A stretch of 53,150 bases of DNA, taken from contig JBMNON010000007.1 in assembly GCA_050943115.1 (NCBI GenBank), forward strand, positions 1 through 53,150, written 5' to 3'. Both the position numbers and the translations under genes were made by a program. The stretch is from Patescibacteria group bacterium (lineage in GTDB: Bacteria > Patescibacteriota > Microgenomatia > UBA12405). Below, piece by piece: positions 1 through 53,150 of this stretch. The notes below the pieces were generated by a model. That model saw only the letters and a list, made by a program, of their open reading frames with translations, searched no databases and was not told the origin of the DNA. Each line of letters starts with the position of its first letter. Within the stretch, counting starts at the first letter, position 1.

Positions 1-8183: not shown

Positions 8184-9947
8184 ATGACAAGATTCCGTTA
8201 TATTTTTGGGGTAGTTTTTATCTTTACTGCTTTCTTACGAATTAGCTCTCTATTGTCAAATCCGCCAAGCTTATTTTCTGACGAAGTCGATGCCGGTTAT
8301 CAGGCATATATTTTTAATAAGTGCAGAACAGACACTTATGGTAATAAGCTACCGGTACATTTTCAGTCTAGCGCTGACCAAAAAAGTCCTTTAAATATCT
8401 ATGGTATAGCCCTACTCAGAAGTATTACAAATAACCCGGAACTGTCAGTAAGGCTACCTTCAGCAATTTTTGGGATATTGGTGACTCTGTTCTTTTTTTT
8501 GATACTGAAGGAGTATGTTGGAAAATGGATGGCGTTAGTCGGATTTACGGTGTTCTCGCTTAATCCTTGGTTGTTTCATTATTCCAGAGCCGGATGGGAG
8601 GTGGTGGGTATGTTATTTGTGTTGATGGCCGGAATTTACTTTTGGATAAAATACCTTAACAGTAAAAAGCTTCTTTATTTACAGGCATCGCTTTTAAGTT
8701 TTGTTTTATCTTTTTATTTTTATTCAACAGCAAAATTGTTTGTCATATTTATCGGGGCCATCGTACTGGGGGTGTGGATTAAGGAAATTGTGAAAATAAA
8801 AAGGAATCACTGGCTTTTGGGAGTGGGATTAGTTCTACTGGCTTCACTGCCAATGCTAGTTGATACATTTAACGGTAAATCCGGCTACCGATTTTCTTAT
8901 ATTAATATCTTTTCAGATCCAACAACACCAAGCGAAGTTGATTTTGCCAGGTTTGAGGATGCAACCGTGGAATTGAACGGCCAAGAAAGCCTGGGGATTC
9001 GTCCAAGTTTGGTGACAAAATTTATTCATAATAAAGCTGGTGTCGTAGCCTCAAAATTTATAAGGAATTACTTGTCTTCATTTTCTACTGATTTTCTTTT
9101 TGTCAGAGGCGACGCCAACTTGAGGCAAGGATTCGGCGGACAAAAGGGCTATCTGTATTATATTGATTTACTTTTCTTGGTGTTGGGTATTAGTGGCGCG
9201 ATTGGGGCGGTAATTTATGGCAAAAAACAAGGAAAAGAAGATAAGCTAAACATATTTATGCTGCTGTTTTTACTGACAGCGCCTATACCTTTCTCGCTAA
9301 CCAGAGATTCTTCTACACCGCATAGTACCCGACTGATAATTATGATCATTCCACTAATGTATTTCTTGGTAAAGGGGGTCGGAATACTCTTTAATAAAAT
9401 TCAAAAATTCAATCAAACCTTAGTTTTGGCACTCTCAGGACTCGTAGTGCTTGTTTATGCTCTTCAGGTTTTTGATTTTCTTCATTATTACCACTATCAT
9501 TATCCGCAAATATCAGCTAGAGACTGGCATTTTGGAATCAAGGAAGCAGTAGTGAAATCAAAGGAGCTTGAGGGGGATTTTAGCCGAATATATTATGCAA
9601 AGACAGGAGAATCTTTCCTACCGTTTTTTCATTTTTATACCGATTATTTTCCTAGTAATGGGAGTTGTGCGCCGGTTCTGAATAGCCAAAGACTAGCCGA
9701 TAAAAATTTTGAAGGAGAAATTTTAGAAAACAGATATTATTTTGGAGTGGTTAATTGGGATAACTTGGTGAACAGTGAAGCGGAATGGGATAAATTTTTA
9801 TTCGTATTGCCAGAAAATGAATTAATAAAACTAAATAAATATATTTCCGAAAAAGATGACGTCGAATTAAGAGTACTTAGCCAGGAAAAGAAAATATTTA
9901 GAGAACAAGATGTGATTTCATTGGTGTCTCTGGAAAAGATCGAATAA
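8184..9947 (+). CDS. GT-C fold glycosyltransferase (ArnT/PMT-like, family 39/83)
   Basis: PPSLFSDE near the N-terminus, SVRLPSAIFG, many TMs, YSRAGWE. Confidence 0.85.
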   Translation: MTRFRYIFGVVFIFTAFLRISSLLSNPPSLFSDEVDAGYQAYIFNKCRTDTYGNKLPVHFQSSADQKSPLNIYGIALLRSITNNPELSVRLPSAIFGILVTLFFFLILKEYVGKWMALVGFTVFSLNPWLFHYSRAGWEVVGMLFVLMAGIYFWIKYLNSKKLLYLQASLLSFVLSFYFYSTAKLFVIFIGAIVLGVWIKEIVKIKRNHWLLGVGLVLLASLPMLVDTFNGKSGYRFSYINIFSDPTTPSEVDFARFEDATVELNGQESLGIRPSLVTKFIHNKAGVVASKFIRNYLSSFSTDFLFVRGDANLRQGFGGQKGYLYYIDLLFLVLGISGAIGAVIYGKKQGKEDKLNIFMLLFLLTAPIPFSLTRDSSTPHSTRLIIMIIPLMYFLVKGVGILFNKIQKFNQTLVLALSGLVVLVYALQVFDFLHYYHYHYPQISARDWHFGIKEAVVKSKELEGDFSRIYYAKTGESFLPFFHFYTDYFPSNGSCAPVLNSQRLADKNFEGEILENRYYFGVVNWDNLVNSEAEWDKFLFVLPENELIKLNKYISEKDDVELRVLSQEKKIFREQDVISLVSLEKIE

Positions 9948-9950
9948 GGA

Positions 9951-10124
9951 TTATTTTTTATCCCGGAGAGACCCGATAATGACTCCGATAAGAAGCCCAA
10001 AGGATAAGCCCAGAGGAAGACTATCCAGCAGTAATCCGAACATGGTTCCAAAGCTGAGACCTAAGGCTATCCAAGTACCCATGTCGTACTTCGGATTTCT
10101 ATTCTTCATTCTTTGTCCGTCCAT
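9951..10124 (-). CDS. Small membrane protein with glycine-zipper TMs
   Basis: GTWIALGLSFGTMFGLLLDSLPLGLSFGLLIGVIIG; TATCAT 6 nt upstream of ATG 10124. Confidence 0.7.
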   Translation of the reverse strand: MDGQRMKNRNPKYDMGTWIALGLSFGTMFGLLLDSLPLGLSFGLLIGVIIGSLRDKK

Positions 10125-10149
10125 ATTATTATGATAACAAGTCTTGCTA

Positions 10150-10177
10150 TTGACCGGTTGCTTGTTTGAGTTATAAT
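10150..10177 (+). promoter_or_regulatory. Sigma70-type promoter of pyrH (near-leaderless)
   Basis: TTGACC-16 nt-TATAAT, 7 nt before ATG 10185. Confidence 0.7.
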
Positions 10178-10184
10178 CGTCTAA

Positions 10185-10928
10185 ATGCAAAGAATGGAAA
10201 GAGTGATTCTGAAGGCAAGCGGGGAGTTATTTGGCAACGGAGGCATAATTAGTTTTGAGAAGTACGATACGGTAGCAAGGCAAGTTGTCGAAATCAGGAA
10301 AAGTACCGGAGCACAAATGGCAATGGTCGTCGGTGGAGGCAATATTTTCCGGGGACGAAACGCCCAGTCAGAGGTAGATTCTAAAGTCGATCCAGTTGAG
10401 GCGGACCAAATGGGCATGTTGGCAACAATAATGAACGGTATAGGTTTAAGAGAAGCACTACAAAGAAACGGAGCTAAGGACGATTCCCGGCTGATGGTGG
10501 CCTTGGAAATGCCGAAAGTAGCCGAGCCATATTTGGTCCACAAAGCCAGAAAACATTTAGACGACGGCATGATTGTGGTTATTGCCGGGGGTACAGGATC
10601 ACCGGGGTGTACAACAGACACCGCCGTGGCCCAATATGCCTGGGAACTGCAGTGCGATATGATCCTCAAAGCCAGTACCGTCGACGGTGTTTATGACAAA
10701 GATCCCCACAAATTTCCTGAAGCCAAAAGATACGAATCTTTGAGTTTCAGGAGAGCAATTGAAGAAGAACTAGGGGTAATGGACGCAACCGCTTTTACCA
10801 TGTGCAATAGATGGGAAATTCCAATATTTGTGTTTGATATCAAAGATTTAGAAAAACTGCCGAGAACTATTAAAGAAAATGATTTTTCTTTCGGAACTCT
10901 TATCACCAGGGACGGCAAACAAGAATAA
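10185..10928 (+). CDS. pyrH: UMP kinase
   Basis: RVILKASGE, VVGGGNIFRG, ADQMGMLATIMNGIGL, TTDTA, STVDGVYDKDP, VMDATAF. Confidence 0.95.
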   Translation: MQRMERVILKASGELFGNGGIISFEKYDTVARQVVEIRKSTGAQMAMVVGGGNIFRGRNAQSEVDSKVDPVEADQMGMLATIMNGIGLREALQRNGAKDDSRLMVALEMPKVAEPYLVHKARKHLDDGMIVVIAGGTGSPGCTTDTAVAQYAWELQCDMILKASTVDGVYDKDPHKFPEAKRYESLSFRRAIEEELGVMDATAFTMCNRWEIPIFVFDIKDLEKLPRTIKENDFSFGTLITRDGKQE

Positions 10929-10962
10929 GCAAAAAGTAAAATCGGCCATGCTATAGTTAATT

Positions 10963-11394
10963 ATGAAAAAAGTAACCGGGGATTGGCACCAGCGGCACAG
11001 AGAAAAATCGACGAGCGGACAAAGGGTGGCAGACAAAGTAGCTGAAGTTATGGGGAGCTGGCCTTTTATAATCGGACAAAGTGTAATAATTTTAATATGG
11101 ATTACCCTGAATTTTACAGCTTATGTCAAGAGTTGGGACCCTTATCCTTTTATCTTGCTAAATCTACTTTTTTCCACCCAAGCGGCTTATGCAGCACCGA
11201 TTATTATGATGTCCCAAAACCGTCAGAATGAAAGGGACAGGGTTCAGGCTAGAAATGATTATATTACCAATAGGGCGGCTAAAAGAGAAATTGAAGCCCT
11301 ACACAAGTCACTATCAAGAATTGAAAGAAGAAAGCTTGACTTGATTCTGGAATTATTACTAAAAGAAGAGCCAGTAAGAAGCAAAACCCGGTAG
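10963..11394 (+). CDS. DUF1003 membrane protein
   Basis: GQRVADKVAEVMGSW.FI...WDPYPFILLNLLFSTQAAYAAPIIMMSQNRQ. Confidence 0.92.
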   Translation: MKKVTGDWHQRHREKSTSGQRVADKVAEVMGSWPFIIGQSVIILIWITLNFTAYVKSWDPYPFILLNLLFSTQAAYAAPIIMMSQNRQNERDRVQARNDYITNRAAKREIEALHKSLSRIERRKLDLILELLLKEEPVRSKTR

Positions 11395-11395
11395 A

Positions 11396-13360
11396 CTATT
11401 CGTAGCGAAGGGCATTTAGGGCAGTAATCTTTTTAGCACGGCGGGCCGGATATACACCGGTGAAAACACCAACCAGAAAGGAGAGAAAGATAATCAGGAT
11501 AGCAAAAGGAATGGGAATACTTACGATGGTAAGAAATCCAGCGCCTTTGACTACCGAAAAGACGGAAAGGATAACTTCTAGAACCAAGCCAACCAATAGG
11601 CCAACGGTAATGCCCAATATCCCTCCCAGAGAACCCATAATCATTGATTCAGCCAGGAAAAGATCACGAACTTCATAAGATTTCATACCCATAGCCTTGA
11701 GCAGACCAACCTCCCTGGTTCTTTCAAGAAGAGATACCGTAAGGGTGTTGAACATACCAAGGGCGGCGACACATAAAGCCACCATGCCAACCAGGGCCAG
11801 GAGCATCCGAAGAGTTGAGAATAGACTGTTTATTTGAGAGACAGTATCGGCTACAGAAGAAGTGGTGTAGCCATAAGATTCAATTCTTTCCCTGACTTCC
11901 ATAAGATCGTTCTCTTTCCCAACGACAACTTTCGTCTGAGAATAATTGTTGATTCCGAGGTGACGAAGATGAATGAAGGGAACATAAAAAAGAGGTGTCC
12001 TTTCGTCCGGGGTGACTCCGACAACAGTATACTCAAGGGGCATGGACTCAATCCTGTCCTGGCCTTCATCAAGGAGTTTACCCGTAGCAATATAAGTAAC
12101 TTTAAATTTTTGTCCGACGGCCTGAGACTCTTCTAAATTAAGAACTTTCAAGAATCCCCTATTGACTACGGCGTTGAGATCGGTAATAGATTCGGGGAGC
12201 TTCACTTTAGAAACGACCAATTTTTCGGCAGTATCGCTTTCCCCTTCCACCTCGACCCACTCACCATCATCAGTGATAATTTCATTGGTTGCCAAATCAT
12301 TGTCATCGGCAGGGCTAACAGCAACATTAATCTCGGGGATATAACCGTTGACGGTCACTTGCTGCTGATTATCATCTAACAGGGGCTCGTAACCCTGATC
12401 GGTTTTGGACCAGATAGGTGTCCTCACTTTGACCCATTTGCCAAGCTTGCTACCGCCAGCAGTCAAACCAGACGAACCGTTGCCGGCCGAATCATCATAA
12501 GTCCCTCCCCAAACTTCATCGGCCGTAATCCTACCTGCTTCACTAGAAATATAGCCCAAAGAGCTGGAATCGTTGTTGGCATATTGTTTGACCTCTACCC
12601 ATTTGCCGCTATTAACCGCGAAATTGACAGATCTTATAGTGGCTCCGGCTTTTGCCTCACTTTGAACATTGCCTTTCTTATCAGTTTCCACATCCTGGGT
12701 GACGATTGTAACTTCACTATTAATATCATTGTTTTCAAAAATCTCACCGACAACGGGGGCGATAGCAGACTGTTTTAAATAGTTGCTGGTAACCCCGTAG
12801 GCAGCCATATCAGTCAGGGAATTATTGAAATTGACTTTACCGACGACGGCAATCTGGGGTAAAACCGTTTCTACCTCCGGAAAGGTCTCGATAACTTTGA
12901 TAACGTCCTGATTGATGGTTAATTTGCTGCCGGGTTGGGTAGAAACATCGGTTTGCCGCATCTCTTCAAGACGGGCAACACGATTAATAACCAAAGCCTG
13001 AAGTCCATAACCAATAGATACCAAGAAAACAATAGCAGCGATGCCAATAGTCATGCCGCCGACAGTGATAACGGTTCTAGACTTTTTGGATTTCATGTTT
13101 TGGAGAGCAAGATCGATCAATTCAACCCTTGAGATGCTGTTGGTTTGGTGACGGTCCAAGGCGTGGACTAGTCTATATAGACTTTTTTCAATTTTGACAA
13201 AAAAGGCGGCTTTGGTAGAAAATTTCCGGACAAAGGATAATACGGTGTAAATACCGATAAGTACCATGTAGGAAAGAATGTGGCCAAAATTACCAAAAAA
13301 GGATAGGGTTCTTTTTATAAAATTTTCGTTGGTGGAATTATTGTTTGATTTGGGCTGCAT
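11396..13360 (-). CDS. ABC transporter permease, MacB/FtsX family, with enlarged extracytoplasmic domain
   Basis: RTVITVGGMTIGIAAIVFLVSIGYG; C-terminal MFNTLTVSLLERTREVGLLKAMG and GVYPARRA. Confidence 0.92.
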   Translation of the reverse strand: MQPKSNNNSTNENFIKRTLSFFGNFGHILSYMVLIGIYTVLSFVRKFSTKAAFFVKIEKSLYRLVHALDRHQTNSISRVELIDLALQNMKSKKSRTVITVGGMTIGIAAIVFLVSIGYGLQALVINRVARLEEMRQTDVSTQPGSKLTINQDVIKVIETFPEVETVLPQIAVVGKVNFNNSLTDMAAYGVTSNYLKQSAIAPVVGEIFENNDINSEVTIVTQDVETDKKGNVQSEAKAGATIRSVNFAVNSGKWVEVKQYANNDSSSLGYISSEAGRITADEVWGGTYDDSAGNGSSGLTAGGSKLGKWVKVRTPIWSKTDQGYEPLLDDNQQQVTVNGYIPEINVAVSPADDNDLATNEIITDDGEWVEVEGESDTAEKLVVSKVKLPESITDLNAVVNRGFLKVLNLEESQAVGQKFKVTYIATGKLLDEGQDRIESMPLEYTVVGVTPDERTPLFYVPFIHLRHLGINNYSQTKVVVGKENDLMEVRERIESYGYTTSSVADTVSQINSLFSTLRMLLALVGMVALCVAALGMFNTLTVSLLERTREVGLLKAMGMKSYEVRDLFLAESMIMGSLGGILGITVGLLVGLVLEVILSVFSVVKGAGFLTIVSIPIPFAILIIFLSFLVGVFTGVYPARRAKKITALNALRYE

Positions 13361-14108
13361 TTGGAGAACGTTTTTTGAAAATATTATTTAACTCGGAAGG
13401 ATTAGTTTTGGGGTTAAAGACATTACTAACTTGACCATCAAAGAGGTGGATAGCCCTGTCGGCATACTTTAAGTAATCAAGTTCGTGTGTAACCATAAGA
13501 ATGGTTTTTTGGGTTTCCTGGGTGAGCTTCATCAGGAGCTGCATAAGTTCCTGACCGGCTTCATAGTCCAAGTTTCCGGTAGGTTCGTCAGCGATAATGA
13601 TATCCGGATTAGTAATTAAGGCGCGGGCCAAAGAGACACGTTGTTGTTGGCCGGAAGACAGTTCGGCCGGATGATAGAGAGCCCAATCAAGCATGTGAAC
13701 GGTTTTTAGGACTTCTTTGGCCTTTTCAATTCTTGTCGGTTTGTCCTCACCATGAAGTGCAAGGGGGAGGGCAACATTTTCAACAACGTTTATGGCTTTG
13801 ACCCAGTTGGCCTGCTGGTAAACCATACCAACATGGTTTTTGCGGAAATCCGATAGATCATCTTCGGTATGATTTTGATAGAGAACAGTCCCTAAGATAT
13901 TAACAATGCCGCTGGTGGGCTTCTCCAGGCCAAGAATAGAATGGAGCAAGGTTGACTTTCCGCAACCCGAAGGGCCATAAATGATGGCAAATTCACCGGT
14001 ATTAATTTCGAAACTAACTTTTTTTAAGACCTCAACCGGCTCACCGACAACATCAAAGGTCTTGTCCAGATTCTCGACTTTGATAATTATGTTGTTCTTT
14101 GAGGGCAT
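13338..14108 (-). CDS. ABC transporter ATP-binding protein (LolD/MacB-like)
   Basis: Walker [10 protein letters not shown], signature LSSGQQQRV, Walker [13 protein letters not shown]. Confidence 0.95.
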
Positions 14109-14110
14109 AG

Positions 14111-17100
14111 TTATAGATTTCCCAGGAAGCCAAAGACTTCTTTTAGGTTGGTAATAACCAAGTCGAAGGCATTATCGGTGGCTTTTGGAGTAATAGTAAC
14201 CGTATCAATTGATTTACTAATGTTACCAGCACTATCTTTGGAAATGGCACGTAAATGATAAACCTTAGCCGGGGTGAGGCCGGAGATAATTACAACGTGA
14301 TTGTAGGAAAGGTTTTGATCTTCCTGTGACAACTGGTTGTAGTCGGTACCGGACCCTTCGCCGTACTCTACCTGACTGGTAGCCGGCTCATCAGTATTCC
14401 AGCTAATAATTAACTGGGAGAGGGCGGGTTGAGCGGTAGAATTGGACGGTGGGCTGTTAGCGCCTTCCACACTCATCTCAGAAATTTGCGGAGCACGGGT
14501 ATCAGAAGCAGTGGTAACCCTGACAGTGTCCGAGACAGCCTCGTTACCGATAATATCCTGACCCCTAACCCTTAACACGTAACCGGTATCAGGGAAGAGA
14601 CCTCGGATGATCATGCGATGATCGCCATCCCTTAGTTCAATATCAACATTATCCCGGACTAGTTCGGGGTTGTTCTCGGGATAGTAAGTGACGATGGAAG
14701 AAATGGCAGTATTGGACTCCCAAGTAACAAGTAGGGTTGATTGGGCAGTATTGGCTACCTGCTGAACACGGACATTGGTGACTCGGGGACGGGGAAGGGT
14801 TTCGAAATCAAGGATAGTGCCCTCGTATTCAGTATCCTCTTCATCGAAAGTATTGATTTTGTAGTAGTACTTAGTGCCATCCTCCAGCTGATTTAATTCA
14901 ACAGAATAGGAAGTTTCCAACTTCGAGGTACTGACTTCCTTGGCGCCGCCAAAACTAGTGGTAGTTCCGTAATAAATTTTGGCTTTGGTAGCATTTTTGG
15001 TGGTAAAGTTGACCAGAGCGCTGCTAATACCAACGTTACTCAGCCTTACCTCCTTAACTTCAGGCGGCGGTTCGGTAGTAAAATCCATTTCGTCACTTTC
15101 GCCGGTGTTACCATCTTCATCAGTCCAACGGGCTTTGAAGTAATATTTCGTGCCTGGAGATAAGTTGGTGAGCTGGATCTCGTGATCGGTTATGTGAACG
15201 GAACGATAGGCTTCGTCATCAAAATAGTTTCCGCTTGCCAAACCATAAGCAACCTTACTGTCACAAGTACGGCTGGTAGTCCAACTGATTGTAGCTTTTG
15301 AGGTGGTAATGGAGGAGGATGCGGGACCGGAAGTTAGTGGTGCCGGGACGGTATAGGAACCTTTGGGAATGATGGAAACTGCCGAAGAATAAGACGGACT
15401 GGCAATCGATTGATCAGAATTGTCGGTGGTGCCAACCCGCCAATAATAGCGCTTGGATTCTTCGACAGTGTCAACATAAGAAAAGCTAGTGGTTTGGGCC
15501 ACTTCTTCCCAGGTCAGAGCATCTTCAGAGCGCTCAATATGGTAAGTCAGGTTTCCTGTGCCTTTATAGGTGGGTTCACTCCAAACCAGGGATGATCGCC
15601 AAATAGAAACATCTTTGATAGAACTGTCGGCGACAGTTAGATTAGTAGGAGGATCAGGCAGTTCGGAATAAAGGTAGAAAGTGGCAGAGATGGTGTTGGT
15701 GGGTGAGTAGTTACTATTGCTGTCAACAGCAACGACATAAATAGTGTTGGCACCTTTTCTCAGGCCGGGAACCGTGAAGGTATCAATAGAAGTAGATTCA
15801 GTAGCTATATAGGTGGCTGAGTTAGAGGTTATGGTGGCGTAAGAAACCGGTGGTGGAGTATTAATCATGTAATAGTAGGTGTCAATAGTGTTGCCGGAGG
15901 AAGGTTCCGCCTCAGGCCAACTAAAGGCAAAACTATTGGTATCGTTTTGACCGGGAGTAACGGTAATAAAATCTCCCTGGGCAAATTTAGGGGCCTCACC
16001 ACCGTAGTTAATAAAAGCAGTTCTAAGTTCTGAAGCGTTGCCGGCACGATCGAGGATGCGAAAGAAGATAGTATTCTGGCCTAGCTGTATCAAGTCCTGA
16101 GCGGATGCGGGAAGATAAAAGGGTTGAGCAATTCCAAGTGAATAGTATTCAAGATTGGTACTGGGATCAAGCGTTTCCCCTATCCAACTATCCCGGGAAT
16201 TTATGGCGTATTGGAAGCCAAGAACCTGGGAATGTTCGTCATTGCCGGCAGTGCCATTGGTGGTGGGCCAAGTAAAAAACATATCAGAAGTGCTGGAAAA
16301 GGTACCGCTAGCGGCAGAAATGGCAACTACGTTTTCGGGAGCTGTGTTATCAAAGTAAAAGGAAATATAGTTGGTTTCGTCAGGACCGACATAAGTGTTG
16401 TTGGCAATATCAATAGTTTTGATCTTGAAATAATAAAGATCGTCGCTTGAGGTAAGCCATTCGTAGCTGCGAAGGGCAGAGTTAGAGAAATCTATTTCAG
16501 TATCGGCAGTTATAAACTGGCAAGTAGTGCCGGTAGTGCTGACAGGTGAAGAACCAAGCAGTCCTTTTTGGGTAGCCGGATCGCCTTCAAGATCGTTACC
16601 TAGGTAAACACAGTAACCTTTGACTCCTTGGGCATCGGAACCATCATCCCAGCTAAAGAAAAGATCGTTTCGATTAAACCAAACCGGCTCGTCAGAATGG
16701 GAGTATTCATGCAAAGCTTCGTCATGCGCTTTCATCTTCATATTGGCACCATTCGTCGGTCTTGATTGATCAATGATAAAAGAAGGTGTACCCGTTGCGG
16801 TAGTCCAATCTGATTCTCCCGATTTATTATCAATGGCTTTGACGCGCCAATAATAGTTATCGGTGCTGAGTTCCTGACCTTCAGAGCCTTCGTTGTATGT
16901 CCCTTCGCCAGCAGCCTGACCAACAGTAAAAGACTGAGTTCCCTGGGCTGCTTGGACAGAAACATAATCAATTATGGGAGATCCAAACTCAGATTCAGTA
17001 TCGACTTGGATTCGGTATCCGACAGTGTCGACTGCGTTAGGGTCACTCAAAACAAAGGAGAGCATCGGTTGAAGGCTATTAGTATACTGGCCGTTGATAA

Positions 17101-20100
17101 AGAACGATGATTCCGGGATGACAGGAGCTGAGGGAGGTGTGTTCATCACAACTCTAATATCAGCTTCGTCTTCAGTATTGTTACCATAGCTAACCCAATC
17201 GGAACAAAGGTTGGTAGCATCACAGGCACGAGCTTGCCAATGATAGCTCTCGGTATCGGCAAGACCATCAACAGTAACCTGAGCCGTGACAATAGCACCT
17301 GTATATACTACGCTGGCGCCGATGTTTGTGGCAACATTGGAAAATGGAGTTCCAAGTGTTTGAATTTCGACTTGCGGAGTAATCGTGTCCTCACTGTCAC
17401 CATCCTGAACCTGAAAAGTAGCAATAAATGATGATTCATCAGTGTTTCCTCCCTGTCCAATAGCGGTGGTATTATCAGTTTTAAATTGACGTAGATTAAG
17501 TGGATCAGATGATTTTCCACCTAAAAATATAGTACCAATTCCGCCATTTTGGGCACTAGCACCAGATGCAACACCCCCATTAACACTCAATACTGAAAAG
17601 TTTGTGGTGTTTGTTCCGTAATACAATGCAATTCGACCACCACCACCAGCTCCACCATCGTATGTATAGTTGGCCGTGTTGCCTCCATTTGCAGTAACTG
17701 ATCCGGAACCTATTAATGTTTCTGTAGTAACCCAGATTGATCCGCCTGATCCTCCACCATTACCATGGTAGTTGTCATAAAGCCCACCGTTACCCCCATT
17801 TGCTGAAATCACTCCATTCAGAGTGGCGGTGGCACCAATACTAATCTTGATGACACCACCACCATGACCAGCAGCATATCCGTGATGGCCACCCCCTGAG
17901 CCAAGTAAATCAGGAGAACGTTCTTCACCATAAGGCACTTTGTTCCCCGCCCGACTTTGTCCATTACCTCCTTCACCGCCATAAGCAGCACCGCCGGCTC
18001 CGTTAGAGCCGCTAACTCCGGTTCCCGGTCCATAACCATCCGAGTAGCCTTTTCCGTTAACATTTATTGAACCAGAAGGATTTACGGTAAGGTTCTCGTC
18101 AATAGCAAGTATAAGTTTATTAACTTCTTCATTGGTATTTTCTGAATGGCTTAAGGTCCCGTTTACGGTAACATTATCATAATGTCTGGCAATATTAGTT
18201 TCGAGAGTAGCTCCTGAAGGAATTGTAAGATTACCACCCGTACTAATAACAGCAAAATCGCAGCCATTGTCAACTAATATTGCTGACCAGTTAAGGGTGG
18301 TGTAATCAATAGCTGCCGAACTTTGACAGATAAAGGAAGATCCGTTTAGTAAATTAATGGTATTTACATTTAAGTTTCCCGATAGATCAAAAAATGATTT
18401 TTGATCAATAACAATCGTTGATGTGACATTAAGTGAGGAAGAATAATCTATGTTGGAGTAATCAGTAATAGTAATATTGGATACATTAAGTGAGTCTGGC
18501 AATACTGTTTTGGCAACTTTAGACCGTAAGGAAGACCAGTTAGGATCGTTGTTGTCAACAATTAGATCACCATAACTTATTGAACTTGATTTGAGATATA
18601 TTGTACCAGCACCGCCTTTTTGACAGGTAGAGGCTGCGCCGCTAGGTTTCCCTCCATATGCATATATTCTATCGATAGCAAAGGGCAAGCTATCATAATA
18701 AATTGCAATCCGGCCACCACCCCCACCTCCCCCATCCTTATCTGAATAGCCATCAGCAGAACCACCGCCAGATGCACTGATAGTGCTGCCACCTTTTACT
18801 TCATTGGCATCGATCCATACGGAACCACCGGCACCCCCACCACCACTGCCATCATAACTATAACTTGGACCGGCATTTCCATTTGCAGATATCGGGCCGC
18901 CAACGTCAATATAACCACCAACAATAAACTTAATTGCACCACCACCGGCACCGCCGTATCCGGAAACTTGACCTCCCCCACTTCCCAAAGTCACTGGCTG
19001 AGTAGCTGAACCATAAGGAACAATACTCCCTGCCCGTGTTCTACCATTACCGCCATTACCGCCATGAGCAGCACCACCAGATCCATCTGCTCCATCTGTA
19101 CCCTCGCCCGTACCATAGCCAATACCAAAACCTTTGCCATTAACATTGACCGATCCGGATGAACTTATTGAAAGATTGCCGCCAATAGTATAGTTGATTT
19201 TGTAAACTTCGGAATCGATATTTTCTGTATGAGTTAGGACTCCGTCGATAAAAACATTACTATAGCTTCGAGGTACATTCGAGTGAAGGGTAGAACCAGA
19301 CGGAATAGTTAAATCGACACCGCTGCTTAAGATAGCAAAGGTGCCGCCATTATCGACTAATATGCCTCCGTTCCAATCGATAGTGTTATAAACGATATTT
19401 GCACCAAGTTGGCTAAATAGGGTGGCATTGTTGTGGACAATTAGATTGTCAGCAGTAATTCCTCCAGATGATTCAAGAAATGATTTTTGGTCGAGTGTAA
19501 GGCTTGAAACCACATTAAGGGAAGAAGTATAGTCGATGTTGGAGTAATTAGTAATGGCAAGATTATCCAAAGTAAGCGTGGAAGGAAGTGTTGTTTTAGC
19601 TACCCGGGTACGGGAAGTAGACCAATCATTGTCCTTGTTGTCTATTACAAAATCGCCATTAGTTGCCGTAGCGGCTTTTAAGTAAATTGTGCCGGCACCG
19701 CCTTTTTGGGTTGCACTGTGATCCCCCTGAGGGATGCCTCCCTTGGCTGATATCTGACTTAACCCAACAGAATTTGTATCGTAATAGAGAGCAATGCGAC
19801 CACCACCACCACCACCACCATCACCATAATAAGTATTGGTAGCACCACCACCATCCGCACTTATAGTGCTACTACCAGTAATCTCGTTTGCATTAATCCA
19901 AATTGAACCTCCAGAACCACCTCCAGAACCGTGTGAATAAAAATCAGAAGTAACACTATCGCCTCCATTTGCAGATACCGGACCGCCCACATTAAAAGTA
20001 CCAGTGATAATAAGCTTAACAGCACCACCGCCATGTCCTGCCTGAAAAGTATTATTATGACCGCCCCCACTTCCTATCGTTGCTGGCTGAGTAGCTGAAC

Positions 20101-21799
20101 CGTAAGAAATTACGCTTCCAAGTCTGGTTTGACCATTACCGCCATTGCCTCCGTGAGCTGCGCCTCCGGCACCCTTGTCTCCGTCAGCGCCATCTCCAGT
20201 ACCATTGCCATCAGAATAACCTTTACTATCTACATCGATAGAACCGGTAGAGTTTATTGTGAAGTCACCATCAACGTTATAGTTGATTTTGTAGGTGTCA
20301 GAGTTAGTATTGTCGGTATGAGTTAATGTGCCATTTATGGTGACACCTGAATAGCTTCGAGGAACATTGGCATGTAAGGTAGAGGTGGCTGGCACAATTA
20401 AGTTACCTCCTCCACTTAACATCGAGAAGGTACCTCCGTTATCGACTAAAATACCACCAGTCCAATCAAGAGAATTATAGTTAATATTCGCGCCAACATG
20501 ATTAAAAAAGTAGGCATTGTGATGTACAACAAGATTATTAACGGTAGCATTGTTGCTTAAACCAAAAAAGGCTTTTTGGTCAACTGTGAGGGATGATTCT
20601 ACATTAAGTACCGAAGTATATTCGATATCGGCAAAATTTGTTATTGTTAGATTATCGACTGTAAGATTGGAAGGTAGGGGGGTTTTGGCTAAGCGTGGGC
20701 GAGATGTGGACCAAACGATATCTTCATTGTCAACGACAATATCGCCGTATGTCGCAGAAACATTTTTTAGGAAAATTGTACCGGCGCCACCCTTTTGACA
20801 GTTGGTGTGATCACCATCAGGTTTAGCGCCTTGTACAGATATTTGTTCCAGAGTGACGCTACTTGAAGAATAATATAGTGCAATACGTCCACCGGCTCCA
20901 CCACCACCATCACCATAATAGGTATTGATAGTCCCTCCGCCTTCAGCAAGTAAATTACCACTACCATTTAAAGAGCCCGTTTGAATCCAGATTGATCCGC
21001 CGGAACCACCGCCGGAACCATGAGAATAATAATCAGAAGTAGAACTTCGAGCACCATTTGCAGAAATTGTTCCGTTAATCGTTGTTGTTCCCGATACTGT
21101 TAACTTTACTGCTCCTCCACCAACGCCAGACTGATTATTGTAGTCACCCCCTCCGCTTCCTAAAGTAACAGGTTGAGTTAGCGAACCGTAAGAGATAACC
21201 CCACCGGCCCTGGTCTGACCATTACCACCGAAACCACCGTGAGCAGCACCTCCGGCACCTCCGTTACCATCAGTACCCTCTCCCGGACCGGAACCTTTAC
21301 CATACCCTTTTGAATTAGCGTTTATAGTACCATGAACATAGGCGTTGCCGGATTGAACATCAATGTTGATTTTGCCGACTATTGAAGCACCGGAACCGGC
21401 AGTATGGGTAATGTTGCCTCCCGGATAGACAGTTAAATCACCGGCAGCTAGAGTAAGGGCACCAAGGGATATGGCGTCATAGGAGAACTCAAGAGATGAG
21501 GCAGCAGTATTATCTATTTTTCCTAATATAAGGGAATTTATAGTGACCGGTGAAGAAAGAATAACAGTAACATTGGAATCTATGAGAACGTCGTCGTCAG
21601 CAGCGGGGACAATATCAGTGTCCCAATTGAGAGGGTCAAGCCAGGAAGTACCATCGCCACCACCGTCCCAAATAATACTAGCGGCAGCCCGAATGTACCA
21701 AGTATGGAAAACAGGGAAGAGATAGACACTTGAGAAAAGACTGATGAAAAAAGCCGTCAGAATAAATACTCGTTTATTAAAAAGTTTCCTAATTTTCAT
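14111..21799 (-). CDS. Giant (2562 aa) surface protein: four ~362-aa Gly-rich beta-repeat units plus C-terminal FN3/Ig-like domains
   Basis: N-terminal anchor or signal; repeated KG(Y/F)...GAA(H/Y)GG.GGNG...GSGGG...GGRIA units; FN3-like segments (ISWTTS...YYFKARW, LTPAKVYHLRAIS). Confidence 0.9.
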   Translation of the reverse strand: MKIRKLFNKRVFILTAFFISLFSSVYLFPVFHTWYIRAAASIIWDGGGDGTSWLDPLNWDTDIVPAADDDVLIDSNVTVILSSPVTINSLILGKIDNTAASSLEFSYDAISLGALTLAAGDLTVYPGGNITHTAGSGASIVGKINIDVQSGNAYVHGTINANSKGYGKGSGPGEGTDGNGGAGGAAHGGFGGNGQTRAGGVISYGSLTQPVTLGSGGGDYNNQSGVGGGAVKLTVSGTTTINGTISANGARSSTSDYYSHGSGGGSGGSIWIQTGSLNGSGNLLAEGGGTINTYYGDGGGGAGGRIALYYSSSSVTLEQISVQGAKPDGDHTNCQKGGAGTIFLKNVSATYGDIVVDNEDIVWSTSRPRLAKTPLPSNLTVDNLTITNFADIEYTSVLNVESSLTVDQKAFFGLSNNATVNNLVVHHNAYFFNHVGANINYNSLDWTGGILVDNGGTFSMLSGGGNLIVPATSTLHANVPRSYSGVTINGTLTHTDNTNSDTYKINYNVDGDFTINSTGSIDVDSKGYSDGNGTGDGADGDKGAGGAAHGGNGGNGQTRLGSVISYGSATQPATIGSGGGHNNTFQAGHGGGAVKLIITGTFNVGGPVSANGGDSVTSDFYSHGSGGGSGGSIWINANEITGSSTISADGGGATNTYYGDGGGGGGGRIALYYDTNSVGLSQISAKGGIPQGDHSATQKGGAGTIYLKAATATNGDFVIDNKDNDWSTSRTRVAKTTLPSTLTLDNLAITNYSNIDYTSSLNVVSSLTLDQKSFLESSGGITADNLIVHNNATLFSQLGANIVYNTIDWNGGILVDNGGTFAILSSGVDLTIPSGSTLHSNVPRSYSNVFIDGVLTHTENIDSEVYKINYTIGGNLSISSSGSVNVNGKGFGIGYGTGEGTDGADGSGGAAHGGNGGNGRTRAGSIVPYGSATQPVTLGSGGGQVSGYGGAGGGAIKFIVGGYIDVGGPISANGNAGPSYSYDGSGGGGAGGSVWIDANEVKGGSTISASGGGSADGYSDKDGGGGGGGRIAIYYDSLPFAIDRIYAYGGKPSGAASTCQKGGAGTIYLKSSSISYGDLIVDNNDPNWSSLRSKVAKTVLPDSLNVSNITITDYSNIDYSSSLNVTSTIVIDQKSFFDLSGNLNVNTINLLNGSSFICQSSAAIDYTTLNWSAILVDNGCDFAVISTGGNLTIPSGATLETNIARHYDNVTVNGTLSHSENTNEEVNKLILAIDENLTVNPSGSINVNGKGYSDGYGPGTGVSGSNGAGGAAYGGEGGNGQSRAGNKVPYGEERSPDLLGSGGGHHGYAAGHGGGVIKISIGATATLNGVISANGGNGGLYDNYHGNGGGSGGSIWVTTETLIGSGSVTANGGNTANYTYDGGAGGGGRIALYYGTNTTNFSVLSVNGGVASGASAQNGGIGTIFLGGKSSDPLNLRQFKTDNTTAIGQGGNTDESSFIATFQVQDGDSEDTITPQVEIQTLGTPFSNVATNIGASVVYTGAIVTAQVTVDGLADTESYHWQARACDATNLCSDWVSYGNNTEDEADIRVVMNTPPSAPVIPESSFFINGQYTNSLQPMLSFVLSDPNAVDTVGYRIQVDTESEFGSPIIDYVSVQAAQGTQSFTVGQAAGEGTYNEGSEGQELSTDNYYWRVKAIDNKSGESDWTTATGTPSFIIDQSRPTNGANMKMKAHDEALHEYSHSDEPVWFNRNDLFFSWDDGSDAQGVKGYCVYLGNDLEGDPATQKGLLGSSPVSTTGTTCQFITADTEIDFSNSALRSYEWLTSSDDLYYFKIKTIDIANNTYVGPDETNYISFYFDNTAPENVVAISAASGTFSSTSDMFFTWPTTNGTAGNDEHSQVLGFQYAINSRDSWIGETLDPSTNLEYYSLGIAQPFYLPASAQDLIQLGQNTIFFRILDRAGNASELRTAFINYGGEAPKFAQGDFITVTPGQNDTNSFAFSWPEAEPSSGNTIDTYYYMINTPPPVSYATITSNSATYIATESTSIDTFTVPGLRKGANTIYVVAVDSNSNYSPTNTISATFYLYSELPDPPTNLTVADSSIKDVSIWRSSLVWSEPTYKGTGNLTYHIERSEDALTWEEVAQTTSFSYVDTVEESKRYYWRVGTTDNSDQSIASPSYSSAVSIIPKGSYTVPAPLTSGPASSSITTSKATISWTTSRTCDSKVAYGLASGNYFDDEAYRSVHITDHEIQLTNLSPGTKYYFKARWTDEDGNTGESDEMDFTTEPPPEVKEVRLSNVGISSALVNFTTKNATKAKIYYGTTTSFGGAKEVSTSKLETSYSVELNQLEDGTKYYYKINTFDEEDTEYEGTILDFETLPRPRVTNVRVQQVANTAQSTLLVTWESNTAISSIVTYYPENNPELVRDNVDIELRDGDHRMIIRGLFPDTGYVLRVRGQDIIGNEAVSDTVRVTTASDTRAPQISEMSVEGANSPPSNSTAQPALSQLIISWNTDEPATSQVEYGEGSGTDYNQLSQEDQNLSYNHVVIISGLTPAKVYHLRAISKDSAGNISKSIDTVTITPKATDNAFDLVITNLKEVFGFLGNL
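17600..21400 (-). repeat. Four diverged in-frame tandem units within the giant gene
   Basis: Equivalent Lys codons of the KG(Y/F) motif at 21308, 20222, 19133 and 18050 give spacings of 1086, 1089 and 1083 bp. Boundaries approximate. Confidence 0.85.
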
Positions 21800-21893
21800 T
21801 AAAATCGTAGTAATAGCTAGCTTGTTTTATTAAACCATAGCGGTTTAATAAATTAAATAAAAAAAACGAAATTGAGATAGTTTTAACTAGAAA

Positions 21894-21909
21894 TGTTAAC
21901 AAAATCACA
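21894..21909. promoter_or_regulatory. Crp-type box upstream of the giant protein operon
   Basis: aaaTGTTA-ACAAAA-TCACAt, 9/10 match to TGTGA-N6-TCACA, about 95 bp upstream of ATG 21799. Confidence 0.5.
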
Positions 21910-21911
21910 TC

Positions 21912-22571
21912 CTACTTAACAAAGTCAAGGAACTCTTTTATCTGGTGCTGAAAATCAAGGTCGAGAGTAATCCCCTTCCATGGATCAGTTGAATGGACCA
22001 AATTGACAACAACAATGTCGGCACCGTTGAAAATTGCGGAACGCAATTCTTTTTTATCAATGCCCCCGGCAGCACCAACTGTGATATCCCATTTACCTTT
22101 AATTTTGGCAATATTTTTGTATTGGATAACCGCACCGTGGGATGATTCCTCATCACGACCTCGGTGGATCATGGCGACATCAGGAGTAATATTGGCTTTC
22201 CAAAGAATCCGCATCGGATTTTGAGTGTTTATCATATCAACAACAGAAGTAATATTAGAACGGCGACAAGTTTCGACAAATATTCGTAAAGTTTCCGGGG
22301 AAGCCGTGCCAACAGCGGTAACAAAATCAGCCCCGGCATTTTTGGCAGCCAAAACCTCACCCTCAGCCCCGTCAACGATCTTCATGTCCGCATAAACCAA
22401 ACCCGGCCAATGATATTTGATGGAGCGGACAACATTGATACCTTCACGTTTTATCAGTGGTGTTCCGGCTTCAATAATAATGTTATCGTTTCTGGGTATG
22501 TCACGGATAGAACTCCTAAGCTCAGACAGAGTTCCATTAAAGGCCAGTTGTAGGTATCTTTGGTTATTCAC
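21912..22571 (-). CDS. 3-hexulose-6-phosphate synthase / OMP-decarboxylase (HPS/KGPDC) family protein
   Basis: IIIEAGTPLIKREG, VYADMKIVDG, AGADFVTAVG, GAAGGI, GADIVVV. Confidence 0.8.
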   Translation of the reverse strand: MNNQRYLQLAFNGTLSELRSSIRDIPRNDNIIIEAGTPLIKREGINVVRSIKYHWPGLVYADMKIVDGAEGEVLAAKNAGADFVTAVGTASPETLRIFVETCRRSNITSVVDMINTQNPMRILWKANITPDVAMIHRGRDEESSHGAVIQYKNIAKIKGKWDITVGAAGGIDKKELRSAIFNGADIVVVNLVHSTDPWKGITLDLDFQHQIKEFLDFVK

Positions 22572-23328
22572 GGGAGATGATACTCTTTAGGTCAAAAAAA
22601 TCTCCCGGAAGAGTGACAATTATTTTCTCCGAGGGATCAGCAGATATTTCTTTTAAGGTTTGGAGGGTTCTCAGAGAGAGGGCGCCTTTGGATTTGGAGA
22701 GGGCTTCAGCAGCTTCCGAAAGTTTAATGGCGGCCTCCTTTTCCCCTTCGGCTTTGATCACCCGGGCCTTGCGGTCACGTTCGGCTTCAGCCTGTTGGGC
22801 CATGGCCCTTTTCATGTCAGCCGGGATTTCAATGTTTTGGACTTCAATGGCAGAAATATCGACTCCCCAGTTTTCAGCAGCAGTATCAACAATGGATTTG
22901 ATTTGTTCGGCAATGTGAACACGCTGCGAGAGAAGTTCATCGAGAGTAACGCTACCAATAATATCGCGGAGAGCGGTTTGGGATTTGGCAGAAATTTGGT
23001 TCATATAGTTTTGAACTTTAAAGATGGCAACTGAGGGATTAACAACTTTAAAGCGGACGATACCATCAACCATGCAGGAGACATTATCAATGGTAATGGC
23101 TTCCTGAGAGGGGATGTCGCGGACTTGTTCCCTGATATCTACGTTCTGAATGGTCTCCAAAAAGGGAATTATAAAATGGACACCCGGGCCGAGAGTCCTG
23201 GAGTAGGTACCCAAATTTACAACTAATCCCTGATAACCTTCCTGGACAATTCTAACGGAAATTATGGCTACAAAAACCAAGACAAAAAAGAGGAATATCA
23301 AAAATGTCATATATAAGAAATATAGCAT
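22564..23328 (-). CDS. SPFH/band-7 (stomatin-like) protein
   Basis: N-terminal TM, QEAITIDNVS, AENWGVDISAIEVQNI, AMAQQAEAERDRKA. Confidence 0.93.
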   Translation of the reverse strand: MLYFLYMTFLIFLFFVLVFVAIISVRIVQEGYQGLVVNLGTYSRTLGPGVHFIIPFLETIQNVDIREQVRDIPSQEAITIDNVSCMVDGIVRFKVVNPSVAIFKVQNYMNQISAKSQTALRDIIGSVTLDELLSQRVHIAEQIKSIVDTAAENWGVDISAIEVQNIEIPADMKRAMAQQAEAERDRKARVIKAEGEKEAAIKLSEAAEALSKSKGALSLRTLQTLKEISADPSEKIIVTLPGDFFDLKSIISRE

Positions 23329-23363
23329 GGGGCTGGTTGAGCTGACAATCTTTGGCTAAAGAT

Positions 23364-25496
23364 TCAGGCGGTTTTTAGTTTGATGCTTCTTATGCTTAAA
23401 GCATTTACAACTACAATGACACTGGACAAACTCATGAGCAGAGCACCAACGGAGGGAGTAAGTTGAAACCCTAGAGGAATAAAAAGACCAGCAGCTGCAG
23501 GAATGGCAAGGATATTATAGCCAACTGCCCAAAAAAGATTTTGGATCATTTTTTTATAGACTTTTTTAGAGAGAATTATGAGGCGGACTACATGCTGGGG
23601 GTTGCTTTGTGTAAGAATGACATCGCCGGCTTCAAGGGCGATATCCGTTCCGGCACCGATGGCAACGCCGACATTCGCCTGGGTTAGAGCCGGGGCATCG
23701 TTGATACCATCACCGGCCATGAGCACAGTATAACCTTCGGATTGCAAATTTTTGACGTATGTATACTTTTCTTGAGGCAGAACTTGAGCGAATACCCTGT
23801 CAAGTTTTAGCTCATGGGCAACAAAGTCGGCAGCTACAGTGGAGTCACCGGTAAGCATGGCCACTTTTATGCCTATATTATGGAGCTGGCTTATGGTCTG
23901 ATAAGACTCATCTTTTATTTGATCGTCTAGAATAATCGCCCCAAGTATGTGGTTTTTGTCGGCTACATAAATAACAGTAGAACCTTTCCCGTCAATCTTA
24001 ATTGTGCGTTGTATTTCAGGTGTTATTAGCTTCTTTTTTTCCATAAAAGAGTGACTGCCGATAAAATAAGTTTGCCCTTTTAGCATAGCCCTGACACCAG
24101 AACCGGGAAGATTTACAAATTTGTTAACATCATAAAGGGGTACGTTCTTTTGTTTGGCATAATTAACAATCGCCTGACCAATAACGTGCGAGGACTGGTT
24201 TTCGATACTGGCAGCAATAGAGAGAAGTTGACGATTGTCAACCGAGAAGGGCTTGACTTCTGTTACCCCAAATTGACCGCGGGTAAGAGTGCCGGTTTTG
24301 TCAAAAATTACGTAGTCGGTATCCTTGGCAGATTCTATTTTGGCCATGTCTTTGATAAAAATTCCGTTATTGACAGCAAGACGGGTGGCAATTGTGGAAA
24401 CGGTGGGTATAGCCAAACCCAACGCATGAGGACAAGCAATGACGAGAACGGTAATAGCGAGAGTAATCGAAAAAACGAAAGTCCGCCCAAGAACCAGTGA
24501 CCAAACGATAAGGGTGGCAAGGGAAACAGCAAGGGCAGATAGGGTAAGCCATCCGGCCACCCGATCGGCCAGACGCTGAACAGCAGGCTTGGTTTGTTGG
24601 GCTTGGGAAACTAACTGTCGGATTTGACCAACAGTGGAAGATTCACCCACACGAGATAAACGCACTTCAACCGAGCCATCTAGATTTATGGCACCGGCAG
24701 AAACAGAATCACCTTTGCGTTTTTCCACAGGAAGGGATTCACCGGTAAGATGCGATTCATCAAAGTTACCAAAACCTTTAACTATTTCTCCATCAGACGG
24801 GACTTTTTCACCAGGCCTGACCAACACCCTATCCCCTTTCTTTAGGGTGACTGCGTCAACATCTCTCACACCACTTGTTGCTAGCAAATGAGCTTCCTTG
24901 GGAAGTAATCTGGATACTTCTTCCAAGGCATTACCAGCAGAAGTAGACGATCTGGCTTCCAGGTAGTGGCCAAAAAGAAGCACCCAAATAAGTGTAGAAA
25001 TCTCCAGATAAAATTCCGCTTCAATAACGGGAGACAGAGTTGAAATTAGCGAAAAAAGATAACCAGCACCCACACCAAGAGAAACCAAAGTCATCATGCC
25101 AAAGTTGCGCATTCTAATTTCATGCCAGGCGTGTTGAAAGAATATTAGGCCATAATAGAAAATGATGGATGCCAGAATAATCTGAGTGATGGGTCTTAGA
25201 GGAAAATCAGGAATATTAAGGACTCTAATGCCGGGAACGGACAAGCTAAATAACGGAATAAGGAGTAGAGTGACAGCATAAAACCTTTTGAGAAAATCTG
25301 AAGCGGCATTCGGACCAGCCAGCATAGCGGTATGATCATGCCCGGTCCTTACCTGGTGGAGTATGTGAGAAGTTTTTTCTCCGGGATGGGTAAGTTCTTT
25401 TTTAACAAGTTTCATGCCGCATTTTGGACAGTTACCCGGTTGACCGGTCTCAACTTCGGGATGCATAGGGCAATAGTATGATTTGGGGTGATTCAT
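23364..25496 (-). CDS. copB: Copper-translocating P1B-type ATPase (CopB-like)
   Basis: N-terminal YYCPMHPE...CPKCGMKL and His-rich stretch; TGES, CPHALGLA, DKTGTLT, GDGINDAPAL, YNILAIP. Confidence 0.88.
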   Translation of the reverse strand: MNHPKSYYCPMHPEVETGQPGNCPKCGMKLVKKELTHPGEKTSHILHQVRTGHDHTAMLAGPNAASDFLKRFYAVTLLLIPLFSLSVPGIRVLNIPDFPLRPITQIILASIIFYYGLIFFQHAWHEIRMRNFGMMTLVSLGVGAGYLFSLISTLSPVIEAEFYLEISTLIWVLLFGHYLEARSSTSAGNALEEVSRLLPKEAHLLATSGVRDVDAVTLKKGDRVLVRPGEKVPSDGEIVKGFGNFDESHLTGESLPVEKRKGDSVSAGAINLDGSVEVRLSRVGESSTVGQIRQLVSQAQQTKPAVQRLADRVAGWLTLSALAVSLATLIVWSLVLGRTFVFSITLAITVLVIACPHALGLAIPTVSTIATRLAVNNGIFIKDMAKIESAKDTDYVIFDKTGTLTRGQFGVTEVKPFSVDNRQLLSIAASIENQSSHVIGQAIVNYAKQKNVPLYDVNKFVNLPGSGVRAMLKGQTYFIGSHSFMEKKKLITPEIQRTIKIDGKGSTVIYVADKNHILGAIILDDQIKDESYQTISQLHNIGIKVAMLTGDSTVAADFVAHELKLDRVFAQVLPQEKYTYVKNLQSEGYTVLMAGDGINDAPALTQANVGVAIGAGTDIALEAGDVILTQSNPQHVVRLIILSKKVYKKMIQNLFWAVGYNILAIPAAAGLFIPLGFQLTPSVGALLMSLSSVIVVVNALSIRSIKLKTA

Positions 25497-25691
25497 TTAT
25501 TTAGAGCCTTGATTCCCCTTTTTCCAAAGCCAACGAAAAAGAGCGACCAAAATCAACAAGAATAATATAAAAGCTGTTAAGCCCAAGACCTGACTCAACC
25601 AACCACCACCCATCATTGGCCACCAGCCACCCATCCCAGGGCAGTATTGGTTAGGAATATTATTTTGTGCATATATTGGTAGGTAGTTCAC
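25497..25691 (-). CDS. Small membrane protein (MMGG-type), upstream of the Cu ATPase
   Basis: GMGGWWPMMGGG plus one TM; directly abuts the ATPase start. Confidence 0.7.
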   Translation of the reverse strand: MNYLPIYAQNNIPNQYCPGMGGWWPMMGGGWLSQVLGLTAFILFLLILVALFRWLWKKGNQGSK

Positions 25692-25780
25692 TGCATAACT
25701 TAATTATTATTGGTGTTAATATAGAGATAATATGTTAAGTTTCGGTAAATATTTAAATAAAAGTTAGTAATAGTCTCCTT

Positions 25781-26008
25781 GTGAAAGTAAAAGTAATTAC
25801 CCACCCGAATTCAAAAATAAGTAAGATAGACAAAGATTTGACGGGGAATTTGCATGTTTATGTGAACGAAACACCGGAAAAGGGCAAGGCTAACAATGCT
25901 GTTATGGTAGCCGTAGCCAGATTCTTTAAAGTCAAGACGAATAGGGTTTTCCTAGTTAAAGGAATGAAGTCCAGAAAAAAAGTTTTTGAAGTATTGAATA
26001 ATTCCTGA
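25781..26008 (+). CDS. DUF167/YggU family protein
   Basis: KVKV.P.S....LHVYV...PEKGKANNAV...A.FF.V....LVKG.KSR.K. Confidence 0.9.
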   Translation: MKVKVITHPNSKISKIDKDLTGNLHVYVNETPEKGKANNAVMVAVARFFKVKTNRVFLVKGMKSRKKVFEVLNNS

Positions 26009-26068
26009 AGTGGGGCAACCAGGAAAATTGATACAGGTGATCTTGGTCGAGCCTTGGTAAAATTGGAT

Positions 26069-27088
26069 ATGAGAAGCAGATTGGTGAGAGTGCTTGCGGG
26101 GGTAATTTTTTTTGCAGCTTTGGCTACAATTTTTATAGATTTTGGGTTTTTGAAACAGGGTAGAAATCTGCAAACGGAAGAGGAGCGGGAAATTAGATCA
26201 GAAGAACCCTTGCATCCCATGGCTATTGAAGCCTTGAGGAAGAAAAATTATGAGGGCAGCGATATTCAAATCGTGGAGACTTTGGCACCGGGGACAAACT
26301 ATACACGTTATATAGCAACGTATTTGTCCGAAGGACATAAAATATTTGGATTGTTAACGGTACCAAGCATGGAAAAACCAGAGAATGGATTCCCGATTAT
26401 TGCGTTCCTTCATGGGTACATACCGCCAAATCAGTATAGGACAACCGAGAGGTATGTAGCCTACCAGGATAGTTTGGCCAGAAACGGCTTTATTACCTTT
26501 AAAATTGACATGCGGGGACATGGGCAATCGGAGGGAGAGGCAGAAGGAGCGCACTTTTCGGAAACATATGTGGTGGATACATTAAACGCAATAGCTTCTT
26601 TAAAAAAATTCGCCGGGGCGAATCCTGATAAAATCGGGGTGTGGGGGCATTCAAACGGCGGTGAAATCGGGCTAAGATCGATGGTAATCTCAACGGAGAT
26701 TGATGCCGGAGTCTTTTGGGCCGGAGTGGTGGGCAGTTTTGAGGGGATGCTGGAAACTTATAATGAAAAGATCCCATTCTTAAATTTAGAAAGGAATAAG
26801 CCGGAAATGATTAATCAGTACGGGCTGCCATCGGAAAACCCTGAATTTTGGGAACAGATTGATCCGTACTCGTATTTGACAGATATAAATGGAGCAATAC
26901 AACTACATCATGGAACAGCGGATGACAGCGTACCGATAGAACTGTCAAGACAGCTAAAAAACGCAATGGAAACCGAGGGCAAAAAGGCCGAGCTTTATGA
27001 ATATCAGGGCGGAGACCATAACTTGAGTGCGCCATCATTTGGGCAAGCGATGGAAAGAACTGTGGTGTTTTTTAGACAACACTTATAA
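26069..27088 (+). CDS. Alpha/beta hydrolase (prolyl oligopeptidase/S9-like), membrane anchored
   Basis: HGY, GHGQS, nucleophile GHSNGG, HHGTADDSV, GGDH; start probably ATG 26069. Confidence 0.88.
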   Translation: MRSRLVRVLAGVIFFAALATIFIDFGFLKQGRNLQTEEEREIRSEEPLHPMAIEALRKKNYEGSDIQIVETLAPGTNYTRYIATYLSEGHKIFGLLTVPSMEKPENGFPIIAFLHGYIPPNQYRTTERYVAYQDSLARNGFITFKIDMRGHGQSEGEAEGAHFSETYVVDTLNAIASLKKFAGANPDKIGVWGHSNGGEIGLRSMVISTEIDAGVFWAGVVGSFEGMLETYNEKIPFLNLERNKPEMINQYGLPSENPEFWEQIDPYSYLTDINGAIQLHHGTADDSVPIELSRQLKNAMETEGKKAELYEYQGGDHNLSAPSFGQAMERTVVFFRQHL

Positions 27089-27089
27089 A

Positions 27090-28145
27090 TCAGCCGATGG
27101 TGAAAAGTTTGCCAACACTTAACCCGCCAACGAGCAAGGTGGCGGAAAGGGCTAGCGAAACCAGATCGCCTTCTCCCGAAACAATATTTTCCAGGATTCT
27201 AAGGAATAATGTGTGGGACAAGTAAATCGCATAAGAGTGCTTGCCTATTGACAAAAGCAATGAGCTATTAAGTTTTAGATGATAAATTAGCCGGCTGCCA
27301 AAAATCAATGTGGCACAAATTACACCACTTGCATAAACCATAACAGGGAGACGGGTGAAGCTTGTTGAATATATTATGTTGCCGGTCTTTTCAAAAAGCC
27401 AAATTGAATCAAAAACTGACCAGGCTAGCCCAAGCCCAATCATTAGAGCTAAAAATATTTTAATTGGTTTTGGGGTTTTGATTAGATCAAGATTCATTCT
27501 GGACAAAAAAGCACCAAGAAGAAAATAAAAAAGCCAGTTGCCTAGAAGTCGGTACTGGGTTTGATCATTAAGGATAAATTCATTTAAACGTAAATCCTTT
27601 AAAGAGAAGCGGCGGATGACATAGAAATTTAGGGCCTGGATAAGTCCAGAAAAGATTAATATCAACAAAAACTGGCGATTATTTCGGATCATAGGCAGAA
27701 CAAGGAAAACGAGATACATCTGAAATATTAACAAAACATAATAAAGGTGATAATCTGCATTTCCGAATAATATTGTTTCCCATACAGGTTGGCCTGACGA
27801 AGGCCAGGTGTCCATGAGTTTGAATACAAAAATCAATATCAGAGACCATAATAAGTACAAAGGGAATAGTTTATTAATTTTTCTTTTGACAAACTCTTTG
27901 ATGTTCAGAGGCTGGTTTTGATATTTACGACTGAGACCAAAGCCGGATAAAGCCAAAAATAAAGGAACACAAAAACGGGCAAACTGGTTTAGAAGGATAT
28001 ACAAAAAGGATAGTCTATTGTCAGTAACCGTATGAATAGGGAAAAAAGAAGAGAGGGAGTGGAGCATGATAACAGCCAGTAAAGATATGCCCTTGGCGAT
28101 TTGGCTTACTTGGATGTCCGTAATAAGTTGAGTCGTTTTTTTCAT
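27090..28145 (-). CDS. Acyltransferase family 3 membrane protein
   Basis: KGISLLAVIMLH, FARFCVPLFLALSGFGL, YHLYYVLLIFQMYL, HSYAIYLSH. Confidence 0.88.
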   Translation of the reverse strand: MKKTTQLITDIQVSQIAKGISLLAVIMLHSLSSFFPIHTVTDNRLSFLYILLNQFARFCVPLFLALSGFGLSRKYQNQPLNIKEFVKRKINKLFPLYLLWSLILIFVFKLMDTWPSSGQPVWETILFGNADYHLYYVLLIFQMYLVFLVLPMIRNNRQFLLILIFSGLIQALNFYVIRRFSLKDLRLNEFILNDQTQYRLLGNWLFYFLLGAFLSRMNLDLIKTPKPIKIFLALMIGLGLAWSVFDSIWLFEKTGNIIYSTSFTRLPVMVYASGVICATLIFGSRLIYHLKLNSSLLLSIGKHSYAIYLSHTLFLRILENIVSGEGDLVSLALSATLLVGGLSVGKLFTIG

Positions 28146-28280
28146 TTATCTTATTATTTTAAAAGAGAACTAAACGATCGTCAAACAGTCAGCATAGTAA
28201 ACTGTACTTGATCCATGTGTTTAACGGGCGATAACCATTGCGGGTAAAATATTTTTTATTTTTTTAATATAATATTTGTT

Positions 28281-28568
28281 ATGAATGAAACATTATTGAC
28301 GATAATATTTGTAGCAGCGGTTACAATAATTTTTACGTTCGTATCACTGCGCCAAAAGAAGTCAAGCTGGAAAGGAGTTTTGACCGATAAGAAGATCAAG
28401 GCCGACGATGACGACAACGAAAGTTATCAATTGATATTTACAACTGACGAAGGTAAAAGAGTAAGGGTCTCAGTGGCTACTAAACAGGGTTTTGACCAAT
28501 TCGTAGTCGGCGATAGGTTTGAAAAGAAGTCGGGAGAGTATTTTCCGGTAAAAATTGGCGCACAATAA
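28281..28568 (+). CDS. Hypothetical membrane-anchored protein
   Basis: N-terminal TM plus OB-like beta region; TATAAT 7 nt upstream. Confidence 0.75.
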   Translation: MNETLLTIIFVAAVTIIFTFVSLRQKKSSWKGVLTDKKIKADDDDNESYQLIFTTDEGKRVRVSVATKQGFDQFVVGDRFEKKSGEYFPVKIGAQ

Positions 28569-28673
28569 AATACAAAGTTGACGTGGTTGGTTATTGCGGA
28601 TAAAAATGTTTTCTTACAATACTTACTGAATAATTTGATGTTTTTTTGATATTTGACTTGTAGTATCTGGTCA

Positions 28674-29162
28674 GTGCAAAAGATTATCCCTACCCTATGG
28701 TTCGACAATGAAGCCGAAGAAGCGGCAAACTATTACATTTCGATTTTTAAGAATTCAAAAATATTGAATATCACCAGATACGGAGAAGCAAGCGCGGAAG
28801 TGTCAGGAAAACCAAAGGGTTCGGTAATGACGGTAAATTTTAAAATCGAAGACCAGGAATTTATAGCTCTCAACGGCGGTCCGGAGTTTAAATTTTCGGA
28901 AGCGGTGTCGTTTTTGATAAATTGTAAGGATCAGAATGAAGTGGATTATTACTGGGAAAAATTAACTTCTGGAGGTGGTCAGGAAAGTGTGTGCGGATGG
29001 TTAAAGGATAAGTATGGAGTATCGTGGCAGGTAGTGCCGACAGTTTTGGATGAGATGATTCAGGATAAAGATACAAAGAAAGCAGAGAGGGTGATGAGGG
29101 CAATGCTGGAGATGAAGAAAATAGAAATAAAAGCCCTAGAAGAGACATATAAAGAGAAATAG
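28674..29162 (+). CDS. VOC family protein (3-demethylubiquinone-9 3-methyltransferase-like)
   Basis: QKIIP.LWFDNEAEEAA.YY.SIF, ALNGGP.FKFSEAVSF, CGWLKDKYGVSWQVVP; GTG 28674. Confidence 0.92.
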   Translation: MQKIIPTLWFDNEAEEAANYYISIFKNSKILNITRYGEASAEVSGKPKGSVMTVNFKIEDQEFIALNGGPEFKFSEAVSFLINCKDQNEVDYYWEKLTSGGGQESVCGWLKDKYGVSWQVVPTVLDEMIQDKDTKKAERVMRAMLEMKKIEIKALEETYKEK

Positions 29163-29172
29163 ACTTTTCACT

Positions 29173-29586
29173 TTATTTAGATTGGGCGATATTTACCAAC
29201 CATTCGACTCCAAATTTATCACGAAGCATACCAAAAGTATCTCCCCAAGGCGCTTTTTCTAAAGGTTCCTGAATAGTAGCACCTTTAGATAGTTTTTCCC
29301 AATAACTTTGCAACTCTTGCTCGTTATCACCGCTCAGCGATATGCTTATATTGTTTCCTGGACGATATTCCATACTGTTTGGAGTATCGGCAGCCATGAA
29401 AGTTATGCCGTTGTCGGCTTCCAGCATGGAATGCATTATTTTGTTGTCTTCGCTTGGGTCTTCTGATGCGTCAAATTCTTTATAAGTATTTATTTCTAAC
29501 TTACCACCAAAAACCGATTGATAAAACTCCATGGCTTCTCTGGCGTTATCCTTAAAGCTTATATAAGGGTTTAATAAAGTCTGCAT
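29173..29586 (-). CDS. VOC family protein (PhnB/YjdN-like)
   Basis: LNPYISF.DNAREAMEFYQSVFGG, KIMHS.L, WGDTFGMLRDKFGVEWLVN. Confidence 0.92.
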   Translation of the reverse strand: MQTLLNPYISFKDNAREAMEFYQSVFGGKLEINTYKEFDASEDPSEDNKIMHSMLEADNGITFMAADTPNSMEYRPGNNISISLSGDNEQELQSYWEKLSKGATIQEPLEKAPWGDTFGMLRDKFGVEWLVNIAQSK

Positions 29587-29751
29587 TTGTATCTCCTTTT
29601 GTGGTTAAAGATTATCGTTCCAGGATAACAATGAGATATAAGAAACTGGAGAGAAATATATTAATAATTAGTGAGAGTCGGGGTTGAAAATTTCAAGTAT
29701 CAGGGATAAATACCAATAGTAAGAGGAGTCTGTTTGTGTGTTGAGCTTATG

Positions 29752-30207
29752 TTATTCCCTGATTTTCTCAGCCAGCTTGGCTAGTTCTTCATCATCTGCC
29801 CTTCTGTAATCATGAGAAGAAATATAGCCTTCGTAGTGTTCGAAATACTTGTCAACATTCGATTTTAACTGCTGCCACTCTGACATGTTGGCTGTGCCGT
29901 GCATGGGGAACAGTTTAGCGTGGATGTGATCAACCCCGAAGCCTTCAAAGATCATTCCGGTACGGCCAACATCTTCAAGTTTCCAATCAAGCAGTTTGGC
30001 TACTTTCTTGGCAGCAACAACCAAATTTTTTAAAACTTCTTCGGGCAGATCGGCAAAATAACTAGTATAGTGTTCTTTGGTAATTACTACCGTAAAAGCT
30101 GGGGTGTTTGGGAAAATTGATAAAAATGCAAGGTGATTTTCGTCTTCCCAAATTTTGTGTGAAGGCATATCGCCGCGGACAATTTTACAAAATATGCAGT
30201 CTTCCAT
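29752..30207 (-). CDS. HIT family protein
   Basis: DCIFCKIV, WEDENHLAFLSIFP, GFGVDHIHAKLFP (variant HIT motif). Confidence 0.9.
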   Translation of the reverse strand: MEDCIFCKIVRGDMPSHKIWEDENHLAFLSIFPNTPAFTVVITKEHYTSYFADLPEEVLKNLVVAAKKVAKLLDWKLEDVGRTGMIFEGFGVDHIHAKLFPMHGTANMSEWQQLKSNVDKYFEHYEGYISSHDYRRADDEELAKLAEKIRE

Positions 30208-30233
30208 GGCAGAGTATAACAAATAACTGATCG

Positions 30234-30560
30234 TTAGTTTCCGGTGATTAGAGACCGTCCTTTTATAAGTTTTACCAAAACGAAAGAAGTAATGGCAATG
30301 GCGACAATGTCAATCCAGCCGATTTCATCGAAAATGGAAGCAATAAGACTAACACTGATAAATGCAACAGCCAACCACCAAGCCCAAAGCTGTTTTTTGC
30401 CAATAAAGTAAGCCGACAACGACAGGACAAGGGTATAAACGAGACCAACAGATGAATAAAAATAGCGGTAGTCAGAATTGCGAAAAAACCACAGAATGGC
30501 AAAGACAAGCCAGAGAGCAGCAATAAAATACAAAAATAAAGTCAGATGTCGTAGTTTCAT
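30234..30560 (-). CDS. Hypothetical multi-pass membrane protein
   Basis: Four hydrophobic segments; TATAAT 6 nt upstream of ATG. Confidence 0.7.
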   Translation of the reverse strand: MKLRHLTLFLYFIAALWLVFAILWFFRNSDYRYFYSSVGLVYTLVLSLSAYFIGKKQLWAWWLAVAFISVSLIASIFDEIGWIDIVAIAITSFVLVKLIKGRSLITGN

Positions 30561-30629
30561 TAGTTAATTATAACAATTGGTGAGTATATAAATTCCTAGT
30601 CAAATCAAACATTGAGTATAATAGGTTAC

Positions 30630-31439
30630 ATGAATAACAAAAGAAAATTATTGATTGCAATTCTATTTTTTATTTTCGTTCTGCCTCTGGCAAGTATTCT
30701 ATTTCAAAGATATTCGAGCAACAGTGGGGATAAAAAACCGGTAAGCGGAGAAGTGATAACTGATAACAATGAAAACGAGGTTGAACTCGACATCAGTTTA
30801 GAAGGTTATCCCAACGACCAGGTTCCATTGCACAAATTAACAAGCATAAGTTCCATGAAGTTTTTTGTTAATGATGATCCGGTAAGTTTTGGAGGGTATT
30901 TTGGAGTTCCGGTGAACTATTATAATGTTGTATTTGGAACGGAAGCCGGCCAAGAAGAATATATAGCTTATTACAAATCATTGATGGGCGAAGTGAATGA
31001 AGATGGCCTGTCGTCTTCTCAGGTTGAAGGTAAAATTGGTAAATATAAAGTGTCTGCCTCATATTACGAGAGCAGCTCACAGAGCAATGCTTATTTACAA
31101 GTGTATTTGCCTGCGGAAGAATACCAGGAGGAAAACCGCTATTATAGTGAGTACCCGCAAATAGTAAAAATTGACGAAGACTGGACTGAGCAGGAAAGCA
31201 GCTATGGGCATCTGAACCAAAACGGTGGTGAAATTGAGTATACTCAGTACTTTACAGCAAAAGAAGATGTGGGTGAATATGTAGACACTTACGAGGATTT
31301 GTACCAAGATAAGGCTAAGTTTACCTACGACGAGGCAACGGGATCAATGAGGTGGAATGACGGTGATTATTCAGTTGTTCTTACTTTTTCCGAAGACCAC
31401 GGTAGAGTTTATTTAATGATAAGAAAACCCCTGAATTAA
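30630..31439 (+). CDS. Hypothetical membrane-anchored acidic protein
   Basis: N-terminal TM, long open frame; TATAAT 7 nt upstream of ATG 30630. Confidence 0.75.
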   Translation: MNNKRKLLIAILFFIFVLPLASILFQRYSSNSGDKKPVSGEVITDNNENEVELDISLEGYPNDQVPLHKLTSISSMKFFVNDDPVSFGGYFGVPVNYYNVVFGTEAGQEEYIAYYKSLMGEVNEDGLSSSQVEGKIGKYKVSASYYESSSQSNAYLQVYLPAEEYQEENRYYSEYPQIVKIDEDWTEQESSYGHLNQNGGEIEYTQYFTAKEDVGEYVDTYEDLYQDKAKFTYDEATGSMRWNDGDYSVVLTFSEDHGRVYLMIRKPLN

Positions 31440-31451
31440 GAGAGTTTTGCC

Positions 31452-31622
31452 TTAGCCGTTTAAAGCTTGAAAAGCCTGGTAGACCAGAAAGCCAGGCCAA
31501 ACTAAAGCTTTTAGAAAACCAACTACGCCCTCTCCAAAGGTGGTGGCTTGACCGATAAAGTAGACGGCAGAGCCGATAAACCCGAGACCATAAATTGCGT
31601 TGTCAGTCTGATTGCATTTCAT
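31452..31622 (-). CDS. Small two-TM protein (56 aa), absent from the ORF track
   Basis: MKCNQTDNAIYGLGFIGSAVYFIGQATTFGEGVVGFLKALVWPGFLVYQAFQALNG*; SD GGAGGT upstream. Confidence 0.8.
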   Translation of the reverse strand: MKCNQTDNAIYGLGFIGSAVYFIGQATTFGEGVVGFLKALVWPGFLVYQAFQALNG

Positions 31623-31760
31623 ACTTTTTACCTCCTAAATTTAGTATACAACTTTAACTTTATTACTTAAGTAAGTCGTGGTGTCACAGATCTTTGAATT
31701 TGCTAATATTGTTACATATACCGAGCCCTTTGTTTTAATAATTTATTGTGAGGCAGAAAA

Positions 31761-31973
31761 ATGCTTGAAAGACCGGAACTTTTAGGAACTAATGTGTTAT
31801 CAAGAGCAGGATGCTGCGAACAGGTAGAAAAATATTACCTAGGATGGCGTACTGATTTGCCTGGGGGAGAGTTTGTCCACGGTTGGAGAGGTCAGGAAAC
31901 AAAAGTAGTCGAAACTGTAATCAGGCCAATAAGGACGTTTATGGTGGTTGACGCAAAGGAAGAACAAAGTTAG
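31761..31973 (+). CDS. Hypothetical protein
   Basis: 70-aa ORF with GAGG upstream; no family recognised. Confidence 0.35.
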   Translation: MLERPELLGTNVLSRAGCCEQVEKYYLGWRTDLPGGEFVHGWRGQETKVVETVIRPIRTFMVVDAKEEQS

Positions 31974-32050
31974 TATAGGCTGGGAGCTAGCTAAAAAGCG
32001 TTTTGTGGTATGGACTAGAAAAGATATTGTTTTGCTGGATAATAAATATT

Positions 32051-32401
32051 ATGAGTAATTCGGCTAACACTAGTAAAAAGGATTTATTGATGGATAAAAG
32101 AGCATTTTTATTAGTAGCCATAGTAACCGGGCTGATCCTCCTAATCCCCTATTTGGGAATGAAATTTGACTGGAAAATGGTTGATCCGGGTAATCCGGTT
32201 CAGGAAAGGATTAAATGGGTCCTGGAAGACTTTATGGTGATGGGGACTCTTTTGTTTGGAATGGGGAGTTTATTCGTAGTGGCAGCAAGAAAGTTCAAGA
32301 ATATATTTCAAAGAATAGCTATAGGCATTGTGTTGACGGTAGCGTTGCTTTATCTTTGGGCGGAATTGGCAGTGGGAATTTTTACGAATTGGGGCAGTTA
32401 G
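32051..32401 (+). CDS. Hypothetical three-TM membrane protein
   Basis: W...DF.VMG.LLFG.G...LYLWAELAVGIF; start probably ATG 32051. Confidence 0.75.
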   Translation: MSNSANTSKKDLLMDKRAFLLVAIVTGLILLIPYLGMKFDWKMVDPGNPVQERIKWVLEDFMVMGTLLFGMGSLFVVAARKFKNIFQRIAIGIVLTVALLYLWAELAVGIFTNWGS

Positions 32402-32402
32402 C

Positions 32403-32666
32403 CTATTTGTTTGCCTTATCATATTTGCGAAGGCGGAAAAGTCCACGGGAGGGTTTGTATACTAGCTCGGGGAATTTTTGGGTAAGTTTCCAGATGCAAC
32501 CGTTGATGGTTTTGGGATGAAACTTGGAATCGGATGACTTTATTGCGGAGAGGAGATCGGCCCAACTCAAACCATCTGGGTACTGATCAAGCAGTTCAAG
32601 TGCTTTAGCGTTTATGCGATGAGTAACTTTGGATGATTGATGATCAGCATTTGAAGCGTTGCTCAC
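32403..32666 (-). CDS. Small hypothetical protein, winged-helix-like
   Basis: A.ELL.QYPDGL.W..L...I....HPKTINGCIW.L....P..VYKPSRGLFRL. Confidence 0.7.
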   Translation of the reverse strand: MSNASNADHQSSKVTHRINAKALELLDQYPDGLSWADLLSAIKSSDSKFHPKTINGCIWKLTQKFPELVYKPSRGLFRLRKYDKANK

Positions 32667-32812
32667 ATTCCCCTTTCCGATTAATATGTACTAATTAATT
32701 TTACCATTTCGTTTCGCTCCCAGTATGAATTTGTCCGAATTATCAAATAAAGAAGTTACGGTCCAGCACCAAACACTTGAGTAACTTAAGAATTTAGAAT
32801 AAAGTTAGTTAT

Positions 32813-33001
32813 ATGACTAAAATTAAACAGTATGAAATAACCTGTGTAAATTGCGGTCACAAATTTAGTGCCAGTGCCATGCTTTCTACAAACTCATTTA
32901 TGCCCCAACCAACGGAAGAACAAAAACAGAAAGCGGAAGAGTTTTGGGAAAATAATGGCGTTTGCCCTAAATGCGGATACAAGAACGAGATAAAGCTTTG
33001 A
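32813..33001 (+). CDS. Small zinc-ribbon protein
   Basis: CVNC...CPKC pairs. Confidence 0.75.
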   Translation: MTKIKQYEITCVNCGHKFSASAMLSTNSFMPQPTEEQKQKAEEFWENNGVCPKCGYKNEIKL

Positions 33002-33019
33002 TTTAACAAGTAAACAAAA

Positions 33020-33685
33020 TCAAGCCATTTCTAATTCTTTTTTAAGGTTGGCGAGACTGGGAATGGTTATGTTTCCGTTTTTATCTACCATGATTAGCTT
33101 CTTTAGCTTGATCTTTTTTAGCGTTTTGCTTAGGTACTCCCGAGTAATACAGAGCATGGCAGCCAGTTGTTCCTGAGTTAAAACAACCCGTAGTTTGCAA
33201 CTATTGCCTTTAATGCTTCCATAGAAATCCGATAGCATAAGTAATTGGGAAATTATCCGCGAATAAATATTCCTTTCCCCCAATGTGAGTGACTGGCTAA
33301 GAATAAAAATGTTGTTGAAGGATACTTGTTGCATGTAGGCACTGGCAAAAGCTGGCTCGTTTTGAAGAAGAGATTGGAATTGGTTACAATCCAGCCGGTA
33401 AACCAGACAATCCGATAGTGCCTGGGTGTAAGTAGTCAGGTGACGCTGGGGAATCACACTTCCCACCTTGCCAAATATTGCTCCTTCTTCCCAAATACCA
33501 ATGATTTGTTCCACACCATCTCCCTTGCTGGCAAAAAGTAAAGCTTGTCCGGATGCCAGATAATAAATGCCTTGAGCAGTGTCTTCAGGCCGAACAAAGA
33601 GCTGGCCTTTTTTATAATTAATTTTCAGGCCATGTTCACGAAAATGAGGCAAGGCAGTTTGAGTTAATATCTTGAGCTTTTGCAT
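33020..33685 (-). CDS. Crp/Fnr family transcriptional regulator (second copy)
   Basis: cNMP-binding fold; HTH LTQEQLAAMLCITREYLSKTLKKI. Confidence 0.92.
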   Translation of the reverse strand: MQKLKILTQTALPHFREHGLKINYKKGQLFVRPEDTAQGIYYLASGQALLFASKGDGVEQIIGIWEEGAIFGKVGSVIPQRHLTTYTQALSDCLVYRLDCNQFQSLLQNEPAFASAYMQQVSFNNIFILSQSLTLGERNIYSRIISQLLMLSDFYGSIKGNSCKLRVVLTQEQLAAMLCITREYLSKTLKKIKLKKLIMVDKNGNITIPSLANLKKELEMA

Positions 33686-33692
33686 TAATTTG

Positions 33693-33708
33693 TGTGAACT
33701 GGTTCACA
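33693..33708. promoter_or_regulatory. Perfect CRP-consensus box just upstream of the Crp gene
   Basis: TGTGA-ACTGGT-TCACA, 7 nt from the start codon at 33685; a second AATGA-N6-TCATT at 33744-33759. Confidence 0.75.
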
Positions 33709-33922
33709 ATTAAGGGAGTATATCTTATTTTAAAACATCTGATAATGACATAAATCATTTTTTATATCGAAATTTTGTGTGTGTTTAGGTAAAGTGTGTT
33801 ATACTAACGAGATTTAATTTAGGCGTATAATCATAGTCTGCCCGATAGCGTTGATAAATAATGATTTTATTAGATTGGGCACATTAATCCGACGGATCGG
33901 ATTGCCACAATTTAATAAAATT

Positions 33923-35104
33923 ATGTACAAAAGTAAATGTTCTGGTGGATTTCACAAATCCCATTGTCAAAGAAAAAATAATAGAAATCGGAAGGATTTT
34001 CGGAGCAAAATAAACCGGGCTTTTTATGTTAAGAAGGCCCAAGATTTTGTCAAAATCGAAGAAGTAGAAACACTCAATTCATTTACCGATTTCGGATTTC
34101 ATGGCCAACTCTTAAAAAACATTAAAACAAAAGGTTACACAAAACCAACAGAAATTCAGGATAAGGTTATTCCACTTGTGACTAAGAATCTTGATGTACT
34201 GGGAATTGCTAACACCGGTACAGGGAAAACAGCAGCTTATGTACTACCTTTGATTAACAAGATTATCAAAAACCCCAATGAAAGAATTATTGTGATGGCA
34301 CCAACAAGAGAACTGGCAATACAGATCAAAGAAGAATTCAGATCGTTTACGATGGGGCTAAAGGTTTATATTGCTCTGGCAATAGGGGGAGCATACATCA
34401 GAGAACAAATTATCAAGATTAAAAGAGGTCCTCATGTAATTATTGGAACTCCTGGTCGGATAATGGACCTGGGCAAGCGGAAAGTAATTAATTTTGGGAC
34501 TTTAGACACCGTAGTTTTGGACGAAGTGGATCGGATGTTGGACATGGGATTTATCGATGATATCAAGTCAATTGTGGAACAAATTCCTAAGGATCGACAA
34601 ACACTATTTTTTTCAGCAACAATGAATAAAAAGCTAGAACCATTGGCGGGATCATTTCTAAGAAACCCGATAAAAGTTTCAACGAAAATCCAGGATACCT
34701 CCTCTCACGTAGAGCAAAATATCGTGAGAGTATCCCGACACGCTAAAGAAGAAAAATTACATCAATTAGTATCTAGTCCGGAGTTTAAAAAGGTGCTTGT
34801 CTTCGGTTCTACTCAATTAATTGTAGAAAGACTATCAACAAGTTTGATCAAAAAAGGTTTTCGCGCTCAAGGGTTACATGGAGGGAAAAGACAACATCAA
34901 AGGCAGCAAATCATGGAAAGCTTTCGAGAAAACCGAATAAATATTTTGGTGGCTACAGACGTTGCAGCCAGAGGTTTGGATATTGCTGACATTACTCACG
35001 TTATTAACTACGATGAGCCGAATAATTATGAAGATTATATTCATCGTATTGGCCGAACCGGAAGAGGTAATAGTAAGGGTTTTGCATTGACTTTTACTGA
35101 ATAA
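33923..35104 (+). CDS. DEAD-box RNA helicase
   Basis: Q motif PTEIQ, TGTGKT, APTRELA, GTPGR, DEVD, SAT, ATDVAARGLD, HRIGRTGR; start probably ATG 33923. Confidence 0.96.
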   Translation: MYKSKCSGGFHKSHCQRKNNRNRKDFRSKINRAFYVKKAQDFVKIEEVETLNSFTDFGFHGQLLKNIKTKGYTKPTEIQDKVIPLVTKNLDVLGIANTGTGKTAAYVLPLINKIIKNPNERIIVMAPTRELAIQIKEEFRSFTMGLKVYIALAIGGAYIREQIIKIKRGPHVIIGTPGRIMDLGKRKVINFGTLDTVVLDEVDRMLDMGFIDDIKSIVEQIPKDRQTLFFSATMNKKLEPLAGSFLRNPIKVSTKIQDTSSHVEQNIVRVSRHAKEEKLHQLVSSPEFKKVLVFGSTQLIVERLSTSLIKKGFRAQGLHGGKRQHQRQQIMESFRENRINILVATDVAARGLDIADITHVINYDEPNNYEDYIHRIGRTGRGNSKGFALTFTE

Positions 35105-35186
35105 TGGTTGTGCACTTGGGATTAAAGATAGCAGTTCAATATTGTTGCCTATTAGTGTTGTATGGACAATATTGATAAAACTTTGT

Positions 35187-35611
35187 TTAAGTTTTTAGTT
35201 TCTTAATTAAACCGACTCGGGAATGGCCTGAAGGGTAAAAATTTTGTACCCCTGCTTTATGTAAAAACTTTCTGCCTCATAAGATGCCGTCCAGGTCCAA
35301 ATATATTCCACACCAAGAGATTTTACTTTTTCTTCCAGAAGACCCAGGAGTTTTTTGCCGATGCCTTTTTTGCGATAATCTTTTTCAACCAAAAGGTCAC
35401 TCAAATAGAAATATTTGCCGCATGAATTGTCGAATTTTTGGGCTAATCCGCTTGATGCTCCGATAAAATTGCCATTTTTAAGAGCAACATAACCAAATCT
35501 TTCCTGCTGTTCTTTGGGATTGCCAAATTCTTGACCGTATTGATCAAAAGCGGCTTGCTCCTGCCGGTACTCGATATCGGTCATATCCCGGAACTCATAA
35601 GTTATTGGCAT
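35187..35611 (-). pseudogene. GNAT acetyltransferase with apparent 3' frameshift
   Basis: Acetyl-CoA motif YRKKGIGKKLL and WTASYEAESFYIKQGY; frame stops at 35207, while an offset frame reads YPSGHSRVGLIKKLKT* to 35187. Confidence 0.6.
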
Positions 35612-35689
35612 AGGAAGATTATATACAGGAAGATTGTTATTTTTAAAATAACAAAGTAAACTCTGTGCGACTGTTATAATTTTATCCAT

Positions 35690-35929
35690 ATGAACCTGAA
35701 AAACGATAGTTACGTTATTTACTTGAAAACCAAGAATTTTGTCGAAAAATATTACAGGGATAAAAAGGGATGGCTAAAAATTTCAGCACAAGGCAAAGAA
35801 TTCCGAATGACAGCAGAACAAGTACTAAACCACCTATTACCGGCTGTCGCCGGATTAAAGCCAAATCTGGTAGTAAAGGTGGAACACAAAGAAAGGGTTA
35901 AAAAACAGAATTCAGATAAAAGGGAATAG
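35690..35929 (+). CDS. Hypothetical basic protein
   Basis: 79-aa ORF; no family recognised. Confidence 0.6.
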   Translation: MNLKNDSYVIYLKTKNFVEKYYRDKKGWLKISAQGKEFRMTAEQVLNHLLPAVAGLKPNLVVKVEHKERVKKQNSDKRE

Positions 35930-35980
35930 TATCTTACTCAAGCTGTGCTATTGGGTTTTCCTGCTTGATGGGTTAATAAC

Positions 35981-36955
35981 TCAGAGTAGTTGCCGGAACT
36001 CACTTCCAACCAACTCGATATGGTCGGTAATTATTCCATCGACGGGTAAATTTTTAGCCCACTCTACATCATCGGGAGTATCTACCACCAAGTAAACCGG
36101 GCTATTTTTCTCCCGAGCCTTTTTAATAAAATTAATGGGCCAACCCCACATGTACTTTGAGTATTGCCTAGTCATACCTACAGCTAAACCTTGACATTCC
36201 TCACCAAAACCCAATAAGCCAAAGCTAGAAACATATTTGATTATGCAGGTTTTCATCTCTGCCCTATTGGCTAACAGTCGGTTTATTTCTGGGATTTCCT
36301 CTTTTATATAATCCCCGATCTCCTTGGAACCCCAATAATAAATATTTTTTCTTTGCTTCTCGCTTAACTCTTTAAGGTGATCGACTAGCAAATTTGCAGT
36401 TTTCATAGTTCTATCCTTGTGATCGATTAAAAATTGTTTATCAGGATATTTTTCAAGGACTTCTTGAAGAGTCGGCATTTTACCAACACCCTTGCCCCTA
36501 TAGGGATAAGTTTTCCCATCGTCATAAGTAAACCCAAAACCAATGTCAAGCTTTTTGAGATCTTCTGCAGTATAATCGCCAATCTTTCCATGACCATTTG
36601 TTTTACATTCCAGGTTCTCTTCGTGGTTAATCATCAAAATATTATCCTTGCTTGGTCTGATGTCAATTTCTACAATTGTGGCTCCCGATTCAAAAGCTTT
36701 GCCAATTGATTCTATTGTATTTTCAATATAAGTTTGTTCTGCCGTAGGTTCGTAGATATGGGTGGCTTCGCAGCCTGTTGCCAAATCATACTCACCCTGT
36801 TTCCACATTACATGAGCACCCCGGTGAGCAATTATTTCAAAATTGTCAGTGCCGATGCCTTTTGGGTCGCCTTGGTAGAAATATCTAAAACTAGCAAAGA
36901 TAAATAAAACCAAAAGTAGGAGTAGAGAAAACTTCGTGAAATGTTTGACACCCAT
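35981..36955 (-). CDS. Glycerophosphodiester phosphodiesterase (GDPD) family protein
   Basis: IIAHRGA, ENTIESIGKAFESGATIVEIDIR, HEENLE, PTLQEVL, VDGIITD; start probably ATG 36955. Confidence 0.92.
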   Translation of the reverse strand: MGVKHFTKFSLLLLLVLFIFASFRYFYQGDPKGIGTDNFEIIAHRGAHVMWKQGEYDLATGCEATHIYEPTAEQTYIENTIESIGKAFESGATIVEIDIRPSKDNILMINHEENLECKTNGHGKIGDYTAEDLKKLDIGFGFTYDDGKTYPYRGKGVGKMPTLQEVLEKYPDKQFLIDHKDRTMKTANLLVDHLKELSEKQRKNIYYWGSKEIGDYIKEEIPEINRLLANRAEMKTCIIKYVSSFGLLGFGEECQGLAVGMTRQYSKYMWGWPINFIKKAREKNSPVYLVVDTPDDVEWAKNLPVDGIITDHIELVGSEFRQLL

Positions 36956-37090
36956 TTGTTTAATTAAATTATAGACGATGGAGTATCTTGATGATAAAAA
37001 GTTGTTAAGGAAAATTTTTACTTCCATGACTCAAAAAGAATGTGGAGTTGGACATCTCTGACAGAGTGGATGGGGGGAAAGAGGCAAATT

Positions 37091-38823
37091 TTACCAACAC
37101 CACCAAAGGAAACATTTTTTAGATGCTTGACCGGATTGAGAATCAGTTTGTGTTTGTTTGGGTGGTTCAGTTGGTTTTGGTGATTGAGTAGGGGCCGGGG
37201 TTGTTTGTGGAGCTTGACTTGGAACAGCAGATTTTGGAGATATTTTTATAACATAATTAGGTACAGTATTGCTGACAGGAGAAAAACCTTTGTAAAAGGT
37301 TTGGGAGTTAGTTTTAAACGCCATAACATTACTCCAATCCCCGGGCATACAGCCGTTTTGGCCGCGGACTTTGGCGTAATAAGTGGTGCCAGGTTTGAGA
37401 TGAAAAATTGTATGGGACTGGACACCTTCCCGGAGTAGAGTAACGGCTTCACCATGTTCCTCGACATTAGATTTTTCGGGAAAGCTAACATAGAAATCAG
37501 AAGTATCGGCTTGTGGGGTGAAGAAGAGTTTGGCAGAAGTTTGGGTAGTTCTGATCTCAAAGAGATCGGGGATAAAGAGAGGTTTGGAGGAGGTACAGGC
37601 AGGCGTTCCGGGGGGTGAGGAGGAAGATGTGGCGGGTGAGAAGGTAGTTTCGAGGTGGGGAGAAGGGGCGGGAGTGGATTCGGGTGTGGGAGTGGGGGTA
37701 GGATTTTCTTGAGGTTCCGGCTGCCATGCAAGGATGGGGTAAGTGTCAGTTGTTTGCCAGACTTCCTCAAAATTCCACTGGTCTTCCCCTTGTGTATAAA
37801 TGCCGTGATCGGAGGAATAAAATGCCGCTTTGTCTGTTTCGTTATAAAAACTTTCTGTGGACGGTATTGAGTCGCCATCTCCAATGACATCAGTAAAGCT
37901 ACCCGTCCACCAGCCGTTATTGTTAAAGGTTGAGCTAGTGACATAACCGATTAATCCACCGACGGATTCGCTACCGTTAACTGAACCGACTGAAAAAGAA
38001 GATTCCAGGATGGCTCCGTCAAGATATCCTACCAGACCGCCCACATATGTATCTCCGGTAACATCACCTGAAGCATATGTGTTAATTATCTGACCACTAT
38101 CGGAACATACCAAACCACCGCCACAAAAGTCGGCAGTAACCTGTCCGGTAGCATAGGAGTTGCTGATTTGGCCGAAGTTTGTAGACACTAAACCGCCAGT
38201 TATGCATCCGCCGGAAACAGTAACAGAGGATGAGGAATTGGTAATCGTGCCATGGTTGGTCCCAATCAGTCCGCCGACGCCGTCTTCCATGTGTTGGTAG
38301 ACGAGATCGGCAGCAACACCCGACGAAGAACAGTTGGTTACCGTACCTGAATTAATGCACGCCAACGCCGAGGTGCAGGTATCTCCGGTGATATCGACAT
38401 CTTCAAGAATAAGATTGGATATAACTGATGTTTCACCGGTAACACCAAACAACCCTATCGCCTCAGTATCAGGACGGTTAATAAATAGGTTTGAAATGGC
38501 ATAACCTTGACCATTTAGAGTCCCGGTAAAGGATTATCGCTGTTGCCAATGGGATTGAAACCCAAATAGTTTTCTAGGCCATCCTGATACCAAGAGGCGG
38601 TCTCTGAACAGTCTATGTTCTGAGTAAGGACAAAATGTTTATCAAAATAGATGATATCTTCCGCAATAATTCTCAAGTCCTGGCATGATTCTATCCGGTA
38701 GGGCGATTCCGAAGTACCGTTACCTTCAAGATCAGCAGCATAGAGATGGCGGGGAGATACGACTATTAGAAGAAGTAGCAAAGTTATCAGGGAGCATACC
38801 GAACGAAGGACAGGAGAGATCAT
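37091..38823 (-). pseudogene. Secreted GLUG-motif/FN3 surface protein split by a 1-nt frameshift at ~38529
   Basis: First ORF ends NPIGNSDNPLPGL*; adding one T (CCT TTT ACC) gives NPFTGTLNGQGYAISNLFINRP...GLFG, continuous with the GLUG repeats (VGGLIG, GGLVG), Pro/Thr linker, FN3 domain and KKCFLWWCW tail. Confidence 0.85.
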
Positions 38824-38877
38824 ATACTAATTGTAAATTCTAAGACTAAGATTACAAGGAGGGATGAAGTTCTTTAC

Positions 38878-38932
38878 TTTGTGTTTCGTCCTATTGGACT
38901 CGTCAGTATAGAGGAACATCTATAAACACAAA
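38878..38932 (-). ncRNA. Type III hammerhead ribozyme (HHR2)
   Basis: Minus strand: UUUGUGUU^UAUAGA-UGUUCC-UCUAUA CUGACGA GUCC-AAUA-GGAC GAA ACACAAA. Complete core, GUU cleavage triplet, 6-bp stem I, 4-bp stem II, 7-bp stem III. Predicted cut between 38925 and 38924. Confidence 0.9.
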
Positions 38933-39013
38933 CAAAACCCAAACCAGGGAACCGAGAGACTAATAAGTCGCAGTAAGACCTCCCGTCTCTCGGTCCCAAG
39001 GATTGGGTTTGTG
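38932..39013 (-). other. Long imperfect RNA hairpin between HTH gene stop and HHR2
   Basis: ACCCAA/UUGGGU, GGGACCGAGAGAC/GUCUCUCGGUUCC (13 bp, one G-U) and apical GUC/GAC stems. Confidence 0.82.
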
Positions 39014-39580
39014 CTAGCCTAATGTCTCGAGGTACCTATCGACACTGTCCTGGTCGACGTGCCAACGCTTAGCAGCTCCATCTCCAGTTGTCGATGCCTG
39101 AAGTGTACCCTCGTCGATTAGTTGAACCACCTTGTAGTCGGGAAGACTGAGTCTCCGAGCTGTGCTAGTTAAACTATCTGCTCTGTACGGTGCTCCCCGA
39201 CCTTTCCTCTTTGGAGGTTGTGTTAGTTCACTGCCAGGTTTTGGTGTCATGACTTCTTTGTCGTTTCGATGAAAAGAGAAGCCAGACTCCTCCCGCTGGA
39301 GACGCAAACCCATGACCCTGTAGATATAACTCTCAAGCCACTGATTGAACTCAGATATCGTATCGAGAAACCTATCAGTACCAGTGATCCTAACCACGTA
39401 CGATTCGAGCTCATCATCGGAGATGAACACGACATGGCTACCCGATTCGCTTTTGACAAGAAAGCCGCCGATCAGGCAGGAAGCCAGGATTTGTCGAACC
39501 TCCTTCTTGTTTGGAGTACCACAATAGTAGCAATAGTTAACCGTTATGGCGACTTCCCGTCCACACTCAAAGCACTTCAT
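39014..39580 (-). CDS. Zn-ribbon plus C-terminal excisionase-type HTH protein
   Basis: N-terminal CFEC...CYYC; C-terminal SLTSTARRLSLPDYKVVQLIDEGTLQAS...KRWHVDQDSVDRYLE; SD AAGGAG. Confidence 0.78.
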   Translation of the reverse strand: MKCFECGREVAITVNYCYYCGTPNKKEVRQILASCLIGGFLVKSESGSHVVFISDDELESYVVRITGTDRFLDTISEFNQWLESYIYRVMGLRLQREESGFSFHRNDKEVMTPKPGSELTQPPKRKGRGAPYRADSLTSTARRLSLPDYKVVQLIDEGTLQASTTGDGAAKRWHVDQDSVDRYLETLG

Positions 39581-39603
39581 GTTCTGTTCTCCTTTTGAGA
39601 TTT

Positions 39604-39659
39604 ATTGGGGCGACCTTGATGCTTAATAACTATTATGTAAGCACTAAGGCCGCCCCAAT
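39604..39659 (-). other. Rod-like hairpin in the 5' leader of the HTH gene
   Basis: AUUGGGGCGGCCUU/AAGGUCGCCCCAAU (14 bp, one G-U) plus UGCUUA/UAAGCA, ending shortly before the SD. Confidence 0.75.
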
Positions 39660-39981
39660 TACAGGCTAGTACTATTTGTTAACGAACATAATTATAAATT
39701 GTTGTTTCTTATAATTATGGCCGAAATTATCCCATATTATGATAATATAGTCAATACTACAGGTCTATTTTGTGTTAAGTTTTATAGTAATTAGACAGGG
39801 CTGAATAATGTTTTAGTTGTAAAACAGAGAGTGTGTGCAAAACCGAATCCATTCTTTTACAATACTAGAGAGAATAATTTGGATTTAGTCAAATTATACC
39901 TATTTAACCGTCTTCTTTATTTACTTTAAAAATGAATGGATCTAGAACCAATAACTCTTGCGATCATACCCTAGCTTATTT

Positions 39982-40470
39982 TTAACGTATTGTCTTACAA
40001 ACCAAGTCGACATCTTCCAATCCAGTGGTTTCACAAAAGAGACGCCTGACATCTTTTGCTTTTCGGTTGCTAACTATCCAGACTTGGAATTTTGCAACTT
40101 CTGGCTCCTGATGAAGCATTTGTTCTTCGGTAGGGTGTGTTTTTATTTGAGCACAGTAACTTGCACCTATCGGAGTGTTCATCCAGCAATCCCAACGTGG
40201 ACTAGAAGAGGAACTGTAAGGTAACAGCCCGTCTGTAAAAATTAATTTTGTTGTTCCAGCACCAGCACCGTAATAGGCATTTTCATCAACCTTTGGGGAA
40301 TTAAGATGAAGAACGTGGGTAAAGTCCTTTCCTGCAATTAGATTGATGAAGATTTCAAAGGGAACCTGCCTGATGGCTAACAATTCTTGCTGAGACGGTC
40401 TACGGGTTAGTTCTTCTCCTAGACTAAACACTTGAACGGGACGACCTGACATTTGTTCTTGTGTTCGCAT
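39982..40470 (-). CDS. Hypothetical protein
   Basis: 162-aa ORF; no family recognised. Confidence 0.55.
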   Translation of the reverse strand: MRTQEQMSGRPVQVFSLGEELTRRPSQQELLAIRQVPFEIFINLIAGKDFTHVLHLNSPKVDENAYYGAGAGTTKLIFTDGLLPYSSSSSPRWDCWMNTPIGASYCAQIKTHPTEEQMLHQEPEVAKFQVWIVSNRKAKDVRRLFCETTGLEDVDLVCKTIR

Positions 40471-40767
40471 GTTTATACTAATTTATATGGAGATATTATT
40501 GCAGTTATCGTCTTATATGTCAATGTTATAGGTTTATTTTCTACTTCTAGGTTATTGTGGAAAACTGGTATAGAAAACGTTTTATATCTTAAATAGAAAA
40601 TTTAATATGTGACAAATTGATACTAATTTACCACCATAATCGAGGATTGCAATGTTAACATAACCGGTTAATTCGTGCGAATATTCGAAGTTTTTGAGGA
40701 TTTTAAGTTCATTAGTCAACTACGGGAAGAGGTGGATAAAGTACGGCCAATAGCAACGACCTAGCAT

Positions 40768-41376
40768 CTATTTCTTTTGAGCTAGAATTATTAGATGTTT
40801 TTCATTCCCCGATGTATCAACCTCCGAAAAGATAATTTCGAAGTTAGCATTTTTTACTAGCTCAAGATTCTTTTTTACCCCATAATGGCTCCATTCCATC
40901 CCACCTCCAAAAAAATCATCTTCTTTTCCCTCCCATTCAGAAGCTCCCATCGTGATTAAAAGATATCCATCTTTTTTCAAGAAAGAGTTAATTTTATGCA
41001 AGATGTCTTCGTGTGTTTCTCTTTTGGTATGAAATATGGCATAAAACGACACAACGGCATCTACGCTATATTCTCCATCTCTCATCAATGACATATCTTC
41101 GACCTTGAAATTTCCTTGGGGTACGTTTTTCTTTGCTAACTCTATTTGTTTTTCAGAAATATCTATACCCATTACACTATGTCCTTTTTCAACAAAGAAG
41201 CGATCAACGGGTATCCCTGCGCCACAGCCAATGTCCAAAATGTGGGATTTGGGAGATAAAATCGCATTTAACTTTTCAAGATATTTATCGTTTTTAAACT
41301 GATCTCGGCTAGCAAGATAATTCCCGGCAAGTTTGTTATATTGGTTTTTTACAAAACTATTTGACACAACACTCAT
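40768..41376 (-). CDS. Class I SAM-dependent methyltransferase
   Basis: ILDIGCGAG, GIDISEKQIELAK, DAVVSFYAIFH, LKKDGYLLIT. Confidence 0.92.
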   Translation of the reverse strand: MSVVSNSFVKNQYNKLAGNYLASRDQFKNDKYLEKLNAILSPKSHILDIGCGAGIPVDRFFVEKGHSVMGIDISEKQIELAKKNVPQGNFKVEDMSLMRDGEYSVDAVVSFYAIFHTKRETHEDILHKINSFLKKDGYLLITMGASEWEGKEDDFFGGGMEWSHYGVKKNLELVKNANFEIIFSEVDTSGNEKHLIILAQKK

Positions 41377-41601
41377 TATATCGGAATCGCACCCTTGAGA
41401 TTATTGAGAACTATCAGGGCCATCCTGTTTCTAGGCTAATATATTTATGCTCCCTAGTTCTAAAAACTTTATATTAGCTTTTAGCAAGATAAATAAAGCT
41501 TTTTTGAATATAACCGAGATGGAAACAGTCAAGGCAAGGTGGGGTGAGATCAAAAGAATTCAGAAATCGTATCAAGTAAACTCAAACATGGCTACATCAC
41601 T

Positions 41602-41633
41602 CTAAAACATTAATAATTATTAATGTTTTGTCT
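41602..41633. repeat. Palindromic 32-bp repeat, copy 1
   Basis: CTAAAACATTAATAATTATTAATGTTTTGTCT; 26-bp perfect palindrome core. Confidence 0.9.
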
Positions 41634-43369
41634 TATAGATTATTTAGCTTATTAGCCAAGGCTTCCTGCTCTTTATATAACTCTTCGTCTTTGTATGTGT
41701 AATTTATTTCAGACTGGCTGAGCCATTGATTACTTTCCATCTTGGTAACAATAGTTTGAATGTTGCCGATTCTTATTGAAATGATCTCGTTAATTCGATC
41801 GTAATCTGCCTTATTTCTTTCATAAGCACTACCCCACTCTTTGACCTTCTGCCAACTGGGCTGAATATCCCGCAAGCTATTTAATACCGACTTCCAGCCA
41901 TCAATATCTGACTTTTTATAATTTGGAGGAACATAACCTCCGAACTCGTTAACTACCACCTGAACTTCGCAATCATTGATTTTTCCTACATAAACCCCAA
42001 GCCCGATATCCTGGAATCGTTTATCCAGGAGGTTTTCTTTTGTTTCATATTCCAGCCAGTAATTGGCAAGTTCTTCGGCGTCATAATAGCCAGTGGTACT
42101 GATTTCTCCGGTAAGAATATTATTATAACCGGCATCTTTAATAGCTTTGTCATAAGGGTATTTGCTTTTATCTTTTTCCAACTTACCAACTTCATTATTT
42201 TCAATAATTGATTTGGCTCGGGCGAGGGCGGCTTTTTCCAACTTTTCATTTCTCTTTAGCGGCTTTAGATTATTGTCGGTTCTTATTTTATTTATATGAG
42301 TGTAGTAATCGTCAATATTAAAAGAAGGTAATCCATGACTATCACCGTCTTTGCTAGCATCACGTTGTCTACTAATTAACTCTGCTTGTTTGCCAACGGG
42401 CAAGATACTACTGATTTCATTTAGTGATACAAAGCCTAGTTCTCGTGAATCTTTACTGCGTTTGCGATTATCACCCATGACAAAGACATAACCGTCGGGA
42501 ACGACAACCTTTTTACACTCACCTAAAAAAGCTGCCCCGAATGTGGATCTTGGCTTAGCAATATAAGGTTCTTTGACGATTTGACCGTTTAGGTAATAAT
42601 AACCGTCGCGTATTTCTATCTCATCTCCAGCAATTGCCACAACCCTTTTGACATAATCATTGACCTGACCTTGATCATTGGCGGTTCTACCAGAGCTGAA
42701 TATGACAATATCTCCCTTTTGAGGCTTGCTAATTAGCTTGTTAATAAATGAATAGCTATACATTTTGATACTCTCTTTATCTAGAATGGTCGGATTCATT
42801 GAATTACCAAGCACATCTCTTGAAAATGAAGTAAGCCCAAAGATATAGAAAAGGCCAAAGAAACCTATTATCCACATAGGCAATAAAATAAAGAAGCCAA
42901 AAAGTGTGTCACCAAGATTCCGCATAACAACAAAAGGTAAGAATACTAATGACCCGACGAATCGTAACATCTTCTTAAATCTATTTAGGTGGGGGTTGGT
43001 AGCAAGGGAATAATGAAGAGCAAAGGAAACCGTCATTACAATGAATGCAATTATTCCAACAACGACAATAGAAATGAGGCTTATTTGGGAGTAAATACTC
43101 GTAAGGTTCTTATCACTGGTATTAGACAGGACAACCGCGACTACGCCGAACATAGGCATGCTAATAAGCCAAATTATTCTGGATAAGGAAGCTGCTTTCA
43201 TCCATTTGGATTTTTTTGGCTTGGTACGGTTTGGGTTTTTATCACATGTTAGCTCGTGGCTGTCTGATTCCTTTTTTGTTTCAAACTCCTGTTGGCAATA
43301 ATCACAAGTCCAGACATAATCTTTTTTAACTTTTGTTTTTTGGGGCTTTAACTCGTGTCCTGATTTCAC
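41633..43369 (-). CDS. Fusion protein: Zn finger, TM segments, signal peptidase I (S26) domain, CAP/SCP domain
   Basis: CDYC..F.....HE..C; catalytic GNSMNPT and YVKRV, GDNR..SKDSR; CAP-like INKIR....L.RNEKLE.AA...GE.....W...ENLL...IGLG. Confidence 0.85.
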   Translation of the reverse strand: MKSGHELKPQKTKVKKDYVWTCDYCQQEFETKKESDSHELTCDKNPNRTKPKKSKWMKAASLSRIIWLISMPMFGVVAVVLSNTSDKNLTSIYSQISLISIVVVGIIAFIVMTVSFALHYSLATNPHLNRFKKMLRFVGSLVFLPFVVMRNLGDTLFGFFILLPMWIIGFFGLFYIFGLTSFSRDVLGNSMNPTILDKESIKMYSYSFINKLISKPQKGDIVIFSSGRTANDQGQVNDYVKRVVAIAGDEIEIRDGYYYLNGQIVKEPYIAKPRSTFGAAFLGECKKVVVPDGYVFVMGDNRKRSKDSRELGFVSLNEISSILPVGKQAELISRQRDASKDGDSHGLPSFNIDDYYTHINKIRTDNNLKPLKRNEKLEKAALARAKSIIENNEVGKLEKDKSKYPYDKAIKDAGYNNILTGEISTTGYYDAEELANYWLEYETKENLLDKRFQDIGLGVYVGKINDCEVQVVVNEFGGYVPPNYKKSDIDGWKSVLNSLRDIQPSWQKVKEWGSAYERNKADYDRINEIISIRIGNIQTIVTKMESNQWLSQSEINYTYKDEELYKEQEALANKLNNL

Positions 43370-43559
43370 TACGTTTAGTATATTACAAAAACTATAAGAT
43401 ACGTTTCATTAAATCTATTAATCTAAGCTGAAATTTTGAGAAATAATTCAAATAAACTTATACTTGAGTCTTATATCAATTTTTGCAAAGTCTTTTGGAA
43501 TTGATTAAATTTTGAACCTAATAAAATAGTGCTTATGTTTCATATTAAGTGGTCCTGTC

Positions 43560-43591
43560 CTAAAACATTAATAATTATTAATGTTTTATCT
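43560..43591. repeat. Palindromic 32-bp repeat, copy 2
   Basis: CTAAAACATTAATAATTATTAATGTTTTATCT; 31/32 identical to copy 1; 28-bp perfect palindrome 43561-43588. Confidence 0.9.
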
Positions 43592-43593
43592 GG

Positions 43594-44037
43594 TTATGCC
43601 TGTTGCCTTTTAAGAGCTTTCCAATCCAAGAATTCTACCTCACCACTTTCATCAACCAAAAATACATATAAGTTTAGTTTGTCACAGACATCATAAGGCA
43701 AACGTCTTTTTACTAGATCTCTAAAAGAAGCGGGGTAGCCTACCCCATATTTATATCTATATTTATAGCCTCTGGCTCCAGCTGACCTCATGCGGGTTAC
43801 AATCTGTCCAATAGCTAAATTAAAATTGACTTCTCTATGTGAGTTGGGAAATTTGGCTTTCGGGCTAGCATCACCTTTGCATTCAATTAACCAATAACGA
43901 GAAACTTTATCATTCCTAACTTTGATATCTACTCCATGCTCCTTTAGAGTTTTTGATTTTAGACTTTTACTCCAACCGTTTGTAGTTAGGTAATCGATAA
44001 TCCTTTCTTGAACAAAATCTTCTGTTAATAGAGTCAT
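43594..44037 (-). CDS. PD-(D/E)XK restriction-endonuclease-like protein
   Basis: ED.VQ..I..YL...GW, GVDIKV, LIECKG, AIGQI motif order. Confidence 0.75.
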   Translation of the reverse strand: MTLLTEDFVQERIIDYLTTNGWSKSLKSKTLKEHGVDIKVRNDKVSRYWLIECKGDASPKAKFPNSHREVNFNLAIGQIVTRMRSAGARGYKYRYKYGVGYPASFRDLVKRRLPYDVCDKLNLYVFLVDESGEVEFLDWKALKRQQA

Positions 44038-44038
44038 G

Positions 44039-45157
44039 TTAGTTAGGTATTCTGCTTGCTAATAAATTATGCAGTGTCCGGTCTTCAATTTTGAATAACT
44101 CATTTTTAATACCCGATATATTTTTTCCAATAAATATTTCCGGAGCATCAGGATTGATGATGTAATGCTCTACATTACTAAAACCTAACTCACGAAGTTT
44201 ATTAAGTAAACAAACTACAAAAAAGTTTATCGATATATAGAAGTAAGGTTCCCTCGGTTTAATAATATTTATCAAATCCTTAAAGATGAAATCATCACTA
44301 TATACAGTATCTCCATGGATAATCTTGTTTCTTAGTTTATAGAATTCCTCTGCCCAAATCTGGTGTAAGGTCAGTTGTTCATAACCTGTAACTTTACCGT
44401 AATTTACTATTGGATATTTATACTGTGTAAATTTTTTTGAGTACCCAATGGTTGAATATTTGAGAATATTGTTTCTAAGTTGAGGTCGCCCTGTCTCTCC
44501 GAATAATAATTCAAAAGCCATAACCATTAGTAAAATTCTTGAATGCCAAGATTGTTCATGACTATTCCGATAGGCATTAAAAAGCGGATTTAACGACTGA
44601 ATAATTTGGCTTTTACCTTTATTTGTTGATGAATTTGTCAGACAATCTTCTAAAGCATTTAGTATTTTCAAATCAGGATTGAAACTAATTGGTAGATTTA
44701 CATGCTCAGGTTTTTGAAACGCAACCTGTCCAATCTGATATCCGCCAGTAGTTATACGATGAATCGCTCCGGCTTGGGTAGAAATGCCAGTCTCACCAAC
44801 TATGAATCTCTGATAGAAAACTTCAAAGTTATCACTAGTAATAAATGACCATTGATTATTCTCCAAAATCCCAAGTAGTAGAAGTATATTTTTTAGTGAT
44901 TCGATTTTTGATATGGTTAACTGAGTTGGGTTAGAAAAGTTTATTTTATCGCCAGTAATTATTGCAGGATTTGGTACGGGATTTCCTTTGTAAAGCTGAT
45001 AGCAGCCTATTAGTTTATCAATGTGAGTTCTCAGGGCAGTATCCTTTATAAGCTTTATTTTGAATTTATTGTAAGGCCATAATTTCAATCCATTAAACTG
45101 AACCATTCCATTAAGTGGTAGATATGGCAGTAGAATTATTGTTTTATATACTTTCAT
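44039..45157 (-). CDS. HEPN-domain protein (ApeA-like architecture)
   Basis: N-terminal alpha/beta region; C-terminal MAFELLFG...FYKLRNKIIHG with the Rx4H motif. Confidence 0.72.
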   Translation of the reverse strand: MKVYKTIILLPYLPLNGMVQFNGLKLWPYNKFKIKLIKDTALRTHIDKLIGCYQLYKGNPVPNPAIITGDKINFSNPTQLTISKIESLKNILLLLGILENNQWSFITSDNFEVFYQRFIVGETGISTQAGAIHRITTGGYQIGQVAFQKPEHVNLPISFNPDLKILNALEDCLTNSSTNKGKSQIIQSLNPLFNAYRNSHEQSWHSRILLMVMAFELLFGETGRPQLRNNILKYSTIGYSKKFTQYKYPIVNYGKVTGYEQLTLHQIWAEEFYKLRNKIIHGDTVYSDDFIFKDLINIIKPREPYFYISINFFVVCLLNKLRELGFSNVEHYIINPDAPEIFIGKNISGIKNELFKIEDRTLHNLLASRIPN

Positions 45158-45861
45158 AATTCATCAGTAAGAACTGCCAATTCATCAATAGTTTTTCCTG
45201 TTCCTTTTTGGGCTATGTATTCCAAAAAATTAAATACGTGGTTCGTAATCCCCTTAAATTCTGGAATAATAAATGGTCGATGTAGAGAATAGTTTCGTTT
45301 AACCAAGAGGTAATCGAGTAATTGTTTACTATTAGGATATGGAGTCGTCATTCTAGTAATTCCATCTAGCTTCTGACCTTTTTCTTTTTTCTTGGCTGCT
45401 ATTTCGTCAGTAGATTGTTTATTATCAAAGTCCGTAAAATCTATAAGACTTGGTAAGTGGTCTTTGATATAACCCAGCATAACAACTTCAGTAGGGTCTA
45501 GCTTACTTTTATTCTGGCTTAATTTTAATGGATGGACCAAACCATTTGGAACTGGTTGCTTAATTTTGTTGATAGCGTAGCCTTTAGCCAAAAATATCCC
45601 CTTAAATAGGTACTCACAACCTAATGAGGTAAAAGCGTTTTCTAACCGAGGATTTTTCAATATTTCTTGACGTTTTCTTTCATCCCATGGAGTATGGATA
45701 TTAGAAAGTCTTTGGGCTTCTTTAATCAAATAGGCTCCTGTCCTAATAAAATCGTCCGATTCTTGAGATGTGAATATATGTCTTACAAACGAACTATTTT
45801 TGAACTTATCTATTGACGGATTAAACCATAATCTATTTATCTGATTATGAAGTAGTGCCAT
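45154..45861 (-). CDS. Putative HEPN-like protein
   Basis: SLGCEYLFKGIFL helix (ExxxK) and KRNYSLH (Rx4H); ATGA overlap with the next gene. Confidence 0.55.
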   Translation of the reverse strand: MALLHNQINRLWFNPSIDKFKNSSFVRHIFTSQESDDFIRTGAYLIKEAQRLSNIHTPWDERKRQEILKNPRLENAFTSLGCEYLFKGIFLAKGYAINKIKQPVPNGLVHPLKLSQNKSKLDPTEVVMLGYIKDHLPSLIDFTDFDNKQSTDEIAAKKKEKGQKLDGITRMTTPYPNSKQLLDYLLVKRNYSLHRPFIIPEFKGITNHVFNFLEYIAQKGTGKTIDELAVLTDEL

Positions 45862-46021
45862 ATTAGCTAGCTAACTAGCTCTCAGAGATTCATAATATCC
45901 GAAAACTTTATTTGGGAATCTAGTTCTCGAAATGTGGTTCGATAATCTTTGACCCTTCTAATTATCAGATAATATTTTGTTTAGGTTTTTGCAGCCGTGA
46001 TTAGTTATTCGAGGAAAGCGG

Positions 46022-46693
46022 TTAATCAAAAAAATTACCTACAAGACAGGACTCAATGATTTGATCCATTGATTGTCCTCTTAATGTTTGGATATAGCTT
46101 TCTAGTTCTTTGAGGTCAGGTTTATCGTTGCCTTCGGGGTTGGTGAGAACGACCAAGGATTCTTTGAGTTTTTCAATTTTTTCTTTGGGTAACCCTCTTT
46201 TTTGGAGATTTTCACCATAATAGTGGTAGAACATGAAATGATTTAGTTCGTGCTTGGCAACGCTTAAATGTTTTTCGGCTGTATTGTTGCGGTAGGTCAT
46301 AAACCAACGGTCTTCGAAAGAGTAGGGCTGGATGGTTAGTGTGGTTAAATAAACAGTAATTTTGTCAAAGGAAAATGGTTTGCCATAAACTGATTCGAGA
46401 ACATTGATGATTTCGTCTTGATGAGTATTAAGTAATGTTTCTATCCCCAAAACCAAAAGAGGGGTGGTGTTGAGGTAACTTTTAGGTAAAGTTGTTAAAA
46501 AATCGGTTATTATCTCCTTGGCATCTTGTTTAGTTTTGGCTTTAGCAATTTCCTTTCTAAATTGTTCGGGTAGTGTGGCTAGAAGTTTAGTTTGAATATT
46601 ATCACGCCCATGCTTGAGATAAGTGAACTTCCAAACTGAATTTAAATAGTTATTAGTATCTTTATCGATTGAGTAGTCAACAATAAATTTCAT
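46022..46693 (-). CDS. Hypothetical protein with HExxH zincin-like motif
   Basis: VAKHELNHFMFY followed by KESL; TATACT 5 nt upstream of ATG. Confidence 0.65.
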   Translation of the reverse strand: MKFIVDYSIDKDTNNYLNSVWKFTYLKHGRDNIQTKLLATLPEQFRKEIAKAKTKQDAKEIITDFLTTLPKSYLNTTPLLVLGIETLLNTHQDEIINVLESVYGKPFSFDKITVYLTTLTIQPYSFEDRWFMTYRNNTAEKHLSVAKHELNHFMFYHYYGENLQKRGLPKEKIEKLKESLVVLTNPEGNDKPDLKELESYIQTLRGQSMDQIIESCLVGNFFD

Positions 46694-46719
46694 GATTTAG
46701 TATAAATGAATTTTTTTTC

Positions 46720-46806
46720 GTAAAGCGCTGACACCTATATGGTGTTTTTAGAGGTGAGCCCTCCCACTTGGGGTAGGAGGGCTCCTCCGATGCTTCAGCG
46801 CTCTAC
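46720..46806 (-). ncRNA. Three-way-junction RNA structure downstream of the peptide gene (function unknown)
   Basis: P1 GUAGAGCGCU/AGCGCUUUAC, P2 GAG-GAGCCCUCC/GGAGGGCUC-ac-CUC, P3 ACACC/GGUGU. Confidence 0.55.
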
Positions 46807-46818
46807 GCTCCCTCTGGT

Positions 46819-46974
46819 TCAGCCGTCAGAGCTGTCGCAGTAGTCGCAGGCATCCTGATCACAGGAGTCGCTATCGCAACCCCCGTAGTCGCAGCTGCCT
46901 CCACCACTGTCGCAGGAGTCGCAGGCCGTCATGACAACCTGCTCGTCATCGATGAGAGAGATAATGTGGTTCAT
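46819..46974 (-). CDS. Putative RiPP precursor peptide, 51 aa with seven Cys-Asp motifs (absent from the ORF track)
   Basis: MNHIISLIDDEQVVMTACDSCDSGGGSCDYGGCDSDSCDQDACDYCDSSDG*; SD AAGGAG inside the last codons of the rSAM gene; starts 1 nt after its TGA. Confidence 0.85.
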   Translation of the reverse strand: MNHIISLIDDEQVVMTACDSCDSGGGSCDYGGCDSDSCDQDACDYCDSSDG

Positions 46975-46975
46975 G

Positions 46976-48286
46976 TCATTCTCCTTGTTGCAGAATCCTT
47001 TTTGTTACAAGTTGGCCGATAAGATTGGTCGCCTCAGGATGGTCCAGACCGAGGTAGCTCCTCAGTTCTTCAAATAGTACATCACCTCCTTTCCTTTCTG
47101 TGGCAAACTTGAATAGTTCGGGAGATACAGGGACCCAGCTCCTTACACCTATACACAGTAGACCCCCAAACGATTCCTCCCGAAGCTTTAACTTTGGGTT
47201 GAACCTCAGTGGAGTCTGGGAATCAAACTGTGAGACAGGCCGAAGCGAAGCAAGTGGCCTGAGTGGAATTCGATCGAAGTTGCAGTATGGATCTGGCTTG
47301 TTGATTGAGCCATTTACCAATAGCGCTTCGATTTTACACCCACCGCCACAACGCTTCTTGAGATTACACGATTGACACTCGTCAGGGATCCAAGCCTCTT
47401 GGCGCCACTCCTCCATGCTATCCCAGGCTTGTTGAATACCATCGAACACGCTGCCGTAGCACTGAGGTGCGTGGGAACAAGGCCGTATCTGTCCGTTGAA
47501 ACCGATAGTACAACTGGTTTTGCCAGCGGTACAGCTTCGTGAGGATCCGAACAACCTTCTGGTGGTATCATTGCCAAACGAACAGCCCGGATAAAACTCC
47601 AAAGAGTCTATCCTTAGTCCAAGTTCTTGTTTGGCTCTGGCCAGTTCATCGAGCATAAACCCGAATTCTGCTGGCGTTAACCGATAGGCCGAAAAGTCCT
47701 GGCAGTTTCCCGGAACGGCCGCCTTGGTTGCTGAAAAGGTGTTGACCCCCAGCTTCTTAACAAAGCAAGCAGTTTCGAAGATTTCTGTCAGGTTGAGCTT
47801 GGTTACTACCATGTTAACAGTAACGTTCAATCCTGCGTTAAGAGCACGCTTGATGCCTCTTGCTGTCCTGCTTCTCGAATTCCTCCTTTGAGTGATTAGA
47901 TCGTTTGTCTCGGAGTTACCCGAGGGCAGTGATGCCAGAACGGATTTGATGCCAAGCTCTTTAAGCTTTGCAGCATCACTATCGGTTAGCGTTGAGAGAT
48001 TGCTGTTGAGATAGATATCTACTCCAGCTTCCCGCAGCATAACCAGATACGGTAACAATGCACCAAGGACCAAGAGTGGTTCTCCGCCAGTTACGGTCAC
48101 CGCAAGAACACCATTCCTGATGATCTCGGTAACCGAGGCTAAATAGTACCTCCTTGTTTCTTCAGTCAATGGTTGTACCGCCGTCTCGTCTTCACGCCAA
48201 TGGTTATAACAATGAACGCAATTGTAATTGCATTCAGGAGTCACTTCCCACTGGACATAGACAGGTGCCGATAGTTTCCTAAACAT
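46976..48286 (-). CDS. Radical SAM/SPASM peptide-modifying enzyme with probable C-terminal PqqD-like (RRE) domain
   Basis: CNYNCVHC, TGGEP, NSN; SPASM CTAGKTSCTI...IRPC...CQSCNLKKRCGGGC...DPYC; C-terminal LREESFGGLL...winged helix. Start ATG 48286 with SD AAGGAG. Confidence 0.92.
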   Translation of the reverse strand: MFRKLSAPVYVQWEVTPECNYNCVHCYNHWREDETAVQPLTEETRRYYLASVTEIIRNGVLAVTVTGGEPLLVLGALLPYLVMLREAGVDIYLNSNLSTLTDSDAAKLKELGIKSVLASLPSGNSETNDLITQRRNSRSRTARGIKRALNAGLNVTVNMVVTKLNLTEIFETACFVKKLGVNTFSATKAAVPGNCQDFSAYRLTPAEFGFMLDELARAKQELGLRIDSLEFYPGCSFGNDTTRRLFGSSRSCTAGKTSCTIGFNGQIRPCSHAPQCYGSVFDGIQQAWDSMEEWRQEAWIPDECQSCNLKKRCGGGCKIEALLVNGSINKPDPYCNFDRIPLRPLASLRPVSQFDSQTPLRFNPKLKLREESFGGLLCIGVRSWVPVSPELFKFATERKGGDVLFEELRSYLGLDHPEATNLIGQLVTKRILQQGE

Positions 48287-48934
48287 GGCGCTCTCCTTAA
48301 TAGAGAATAATATGTCCACAATATGTAAAGGTGCTTGAAGGCTAGTCTTCAAACCTTCACTCAAGTTAATACTTGATGGCATATTCTACCATTCTTTACG
48401 TTGTTTACAACATGACTGTCCTATATGTTTATTTAATCCGTACTACACTAAAGGGTTGGTTTTATTAAAATAATTGGGGTTGAAGTTTTTTCTTAGACAA
48501 AGACTGTTCCCCGCCATCACTGAAATATGGAATCCAGCGAGAAAGAATGATCTTGGGGACGGAACAGTTTCTGGCTAGGGTTGCTTGTTATAGGTTAAGC
48601 TCAGATGTTAAAATTTGTAGTACTCTAAAATTTCCGTTTTTTTGCTGGAGCCGGCAAGAGGTTCGAATCCTAACCAGTTTCAACAAAAAACAGTGTCGAG
48701 CGTTACTAAAGATATCTTCCGTATTTCCGGGACTAAGGAGGAAAATCCGATGGCGAAAAAAACTAATTACTGTCTTGGTTAGTTTGGTAATTACCTATCA
48801 GTCCGTAACTTTCTACTGGGTTAGGAACAGCCGGCTTGCGACAAAAGAACGGAAATTATTTAACTCTCAGAGATTCGAAATTTTTTTGGTAATCTAGTGC
48901 CCTCCTGGGTTGACTTGTTTCTTGAAAATGAGCA

Positions 48935-50029
48935 CTATAACCAAAATTCAGGTTCAGTTATCAAATTTTTCATAAATTTGGAAAAAGTTTCTTGCTTTAT
49001 ACCTAATCGATTGCTGCCTATCTGAAGAACATCAATACTATAGTTTAATTTCCCATCCTCAAATCCAATTGAATAAAATGGAATAAATACAACATCATCC
49101 TTTAGTTTTAAATAGTACGGATACATCTCGCCACTCATACGAATAACTTGTGTCTCGATTCCATTCCTATTTGCATCTAGTGGCACCATAAACCATGGTA
49201 TTGCTTTGTAACCCACTTTTTTTGACTGAACAATCACCTTTGTAATATGCTCTTTGATTTCATCAATTACACTGCCATAGTCACCACCAAGCTGAATAAA
49301 CACTCTGGATTCAAGTATATTTAGCTGTAAATCTGAATTTGGCACTGGGTTACTATTCAAAATAATGTCAACATTACTAGTTCTTAAGTTCTTTTCCTCG
49401 TTGAAATTAACTTTCTTTAAGACTTTCTTAATTTCGTCAATATCCACACTCTTTAAAATTACCCATACGTTTTGCTTTGAAACTGAAGAGAATGCATCAA
49501 CAAGCTCTTCTCTAACTTTTAACACAAGATGCTCAATCAGAAACCTTTTGTTCGGAACAAGTTTGGCATCTAACGCAAATGAACCAAGCTCAGAATGAGT
49601 TATCTCAAGATCTGGACGGCCTTCTTGAGTTGAAGAATTAAACTTAATTTCTAAACCCAAGTGCTTACAATATCCTCCAGCAATTAATTCATTGAGAGTT
49701 ACTAGAAATGGTCCATAACCATTTGAAAAAATACGTCGGGCAACTTCGTTTAAATAATTATCATTTAATTTTAAATCGCCTTTGAGTAGCTTAAACAAAC
49801 AACAAGTAATTTTAAAGTAATAATAGCCATTATTAGCTATTTGTTGAGAGTTGTTTTGTCTAATCTTACCGTCACTAGTTATCCACGTTGTCTTAAGAAT
49901 AAAGTCAAAAAAAGGATTTAGTACTATGCTTGGTTTGGGGTTGTTTTTTACCTTACCAATTTTGTCAGCCAACAACTCTTCGCCAATGGTGTCTATCAGG
50001 TAGAAAAGAAGATTTGAGTACCTAGGCAT
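48935..50029 (-). CDS. Hypothetical protein with PD-(D/E)XK nuclease-like motif
   Basis: LNELIAGGY...GRPDLEI...FALDAKL; AT-rich. Confidence 0.6.
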   Translation of the reverse strand: MPRYSNLLFYLIDTIGEELLADKIGKVKNNPKPSIVLNPFFDFILKTTWITSDGKIRQNNSQQIANNGYYYFKITCCLFKLLKGDLKLNDNYLNEVARRIFSNGYGPFLVTLNELIAGGYCKHLGLEIKFNSSTQEGRPDLEITHSELGSFALDAKLVPNKRFLIEHLVLKVREELVDAFSSVSKQNVWVILKSVDIDEIKKVLKKVNFNEEKNLRTSNVDIILNSNPVPNSDLQLNILESRVFIQLGGDYGSVIDEIKEHITKVIVQSKKVGYKAIPWFMVPLDANRNGIETQVIRMSGEMYPYYLKLKDDVVFIPFYSIGFEDGKLNYSIDVLQIGSNRLGIKQETFSKFMKNLITEPEFWL

Positions 50030-50212
50030 AAATTATTTTAACCCTTGCTCCCCCGCGTGTTGGACACAAGAACACGAGAGTGGATAAAGAGTTATTTAAT
50101 GCTCGCCAATTGGAACCGATTCCGGATGAATTGTACTATTTAATGCTCCGACAAATGGAAATATTCGAAACTTTTATCTTAGAGTTTAGATAATAAATTA
50201 GTAAATATATGA

Positions 50213-50650
50213 TTAATAACTAGGTACTGGGTTAATTCTACAATCATAATTACCTTTAATATTTGAATTGTAGTAGGTACCAAATGAACTGGCTTGTTTA
50301 AAAGATGACCAAGCAGAAGAGGGTAAACCACAATAGTGATAATATTTTCCGTTTAAATTAATAATCATATATTTATTTTGACTGTCATACCAAACTCCGT
50401 TTACAAAAGAGCTTTTTGATGTGTGAACCTTTTCCCAACGACTATGATTGATGTCAACTGGGTCGTTTCGGTACTGGACGTTGATATAATTAGTGGGATT
50501 ATCTACTGTTTTATACTCGGAATTAGATTGAAATTGAGTTGGCTCAGAAGAGGTGCAACCTGATAAGACAAAACACGATACTATTACAACAATGAAAAAT
50601 TTTAATAGTTGTTTTATTTTTAAACTATTAAGTTGTAGTTTTGTGGTCAT
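50213..50650 (-). CDS. Lipoprotein with C-terminal KTSC domain
   Basis: Lipobox VLSGC; SSFV.GVWYD...M.I...GKYYHY.G.P...W.SF.QASSFGTYYN..IKGNY. Confidence 0.8.
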   Translation of the reverse strand: MTTKLQLNSLKIKQLLKFFIVVIVSCFVLSGCTSSEPTQFQSNSEYKTVDNPTNYINVQYRNDPVDINHSRWEKVHTSKSSFVNGVWYDSQNKYMIINLNGKYYHYCGLPSSAWSSFKQASSFGTYYNSNIKGNYDCRINPVPSY

Positions 50651-50654
50651 ATTA

Positions 50655-51056
50655 TTATAGCCTGCAGTTAGCTTTTGCCTGTAAATATAACGGTTTTAAT
50701 TCTTTCATTTTATTAGCTCTTGCTAGATTACTTTCTTTAAGTTCTACTTCGGCTCTGTCTATCCTCATTTGAATACACTCATCAATACCAGGAAAAGGCA
50801 TTGAGCCACACTCGTCTTTTATTTGAGTTAAATATCTGTCCTCCTCCATACAAGCCTTAATAGGGTCTATTGTTGGCGTCGATATTTTTGTCGGTGTTAA
50901 TTTTACCGTCATGTTGTTGGCTGGTGTTTCCGTTGGGATAGTTGTAGGCACAATAACACCTGTAGGTGTTGGGGTCTTTACTGTTGGTTGTTTAAGTGAG
51001 CAAGCTGATAAAAGGAAGCCTGTCAAAAGAATCCCTCCAAGTGTTTTAAGTTTCAT
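50655..51056 (-). CDS. Putative lipoprotein with Pro/Thr-rich linker
   Basis: Lipobox LLSAC; PT repeats; four further Cys. Confidence 0.75.
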   Translation of the reverse strand: MKLKTLGGILLTGFLLSACSLKQPTVKTPTPTGVIVPTTIPTETPANNMTVKLTPTKISTPTIDPIKACMEEDRYLTQIKDECGSMPFPGIDECIQMRIDRAEVELKESNLARANKMKELKPLYLQAKANCRL

Positions 51057-51283
51057 TTTTTATTTAGTAAATAATATTATTTGTATTTTTGGGACACAAC
51101 TATTTATACAATCTGTAGTACTAAATTTTCACACCCACCCAAAACTCTTGATAAATCTGGTAGGTGATTGTTTGTTAAACGAGAATCTCTTGCCTTGGAA
51201 TATTTGTAGAATGAGTAATCAAAAACGAATCCTATGAACACTAAGATAAACTCCATTAATTAAGAATATAATAAGTTTGTGGG

Positions 51284-51299
51284 TGTGACAAATCTCACT
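51284..51299. promoter_or_regulatory. Crp-type box between divergent genes
   Basis: TGTGA-CAAATC-TCACT, 9/10 match. Confidence 0.5.
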
Positions 51300-51373
51300 T
51301 ATAGTAGGAGTATTTGCAGTAATAATTATTATTAAAACTTTCTCTTGGTTTTCTTTAGTGAGATAATTAATAC

Positions 51374-52120
51374 ATGAAAAGATTTTTTGTGTTATTACTT
51401 GCCATCCTATTAGTGGTTGGATTTCTATTAAAAGACGAGTGGTTGGGAGAAAATAATATTAGCCAGAACACCGGATTCGTCCAAGATCAGCGTGAATATG
51501 GAAGTAGTGATGGGCTTGCTGAATCAGAACAATACAAGATGATCAGTTGTCCGGAAATTACAATCTTGGCAAATAAGACTCTTCAAGCAGAGATTAACGA
51601 GATTAATAGAATGCTAACAGATGCCGTGGTTCAGGATGAGAATATGGAAAATGCCATAGAGACTGAGTCACATGAAGAAATCCCCCGAGGTCCGGATAAC
51701 GATTTTTTAGGTGTTTATTGTGAGACCACAAGAAATGACAATGTAGTTTTTTCACAAAAAGTTAATCAGACTACTTATGGGGCTGGGGCTGTACACTCAA
51801 ACAACAGTGTTGAAACAATGAATTATTCTGTAAAAACCGGAGAGGAGCTCAACTTAGATGATTTATTTGAGCCAAACTCTGATGGTAAAATAACCTTGAC
51901 TAGATTAGTTGTGGCAAAGCTAAAAACTGATTTGGGTGAAGTTCTTAACAAGGAAATTGCAGAAACCCAGGAAGGAGAGGAGTTAGAGTTTGATCTATTT
52001 TTGGTTGAGAGTGATGGATTGAGAATATTGTTTAATCAATATGCCATTGCACCTAGTAGCGCTGGAATTGTAGAGGTGAAACTGTCTCGAGACGAATTGG
52101 GGTCTAGCTATTTGTATTAA
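51374..52120 (+). CDS. DUF3298/DUF4163 (RsiV/PdaC-like) membrane-anchored protein
   Basis: YGAGAVHSN....NY.VKTGE.L.LDDLF; GLRILFNQYAIAP..AGIVEV. Confidence 0.85.
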   Translation: MKRFFVLLLAILLVVGFLLKDEWLGENNISQNTGFVQDQREYGSSDGLAESEQYKMISCPEITILANKTLQAEINEINRMLTDAVVQDENMENAIETESHEEIPRGPDNDFLGVYCETTRNDNVVFSQKVNQTTYGAGAVHSNNSVETMNYSVKTGEELNLDDLFEPNSDGKITLTRLVVAKLKTDLGEVLNKEIAETQEGEELEFDLFLVESDGLRILFNQYAIAPSSAGIVEVKLSRDELGSSYLY

Positions 52121-52126
52121 GGTCGG

Positions 52127-52508
52127 TTATTTTACCGCCTCAATATCTTCAACAACGATATTTTCAACACATTTTTCTGAATTGTCATATTCACACTCAT
52201 CAAGTTGGACACCGGTAATTTTGAATACGGAGTTCTGATTATTATTGATTAAACTTTTCCATTCATCTGAGTCTTGATCTCCAAAGGTAAAATTAGGTGA
52301 AGCATAAAACCAAAGATCTACTTCATTTATTATTTAATTTGTTTAACTTGCATATCTTACTCATTGATTCAAACGTAACCGTTTTTTTAGTTTACATTTC
52401 TATAGCCTTCAATGGATGTCGTATGCTGAACAGACCCGTAATGCGGGCAAATGAGTGCCGTATCAGAGATATTTATGGTTTACATTCTGGGCAGTTTATT
52501 AAGGCCAT
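52127..52508 (-). pseudogene. Degraded zinc-ribbon-domain gene
   Basis: MALINCPECK* then, offset, ISDTALICPHYG...; a separate open 3' segment ends at TAA 52127. Confidence 0.55.
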
Positions 52509-52589
52509 TGTTTAGTGATTATTGTTTTATATTGGTAATAAACATCCGAGTAACAAAAATTGAGAATAATTAAGTTTTCTGACTGAATA

Positions 52590-53033
52590 TTAAACACTAA
52601 AGACTAATGCTATAAATATAAGAACTAGCAAAACTAAAAAGATTATTCCAATAATTTTCAAGATTTTTAGCATAACTTTTCTCATTTTAACTAGGCCTTC
52701 AATTTCATTCTCTACCTGTTCTTCTTTTCTTGCAGTACTGAAACCTAGTTTTGAGCTGATGGTATTAACAAAACCGGAAATGACGCCTGTTAAATAATGA
52801 ACTATGCCATATAGCAAGAAAATTCCAATAACATAAATGAAGTTAGTAAATGAGTTTTCAAGCCCATCACATTGTGAATTATGGGTCGACCCTTTGATGT
52901 TAACTACTAAACATTTTCCTTGAGACTGGAGATAAGAAATATAAAGAAACAGCAAAACAGGCAGACCAACAACTGCTCCAATTAACCAATAAGTAGTACT
53001 ATTATCTTTTTTTTGTACCATATTTTTGTTCAT
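52590..53033 (-). CDS. Hypothetical membrane protein
   Basis: Three hydrophobic segments; no family recognised. Confidence 0.7.
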   Translation of the reverse strand: MNKNMVQKKDNSTTYWLIGAVVGLPVLLFLYISYLQSQGKCLVVNIKGSTHNSQCDGLENSFTNFIYVIGIFLLYGIVHYLTGVISGFVNTISSKLGFSTARKEEQVENEIEGLVKMRKVMLKILKIIGIIFLVLLVLIFIALVFSV

Positions 53034-53150
53034 TGTCGTTCTTATATAGTTATGCGAATAATTAAGAATTAATATGTGCTTGTCAGATTAGCGATCAAGA
53101 ATAAAAAAATACCGAATATTAAAGTGAAATAAAATCCTATTTTCCAGACT

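Follow-up and report, generated by a model that had tools for sequence, protein, structure and literature searches.

Two single-gene cassettes in an uncultured, ultra-small member of the Patescibacteria (Microgenomates-type), both probably specific to its lineage, end in a long hairpin followed by a type III hammerhead ribozyme. We propose, with a probability of about 0.5, that hairpin and hammerhead work together in cis to set the 3' end of the mRNA and to insulate the gene that follows, as a device carried on a fast-evolving, lineage-specific single-gene unit. Bacterial hammerheads have been known since 2011, with their biological role still open. The cassettes lend themselves unusually well to testing that role: one gene is driven by a putative promoter of its own, the ribozyme-hairpin stands where the message should end, and the promoter of a neighbouring gene is conserved in relatives that have no ribozyme. 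No paper linking Patescibacteria with hammerheads was found in the searchable literature, where the commonness of these ribozymes in Patescibacteria, their coupling to an upstream hairpin, and their frequent arrangement in arrays on one strand around small ORFs of high GC and poor conservation seem to be unreported.

Organization of the two cassettes

The window, meaning the whole 53,150-nt stretch of DNA analyzed, contains only two hammerheads (HHR1 and HHR2) according to Rfam-family and ribozyme model R1 searches. Cassette 2 consists of a promoter-like site, a structured 5' untranslated region (UTR), a 188-aa ORF, a hairpin of ~76 nt and HHR2, all on the minus strand, and cassette 1 has the same element order and strand (Table 1). 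A sequence-only reading of this DNA had placed the gene, hairpin and hammerhead of cassette 2 at these positions, in the order and orientation of cassette 1, and all of them are present.

Table 1. Positions of the elements of cassettes 1 and 2 in the window.
Feature	Position	Strand	Description
Cassette 2 promoter-like site	39726..39754	-	TTGACT, 17 nt, GATAAT; TG before -10; 10/12 matches
Cassette 2 5' UTR hairpin 1	39687..39719	-	CAUAAUUAUAAG...UUUAUAAUUAUG; in minimum-energy and centroid folds of whole unit
Cassette 2 5' UTR motif GUUCGUUAACA	39677..39687	-	Resembles GUUCUUUGA/GUUCUUUAACA motif (resemblance only)
Cassette 2 5' UTR hairpin 2	39604..39659	-	22-nt arms; -34.4 kcal/mol
ORF2 Shine-Dalgarno	39589..39594	-	AAGGAG, 8 nt before ATG
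ORF2	39014..39580	-	188 aa; from the N-terminus: 4-Cys zinc ribbon, middle part of unknown type, basic linker, putative excisionase-family HTH
Cassette 2 long 3' hairpin	38935..39010	-	~28 bp; -44.4 kcal/mol; then UUUUGUUUGUGUU
HHR2	38878..38932	-	Type III hammerhead; predicted cut 38925/38924, GUU triplet
Cassette 1 (whole)	8053..7354	-
Cassette 1 promoter-like site	8025..8053	-	ATGACT, 17 nt, TACAAT; TG before -10 hexamer
ORF1	7492..7929	-	145 aa; C-terminal excisionase-family HTH over curated cut-offs
Cassette 1 long 3' hairpin	7414..7486	-	~30 bp; -46.7 kcal/mol; inverted repeat I12
HHR1	7354..7409	-	Type III hammerhead; predicted cut 7402/7401, GUC triplet

Significant DNA similarity between the cassettes is confined to their ends, namely the promoter block (z = 6.5, 0/300 shuffles) and the ribozyme (z = 14.9). 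Inside, the N-terminal half of the ORF (z = -1.4), its C-terminal half (0.3) and the hairpin (0.6) have diverged, and of the hairpin the shape alone is kept. The cassette 2 promoter-like site lies within a 46-nt block (39777..39733) ~75% identical to the cassette 1 promoter (block 8062..8017), and no further copies of this block were detected in the window or in the fetched related loci. Judged by sequence, both sites probably function as promoters, and the HTH protein might regulate its own expression at the block that they have in common. Conserved ends around a divergent interior appear consistent with selection on expression signals. The sequence-only reading had pictured variable N-terminal domains on a constant HTH-hairpin-ribozyme chassis. 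The element order and ribozyme are indeed shared, as is, with a weak match in ORF2, the HTH domain; the promoter block found in both strengthens the idea of a common chassis for the two window cassettes, and L103 (Shapirobacteria) is a third, independent case of the HTH gene-hairpin-hammerhead architecture; the hairpin sequence, however, is not constant.

Hammerhead ribozymes HHR1 and HHR2

Both ribozymes match the Rfam family RF00008 (Hammerhead_3) over its full length. HHR2 scored 46.6 bits (E = 3.7e-9 in a 501-nt search; E = 4e-7 when the complete window was searched with all 4227 Rfam families) and HHR1 scored 42.1 bits (window-wide E = 7.2e-6). The curated gathering threshold of RF00008 is 48.5 bits; at gathering thresholds Rfam gave no match in the window, and HHR1 and HHR2 surface solely under E-value thresholds. 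They fall short by 2-6 bits because their loops are short or atypical. Model R1, our own model built from 80 related ribozymes, scored HHR2 at 61.3 bits, HHR1 at 51 bits and the L103 hammerhead at 63.5 bits.

All core positions of HHR2 fit (CUGACGA ... GAAA, A15.1-U16.1, H17 = U, GU/U), and the HHR1 core is likewise intact (CUGACGA ... GAAA, GU/C). HHR2 has a stem I of 5-6 bp, a GUCC/GGAC stem II and an open stem III of 7 bp; in HHR1 these are 5 bp, 4-5 bp and up to 9 bp. In both, stems I and II are closed by loops and stem III is open, as in type III hammerheads. The complete core, three stems, open stem III, NUH triplet and full-length alignment liken HHR1 and HHR2 to the virusoid- and satellite-RNA-like members of RF00008, from which they differ in lying on a bacterial chromosome, in single copy per unit, and in having loops unlike GAUGUGUA and GAAA. 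Loops 1 and 2 of HHR1 and HHR2 also deviate from the related-set consensus (GAUGUGUA and AAAA/GAAA), and tertiary contacts for fast cleavage may therefore be weak. The GUU triplet is a minority form, present in 14/93 hammerheads of the genome-scan set with HHR2 itself counted.

The second homologous hammerhead with a GUU triplet that the sequence-only reading described is thus the one matched here, with the same predicted cut. Its observation that stem III differs between the copies while pairing is kept also holds, as one compensatory pair change (A-U versus G-C) at 16.4/15.4. A 151-nt stretch comprising the hairpin and HHR2 folds at -59.3 kcal/mol (z = -5.8), with the hairpin and the complete hammerhead in the minimum-energy structure. 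The A/U-rich stem III of HHR1 is absent from the minimum-energy fold of its 156-nt context.

Decayed or chance hammerhead-like sequences, inactive and lying beside ordinary terminator hairpins, would account for scores under the Rfam gathering threshold and for atypical loops, and a loose hammerhead core pattern is not rare in the window (11 matches versus 3.6 expected; 11 was reached in 1/100 shuffles). Chance would nevertheless have to yield two full-length matches with window-wide E of 4e-7 and 7e-6 and no other match, two intact cores with a compensatory stem III change, and the same architecture in the independent L103 genome, which makes this explanation highly improbable. Both look like real ribozymes, and self-cleavage is predicted from their sequences.

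Hairpins and untranslated regions

Long hairpins of this kind are peculiar to the cassettes. The cassette 2 3' hairpin, with an A/C-rich 5' arm and a G/U-rich 3' arm, is the longest inverted repeat in the window (26-nt arms), and 5' UTR hairpin 2 of the same cassette is the second longest. The tract that follows the 3' hairpin has 7 U among its first 8 nt in cassette 2; the corresponding UAUGUUUAUGU of cassette 1 is a weaker U-tract. In cassette 2 and L103 this U-rich tract doubles as the 5' strand of stem III. Neither cassette hairpin was called by a simple terminator scanner, which cannot handle loops of such complexity, and an ordinary intrinsic terminator elsewhere in the window (I9) looks unlike them. 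Both hairpins are about equally stable on the opposite strand, and their G-U content is uninformative on the strand of action; given this similar stability, a role at the DNA level is possible. In the 5' UTR, the AAAGGA of the Shine-Dalgarno region is invariant across the three cassettes (two in the window and L103), and the GTTCTTTGA motif is not enriched across the window.

The cassette coding region is not unusually structured (z = -1.3). Strong structure is therefore a feature of the ends, with the whole-unit z arising from the end hairpins, and a rod-like, viroid-type fold of the whole unit is ruled out by the same value.

This bears on the idea, raised in the sequence-only reading, that the units might form circular RNA, for which we found no support in the window. 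Under such a scheme the unit would be excised and ligated, by RtcB or by reversal of the ribozyme reaction, into a viroid-like circle encoding the HTH protein. The ribozymes do belong to the virusoid-like type III class, and model R1 scores two IMG/VR records of 366 and 377 nt at 64-65 bits, as high as its own members. In the arrays of related genomes, each unit lies between two ribozymes, and since their stem III sequences mostly follow one consensus (80-sequence alignment), the ends of an array unit could pair. Each window cassette, on the other hand, has one ribozyme and its own putative promoter, which would give a 5' triphosphate in place of the 5'-OH left by ribozyme cleavage. Upstream of either cassette no further ribozyme, not even a degenerate one, was found, so that neither has two bounding cut sites, and circular products of bacterial arrays were sought and none found by Perreault et al. 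(2011; PMC3088659). Circularization of the window units is accordingly very hard to credit. Retrozymes and viroid-like circular RNAs resemble the cassettes in their same-class type III hammerheads and DNA-encoded ribozyme units, but the cassettes have a single ribozyme, code for protein in their interior, do not fold into a rod and lack a reverse transcriptase in the vicinity.

Cassette proteins

ORF1 carries a C-terminal excisionase-family HTH (HTH_17, PF12728, 42.6 bits against a cut-off of 27, E = 7.5e-11; TIGR01764 31.4 against 28.8). For ORF2, the CxxC-CxxC N-terminus and excisionase-like C-terminal HTH noted from the sequence correspond to weak matches, all under curated cut-offs, at the expected places: CxxC...CxxC at residues 3-20 (Zn_Ribbon_1, E = 0.001), HTH_17 at residues 141-186 (17.6 bits, E = 0.0047) and TIGR01764 'excise' (18.2 bits, E = 0.0023). 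The C-termini of ORF1 and ORF2 align with 31% identity over 32 aa (E = 0.007), and outside this HTH the proteins are unrelated. The L103 protein also has a weak excisionase-family HTH match at its C-terminus (~50-residue domain).

Both proteins are otherwise orphans. A word-indexed protein search with ORF1 and ORF2 returned self-matches only, and apart from zinc-ribbon repeats ORF2 has no homologues among 5.8 billion proteins or among 1.84 billion representatives, the latter searched exhaustively with HMMER. The best E of ORF1 against PDB sequences was not below 0.19, and neither cassette protein matched PHROGs or PADLOC. AlphaFold2 without an alignment gave an unusable model of ORF2 (mean pLDDT 39.8).

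Related hammerheads in Patescibacteria and elsewhere

A genome scan demonstrated that this type III hammerhead is common in Patescibacteria. Its usual place is 0-5 nt past a stable hairpin, and it often forms arrays, all on one strand, that flank small ORFs. When the 70 nt immediately upstream of 103 such related hammerheads were folded, z was below -2 in 62% of cases, versus 23% for control segments 300 nt further upstream. The distance from the end of the terminal hairpin to stem III has a median of 1 nt. The family alignment of 80 sequences has changes on both sides at 10/17 pairs; its figure of 98% paired is partly by construction because the sequences were pre-selected for pairing.

The general feature of these hammerheads is the hairpin-ribozyme pair, not the HTH. 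HTH_17 matches among 62 ORFs upstream of related hammerheads were limited to the two window genes and L103, and an iterative search of 679 upstream reading frames with the three HTH C-termini yielded no others. The sequence-only reading had named hammerheads elsewhere in the genome that show no association with HTH genes as evidence against itself, and these results count in part against it. A metagenome scan returned mostly type I/II hammerheads (marine and coral samples) and 16 of type III, and no further HTH cassette.

The GUUCUUUGA/GUUCUUUAACA motif follows 32/93 related hammerheads in other Patescibacteria. Patescibacteria chromosomes could carry an undescribed class of ribozyme-bounded expression units (hammerhead-GUUCUUUGA-5' hairpin-small fast-evolving ORF-3' hairpin-hammerhead), either arrayed or solitary and promoter-driven. 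Units cut from arrays, with virusoid-type hammerhead halves at their ends, could close into circular, protein-coding viroid-like RNAs, and in the window cassettes, as degenerate or domesticated representatives, the 3' half alone would be left. We offer this as speculation and think it quite improbable.

Genomic context and origin

The genes downstream of the cassettes (a response regulator after HHR1, and a GLUG-protein gene) lie on the cassette strand. Promoter-like sites precede their start codons by 6-9 nt, a Shine-Dalgarno is absent, and the ribozymes lie upstream of these sites. The response-regulator promoter and operator are kept in four related contigs that have neither cassette nor ribozyme, with homology to the related species starting ~6 nt past the 3' end of HHR1. 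A model R1 scan of ~100 kb from related species gave no further copy of the ribozyme. Contigs of this strain occur in the sequencing runs SRR31066035, SRR31061296, SRR29050537 and SRR19732726.

These data weigh on the idea that the ribozyme serves the downstream gene, giving its message a defined 5'-OH end capped by the folded body of the ribozyme, which would protect or insulate it. Besides the common strand, the placement of a Shine-Dalgarno and start codon 20-40 nt after the ribozyme at many other Patescibacteria loci, often past a conserved GUUCUUUGA and hairpin, speaks for such a role there and thereby counts against 3'-end formation. In the window, by contrast, the downstream genes have their own promoter-like sites close to their starts, and conservation of the response-regulator promoter without a ribozyme indicates that this gene does not need it. 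A downstream role for HHR1 and HHR2 is therefore unlikely.

A tentative possibility, which we doubt but take seriously, is that the cassettes are foreign or mobile single-gene modules, such as moron-like insertions or leftovers of integrated elements. The proteins they encode would then serve as recombination directionality factors or regulate the element, and the hairpin-ribozyme would have been inherited from arrays, unadapted to the site. Composition fits: of the 46 window ORFs, those of the cassettes rank highest in GC and GC3 (ORF1 GC 0.505 and GC3 0.644, the highest; ORF2 0.49 and 0.51, versus a window GC of 0.40), and ORFs upstream of related ribozymes exceed their locus by a median of 5 GC points. 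The orphan status of both proteins and their excisionase-family domain point the same way, as does the absence of cassette 1 before the same response-regulator promoter in relatives, with the 3' border at the ribozyme end; the left border is undefined because the region is rearranged in relatives. Furthermore, the same ribozyme type occurs in arrays and in six IMG/VR viral contigs of 4-59 kb, and integrases and prophages are frequent neighbours of bacterial hammerheads (PMC3088659). Against mobility, no integrase, transposase or phage family is among the matches listed (25 of the 39 families with a match in the remaining 38 window ORFs), none of these, nor a recombinase, lies next to cassette 2, and PHROG and PADLOC matches are lacking. 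Flanking direct or inverted repeats of at least 9 nt, sought as target-site duplications, terminal inverted repeats or att-like sites, were not found around the cassettes. This reading concerns origin and is compatible with 3'-end formation as the action of the ribozyme.

With respect to known excisionase-family and HTH_17 proteins, ORF1 and, by weak matches, ORF2 and the L103 protein have the ~50-residue domain, but bear it at the C-terminus of larger proteins with unrelated N-termini, with no cognate integrase among the families listed and no sign of a recombination role. Integron gene cassettes are similar in combining a variable ORF of atypical composition with a structured, imperfect inverted repeat. 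They were rejected as an identification on the basis of the cassettes' own putative promoters, the lack of an integrase among the matches listed (25/39 families) and the ribozyme after the hairpin; no attC core sites were recognized by eye in the cassette sequences.

Proposed role in mRNA 3'-end formation

In our preferred reading, the sigma-70-type promoter would give rise to an mRNA with a structured 5' UTR encoding a small zinc-ribbon/HTH DNA-binding protein. Once the polymerase has passed the long hairpin and the ribozyme, the RNA would cut itself 10 nt past the hairpin. The upstream product would be the HTH mRNA, ending in a very stable hairpin and a short tail with a 2',3'-cyclic phosphate, and should resist 3' exonucleases. 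The downstream product would have a 5'-OH and be uncoupled from the HTH message, and read-through would be severed ahead of the next gene, which has its own putative promoter. Since the stem III strand is also the U-rich tract in cassette 2 and L103, the ribozyme may be a fail-safe that yields approximately the same 3' end as intrinsic termination. The location of the ribozyme, after the stop codon and hairpin and on the gene strand, suits this role. A counterpoint is that the window has ordinary intrinsic terminators, and a ribozyme is not obviously needed.

Perreault et al. (2011) reported single genes flanked by hammerheads in bacteria, with cleavage of polycistronic RNA both in vitro and in vivo, and proposed trimming of longer transcripts into gene-length mRNAs (PMC3088659). 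The window ribozymes are similar in lying on the coding strand between genes and bracketing single genes. They differ from those examples, found in prophages and operons, in belonging to solitary units with their own putative promoter in an ordinary chromosomal neighbourhood, in the long hairpin fused to the ribozyme, and in the patescibacterial host.

Self-cleavage also generates an mRNA end in the glmS ribozyme, with decay by RNase J1, and RiboJ is a synthetic ribozyme insulator in which the folded ribozyme lies 5' of the message. Both resemble the proposed device in producing a downstream RNA with a 5'-OH and an upstream RNA with a 2',3'-cyclic phosphate, and in uncoupling a message from its transcriptional context. 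Here, in contrast, ligand control is not evident, and the proposed beneficiary is the upstream message, with a new 3' end on a hairpin. If 3'-end formation is the true role, the cassettes would represent a natural counterpart of the ribozyme insulators of synthetic biology and a way for organisms whose RNA-processing machinery is reduced to obtain stable messages.

Cassette 2 and its ribozyme

Cassette 2 reads as a single compact unit (39754..38878, minus strand), in which ORF2 is followed by a long hairpin and a hammerhead ribozyme, HHR2. The hammerhead proposed in the sequence-only reading was borne out by a full-length match to Rfam RF00008 (46.6 bits against a gathering score of 48.5; E = 3.7e-9 in a local search, 4e-7 when the full window is run against every Rfam family), with every position of the invariant core present and a cut predicted 3' of U38925, at the triplet GUU. 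The 151 nt from stop codon to ribozyme have a folding energy of -59.3 kcal/mol (z = -5.8), and their minimum-energy structure holds both the hairpin and the complete hammerhead fold. The two hairpins of cassette 2 are the longest two inverted repeats of the 53-kb window. Cassette 1 follows the same plan: a promoter and then ORF1, hairpin and hammerhead (HHR1), the last three in the order and orientation that had been claimed. No hammerhead beyond these two was found in the window with Rfam or with R1, a model made from 80 related type III hammerheads, mostly Patescibacteria. Weak points are that HHR1 and HHR2 score just under the Rfam threshold, that both have an atypical loop 1 and loop 2, that the GUU triplet is in the minority among related hammerheads, and that stem III of HHR1 is weak.

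Features of the two cassettes and of their surroundings in the window
Feature	Position	Strand	Basis or remark
Cassette 2 promoter, sigma-70-like, TG-extended -10 (TTGACT, 17 nt, GATAAT)	39754..39726	minus	predicted from sequence
Cassette 2 5' UTR hairpin 1	39719..39687	minus	fold of unit
Cassette 2 5' UTR motif GTTCGTTAACA	39687..39677	minus	
Cassette 2 5' UTR hairpin 2	39659..39604	minus	inverted-repeat search
Cassette 2 Shine-Dalgarno AAGGAG	8 nt 5' of ORF2 ATG	minus	
ORF2, 188 aa	39580..39014	minus	
Cassette 2 3' hairpin, ~76 nt	39010..38935	minus	imperfect
HHR2, type III hammerhead	38932..38878	minus	end-to-end RF00008 alignment
TACAAT 3' of cassette 2	38835..38830		ATG at 38823
102-aa ORF	38515..38823	minus	signal-peptide-like N-terminus
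453-aa GLUG/fn3 ORF	37091..38452	minus	TTG start
2562-aa ORF	14111..21799	minus	
Cassette 1 promoter	8053..8025	minus	
ORF1, 145 aa	7929..7492	minus	
Cassette 1 hairpin	7486..7414	minus	
HHR1, hammerhead	7409..7354	minus	42.1 bits, window-wide E = 7.2e-6, predicted cut between 7402 and 7401
Response-regulator upstream region	7347..7305	minus	
Intrinsic terminator	4044..4077	plus	textbook type

Comparison of the cassettes and their proteins

Local DNA alignment of the cassettes, segment by segment against 300 shuffles, confined significant similarity to both ends: the promoter block (z = 6.5) and the ribozyme (z = 14.9), whose scores were reached by 0/300 shuffles each. Values for the remaining segments were z = 3.1 for the 5' UTR (4/300 shuffles reaching the score), -1.4 and 0.3 for the N- and C-terminal halves of the ORF (298/300 and 125/300), and 0.6 for the hairpin (86/300). 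The common promoter block is ~75% identical across 46 nt, and no further copies were found in the window or fetched loci. Each cassette hairpin has ~28-30 bp, its 5' arm rich in A/C and its 3' arm in G/U; when both were aligned with that of L103, a Shapirobacteria (UBA1435) locus, compensatory changes fell in 11/33 predicted pairs of a weak alignment of three sequences only.

The C-terminus of ORF1 is an excisionase-family HTH (HTH_17, 42.6 bits; TIGR01764, 31.4 bits; each over cut-off), which the C-terminus of ORF2 matches more weakly (E = 0.002-0.005); the two proteins are alignable over their last ~32 residues only (31% identity, E = 0.007). ORF2 residues 3-20 are a 4-Cys zinc ribbon (Zn_Ribbon_1, E = 0.001), the part matched by zinc-ribbon repeat proteins, which were the sole matches in an exhaustive protein search with ORF2. 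A word-indexed search of 5.8 billion proteins returned no homologues of ORF1 or ORF2, no relatives of the cassette proteins were found in PHROG or PADLOC, nor of ORF1 in PDB, and ORF2 modelled without an alignment gave no usable structure (pLDDT 39.8). L103 is a true third case of the architecture: its protein joins an unrelated N-terminus to a C-terminal TIGR01764-like HTH (E = 0.008), and its RNA carries a long hairpin of the A/C//G/U kind as well as a CUGACGAG-type hammerhead. From the earlier idea of variable N-terminal domains on a constant HTH-hairpin-ribozyme chassis, the common C-terminal HTH and the unrelated N-termini of ORF1, ORF2 and L103 thus stand, whereas the hairpins are alike in shape and not in sequence.

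Cassette borders and genomic neighbourhood

In contigs of species with a response regulator 70-74% identical to this one, the larger synteny is kept (giant surface protein, ABC/FtsX, then response regulator and histidine kinase), with no HTH gene or hammerhead within 10 kb. These relatives keep the response-regulator upstream region (TTCAGCTAAnTTTCAGC, N6-7, TATAAT, N9, GTG), and homology of the window to it begins ~6 nt 3' of the HHR1 end. Cassette 1 therefore ends at its ribozyme, the response regulator's own promoter predates it, and the cassette was either gained in this lineage or lost in others. The side to its left is rearranged in the relatives, and no flanking repeats of >=9 nt were found around the cassettes.

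The main rival account, which bears on origin rather than mechanism, makes the cassettes foreign, moron-like modules. In a window of 40.4% GC, ORF1 and ORF2 have the highest GC (0.505 and 0.492) and GC3 (0.644 and 0.513) among 46 ORFs, and ORFs upstream of related ribozymes have a median GC 5 points above their own locus. The surrounding genes are of ordinary chromosomal kinds (among them GreA, DEAD-box helicase, P-type ATPase, OMP decarboxylase, two-component system, ABC transporters and radical SAM enzyme); no integrase, transposase or phage family occurs among the 25/39 matched families listed for the window, nor by cassette 2. The response regulator 3' of cassette 1 has its best named relatives in Shapirobacteria and Gottesmanbacteria, which puts the organism among the Patescibacteria.

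The regulator upstream region is conserved across species (L244:9960-10003, L245, L246, L248) in the order direct repeat TTCAGC-N5-TTCAGC, TATAAT and, 9 nt on, GTG with no Shine-Dalgarno; this probably represents an autoregulatory operator of the OmpR type and a nearly leaderless start. The gene 3' of cassette 2 is similarly leaderless-looking. Its 102-aa ORF and the GLUG/fn3 ORF, 62 nt further on, may be one gene, split or miscalled; the GLUG gene is 399 or 453 aa long depending on the gene caller, on identical contigs. Counterparts of the 2562-aa ORF in related contigs (2558 aa, faint fn3 and PhoD_N-like matches) are syntenic with the ABC/FtsX genes and two-component system. The intrinsic terminator (AAAAATGGCCCT...AGGGCCATTTTTTAT) looks quite unlike the cassette hairpins and shows that the genome uses ordinary terminators; it also accounts for a chance Rfam 'Histone3' stem-loop match (4048..4092).

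Proposed role of the ribozyme

On the reading with the best support, the hammerhead would generate the HTH message's 3' end and insulate the next gene. After self-cleavage, the HTH mRNA would terminate in a highly stable hairpin plus 10 nt of tail bearing a cyclic phosphate, and read-through would be severed before it reaches the next gene, which is served by a promoter of its own. That the ribozyme instead serves the downstream message is suggested by the layout of other loci, but is unlikely here because the downstream promoters are conserved. Formation of 3' ends would extend an idea put forward by Perreault et al. (PMC3088659), in which bacterial hammerheads trim longer RNAs to messages of gene length. 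In cassette 2 and L103, the 5' strand of stem III is U-rich directly 3' of the hairpin, so intrinsic termination and the ribozyme cut would produce almost identical ends, and the two may be arranged as a fail-safe. The promoter block and HTH common to the cassettes suggest that the HTH protein may autoregulate via this block. Circular RNA from single-ribozyme units was unsupported, and no rod-like fold was seen for the coding region.

The kind is already familiar from bacterial hammerheads, and HHR1 and HHR2 are real-looking ribozymes in a new setting; no literature was found that connects hammerheads to excisionase genes, to Patescibacteria or to the candidate phyla radiation.

Related hammerheads in other genomes

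Scanning one genome per species for CTGANGAGTCC-N3-9-GGACGAAAC gave at least 119 loci; among the matches listed, stems I and III were perfect type III in 93/135, and about three quarters of the loci listed carry Patescibacteria lineage labels (our count from titles). The 80 type III sequences align cleanly, and 10/17 pairs vary on both sides; as the sequences were chosen for pairing, the information here lies solely in the range of pair types. The upstream hairpin is a general companion of the ribozyme: of the 70-nt stretches 5' of 103 ribozymes, 62% fold with z < -2, compared with 23% of control segments 300 nt further upstream; terminal hairpins have a median length of 10 bp, and the median gap between their end and stem III is 1 nt. 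The HTH is no such general partner, as HTH_17 occurs in only 3/62 ORFs upstream of related hammerheads (ORF1, ORF2 and L103) and an iterative search of 679 upstream frames with the three HTH C-termini added nothing. At L013:6520-7775 (minus, Woesebacteria), two hairpin-hammerhead modules bracket unrelated orphan ORFs of 195 and 132 aa; the two hairpins are alike (GGGGAGTAAAAAT... and GGAGTAAAAGAA...), and the window hairpins likewise look related within one genome.

R1 gave 132 matches in 89 loci, including many same-strand arrays with up to six ribozymes per 3 kb. Patescibacteria arrays hold three to six type III hammerheads at 300-1200 nt spacing (L012:3340-6410, L064:4216-6211, L104:2601-6334 and L042:4639-5688, plus; L059:2062-7184 and L113:2681-3527, minus), and their units could be small mRNAs or non-coding RNAs; L012 has GC-rich spacers with no clear single reading frame. 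R1 also matched six viral contigs of 4-59 kb (L250, L251, L254-L257) and scored the IMG/VR records L252 (366 nt) and L253 (377 nt), which look like plant virusoids, at 64-65 bits, equal to its own members. The bacterial ribozymes therefore fall in the virusoid-like type III class, down to the loops (GAUGUGUA in loop 1, GAAA in loop 2).

A conserved GTTCTTTGA / GTTCTTTAACA motif lies within ~10 nt 3' of stem III in 32/93 related hammerheads listed (for example L008:3074-3150, L010, L016, L063, L070, L073 and L080), often followed by a long hairpin, then a Shine-Dalgarno and ATG. The cassette 2 5' UTR, with no ribozyme upstream, has the same layout of GTTCGTTAACA, hairpin and Shine-Dalgarno.

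Follow-up and report, generated by a model that had tools for sequence, protein, structure and literature searches.

Why should a short and perfectly symmetrical piece of DNA stand twice, in almost identical form, at the two ends of a single signal peptidase gene? This question is raised by a locus of an uncultured Patescibacteria group bacterium (Microgenomatia; UBA12405). We analysed it within a window of 53,150 nt, which is the whole stretch of DNA considered here (contig JBMNON010000007.1 of assembly GCA_050943115.1, positions 1-53,150, forward strand). To our knowledge, almost nothing is known about the transcription signals, the regulators and the gene-exchange mechanisms of the uncultured Patescibacteria (CPR). 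A preliminary description of this DNA had taken the two copies for recombination sites of gene cassettes, either of the dif-module or of the integron type, and had named a copied terminator or operator as the alternative. We compared the window with genomes and contigs of relatives (labelled L124, L125, L129, L130, L138, L140 and L146). L146, another Shapirobacteria-like species, shares 63% LepB identity with the window, and L129 and L140 are two strains.

A perfect palindrome present twice

The 32-nt unit occurs at two places (Table 1), and its copies are identical at 31 of their 32 positions, the sole difference being G41630 in copy 1 versus A43588 in copy 2. With up to three mismatches allowed, these are the only two matches in the window, where 0.00 are expected (100 shuffles), so that the duplication already noticed in the preliminary description is real and not due to chance. 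The two copies are also the longest perfect hairpin palindromes of the window, in which a search for extra half-sites gave no excess over chance. The core, AAAACATTAATAATTATTAATGTTTT, is a perfect palindrome of 26 bp in copy 1 (41604-41629) and of 28 bp in copy 2 (43561-43588). The 11-6-11 geometry that had been ascribed to both is found in the 28 bp of copy 2 and not in copy 1, and the part that is conserved across species covers 24-25 nt (41604-41628 in copy 1, 43562-43586 in copy 2). On the lepB-sense strand, the core is embedded in asymmetric flanks (AGA-NN-core-T-R-G) that are conserved for both copies in both species, which makes the two copies true direct repeats. The similarity ends with the repeat: neither the sequences flanking the two copies on the outside and on the inside, nor the lepB upstream region and the s52 region, are significantly similar to each other.

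The element was also searched for outside the window. Four metagenome assemblies (X1, X2, X3 and X9), searched with a short query, contain it on the contig of the lepB locus only and hold no further copies; an 18-nt partial match on another contig of X1 and X2 was taken as a chance match of AT-rich DNA. The runs X1 and X2 cover this organism at a DNA depth of 10-15x. A scan of GTDB with degenerate arms gave more than 119 matches in unrelated taxa, and the TAATTA centre is present in none of the matches listed. In the JGI metagenomes, the exact 22-mer returned two unrelated contigs, and the element was not found on the contigs of related CPR bacteria. IMG/VR gave no match to the element and Rfam nothing above noise. 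Among the first 119 GTDB matches listed, the JGI metagenomes and IMG/VR, no other gene was found to be flanked by it.

The bracketed gene and its neighbours

The two copies enclose lepB-CAP together with its own promoter region, as the preliminary description had stated for the signal peptidase fusion gene and its upstream DNA (Table 1). It had also placed each copy within a few nucleotides of the stop codon of an unrelated gene, and this is equally the case. Indeed, copy 1 ends at base 41633, which the lepB-CAP stop codon uses as its third base, and 2 nt separate copy 2 from the stop codon of the 147-aa gene (43594-43596).

Table 1. Coordinates of the palindrome copies, of the bracketed gene and of the adjoining features in the window.
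Feature	Position	Strand	Remarks
s52, 52 aa, conserved	41447-41605	+	convergent with lepB; stop inside copy 1
Copy 1 of the 32-nt unit	41602-41633	-	between convergent lepB-CAP and s52
lepB-CAP, 578 aa	41633-43369	-	Zn-ribbon/TM N-terminus + signal peptidase I (S26) + CAP fusion
lepB upstream region, 190 nt, inside the bracket	43370-43559	-	weakly conserved versus L146 (36-58%)
Copy 2 of the 32-nt unit	43560-43591	-	190 nt upstream of the lepB-CAP start
147-aa gene	43594-44037	-	ends just before copy 2; weak NOV_C / PD-(D/E)xK-like match below the Pfam cut-off

The lepB-CAP protein is a mosaic, with residues 61-470 closest to L124 and residues 471-578 closest to the L129/L130/L146 clade. A conserved -10-like motif, TGTAATATACT, lies at 43377-43387, 7 nt before the GTG start of lepB, and this short distance suggests a leaderless or near-leaderless transcript. 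The plus-strand reading frame which had been taken for a remnant starting at 41449 does end inside copy 1, with its TAA stop at 41603-41605. It is no remnant but the conserved gene s52, whose family shares the motif MLPSS..II.A...I.KAF......E.IK.RW.EIKRLQ. The AlphaFold model of s52 consists of two helices (pLDDT 79) and is devoid of the strand of a ribbon-helix-helix protein, and s52 was not retained as an obvious DNA binder. A viral origin of lepB-CAP or s52 was likewise set aside, as neither has relatives in IMG/VR. On the other side of the bracket, the 147-aa gene is not conserved at this position in the relatives, and L146 has a gene for an OB-fold protein there. For the neighbouring uncharacterised proteins, PADLOC, Pfam, NCBIfam and the PDB gave nothing useful. 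Within the 53-kb window, neither integrase, resolvase, transposase or tyrosine recombinase domains nor a RAYT gene were found. The window also encodes a 188-aa Zn-ribbon protein with an excisionase-type HTH (39014-39580) and two regulators of the Crp family.

Conservation and gene order in the relatives

In L146, the same 25-nt core stands at the same two positions around lepB, and the four copies of the two species are identical, palindromic centre TAATTA included. The dyad is perfect, and 25 of its 25 nt are kept at both L146 sites. Between the window and L146, the adjacent non-coding DNA is 36-60% identical and the coding DNA 40-82%, and the gene upstream of copy 2 is unrelated. As the core has been kept amid such diverged non-coding DNA and next to an unrelated gene, we consider the element to be under selection at the level of its sequence, and on this comparative ground the palindrome pair is a real, selected DNA or RNA signal. 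The element is absent from L124, L125, L129 and L130.

Gene order in the window and in L146 ceases to agree exactly where copy 2 has its outer edge, and the unrelated upstream genes of the two species end 2-4 nt from the element. L129 has a restriction-modification island where L146 has copy 2, and it is from this point outward that the strains L129 and L140 diverge. Short direct repeats without flanking homology bracket lepB and its promoter in three species (32 nt with 97% identity, 33 nt with 94% and 49 nt with 78%), and in L129 and L140 other hairpin-forming repeats occupy the equivalent positions. When its sequence is read by eye, the upstream 49-nt repeat of these two strains ends in a stem followed by seven T, a stem that is not part of the RNAfold minimum free energy structure. 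L129 also carries, between lepB and s50, a four-gene block that is missing from L146 and the window. It is flanked by two related perfect 24-bp palindromes, palA and palB, which differ only by two pair-preserving double changes and are each internally symmetric. Two other candidate traces of gene exchange were rejected. One was a remnant of the s52 3' end, such as serial integration would leave, in the L129 49-nt repeat or in the palA flank; tested against shuffles, it was not significant. The 202-aa methyltransferase of L138, considered as an ortholog of the 202-aa methyltransferase of the window and hence as an indication of an empty site, shows no similarity to it. An empty site was not found.

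Hairpin potential and transcript tails

The copies fold as RNA with -8.3 to -11.8 kcal/mol in a 56-nt context (z -2.7 to -4.2). Their DNA folds have z-scores of -3.4 to -5.7. The isolated hairpin reaches -6.5 to -7.8 kcal/mol and has one G-C pair in its stem, whereas the clear terminators of the window are GC-rich, with -16 to -25 kcal/mol, and are found 18-30 nt beyond the stops. The hairpin lies 0-5 nt from stop codons and is flanked by an A-run and a T-run. In the s52 sense, a conserved pyrimidine-rich tail, UUU(U)-N-N-UCUUAU, comes after the stem. It is the complement of the conserved TAAGA-NN stop context that three of the four copies share, and reads UUU(U)NNUCUUAU in these three. Copy 2 of the window, with UCUGG in its s52-sense tail, keeps only AGA-NN. 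In the lepB sense, only UUUU follows the stem, and then comes the conserved purine stretch AGR.

Comparison with known palindromic elements

The element resembles intrinsic (Rho-independent) bidirectional terminators in being a palindromic hairpin between an A-run and a T-run that comes directly behind stop codons and separates convergent genes. It differs from them in its nearly pure A-T stem of about -7 kcal/mol, in its duplication, and in the invariance of its sequence and loop at 63% LepB identity. REPs number tens to hundreds of copies, which are dispersed and accompanied by an associated RAYT gene. With the REP/REPIN elements, ours shares the nature of a short extragenic palindrome at gene 3' ends with a species- or lineage-specific sequence, but there are two copies of it, which flank a single gene and are orthologously placed in two species. 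Like the crossover sites of serine invertases and resolvases, such as hix, gix and res site I, ours can be parsed as a dyad of about 26 bp in a 12-2-12 arrangement around a central AT, but its half-sites are unlike theirs, and no recombinase gene, enhancer or accessory sites, or inversion was seen.

The attC sites of integrons are 57-141 bp long and imperfect, with extrahelical bases, R''/L''-L'/R' boxes and the R' core GTTRRRY, and integron cassettes are usually promoterless and lie beside intI/attI and a Pc promoter. The likeness is that of a palindromic site which starts just past the stop of a co-oriented gene and whose stem ends carry AAC...GTT. Our element is nevertheless a perfect palindrome of 24-28 bp in which GTTTTAG agrees with the R' core in its GTT only, and, unlike a cassette, lepB has its own conserved -10 motif, with no integrase in the 53 kb. 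The dif and pdif sites measure 28 bp, with two different 11-bp arms (that of XerD being more conserved than that of XerC) and a variable, mostly asymmetric 6-bp centre, and the dif modules of Acinetobacter are flanked by sites in inverted orientation (PMC6449649). The element has in common with them a length of about 28 bp, a high AT content, a palindromic inner part, a conserved sequence and the flanking of a single gene. Its arms, however, are exact reverse complements, its centre is invariant and symmetric and its copies are direct. As the site is a perfect dyad with such a centre, distinct XerC and XerD arms are lacking. That the JGI contigs from related CPR bacteria do not contain it speaks against a broadly conserved dif. 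Taken as a dif-module or integron-like cassette site, the palindrome is thus not borne out: it is a symmetric dyad in direct copies, too short and too perfect for attC, around a gene with its own promoter and without a recombinase in the 53 kb. What survives of the cassette idea is its general part, to which the gene-order breakpoints at the outer edge of copy 2 and the repeats bracketing blocks in the relatives lend support, while the specific features of cassette sites are missing.

Possible roles: transcript ends, operators or recombination

The best explanation, in our view, is that the copies are a cis-element, specific to the lineage and conserved in sequence, by which the lepB-CAP transcription unit is marked at its two ends. 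More precisely, and tentatively, we propose that they are paired bidirectional 3'-end or insulator hairpins that would also be recognised by a sequence-specific factor. With each copy, transcripts of both strands would acquire the same A/U hairpin of 11-13 bp and, the palindrome being perfect, convergent mRNAs would carry an identical one. The convergent transcripts of lepB and s52 would stop at copy 1, and copy 2 would end the transcript of the upstream gene and shield the lepB promoter region. Because the hairpin is weak and its sequence, including the loop, is frozen between species, a putative factor (a dimeric DNA-binding or hairpin-binding protein) very probably reads the element too; it might act as a roadblock, for instance, or regulate lepB or s52. 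As in terminators of the yobI/LexA type, the same DNA could act as a hairpin and as a dyad binding site; the precedent of a terminator palindrome that doubles as a protein-binding site is the yobI terminator, which is a LexA site (bioRxiv 10.64898/2026.08.19.745784).

The position of the element, its structure potential, its duplication and the cross-species constraint on its sequence are direct observations; that transcripts are terminated or insulated here, and that a binding factor exists, is what we infer. In particular, the element abuts the stops of four different genes (lepB and s52, each in two species and the latter with its TAA inside the palindrome, the 147-aa gene and the L146 OB-fold gene), it has hairpin potential by the z-scores of both RNA and DNA folds, and its tail is terminator-like in the s52 sense. 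The constraint on the 25-nt core across two species adds to this, and copy 2 stays with the lepB block in spite of different upstream genes, as would be expected of an insulator owned by lepB. The hairpin-forming repeats at the equivalent positions of L129 and L140 and the pair-preserving changes of palA and palB point in the same direction. Against this proposal, the single G-C pair makes the hairpin much weaker than the GC-rich terminators of the same genome, and the lepB-sense direction offers four U only before AGR. Ordinary terminators do not keep sequence and loop between species as divergent as these, nor is it obvious why two identical ones would be needed. The terminator or operator named in the preliminary description fits at least as well as the cassettes, but a copied terminator by itself would leave the sequence conservation unexplained. 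The proposal of 3'-end or insulator hairpins also does not predict the gene-order breakpoints at the edge of the element, nor the recurrence of short repeats that bracket gene blocks beside s52.

These last features are what a recombination site would account for, and we regard it as unlikely, though deserving of attention, that the palindrome serves a recombinase, whose gene would lie elsewhere in the genome, as its crossover or recognition site. This enzyme would be Xer-like, a small serine recombinase for which the site is of the 12-2-12 type, or one that recognises hairpins, and by its action gene blocks would be inserted, lost or exchanged beside s52 with duplication of the site. The direct repeats around lepB and its promoter in three species without flanking homology, the synteny break at copy 2, the restriction-modification island of L129 at the L146 copy 2 position with the outward divergence of L140, and the extra L129 block between palA and palB all speak for it. 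The same is true of the conservation of sequence, which is typical of recombinase core sites, and of the asymmetric flanks, which set a direct orientation. On the other side, the 53 kb hold no integrase, resolvase or transposase domain, and a fully symmetric centre would leave strand exchange without polarity. The precise deletion between copies that had been envisaged did not appear: no deletion, inversion or circle joints are present in the contigs of 16 DNA runs, which stem from a near-clonal population and hide rare forms, nor any joints, deletions or inversions in those of the RNA-labelled run X25, which are sparse, of low depth and without defined ends. If the two identical direct sites were active, lepB would be excised again and again; the bracket around this housekeeping-type gene nevertheless persists at 63% LepB identity, which is hard to reconcile with active excision. 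In addition, the site flanks nothing else in the JGI metagenomes, IMG/VR and the GTDB matches listed, and palA and palB are internally symmetric and do not show the hybrid arms expected from a crossover between different palindromes. A particular form of this explanation, which we hold to be somewhat more improbable, is that the s52-adjacent palindrome would be the attachment or crossover site of an unrecognised palindrome- or hairpin-dependent system of Patescibacteria, whose recombinase would lie elsewhere and which would insert or swap promoter-bearing blocks, duplicating the site each time. The blocks in question would be lepB-CAP, the defence islands and the L129 four-gene block. Such a system would be functionally integron- or IMEX-like, but with a perfect dyad of 24-28 bp as its site.

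Also unlikely, to a similar degree as a recombination site, is a pair of DNA operators, in which a dimeric regulator would bind both dyads and control lepB and/or s52, for example through looping of the 1.96-kb segment or through a block to RNA polymerase, the hairpin being irrelevant. The perfect dyad, with ATTAAT half-elements 10 bp apart from centre to centre, the strict conservation of the sequence and of its centre in four copies of two species, and the presence of only two sites per assembly, which fits a dedicated regulator, agree with it, as do the genes for DNA-binding proteins nearby (Zn-ribbon/HTH and Crp-family). But no recognisable promoter is overlapped: copy 1 lies between two stops, and copy 2 about 175 nt upstream of the lepB -10 motif, which adjoins the start codon, so that copy 2 is not a classical operator. 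No regulator gene common to the window and L146 was found in the DNA compared, strict abutment to stop codons is not predicted, and the symmetric changes between palA and palB point to base pairing or to palindrome-correcting mutation and not to half-site recognition. A REP- or MITE-like mobile palindrome, a small selfish repeat spreading to gene ends, would suit the extragenic palindrome at gene 3' ends and its patchy distribution among the relatives. We nonetheless judge it very unlikely, since there are only two copies at one locus in the window and the four assemblies, the window gave no RAYT or transposase, and the orthologous placement of both copies in two species speaks for inheritance and not for spread. 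Lastly, the copies could be functionless, either as the by-product of a past duplication or insertion or as a chance similarity. This is highly improbable and in effect refuted by the comparison with L146: chance is excluded by the expectation of 0.00 copies in shuffles, and neutral drift by the 25/25 identity at both L146 sites next to non-coding DNA that is 36-60% identical.

Significance for Patescibacteria

The element is a short and precisely delimited sequence, demonstrably under selection, that is found at both ends of a signal peptidase gene and at the border of a variable region rich in defence genes. If it is a terminator or insulator read by a protein, it would offer a defined bait for a DNA- or RNA-binding factor of CPR bacteria, and would illustrate 3'-end control of a sequence-specific kind. 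A recombination site, if that is what it is, would account for the exchange of defence islands beside lepB in these reduced genomes.

A perfect palindrome duplicated around the signal peptidase fusion gene

The preliminary description had reported a palindromic site present in two copies (31/32 identical), each abutting a stop codon, around the gene of a peptidase fusion (lepB-CAP), and this is confirmed by a repeat search and by the gene positions (see the table). The core of the 32-nt direct repeat, AAAACATTAATAATTATTAATGTTTT, is a perfect palindrome, 26 bp long in the first copy and 28 bp in the second, and nowhere in the 53 kb is there a longer perfect hairpin palindrome. A search of the window allowing up to 3 mismatches returned only these two copies (0.00 expected from shuffles), and a half-site search of the window revealed no further copies above chance. 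The genes that neighbor the repeats are all on the minus strand, apart from s52, a small gene convergent with lepB. Because the stop codon of s52 is embedded in copy 1, this copy lies exactly between two convergent stop codons.

Features of the window: positions, strands and descriptions
Feature	Position	Strand	Description
Copy 1	41602-41633		last base is the third base of the lepB-CAP stop codon
Copy 2	43560-43591		separated by 2 nt from the stop codon of the 147-aa gene
s52	41447-41605	+	52 aa, conserved; stop codon inside copy 1
lepB-CAP	41633-43369	-	578 aa, fusion of signal peptidase I (S26) and a CAP domain
-10-like motif of lepB	43377-43387	-	TGTAATATAMT
147-aa gene	43594-44037	-	weak NOV_C / PD-(D/E)xK-like match (GVDIKV...IECKG), below the Pfam cut-off
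235-aa and 372-aa pair	44039-45861	-	conserved two-gene module in Patescibacteria
Canonical GC-rich intrinsic terminators	4047-4074; downstream of 5087, 39014, 46819		-16 to -25 kcal/mol, 18-30 nt after stops
Cys/Asp/Ser-rich peptide	46819-46974	-	51 aa, MNHIISLIDDEQ...CDSCDSGGGSCDYGGCDSDSCDQDACDYCDSSDG
Radical SAM/SPASM gene	46976-48382	-	directly upstream of the peptide gene
Giant protein	14111-21799	-	2562 aa, fibronectin-III/Ig-like and purple-acid-phosphatase N-terminal-type domains
Two Crp/Fnr-family regulators and two excisionase-type HTH_17 proteins	230-880, 33020-33685, 39014-39580, 7492-7929	-	one HTH_17 protein with an N-terminal zinc ribbon

The s52 ORF had been taken for a remnant, and it is in fact a real gene: its product is 69% identical to the homologue found in two related contigs (L129 and L140), with differences mostly at third codon positions. 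The family consists of 44-57-aa proteins with the motif MLPSS..II.A...I.KAF......E.IK.RW.EIKRLQ, of which the N-terminal MLPSS is invariant and RW.EIKRLQ is also present; the s52 product itself is predicted to fold into two helices. At the DNA level, the 5' end of s52 shows unusual conservation. In metagenome runs X12 and X18, short contigs of other organisms have at least 85% identity to 41448-41493 only (the first ~45 nt of s52), and this similarity begins at the start codon. In L129, a rearrangement junction particular to the strain falls exactly where the homologue has lost its start codon.

In every relative examined (equivalents in L124, L125, L128, L129 and L146), the -10-like motif precedes the lepB start codon by 7-9 nt, and no Shine-Dalgarno sequence is found. 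This suggests that the lepB mRNA is leaderless or nearly so. Copy 2 is ~175 nt upstream of the motif and thus does not overlap that promoter.

Conservation of the element in a second species

Among the relatives, the same core recurs in L146, a contig of another species whose LepB-CAP is 63% identical to that of the window, and the palindrome is absent from four other LepB-CAP loci (L124, L125/L128, L130 and L147). In L124, a GC-rich canonical terminator follows lepB in place of the palindrome. The L146 core, AAACATTAATAATTATTAATGTTT(T), is present in two copies, 1967 nt apart, in the same two places as in the window. One is located 4 nt past the stop of the gene upstream of lepB, which encodes an unrelated OB-fold (tRNA_anti-like) protein with no homologue in the window; the other is 4 nt past the lepB stop and contains the TAA of the s52 homologue. 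When the two loci are aligned, non-coding identity is 36-60% and coding identity 40-82%, while the palindromes are identical at 25/25 positions at both sites, which excludes both chance and the neutral persistence of an old duplication. Real, non-random and conserved, the element is under selection for the palindrome sequence itself, beyond its mere ability to fold. Asymmetric flanks are also conserved on the lepB-sense strand (AGA-NN-core-T-R-G), which makes the copies true direct repeats and gives the element a polarity.

The LepB of the window is a mosaic. Its residues 61-470 are closest to L124 (63-86%), and its C-terminal 108 aa (471-578) are 69-72% identical to the L129/L130/L146 clade and only 38% to L124. 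Thus, the lepB 3' end, copy 1 and s52 share their history with the L146 clade, and the mosaicism suggests that lepB underwent an old internal recombination.

In four whole assemblies, a 60-nt query spanning copy 2 matched its own locus contig only, once per copy; the element thus does not form a dispersed repeat family, and a REP element is ruled out by copy number. It was not found in IMG/VR, an exact 22-mer gave only two matches in JGI metagenome contigs, both unrelated, and a degenerate GTDB scan gave more than 119 unrelated same-shaped palindromes, none with the same centre among the matches listed. The locus is found in anaerobic-digester, sludge, landfill and wastewater metagenomes, and homologues of the fusion come from Candidatus Shapirobacteria, Microgenomates and Patescibacteria.

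Gene blocks and breakpoints in related loci

In this clade, short repeats repeatedly bracket gene blocks near s52, and gene-order breakpoints repeatedly fall at such elements. In L129/L140, whose LepB is 73% identical to that of L146, a different direct repeat of 49 nt (78% identity; L129 7818-7866 and 9748-9796; local alignment score 43 vs 20 +/- 2.5 for shuffles) brackets lepB and its upstream region. The two strains diverge at the outer edge of the upstream copy, within 2 nt, beyond which L129 carries a restriction-modification island and L140 an OLD-family nuclease gene; their common DNA is only a 5.7-kb block from the upstream repeat to the start codon of s50, the L129 counterpart of s52. 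This species carries four genes between lepB and s50 (in L129, Abhydrolase_11, 274 aa, 55 aa and an M16 peptidase) that are missing in L146 and the window. The block is flanked by two perfect 24-bp palindromes (L129 9899-9922 and 13313-13336), one of them 5 nt past the s50 stop codon. They are 26/30 identical, and their four differences are two pair-preserving double changes.

Upstream of lepB, the gene content varies and is rich in defence genes, with Mrr, an EcoRI-type methylase and GmrSD in L129, the OLD-family nuclease in L140, a SAVED-domain protein in L146 and the 235/372 module in the window. L125 and L128, identical in LepB protein, lose upstream synteny ~19 nt before the start codon. 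Three genes lie upstream of copy 2 in the window (235, 372 and 147 aa). The 235/372 module, where GC content falls to 32-33%, is 60-68% identical across Shapirobacteria, Roizmanbacteria and WWE3. In four other loci (L133, L135, L137, L138) its neighbors are type I/II restriction-modification genes, DUF4145, a large serine recombinase or T4SS/conjugation genes. Matching nothing in Pfam or PADLOC, the module is a candidate for a new kind of defence. In other genomes the 147-aa gene does not accompany this module, and its product has no PDB sequence match.

Elsewhere in the window, the 51-aa peptide gene is followed by a strong GC-rich terminator, and with the radical SAM/SPASM enzyme it looks like a SCIFF/ranthipeptide-type RiPP precursor-maturase pair. 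The giant protein, followed by an ABC transporter/FtsX pair, is probably a surface protein. Cumulative GC skew climbs steadily as far as a maximum near 38 kb and then stays flat; in so short and island-rich a window, this maximum might at most hint at a skew turning point a few kb from the palindromes.

What the element may do

The distance from the hairpin to each of four different stop codons is 0-5 nt, and an A-run and a T-run flank it on opposite sides; since the palindrome is perfect, transcripts of both strands bear an identical hairpin. Folding is significant against shuffles (RNA z -2.7 to -4.2, DNA z -3.4 to -5.7), and in 3 of the 4 copies the stem is followed, in the s52 sense, by a pyrimidine-rich tail, UUU(U)NNUCUUAU, complement of the TAAGA stop context. 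Both the position and the shape of the hairpin match a bidirectional 3'-end element. The isolated hairpin, at ~ -7 kcal/mol and with one G-C pair, is a poor canonical terminator; the GC-rich ones of the window are exemplified by AAAAATGGCCC-TTTTGA-GGGCCATTTTT, after an RRM-domain gene. To our knowledge, it is not usual for terminators to retain the same stem and loop sequence across species this far apart.

Terminator-like placement, a weak stem and a frozen sequence thus lead us to a combined reading, which we favor tentatively: the copies would be paired terminator/insulator hairpins marking off the lepB unit, and a putative sequence-specific factor would also read them. The element most resembles such a protein-read bidirectional pair, and a terminator palindrome doubling as a repressor site has a precedent in the yobI terminator/LexA (bioRxiv 10.64898/2026.08.19.745784). 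The Crp/Fnr-family and HTH_17 proteins of the window are possible candidate binders. A pure DNA operator would account for the conservation but leaves the positions unexplained, and we regard it as unlikely. In E. coli, template-switch "quasipalindrome correction" can make perfect symmetry and pair-preserving changes without selection; as it could yield both, these features do not discriminate between function at the RNA and at the DNA level.

The bracketing repeats and the breakpoints would also be accounted for by a putative recombination site, a reading that we consider as unlikely as the pure operator. The preliminary description had proposed a dif-module or integron-like cassette site. 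Classical dif sites, 28 bp long, combine two unlike 11-bp arms with a variable centre, and the sites that flank dif modules are inverted (PMC6449649). The present element has identical arms, an invariant, symmetric centre and copies in direct orientation; by these sequence criteria it is not a dif or pdif site. An attC site is ruled out by length, imperfection and core sequence, and the lepB locus has neither promoterless cassettes nor an adjacent integrase. In the whole window, no gene codes for an integrase, resolvase or transposase domain. The precise deletion between copies that such a site would predict was not seen, nor any inversion or other joint: contigs from 16 DNA runs vary by a few SNPs only across the region, a comparison of assembled contigs from a nearly clonal population that rare rearrangements could escape. 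The symmetric centre also speaks against recombination, as do the lack of the site elsewhere among the matches listed and the fact that identical direct sites have long stayed in place around lepB. Sharply delimited, the element offers a testable entry point to signals of gene expression or gene exchange in Patescibacteria.

Follow-up and report, generated by a model that had tools for sequence, protein, structure and literature searches.

The stretch of DNA analysed here (the window) is 53,150 nt long and comes from a Patescibacteria group bacterium, an uncultured and ultra-small organism of the CPR type. By ORF calling, three genes, which we term A, B, and C, follow one another on its minus strand. 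Gene A (45154 to 45861) encodes 235 amino acids and is predicted to be an all-alpha, HEPN-like protein with a beta-containing insert. Gene B (44039 to 45157, 372 aa) is predicted to combine an N-terminal alpha/beta domain with an ApeA-like HEPN domain and a short C-terminal beta region, and gene C (43594 to 44037, 147 aa) is predicted to encode a small NOV_C/Mrr-like PD-(D/E)XK nuclease. The plus strand reads TCAT at 45154–45157; on the coding strand this is ATGA, in which the start of B overlaps the stop of A, and a single base (44038) separates the B stop from the ATG of C. This arrangement had been described in a first-pass annotation, and it was confirmed on the sequence. The AT-rich composition described there was also evident, with a GC content of 0.32–0.34 across 43–46 kb compared to ~0.36–0.49 across most of the window. 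Values as low as those of 43–46 kb were also found at 49–53 kb.

The neighbours of the cassette in the window are ordinary genes, such as those for a signal peptidase and a methyltransferase, and no R-M or TIR gene adjoins it there. The window contained no tRNA genes or Rfam elements that could serve as integration-site markers, and a scan of the window for promoter and terminator consensus sequences gave matches at or under shuffle expectation. A 147-aa ORF at 52590–53033 was considered as a second copy of C and rejected, as it is no C paralogue. The cassette had been said to end at a palindromic site, and indeed a perfect 28-nt palindrome, TAAAACATTAATAATTATTAATGTTTTA (43561 to 43588), starts 5 nt beyond the C stop. 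As RNA, it folds into a 12-bp A-U-rich hairpin without a U-tract (−11 kcal/mol, z −3.5), and an identical second copy is located after the next gene, at 41603–41630. The palindrome probably marks the 3′ end of the transcription unit. At the other end of the cassette, a 12-nt palindrome, TTAGCTAGCTAA (45863 to 45874), lies 1 nt 5′ of the A ATG; we ruled it out as a conserved operator because it is missing upstream of A in other loci.

Protein B is one member of an extensive family that lacks annotation, with 1086 representatives (50%-identity clusters) at E ≤ 1e-3, including proteins of non-CPR bacteria. Its Rx4H motif is R276-N-K-I-I-H281 (within LRNKIIHG; 44315 to 44332, minus strand). R276 and H281 did not vary among 48 close relatives or in any of 84 more distant family members (84/84), and together with W268 they are the sole residues that stay invariant in the latter alignment, where identity falls to ~20%. 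The AF2 model of B had a pLDDT of 92.2 and a pTM of 0.91. Its secondary structure and the conservation pattern delimit an N-terminal alpha/beta domain (~aa 1–160; 44678 to 45157, minus strand), a candidate sensor with conserved P11, Y12, T107-S-D-N110-F, G130, and P150, which matched nothing in any of the libraries searched. The HEPN-like helical domain that follows (~aa 163–330; 44168 to 44671, minus strand) was delimited from the AF2 model, conservation, and HEPN_Apea matches in relatives. In the model, a helix at 204–219 carries a near-invariant E216 (AFELLFG), a beta-hairpin is inserted at 245–263, the helix at 264–280 holds R276 near its end with H281 in the loop, and a further helix spans 305–323. 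At the level of secondary structure, this topology fits the published description of HEPN domains (PMC3710099).

HEPN families were the only ones that recurred when the members of the B family were scanned individually against Pfam. HEPN_Apea was matched by 3/48 and 6/84 B-family members (the latter at E ≤ 0.01; best E 2.1e-5), over a stretch running from the helix-2 acid (AFE) to the Rx4H motif, and one relative (P0332) scored 24.8 bits against a gathering cut-off of 24.4. HEPN_Swt1 and HEPN_RiboL-PSP were matched by one family member each. The window's own B had no match among the Pfam HEPN models, even at E 10; direct scans of Pfam, PADLOC, NCBIfam, and PHROGs yielded nothing usable, and searches of PDB sequences with profiles of close and broad B alignments yielded nothing. 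When the full-length model was compared to the PDB with Foldseek, the best match was argininosuccinate lyase (E 0.18), and the sole HEPN protein listed was Csm6′ (E 4.1). Searches of plasmids by tblastn with B and one distant relative also gave no match. In an RNA-seq-labelled biogas library, three small contigs fall inside B, a weak sign of expression. Overall, the sequence matches, weak but recurrent, support a link between the C-terminal domain of B and the ApeA-like HEPN family through B's relatives.

Protein A has 47 homologues, which all come from CPR bacteria or metagenomes. Its own Rx4H motif, R189-N-Y-S-L-H194 (within KRNYSLHRPF; 45280 to 45297, minus strand), occurred in 40/40 homologues, and K188-R189-N190-x3-H194-R195 and E83 were invariant across the 40 aligned sequences. 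The diversity of this alignment is low (Neff 2.2), so invariance is less telling in A than in B. The AF2 model (pLDDT 88.6, pTM 0.86) places E83 in a helix at 61–92 and R189-N190 at the end of a helix at 178–191, with H194-R195 in the loop and the next helix at 203–221. By these 40 sequences and the model, A has an Rx4-6H motif and a helix-2 acid in the canonical HEPN helix positions. Direct scans of Pfam, PADLOC, NCBIfam, and PHROGs with A gave nothing usable, Pfam scans of its individual relatives matched no HEPN family, and a profile search of PDB sequences with the A alignment returned nothing. Foldseek with the full-length A model reached a best E of 0.47 in the PDB, with no HEPN protein matched, and returned nothing at E < 0.2 from BFVD; we dismissed the Foldseek matches of both full-length models, A and B, as helical-bundle noise. 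Outside its own family, A had no detectable relative, and it was absent from IMG/VR. An hhalign comparison of the A and B families gave a probability below 1%; at the sequence level, A is unrelated to B and so far known only from CPR bacteria.

Bare Rx4-6H strings are common and were present in many neighbouring ORFs. Judged by conservation, the motifs of A, B, and C are beyond chance, because the R and H residues of A and B and D37, E52, and K54 of C are invariant across homologues; the RNYSLH, RNKIIH, and D...ExK motifs listed in the first-pass annotation were thus all present and conserved. Both AF2 models are confident and agree in their layout: the R occupies the final turn of one helix, the H follows in the loop, and a long helix comes next, while the long helix before the motif carries an acidic residue and an insert parts helix 2 from helix 3. 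This arrangement of helices and motif matches how PMC3710099 defines HEPN. The earlier assignment of both proteins to the HEPN class therefore holds unevenly: it is supported for B by the HEPN_Apea matches of its relatives, whereas A fits a HEPN-like protein by motif and predicted helix topology only, with no profile or fold match, and Foldseek gave no HEPN match that we accept for either.

Protein C had been proposed as a PD-(D/E)XK nuclease, and the analysis of its family agrees with this. More than 297 homologues were found, at 65–84% identity, and E6, D37, E52, K54, and Q78 were invariant in the 32 that we compared. The catalytic core, as read from the sequence and alignment, runs from D37 to K54 (G-V-D37-I-K...L-I-E52-C-K54; 43876 to 43929, minus strand). 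The window's C matched NOV_C at E 4e-4 (20.8 bits; cut-off 22.1) and Mrr_cat at E 0.06, while NOV_C was matched by 21/32 relatives (best E 1e-5) and Mrr_cat by 9/32. These matches and the conserved D...(D/E)xK core support C as a predicted NOV_C/Mrr-like PD-(D/E)XK protein. In IMG/VR, C was found in one viral contig only. A further possibility was that C supplies the endonuclease to an R-M pair at this locus. The nearest methyltransferase gene (40768–41376), separated from C by the signal peptidase gene, encodes a generic class I SAM enzyme (Methyltransf_25/11, CMAS); because this is not of the DNA methylase type, and no cognate DNA methyltransferase is adjacent, this role is unlikely.

Across genomes, A was found directly upstream of B in nine distinct loci, with the ATGA overlap in six, and the pairwise identities of A and B were correlated (r = 0.80). 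By the first-pass annotation, failure of the three genes to recur together in any other genome would have spoken against a system; the A-B-C order was, however, seen again on L014 and L023, two further contigs. The genes also part company. B occurred without A at five loci (L006, L018, L021, L030, and L050), in the whole ~40% clade, and in most of the wider B family, and A occurred without B at two (L036 and L037). A search with an A HMM for a divergent A beside distant B genes gave matches of 0–4 bits to Zn-ribbon/HEPN neighbours, which we rejected as noise. Adjacency of C to B is confined to the closest relatives of the window. At other loci, C is the last gene of type III R-M, type I-like R-M, double-methylase, and other operons, and in 4/5 contexts it is joined by a 4-nt overlap or a gap of 4–5 nt. 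Among the window's ORFs of at least 80 aa, only A, B, and C had relatives (E ≤ 1e-10) in the other loci that were retrieved, and therefore the genes move as cassettes.

The surroundings of these cassettes are of the defence type, a context that is drawn from ~20 distinct loci and is partly anecdotal. A comes straight after the hsdS or hsdR gene of type I hsdRMS systems in three loci (L036, L016, and L010), A-B follows a type II methylase and an MvaI/BcnI enzyme in another (L004), and a TIR_2 gene precedes A-B in two (L039 and L009). SIR2, Fic, NYN, and serine recombinase genes also occur near A/B loci. The proposal of a three-gene operon acting as one system was thus borne out insofar as the genes are real, conserved, and placed in such neighbourhoods, but not as an obligate unit, as C is found with B at no loci other than those of the closest relatives.

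As the first-pass annotation had suspected, the locus does not correspond to a named system: no model in PADLOC, Pfam, or NCBIfam names A-B-C as one. The closest likeness is between B and the anti-phage HEPN RNase ApeA (PF18739, HEPN_Apea), the sole Pfam family recurrently matched by B's relatives. The active-site motif of Ec1ApeA is RNKITH, nearly identical to RNKIIH in B, and its R521A mutation abolishes defence (bioRxiv 10.64898/2026.03.20.713152). PMC3710099 also describes genes of the ApeA family that lie inside R-M operons. B shares the architecture of an N-terminal domain followed by a C-terminal HEPN domain, at ~60% of the length of ApeA. However, ApeA is a single gene product of ~600 aa compared to 372 aa for B, the N-terminal domain of B is ~160 aa and alpha/beta, whereas ApeA-NTD1 is ~300 aa and mostly beta, and B in this clade has A as a second protein partner. 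The PADLOC ApeA model was matched neither by B nor by 94 of its relatives.

Other systems resemble the locus in part. PrrC and RloC are R-M-linked HEPN anticodon nucleases, latent RNases that back up restriction (PMC3710099), and the three loci in which A follows type I genes likewise place a predicted HEPN RNase directly beside R-M genes. Yet A and B lack the ABC-type ATPase domain, and in this window R-M genes do not adjoin the cassette. Dazbog is also a two-gene system, and 4/105 B relatives had weak, marginal matches to the C-terminal part of its DzbB (PADLOC PDLC03836; best E 3.7e-4), but a DzbA partner (DUF262) is missing, A shows no relation to DzbA, and the window's A, B, and C had no match to the PADLOC Dazbog models. 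HepT-MntA (HEPN-MNT) and RnlA-RnlB are two-gene cassettes with a dimeric HEPN RNase, but here there is neither a nucleotidyltransferase nor an RnlB-like partner, and the partner A itself has an Rx4H motif. C shares the E...D...ExK...Q core of NOV_C/DUF3883 and Mrr (PF13020, PF04471), but it stands alone as a 147-aa protein and is not the C-terminal part of a larger ATPase or helicase. In scans of Pfam, PADLOC, NCBIfam, and PHROGs, its habit of ending many kinds of R-M operon corresponded to no model.

Several explanations could be given for such a locus. If A, B, and C formed one obligate system, A and B would share a heterodimeric HEPN RNase site and C would be its dedicated DNase. The close spacing of the genes in the window, with an ATGA overlap and a 1-nt gap, the recurrence of the A-B-C order, the co-variation of A and B, and the need of HEPN sites for two domains would all suit this arrangement. 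Still, we judge it improbable: B without A and A without B argue against an obligate form of the heterodimeric RNase that the first-pass annotation had put forward as possible, and we do not retain it; the A and B profiles are unrelated; and C otherwise belongs to unrelated operons. We see slightly better but still poor prospects for a toxin-antitoxin or addiction pair, in which a toxic RNase, probably B, would be neutralised by direct binding, and the pair would stabilise a mobile island or R-M operon rather than sense phage. A small gene translationally coupled to a larger one downstream, the association of the pair with serine recombinases and mobile islands, and the existence of HEPN toxins with protein antitoxins (RnlA-RnlB, HepT-MntA) speak for such a pair, but A has an invariant, enzyme-like E...RNx3HR set and occurs as an orphan, most B-family members lack A, and Pfam scans found no DNA-binding domain for autoregulation.

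It is equally unlikely, in our estimate, that A is not a HEPN RNase at all and that its RNx3H serves a different catalytic or binding site within a new type of helical fold. A could then be a sensor, an adaptor to R-M or TIR systems, or an unrelated enzyme, and B would be the sole nuclease. In sequence, profile, and fold comparisons, A matched no HEPN protein, its alignment is low in diversity, and it follows differing upstream systems as an adaptor might; against this, A fits the HEPN definition position by position in where its motif sits (helix end and loop), in the acid of helix 2, and in the H2-H3 insert. Finally, the genes could be CPR housekeeping genes for RNA processing or DNA repair with no role in conflict, and C is indeed unusually conserved (65–84% identity across CPR lineages) and the cassette sits amid ordinary genes in this window. 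However, the distribution is patchy, with the WAEEFYK pattern found at only seven loci among 185,579 species genomes, the loci share no synteny, and adjacency to R-M, TIR, SIR2, and recombinase genes is repeated, which makes a housekeeping role very improbable.

With moderate confidence, we instead lean towards a locus built as a stack of portable defence-island effector modules rather than as one indivisible three-protein machine. One module would be the A-B pair, translationally coupled and usually appended behind a type I/II R-M operon or a TIR gene. In it, B would join an N-terminal alpha/beta domain, probably a sensor, to a C-terminal ApeA-like HEPN RNase domain, and A would be a small helical protein whose helices are arranged in a HEPN-like way and carry an invariant E...RNx3HR set distinct to A. 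Each would dimerise to create a composite Rx4H RNase site, and homodimers are more likely because A and B each also occur alone. We infer that neither enzyme would act before infection, or before the upstream R-M or TIR system is disabled, and that once active they would cut tRNA, rRNA, or phage RNA, thereby stopping phage growth. The logic would be that of PrrC and ApeA, a second line behind restriction, and A may also gate or tune B in this clade. The other module would be C, a highly conserved, putative minimal PD-(D/E)XK DNA nuclease that on its own occupies the 3′ end of many kinds of R-M operon in CPR genomes and is here coupled to B.

A more far-reaching version of these ideas is possible but rather unlikely. 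A-B would then be an unrecognised two-component anti-phage system, in which A, as a new and strongly divergent HEPN-like family restricted to CPR bacteria, physically links an R-M or TIR system upstream to B, B is the founding member of a mini-ApeA family of >1000 clusters, and the two might make up a composite or heteromeric RNase that fires when the first line is disabled. C would constitute a distinct minimal class of accessory nuclease serving all R-M types in CPR bacteria.

The genomes of CPR bacteria (Patescibacteria) are tiny, and few defence genes beyond R-M have been recognised in them. The locus described here offers three candidate effector families that are absent by name from current defence catalogues; all are predictions, and their present value is as a well-defined list of experimental targets. 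The recurrence of C at the ends of restriction operons suggests a generic add-on nuclease, with no named family in the libraries searched. The A-B pair would allow the idea of a HEPN module placed behind R-M or TIR systems to be tested. B-type proteins, if active, would be compact relatives of ApeA and would therefore be useful for learning how a HEPN RNase is controlled by a small sensor domain at its N-terminus.

The three genes lie consecutively on the minus strand as ORFs of 235 aa (A, predicted HEPN-like; 45861-45154), 372 aa (B, predicted ApeA-like HEPN; 45157-44039), and 147 aa (C, predicted small PD-(D/E)XK nuclease; 44037-43594). As the first-pass annotation had described, the A stop and B start share an ATGA (plus-strand TCAT at 45154-45157), and a single base (44038) separates the B stop from the C start. 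The reported motifs were also in place, with RNYSLH at A residues 189-194, RNKIIH at B residues 276-281, and GVD37IK...LIE52CK54 in C. GC content was 0.32-0.34 across 43-46 kb, among the lowest in the window, so the genes are indeed AT-rich, but 49-53 kb is comparably so. The cassette does end at a palindrome: a perfect 28-nt copy of TAAAACATTAATAATTATTAATGTTTTA (43561-43588) lies five bases 3′ of the C stop and as RNA forms an A-U-rich hairpin of 12 bp (−11 kcal/mol, z = −3.5). A second, identical copy (41603-41630) follows the stop of the next gene, a signal peptidase, and neither the rest of the window nor the 56 related loci contained a third. The two copies flank the signal peptidase gene, each just 3′ of a minus-strand gene (signal peptidase or C). 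Because an identical copy follows the next gene, the palindrome looks like a reused gene-end element closing the A-B-C transcription unit, and it may be terminator-like or protein-binding. A 12-nt palindrome (TTAGCTAGCTAA, 45863-45874) abuts the A ATG; we looked for its conservation upstream of A in other loci and did not find it.

Rx4-6H strings were present in many neighboring ORFs and the string alone was uninformative, so we took conservation as the real test. A had 47 database relatives (52-71% identity), and K188-R189-N190-x3-H194-R195-P-F and E83/Y84/K87/G88 were invariant across the 40 aligned. A word-index search found 63 relatives of B, and an exhaustive profile search returned representatives of 1086 clusters (50% identity) at E ≤ 1e-3, of which 572 reached E ≤ 1e-10 and 155 reached E ≤ 1e-30. 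In an 84-sequence alignment reaching down to ~20% identity, W268, R276, and H281 were the only invariant residues of B, and E216, F272, Y273, L275, and G282 were at least 90% conserved. C had more than 297 relatives (65-84% identity), with E6, D37, E52, K54, and Q78 invariant among the 32 aligned. This invariance across homolog alignments bears out the motif claims, confirming at the sequence level that the motifs are not due to chance. Named homologs came from MAGs of Microgenomates-group, WWE3, Roizmanbacteria, Shapirobacteria, Woesebacteria, and Kaiserbacteria, which makes it likely that the window itself is of CPR origin. Two MAG records, L009 (“uncultured Pseudomonadales”) and L012 (“uncultured Gammaproteobacteria”), probably reflect automated mislabeling or mis-binning; every other named relative is CPR. 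An in-frame stop in L020 splits B (434-1555) into ORFs 434-874 and 878-1555, which may indicate a pseudogene or assembly error, and L012 has a comparable break (7935-8099 and 8103-9077).

The statement that no named system matches held up, as neither A nor B directly matched any Pfam, PADLOC, or NCBIfam model; PHROGs likewise gave nothing. We built AlphaFold2 models of both proteins from family alignments. The B model was confident (pLDDT 92.2, pTM 0.91): E216 (AFELLFG) sits in helix 204-219, residues 245-263 form a beta-hairpin insert, and helix 264-280 ends with R276, with H281 opening the loop before helix 305-323. Among the features that define HEPN (PMC3710099) are an up-down bundle of four helices, often with an insert separating the second from the third, and an acidic residue conserved in helix 2; both models agree with the definition at the secondary-structure level. 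In per-member Pfam scans of the B family, HEPN families were the only ones matched repeatedly: HEPN_Apea by 3 of the 48 close members and, among the 84 distant ones, by 6 (best E 2.1e-5), and HEPN_Swt1 and HEPN_RiboL-PSP once each. One relative, P0332, was at the Pfam gathering score for HEPN_Apea (24.8 vs. 24.4 bits), its match running from AFE (residues 237-239) to Rx4H (305-310). The B motif RNKIIH also resembles the active-site motif RNKITH of Ec1ApeA, whose R521A mutant lacks defense (bioRxiv 10.64898/2026.03.20.713152). Family matches and the predicted model together make an ApeA-like HEPN domain in B well supported but not proven. The N-terminal 160 residues of B form an alpha/beta domain (conserved P11, Y12, TSDNF 107-111, G130, and P150) for which no relative was found in the searched libraries; it may act as a sensor, as an analogy with ApeA would suggest. 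The 671-aa relative P0371 is a fusion: its N-terminus matches PDC-S44, a candidate defense family in PADLOC (E 2e-7), and the B-like region (300-589) lies in its C-terminal half, which ties the B family to that candidate defense protein.

The A model was confident as well (pLDDT 88.6, pTM 0.86), with helix 61-92 carrying E83, an insert at 93-177, R189-N190 at the end of helix 178-191, and H194 in the loop before helix 203-221. The HEPN claim made for both proteins is nevertheless better supported for B than for A. In the proposed Foldseek comparison, neither full-length model matched a solved structure at E < 0.1 and A matched no viral structure model, PDB sequence-profile searches with A and B were empty, and A had no profile link to any family, B included. 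A less likely rival, for which these empty profile and structure searches speak, is that A is not HEPN at all. From its motif and predicted helix topology, we reasonably infer that A is HEPN-like, but its fold assignment is the weakest link of the whole reading. For C, the window copy scored 20.8 bits against NOV_C (cut-off 22.1) and E 0.06 against Mrr_cat, and 21 and 9 of 32 relatives matched these families, respectively. With the invariant residues, the NOV_C matches uphold the PD-(D/E)XK claim, and C appears to be a minimal, free-standing member of the NOV_C/Mrr branch. Since the IMG/VR viral contig L051 carries a C homolog of 59% identity (218-676), the C family is occasionally virus-borne.

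Scanning the 56 loci with HMMs of the three families, we found nine distinct loci with A directly upstream of B, six of which share the 4-nt ATGA overlap. A and B pairwise identities correlated across loci (Pearson r = 0.80), which is indicative only because the pairs are not independent. Where B was more than ~55% identical to the window copy, 9 of the 11 distinct loci had A (exceptions L018 and L020). A was absent beside distant B genes (L006, WWE3; L021; L030; L050, Gemmatimonadales; and a ~40% identity clade), and it occurred without B in L036 and L037. In the ~40% clade, a conserved 128-aa two-helix membrane protein is encoded directly upstream of B instead of A (L012 7595-7981, L024 1527-1913, L025 3427-3813, L026 4891-5277, L029 1096-1482), and downstream of B in L025-L027 (5516-6166, 6396-7055, and 2425-3078, respectively) is the gene for a Zn-ribbon protein of ~217 aa whose C-terminus is of the classical HEPN-like kind (..AVEKYLKAFL..RTLSHDL..); this arrangement may be a different B-based system. 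Other B neighbors carrying RHGLMH or RNGLIH (L022 1053-1706, L020 1761-2417, L025 4909-5511) are further candidates for HEPN-like genes in these islands. Besides the window, C lay next to B in only two loci, the window's closest relatives L014 and L023 (B identity 68-70%). Outside these, C was the last or nearly last gene of unrelated operons containing type III Mod-x-Res (L044, ATGA overlap), a pair of DNA methylases (L048), a fused M-S gene with a type I-like HsdR (L054), a Dam-like methylase and DUF6996/6997 protein, then an AAA_13 ATPase (L052), or an 1118-aa unknown protein (L041). The proposed three-gene system therefore does recur, but its parts are separable: within one clade A and B form a real module, C is a separate module of its own, and the three together are a recent combination, though one that recurs.

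Type I R-M genes directly precede A in three distinct loci (L036 by Pfam; L016 and L010 by BLASTP clustering with L036), a type II methylase and MvaI/BcnI-family enzyme do so in L004, and in L039 and L009 the preceding gene encodes a TIR_2 protein of 503 aa. SIR2_2, DUF5677, Fic, NYN, and an AAA_14/DUF4143 ATPase also occur nearby, as do serine recombinases in five loci. This defense-gene company speaks against a housekeeping role, a very unlikely rival. In the window itself, no R-M or TIR gene adjoins the cassette. The surrounding genes there encode a signal-peptidase/CAP fusion, a class I SAM methyltransferase, a 223-aa protein with an HExxH motif, and a radical-SAM/SPASM enzyme accompanied by a Cys-rich peptide. 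With A, B, and C set aside, none of the window ORFs of at least 80 aa had a relative in the other loci at E ≤ 1e-10, which indicates that the genes move as cassettes.

The 578-aa fusion (41633-43369) has an unusual architecture: an N-terminal CxxC/H..C zinc-finger-like segment, membrane helices, signal peptidase I (S26), and a CAP (cysteine-rich secretory protein) domain. The 223-aa protein upstream of A (46022-46693) has a HELNH motif and no Pfam match, could be a metallopeptidase, and is not kept beside A-B elsewhere. In the most GC-rich part of the window (~0.49 locally; 46819-48382), a peptide of 51 aa rich in Cys and Asp (8 Cys, ...CDSCDSGGGSCDYGGCDSDSCDQDACDYCDSSDG) directly downstream of a 468-aa radical-SAM/SPASM enzyme looks like a RiPP precursor with its maturase. 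A giant minus-strand ORF (2562 aa) spans 14111-21799. The contig was found again at ≥99% identity in digester, sludge, and landfill metagenomes, and three small contigs inside B from one RNA-seq-labeled library are weak evidence that B is transcribed.

B was not filed as ApeA, from which its length, different N-terminal domain, lack of a PADLOC ApeA match, and sub-threshold Pfam score of its own set it apart. For A and B, PrrC/RloC was ruled out by the absence of an ATPase, Dazbog by the lack of DzbA and only marginal DzbB similarity, and HEPN-MNT was also rejected. Literature searches covering HEPN and defense systems gave no description of these families.

The best-supported model is a locus of stacked effectors. 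B would be a compact ApeA-like protein whose dimer brings two R276/H281 motifs together, with the N-terminal domain keeping the RNase off until a phage-derived cue; once released, it would cut tRNA or other RNA. A would probably be a second dimeric RNase, or else B's regulatory partner. Because R-M and TIR operons have it as their last gene, A may monitor or back up those systems, much as PrrC does for EcoprrI, and C would contribute DNA cutting. The first-pass annotation had instead suggested a heterodimeric HEPN RNase plus DNase. An obligate three-part system of this kind is countered by the loci in which A and B each occur alone, which make homodimeric sites more likely than an obligate A:B heterodimer. 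Still, given their co-variation and translational coupling, A and B plausibly interact in some physical or regulatory way. A toxin-antitoxin pair is a further, less likely rival for A-B; the coupling speaks for it and the solitary copies against it. Under the stacked-effector model, the cassette would plausibly, though entirely by prediction, comprise R-M-linked HEPN RNase effectors and a restriction-fold nuclease.

Follow-up and report, generated by a model that had tools for sequence, protein, structure and literature searches.

A proposed compact radical SAM/SPASM RiPP cassette with a predicted Cys-Asp repeat precursor in a Patescibacteria genome

The stretch of DNA analyzed here (53,150 nucleotides from contig JBMNON010000007.1 of a Patescibacteria group bacterium, hereafter the window) encodes a radical SAM/SPASM enzyme, a short Cys-rich peptide and a small HExxH protein that, in the interpretation we favor with modest confidence, form a self-contained three-gene RiPP cassette, in which the enzyme makes Cys thioethers at Cys-Asp units and the HExxH protein removes the leader. 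The genes of the enzyme and the precursor are translationally coupled, and the enzyme-precursor-HExxH gene order is conserved. By sequence comparison, the cassette is a member of a large, uncharacterized family of putative modified-peptide loci found mainly in CPR/Patescibacteria. An initial annotation of this DNA proposed a compact RiPP locus of a new class, in which a radical SAM/SPASM enzyme accompanies a (Cys-Asp)x7 precursor, and this proposal is upheld by the conserved pairing of similar peptides with the enzyme. A search of open-access text found no prior description of the cassette. The same annotation regarded such a cassette as unexpected in a reduced CPR-type genome, an expectation that we abandon because, judging by the record titles of the homologs, the enzyme family comes mostly from Patescibacteria/CPR MAGs and is typical of these bacteria. 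CPR/Patescibacteria are commonly portrayed as having almost no natural-product pathways. The cassette, compact and widespread in CPR, with hundreds of enzyme homologs, diverse cores and a strict Cys-Asp repeat in the clade of the window, may hint at the means by which ultra-small symbionts communicate or compete with neighboring cells and, with only two or three genes, could serve as a small testable system for exploring novel reactions of Cys, thioether formation or others.

Table 1. Features of the cassette and its surroundings in the window
Feature	Position	Strand	Basis
Promoter-like site TTGTAA-16-TAGAAT with TG, 5' of the enzyme gene	48383..48410	minus	consensus scan
Radical SAM/SPASM peptide maturase, 436 aa	46976-48286	minus	Pfam, alignment of homologs, AF2
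CxxxCxxC motif (C19, C23, C26), SAM-binding [4Fe-4S] cluster	48209..48232	minus	invariant in 29-sequence alignment
SPASM region C235, C252-x12-G265-x4-C270, C304-x2-C307-x5-C313-x3-C317, C334	47285..47584	minus	29-sequence alignment
Winged-helix/RRE-like domain, residues about 359-436	46979..47212	minus	AF2 topology, weak MftB matches
Peptide ORF, 51 aa, MNHIISLIDDEQVVMTACDSCDSGGGSCDYGGCDSDSCDQDACDYCDSSDG	46819-46974	minus	stop codon 46819-46821
Predicted leader MNHIISLIDDEQVVMTA, with hydrophobic motif IISLI	46924..46974	minus	close-relative leaders nearly identical
Predicted core, seven Cys-Asp units with Ser/Gly-rich spacers between	46822..46923	minus	sequence
Nested GC-rich RNA stem-loop, in the gap between precursor and HExxH gene, A-run after	46719..46807	minus	folding
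223-aa HExxH protein, predicted zinc metallopeptidase (leader peptidase)	46022-46693	minus	invariant motif, position

The enzyme gene starts at the ATG at 48286, where the N-terminus of the product agrees with the conserved MF(R/K)KLSAP of the homologs, whereas a longer ORF reaching 48382 adds an N-terminal part that shows no conservation. The promoter-like site upstream would rule out the ATG at 48382 and thus also favor the start at 48286, but the consensus scan yielded 2 sites vs 3.3 expected from shuffles, which makes it weak evidence. An AAGGAG sequence lies 6 nt 5' of both the enzyme start (48293-48298) and the peptide start (46981-46986). The enzyme matches PF04055 (Radical_SAM) with 73.5 bits vs a cut-off of 29.5 and contains the CxxxCxxC motif, which places it in the radical SAM superfamily. 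The Pfam SPASM score, 16.9, is under the cut-off of 21.5; the seven-Cys pattern of the SPASM subfamily (Cx9-15Gx4C ... Cx2Cx5Cx3C ... C) is complete, and the fold resembles those of anSME, SuiB and SkfB. Among the 29 aligned sequences, no variation is seen at C235, C252, C259, C270, C304, C307 and C313 and almost none at C317, and C334 is conserved in most, a pattern that would fit two auxiliary clusters, as in anSME and SuiB. The solved folds nearest to the AF2 model (pLDDT 90) in Foldseek are SkfB (top, 20% identity), PqqE, SuiB and anSME, all at 16-20% identity.

None of the best 25 of 65 NCBIfam matches of the enzyme attains an equivalog cut-off. The top match is GeoRSP (TIGR04303; 116 bits vs a cut-off of 400), and MftC and PqqE score 80 and 73 bits, respectively (the PDB sequence match to PqqE reaches 84 bits), whereas the PapB-family ranthipeptide maturase model (NF047865) gives 51.4 bits vs 340, the AlbA model 54 vs 850, and the AlbA/StsB models about 52-54 vs 625-850. 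In sequence, PapB and AlbA are more distant from the enzyme than are the GeoRSP, AhbD/NirJ, MftC and PqqE models. PADLOC pVip matches of the enzyme, which could have been taken for a defense function, were rejected as generic radical SAM similarity. We collected 292 homologs of the enzyme. Four independent sequencing runs contain an identical enzyme with the peptide ORF and then the HExxH gene behind it; the peptide is the same in three of the runs, and that of the fourth (L169) has the substitution C18Y.

RREs (PqqD-like) are leader-binding winged-helix domains in which three helices come after three beta strands. In the AF2 model of the enzyme, the C-terminal domain comprises strands 359-362, 367-371, 374-380 and 383-387 and then helices 389-397, 405-412 and 416-428, and so is predicted to be RRE-like in the order of strands and helices. 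NCBIfam MftB is matched weakly by 17 of the 26 such C-terminal domains (best E 3.6e-4), and the remaining matches are weak, to winged-helix models only. Assignment of the domain to the PqqD family was dropped: Pfam gives no PqqD match for it, nor for the short stand-alone relatives that a profile search across 1.84 billion proteins recovered. The initial placement of a candidate RRE at the C-terminus is backed by the predicted strand and helix order and by the weak MftB matches, but not by a Pfam match to PqqD. The presence of an RRE-like domain at this end of the protein would make the architecture of the enzyme of interest in itself.

The peptide gene, initially described as coupled to the enzyme gene and equipped with its own SD, indeed follows it with a TGA-C-ATG junction, indicative of translational coupling, with the AAGGAG sequence 6 nt upstream. 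We infer the position of the leader/core boundary. The 34-residue core consists of C7 D10 S7 G6 Y2 Q1 A1 and nothing else, and Asp directly follows 7 of 7 Cys, in full agreement with the original reading of a core of only C, D, S, G, Y, Q and A in which every Cys precedes Asp. When the core was shuffled, Asp followed all seven Cys in 22 of 1,000,000 cases, so a chance origin of the pattern is unlikely. Asp at +4, likewise reported at the outset, is confirmed for C18/D22, C43/D47 and C46/D50, with no further Cys-X3-Asp pairs in the peptide. The repeated Cys-X3-Asp/Glu of the freyrasin type therefore fits only 3 of the 7 Cys, and the invariant feature is Cys-Asp adjacency. None of the NCBIfam models matches the peptide.

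Comparison of homologous loci shows that the pairing is a family-wide feature. The initial annotation posed beforehand the question of whether homologs of the enzyme lack similar adjacent peptides; at 84 of the 98 family loci, the enzyme stop is directly followed, on the same strand, by a small ORF with a Cys cluster, vs 15 of 68 and 14 of 78 control positions (about 20%), so its reading stands. These ORFs have in common a short hydrophobic leader motif, with the family-wide forms G[IFYL]VSL, FFVN and GFETIL, and the leader found in the window is almost unchanged in close relatives (MNHMIVSLVEEEQVV, MASQIISLVDEEQAV). In five non-redundant homologous precursors, paired with enzymes that are 54-72% identical, Asp follows 48 of 48 Cys, although the number of Cys-Asp units varies (6, 7, 10, 12 and 13), and this conservation speaks more strongly against chance than the shuffle test. 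The core block CDSGGGSCDYGGCDxDSCDxDACDYCD is retained in L081, L170 and L173 within the same range of enzyme identity. Among close relatives with homologous precursors, the cassette is found in different genomic neighborhoods, and some loci of the family encode two different precursors. A scan of metagenomes added few close relatives among the matches listed.

The HExxH gene was initially viewed as a weak peptidase candidate, an assessment that understated it: by comparative sequence analysis, it belongs to the putative cassette as a third, conserved gene. A small HExxH protein is encoded beside the peptide in 67 of 101 loci. With tblastn, a gene of the type found in the window was located 3' of the precursor at 17 of the first 85 loci, and L166-L170 and L173 also have one there. 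The sequence KHELNHFMF (H148, E149, H152) and E178 are invariant in 36 homologs; the MA clan (gluzincins) is marked by HExxH on one helix, a downstream Glu as the third ligand and the zincin fold. Pfam Peptidase_MA_2 is matched above threshold by 29 of the 67 HExxH partners, in the same position in the locus. The AF2 model of the protein has a pLDDT of 96. Searches of Pfam, NCBIfam, PADLOC, PDB sequences and, with Foldseek, the PDB yielded nothing significant for the HExxH protein itself (best Foldseek E 0.48), and most of the top Foldseek matches are zinc metallopeptidases; in hhalign, it aligns to another HExxH cluster with E 0.0012 and a probability of 19%. This unannotated family could provide a leader-removal tool.

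In the proposed mechanism, the IISLI strand of the leader would dock on the C-terminal winged-helix (RRE-like) domain, the C19/C23/C26 cluster would cleave SAM, and the 5'-deoxyadenosyl radical would remove hydrogen from a core carbon that acts as acceptor, with the Cys thiolate, probably bound to an auxiliary SPASM cluster, then closing the thioether. This step would recur at up to seven Cys-Asp units, most likely with Asp as the acceptor, at its beta or alpha carbon; the HExxH protein would then cut off the leader, giving a product of about 34 residues, rich in thioether bridges and negative charge, that might act as a signal, an antagonist or a cation binder. In our view, the chemistry is most likely the formation of multiple thioether bridges from Cys. 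Because Cys-Asp adjacency is the sole invariant geometry, whereas the spacers and the number of units vary, the dyad is most likely the recognized or modified unit, and adjacent Cys-Asp units would represent a new substrate logic. PapB forms Cys-Asp/Glu thioethers and, in vitro, takes Cys-Xn-Asp substrates with n = 0-6, so that adjacent Cys and Asp are permitted (PMC9413430), and C-beta thioethers to Asp and Asn are known from freyrasin and NxxcA (PMC8326336). Against the thioether-to-Asp proposal speaks that only 3 of the 7 Cys are in the Cys-X3-Asp register of PapB. In a more speculative version, which we consider rather improbable, the thioether would form inside each Cys-Asp dyad, so that the backbone would contain S-heterocycles of six or seven members, 6-13 of them in a string, with the carboxylates left free. 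CPR would use this peptide to bind cations or metals or as a signal in their episymbiotic lifestyle, and a previously unrecognized minimal HExxH peptidase family would mature it. Such a scaffold, if it exists, would be without precedent among natural RiPPs.

Several characterized systems share parts of this organization. A parallel in substrate design is freyrasin (PapA), a ranthipeptide (a class defined by thioether bridges to carbons other than the alpha carbon), where a radical SAM/SPASM maturase, PapB, acts on a repeated Cys-plus-Asp precursor and makes several small rings to Asp C-beta; unlike that system, the cassette has an adjacent Cys-Asp dyad, a small HExxH partner and an RRE-like domain at the C-terminus, whereas PapB-type enzymes are known to carry the RRE at the N-terminus. 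SCIFF peptides, with CteB or Tte1186, similarly place a short Cys-rich C-terminal core beside a single radical SAM/SPASM maturase, are broadly distributed in one lineage (Clostridia, as opposed to CPR here) and have no clear antibiotic role, but the leader motif and core composition differ, CteB matches the enzyme over the SPASM part only, the peptide matches no model, and the SCIFF maturase is absent from the best 25 of the 65 NCBIfam matches of the enzyme. QhpD is a SPASM enzyme that is not known to have an RRE and forms Cys-to-Asp/Glu thioethers; its substrate QhpC is an enzyme subunit (quinohemoprotein amine dehydrogenase gamma) with long and variable Cys-to-acceptor spacing, and the QhpD model, too, is missing from these best 25 of 65 matches.

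PqqE-PqqD, MftC-MftB and GeoRSP provide the top sequence matches of the catalytic part, and the C-terminal domain is weakly MftB-like, but the enzyme scores far under all these family cut-offs. PqqE and MftC work with a separate chaperone protein and form C-C bonds on Glu/Tyr or Val/Tyr, not in Cys-rich cores, and the GeoRSP system is uncharacterized. The sactisynthases AlbA, SkfB and ThnB are radical SAM/SPASM enzymes with Cys donors, and SkfB is the top Foldseek match; they are known to carry an N-terminal RRE and to introduce bridges as nested hairpins rather than in tandemly repeated units. FibroRumin (NCBIfam TIGR04135), a family of Cys-rich RiPPs modified by radical SAM enzymes, weakly matches the CYCHCACACHV-type precursors of distant family members (E 0.012), although with a score of 15.6 vs a cut-off of 45 and no match to the window peptide; this system is itself uncharacterized, and our search of open-access text retrieved no paper on it.

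Thioether formation at Cys-Asp units has to be weighed against other chemistry in the same RiPP cassette, namely, alpha-carbon (sactionine) thioethers to whichever residue is nearby, Cys oxidation (to formylglycine or thioaldehyde, as by anSME), epimerization or a C-C/C-O cross-link, with Asp serving for recognition or metal binding only. We regard this as a tenable, if minority, possibility. Distant cores of the family lack any Asp, and even have Gly after Cys (CYCNCGCACHVTG), while being paired with homologous enzymes; Asp as the universal acceptor of the enzyme family is thereby ruled out, and acceptor-agnostic alpha-carbon or Cys-centered chemistry would fit. The folds of anSME, SkfB, PqqE and SuiB are about equally near the enzyme, and its NCBIfam similarity is highest to GeoRSP, AhbD/NirJ, MftC and PqqE, among which, where the chemistry has been established, we know of no thioether formers. 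In the clade of the window, however, the 48 of 48 Cys followed by Asp suggest a direct part for this residue, and the known SPASM enzymes that act on Cys-plus-acidic motifs, PapB and QhpD, form non-alpha thioethers.

It is less probable still, and in our estimate unlikely, that the peptide serves inside the cell, as precursor of or scaffold for a cofactor or a metal/Fe-S-binding peptide, after the logic of PQQ and mycofactocin, rather than a secreted cross-linked product. Such a role would agree with the presence of PqqE and MftC among the nearest sequence models, with the MftB-like C-terminal domain, with the wide occurrence of the cassette in small CPR genomes and with the CxC and Cys-Asp-rich cores, which may resemble metal-binding motifs; moreover, no transporter or immunity gene is found at the locus, so an extracellular role is not indicated. 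Nevertheless, relatives differ greatly in core sequence, unit number and length, and some loci have two precursors, as is typical of diversifying natural products and not of a cofactor of fixed structure; the neighborhoods of the cassette also vary. The possibility of a spurious small ORF, or of one functionally unlinked to the enzyme, appears negligible. The ORF is short and of low complexity, gene callers left it uncalled on 2 of the 4 identical contigs, and a protein search with the peptide as the query yields its own variant only. All the same, translational coupling with a strong SD, homologous ORFs in the same place across the family, well over control rates, and a leader and core maintained at 54-72% enzyme identity, taken together as comparative sequence data, effectively refute this explanation.

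The G+C content of the enzyme/peptide region (0.48-0.52) exceeds that of the flanks (0.31-0.37), but recent horizontal transfer as a foreign island was dropped as an explanation after per-gene GC3 was compared: the enzyme (0.49) is near the core genes of the window (0.35-0.46), and it is the flanking hypothetical genes (0.25-0.30) that are unusually AT-rich, as is the syntenic HExxH gene in relatives. A mobile-element origin was similarly rejected, with no match to plasmid records and no relatives on viral contigs, and the sequence GGTTCGAATCC near 48640-48680, considered as a possible att site or remnant of a tRNA, gave no match in ARAGORN or Rfam. The stem-loop downstream of the precursor is not a canonical intrinsic terminator because a run of A, and no U-tract, comes after the stem; a terminator scan makes no call. 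With an MFE of -53.1 kcal/mol (z -6.4), the stem-loop is more stable than expected, none of 200 shuffles folding equally well. It might function in mRNA stability or attenuation, and it is kept in L081, L082 and L170, with both sides changed in 5 pairs.

The gene arrangement, coupling and motifs of this cassette are established, as is the conservation of its trio of radical SAM/SPASM enzyme, precursor and HExxH protein. In both the enzyme and the peptide ORFs, AAGGAG is located 6 nt 5' of the start codon. A longer enzyme ORF starting at 48382 was rejected: its extra N-terminal stretch is absent from every homologue, all of which begin with MF(R/K)KLSAP. Four independent sequencing runs, from other samples, contain an enzyme of identical sequence with the peptide ORF and then the HExxH gene after it; the peptide is also identical in three of these, and in the otherwise identical cassette of the fourth (L169, 1744-1899) C18Y removes the first Cys-Asp unit.

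Features of the cassette in the window
Feature	Position	Strand	Details
Enzyme ORF	46976-48286	minus	436 aa; TGA stop
Peptide ORF	46819-46974	minus	51 aa; ATG one base past the enzyme TGA
HExxH ORF	46022-46693		223 aa
Stem-loop	46719-46807		in the precursor-HExxH spacer
Promoter-like site	48410-48383		upstream of the enzyme gene; would overlap the ATG at 48382

The enzyme matches the Pfam families Radical_SAM (73.5 bits) and Fer4_12, and SPASM below threshold. All NCBIfam matches are far below the cut-offs, the best being GeoRSP (116 bits vs the cut-off of 400), followed by AhbD, NirJ2, MftC and PqqE, and the enzyme also falls below the cut-offs for PapB (51 vs 340) and AlbA (54 vs 850). In an alignment of 29 enzyme sequences, C19/C23/C26, C235 and the SPASM pattern C252-x12-G265-x4-C270 plus C304-x2-C307-x5-C313 are invariant, C317 is nearly invariant, and C334 is mostly kept. 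The AF2 model (pLDDT 90) is about equally close to SkfB, PqqE, SuiB and anSME (E ~1e-15 to 1e-13, 16-20% identity), and PDB sequence searches are consistent with these structure matches. The PADLOC match to prokaryotic viperin (78.8 bits) covers the radical SAM core only, that is, generic superfamily similarity, and an automated viperin label on this gene would mislead.

For residues ~359-436, the AF2 model shows four short strands and then three helices. Profiles of this C-terminal domain gave weak matches, to winged-helix proteins only, and 17 of 26 C-terminal domains weakly matched MftB (best E 3.6e-4), the mycofactocin chaperone and an RRE of the PqqD family. A profile search against 1.84 billion proteins brought back chiefly this enzyme family, in which the domain is C-terminal; the short proteins also recovered had no PqqD Pfam match. 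The order of strands and helices and the weak MftB matches make a C-terminal RRE likely.

Among the candidates scored, there were 292 enzyme homologues at E <= 1e-10. The 80 best loci, from one-per-species genomes, come mostly from Patescibacteria/CPR lineages (Daviesbacteria, Shapirobacteria, WWE3, Uhrbacteria, Kaiserbacteria, Paceibacterota, Levybacteria, Saccharibacteria and others), an assignment that rests on record titles, among which some third-party labels look unreliable. Distant homologues (27-32% identity) were found in Clostridia MAGs and one Woesearchaeota MAG. The distribution of the homologues suggests a CPR origin for the window as well. Downstream sequence sufficed at 98 family loci, and in 84 of these a same-strand small ORF with a Cys cluster starts between -60 and +500 nt from the enzyme stop, compared with 15/68 and 14/78 for control anchors. 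These ORFs have in common a short hydrophobic motif in the leader (G[IFYL]VSL, FFVN or GFETIL, and for the window IISLI) and encode Cys-rich, mostly acidic C-terminal cores. Homologues lacking similar adjacent peptides would have refuted the RiPP locus proposed in the initial annotation; with the pairing well above that of the control anchors, and with the common leader motif, it is not refuted.

In Levybacteria-type loci (L026, L034 and L045), a Pro/Cys-rich small ORF is located ~720-740 nt past the enzyme stop; this peptide (CISPNPPLPPPC...PPPPC...CYGG, leader motif VPQFVSIL) has a core of quite another type, the enzyme family being unchanged. Genes for Methyltransf_11 SAM-dependent methyltransferases, possibly additional tailoring enzymes of some cassettes, lie just 5' of the enzyme homologues in L172 (251-1024; 57% identity) and L174 (582-1286; 52%); no precursor was detectable next to the L174 enzyme.

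The window precursor is MNHIISLIDDEQVVMTA-CDSCDSGGGSCDYGGCDSDSCDQDACDYCDSSDG, with the C-terminal 34 residues made solely of C, D, S, G, Y, Q and A. Asp directly follows all seven Cys of this core, an outcome seen in only 22/10^6 shuffles, and at +4 from three of these Cys there is a further Asp, in agreement with the initial count. The same adjacency holds for 10/10 Cys in L081 and L170, whose cores are identical to each other (enzyme identity to the window 72% and 71%), for 12/12 and 6/6 Cys in the two precursors of L082-L084 (70%), and for 13/13 in the single precursor of L173 (54%), making, together with the window, a non-redundant 48/48 that leaves out the single precursor of L172 (57%), with Asp after 5/7 core Cys. 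Among the loci included in this total, unit number and spacer length both vary, with the adjacency constant, and the block CDSGGGSCDYGGCDxDSCDxDACDYCD is common to the window, L081, L170 and L173. The different precursors of L082 (7315-7521 and 7636-7776), and likewise of L083 and L084, are encoded in tandem, with 12 and 6 units for one enzyme gene. From one of these genomes to another, the cassette has different surrounding genes (L081 is on a 411-kb contig, L082 on a 241-kb contig); the conserved unit is the cassette rather than its neighbourhood.

By tblastn, 17 of the first 85 loci encode a homologue of the window HExxH protein directly 3' of the precursor, and such homologues are present also in L166-L170 and L173; the ~100 database homologues are all annotated just as "hypothetical protein". 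KHELNHFMF (H148, E149, H152) and E178 are invariant, a gluzincin pattern. For the AF2 model (pLDDT 96), Foldseek yielded no significant match (best E 0.48), but most of the top-ranked, non-significant hits were to zinc metallopeptidases (M1 catalytic domains, EryP, selecase, LasB, IrrE). Clustering of all neighbours at 101 family loci revealed four clusters of 220-280-aa HExxH proteins adjoining the precursor (29, 16, 13 and 9 loci, the second being the window type), of which the largest matches Pfam Peptidase_MA_2 above the gathering threshold; hhalign gives a weak alignment between the window type and another of these clusters (E 0.0012). Given the adjacency to the precursor across the family, the invariant motif and the Peptidase_MA_2 cluster, the HExxH protein is an integral and probably proteolytic member of the cassette, which the earlier label of a weak peptidase candidate understated. 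No conserved transporter or immunity gene was found among the cassette neighbours. In L173, the protein encoded upstream of the enzyme (270 aa; 517-1329) likewise contains an HExxH motif (HEQIH) and is a second candidate metalloprotease; the opposite end of this locus carries a phage-type integrase gene.

In the model that we favour, the leader would dock onto the C-terminal domain of the enzyme, radical SAM hydrogen abstraction would be followed by thioether formation by Cys thiols at the Cys-Asp units, and the HExxH protein would cut off the leader. Such thioethers have direct literature precedent: PapB forms Cys-Asp/Glu thioethers and, in vitro, tolerates Cys-Xn-Asp with n = 0-6 (PMC9413430), and freyrasin and NxxcA provide examples of C-beta thioethers to Asp and Asn (PMC8326336). 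However, a simple PapB-like reading is opposed by the Cys-X3-Asp register of just three window Cys, by the Asp-free cores of distant family members (e.g. CYCNCGCACHVTG), and by the nearest sequence models of known chemistry for the window enzyme, which form no thioether. Given these differences, we favour thioether formation by a modest degree, and a different chemistry following the same RiPP logic is a less probable but serious alternative.

Between the precursor and HExxH genes, the 125-nt spacer folds as a nested stem-loop (-53 kcal/mol, z -6.4), with sequence and pairing kept in L081, L082 and L170 and five pairs showing compensatory changes. Because an A-run comes next, this is no canonical terminator; it may stabilise the precursor transcript or attenuate read-through, a plausible role backed by only three independent sequences. 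Within 46694-46718, just past the stem-loop and A-run, a -10-like TATACT ends ~6 nt 5' of the HExxH ATG, and TATAAT/TATACT occurs at similar distances in L081 and L082. The HExxH gene has no Shine-Dalgarno sequence, and could have its own promoter and a leaderless or short-leader mRNA.

The cassette is familiar in kind, pairing a Cys-rich precursor with a radical SAM/SPASM maturase; no curated family takes in the enzyme, precursor or HExxH protein, and searches of open-access literature found no paper describing the cassette. It sits amid AT-rich hypothetical genes (43594-45861 and 48935-53033; GC3 0.25-0.30 vs 0.35-0.46 in the rest of the window) that have no Pfam, NCBIfam or PADLOC match apart from a sub-threshold one to NOV_C (restriction-endonuclease-like) at 43594-44037, and these flanks look like a variable or acquired region. 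Plasmid records contained no match to the cassette, and viral contigs carried no relative. A heavy-metal P-type ATPase (HMBD + E1-E2 ATPase; 23364-25496), encoded 21 kb from the cassette and not evidently linked to it, would be relevant if the peptide binds metal. Two further proteins, unrelated to the cassette, have unusual architectures, namely, a 2562-aa protein with fibronectin-III/Ig-like repeats (14111-21799) and a fusion of signal peptidase S26 with a CAP domain (41633-43369).
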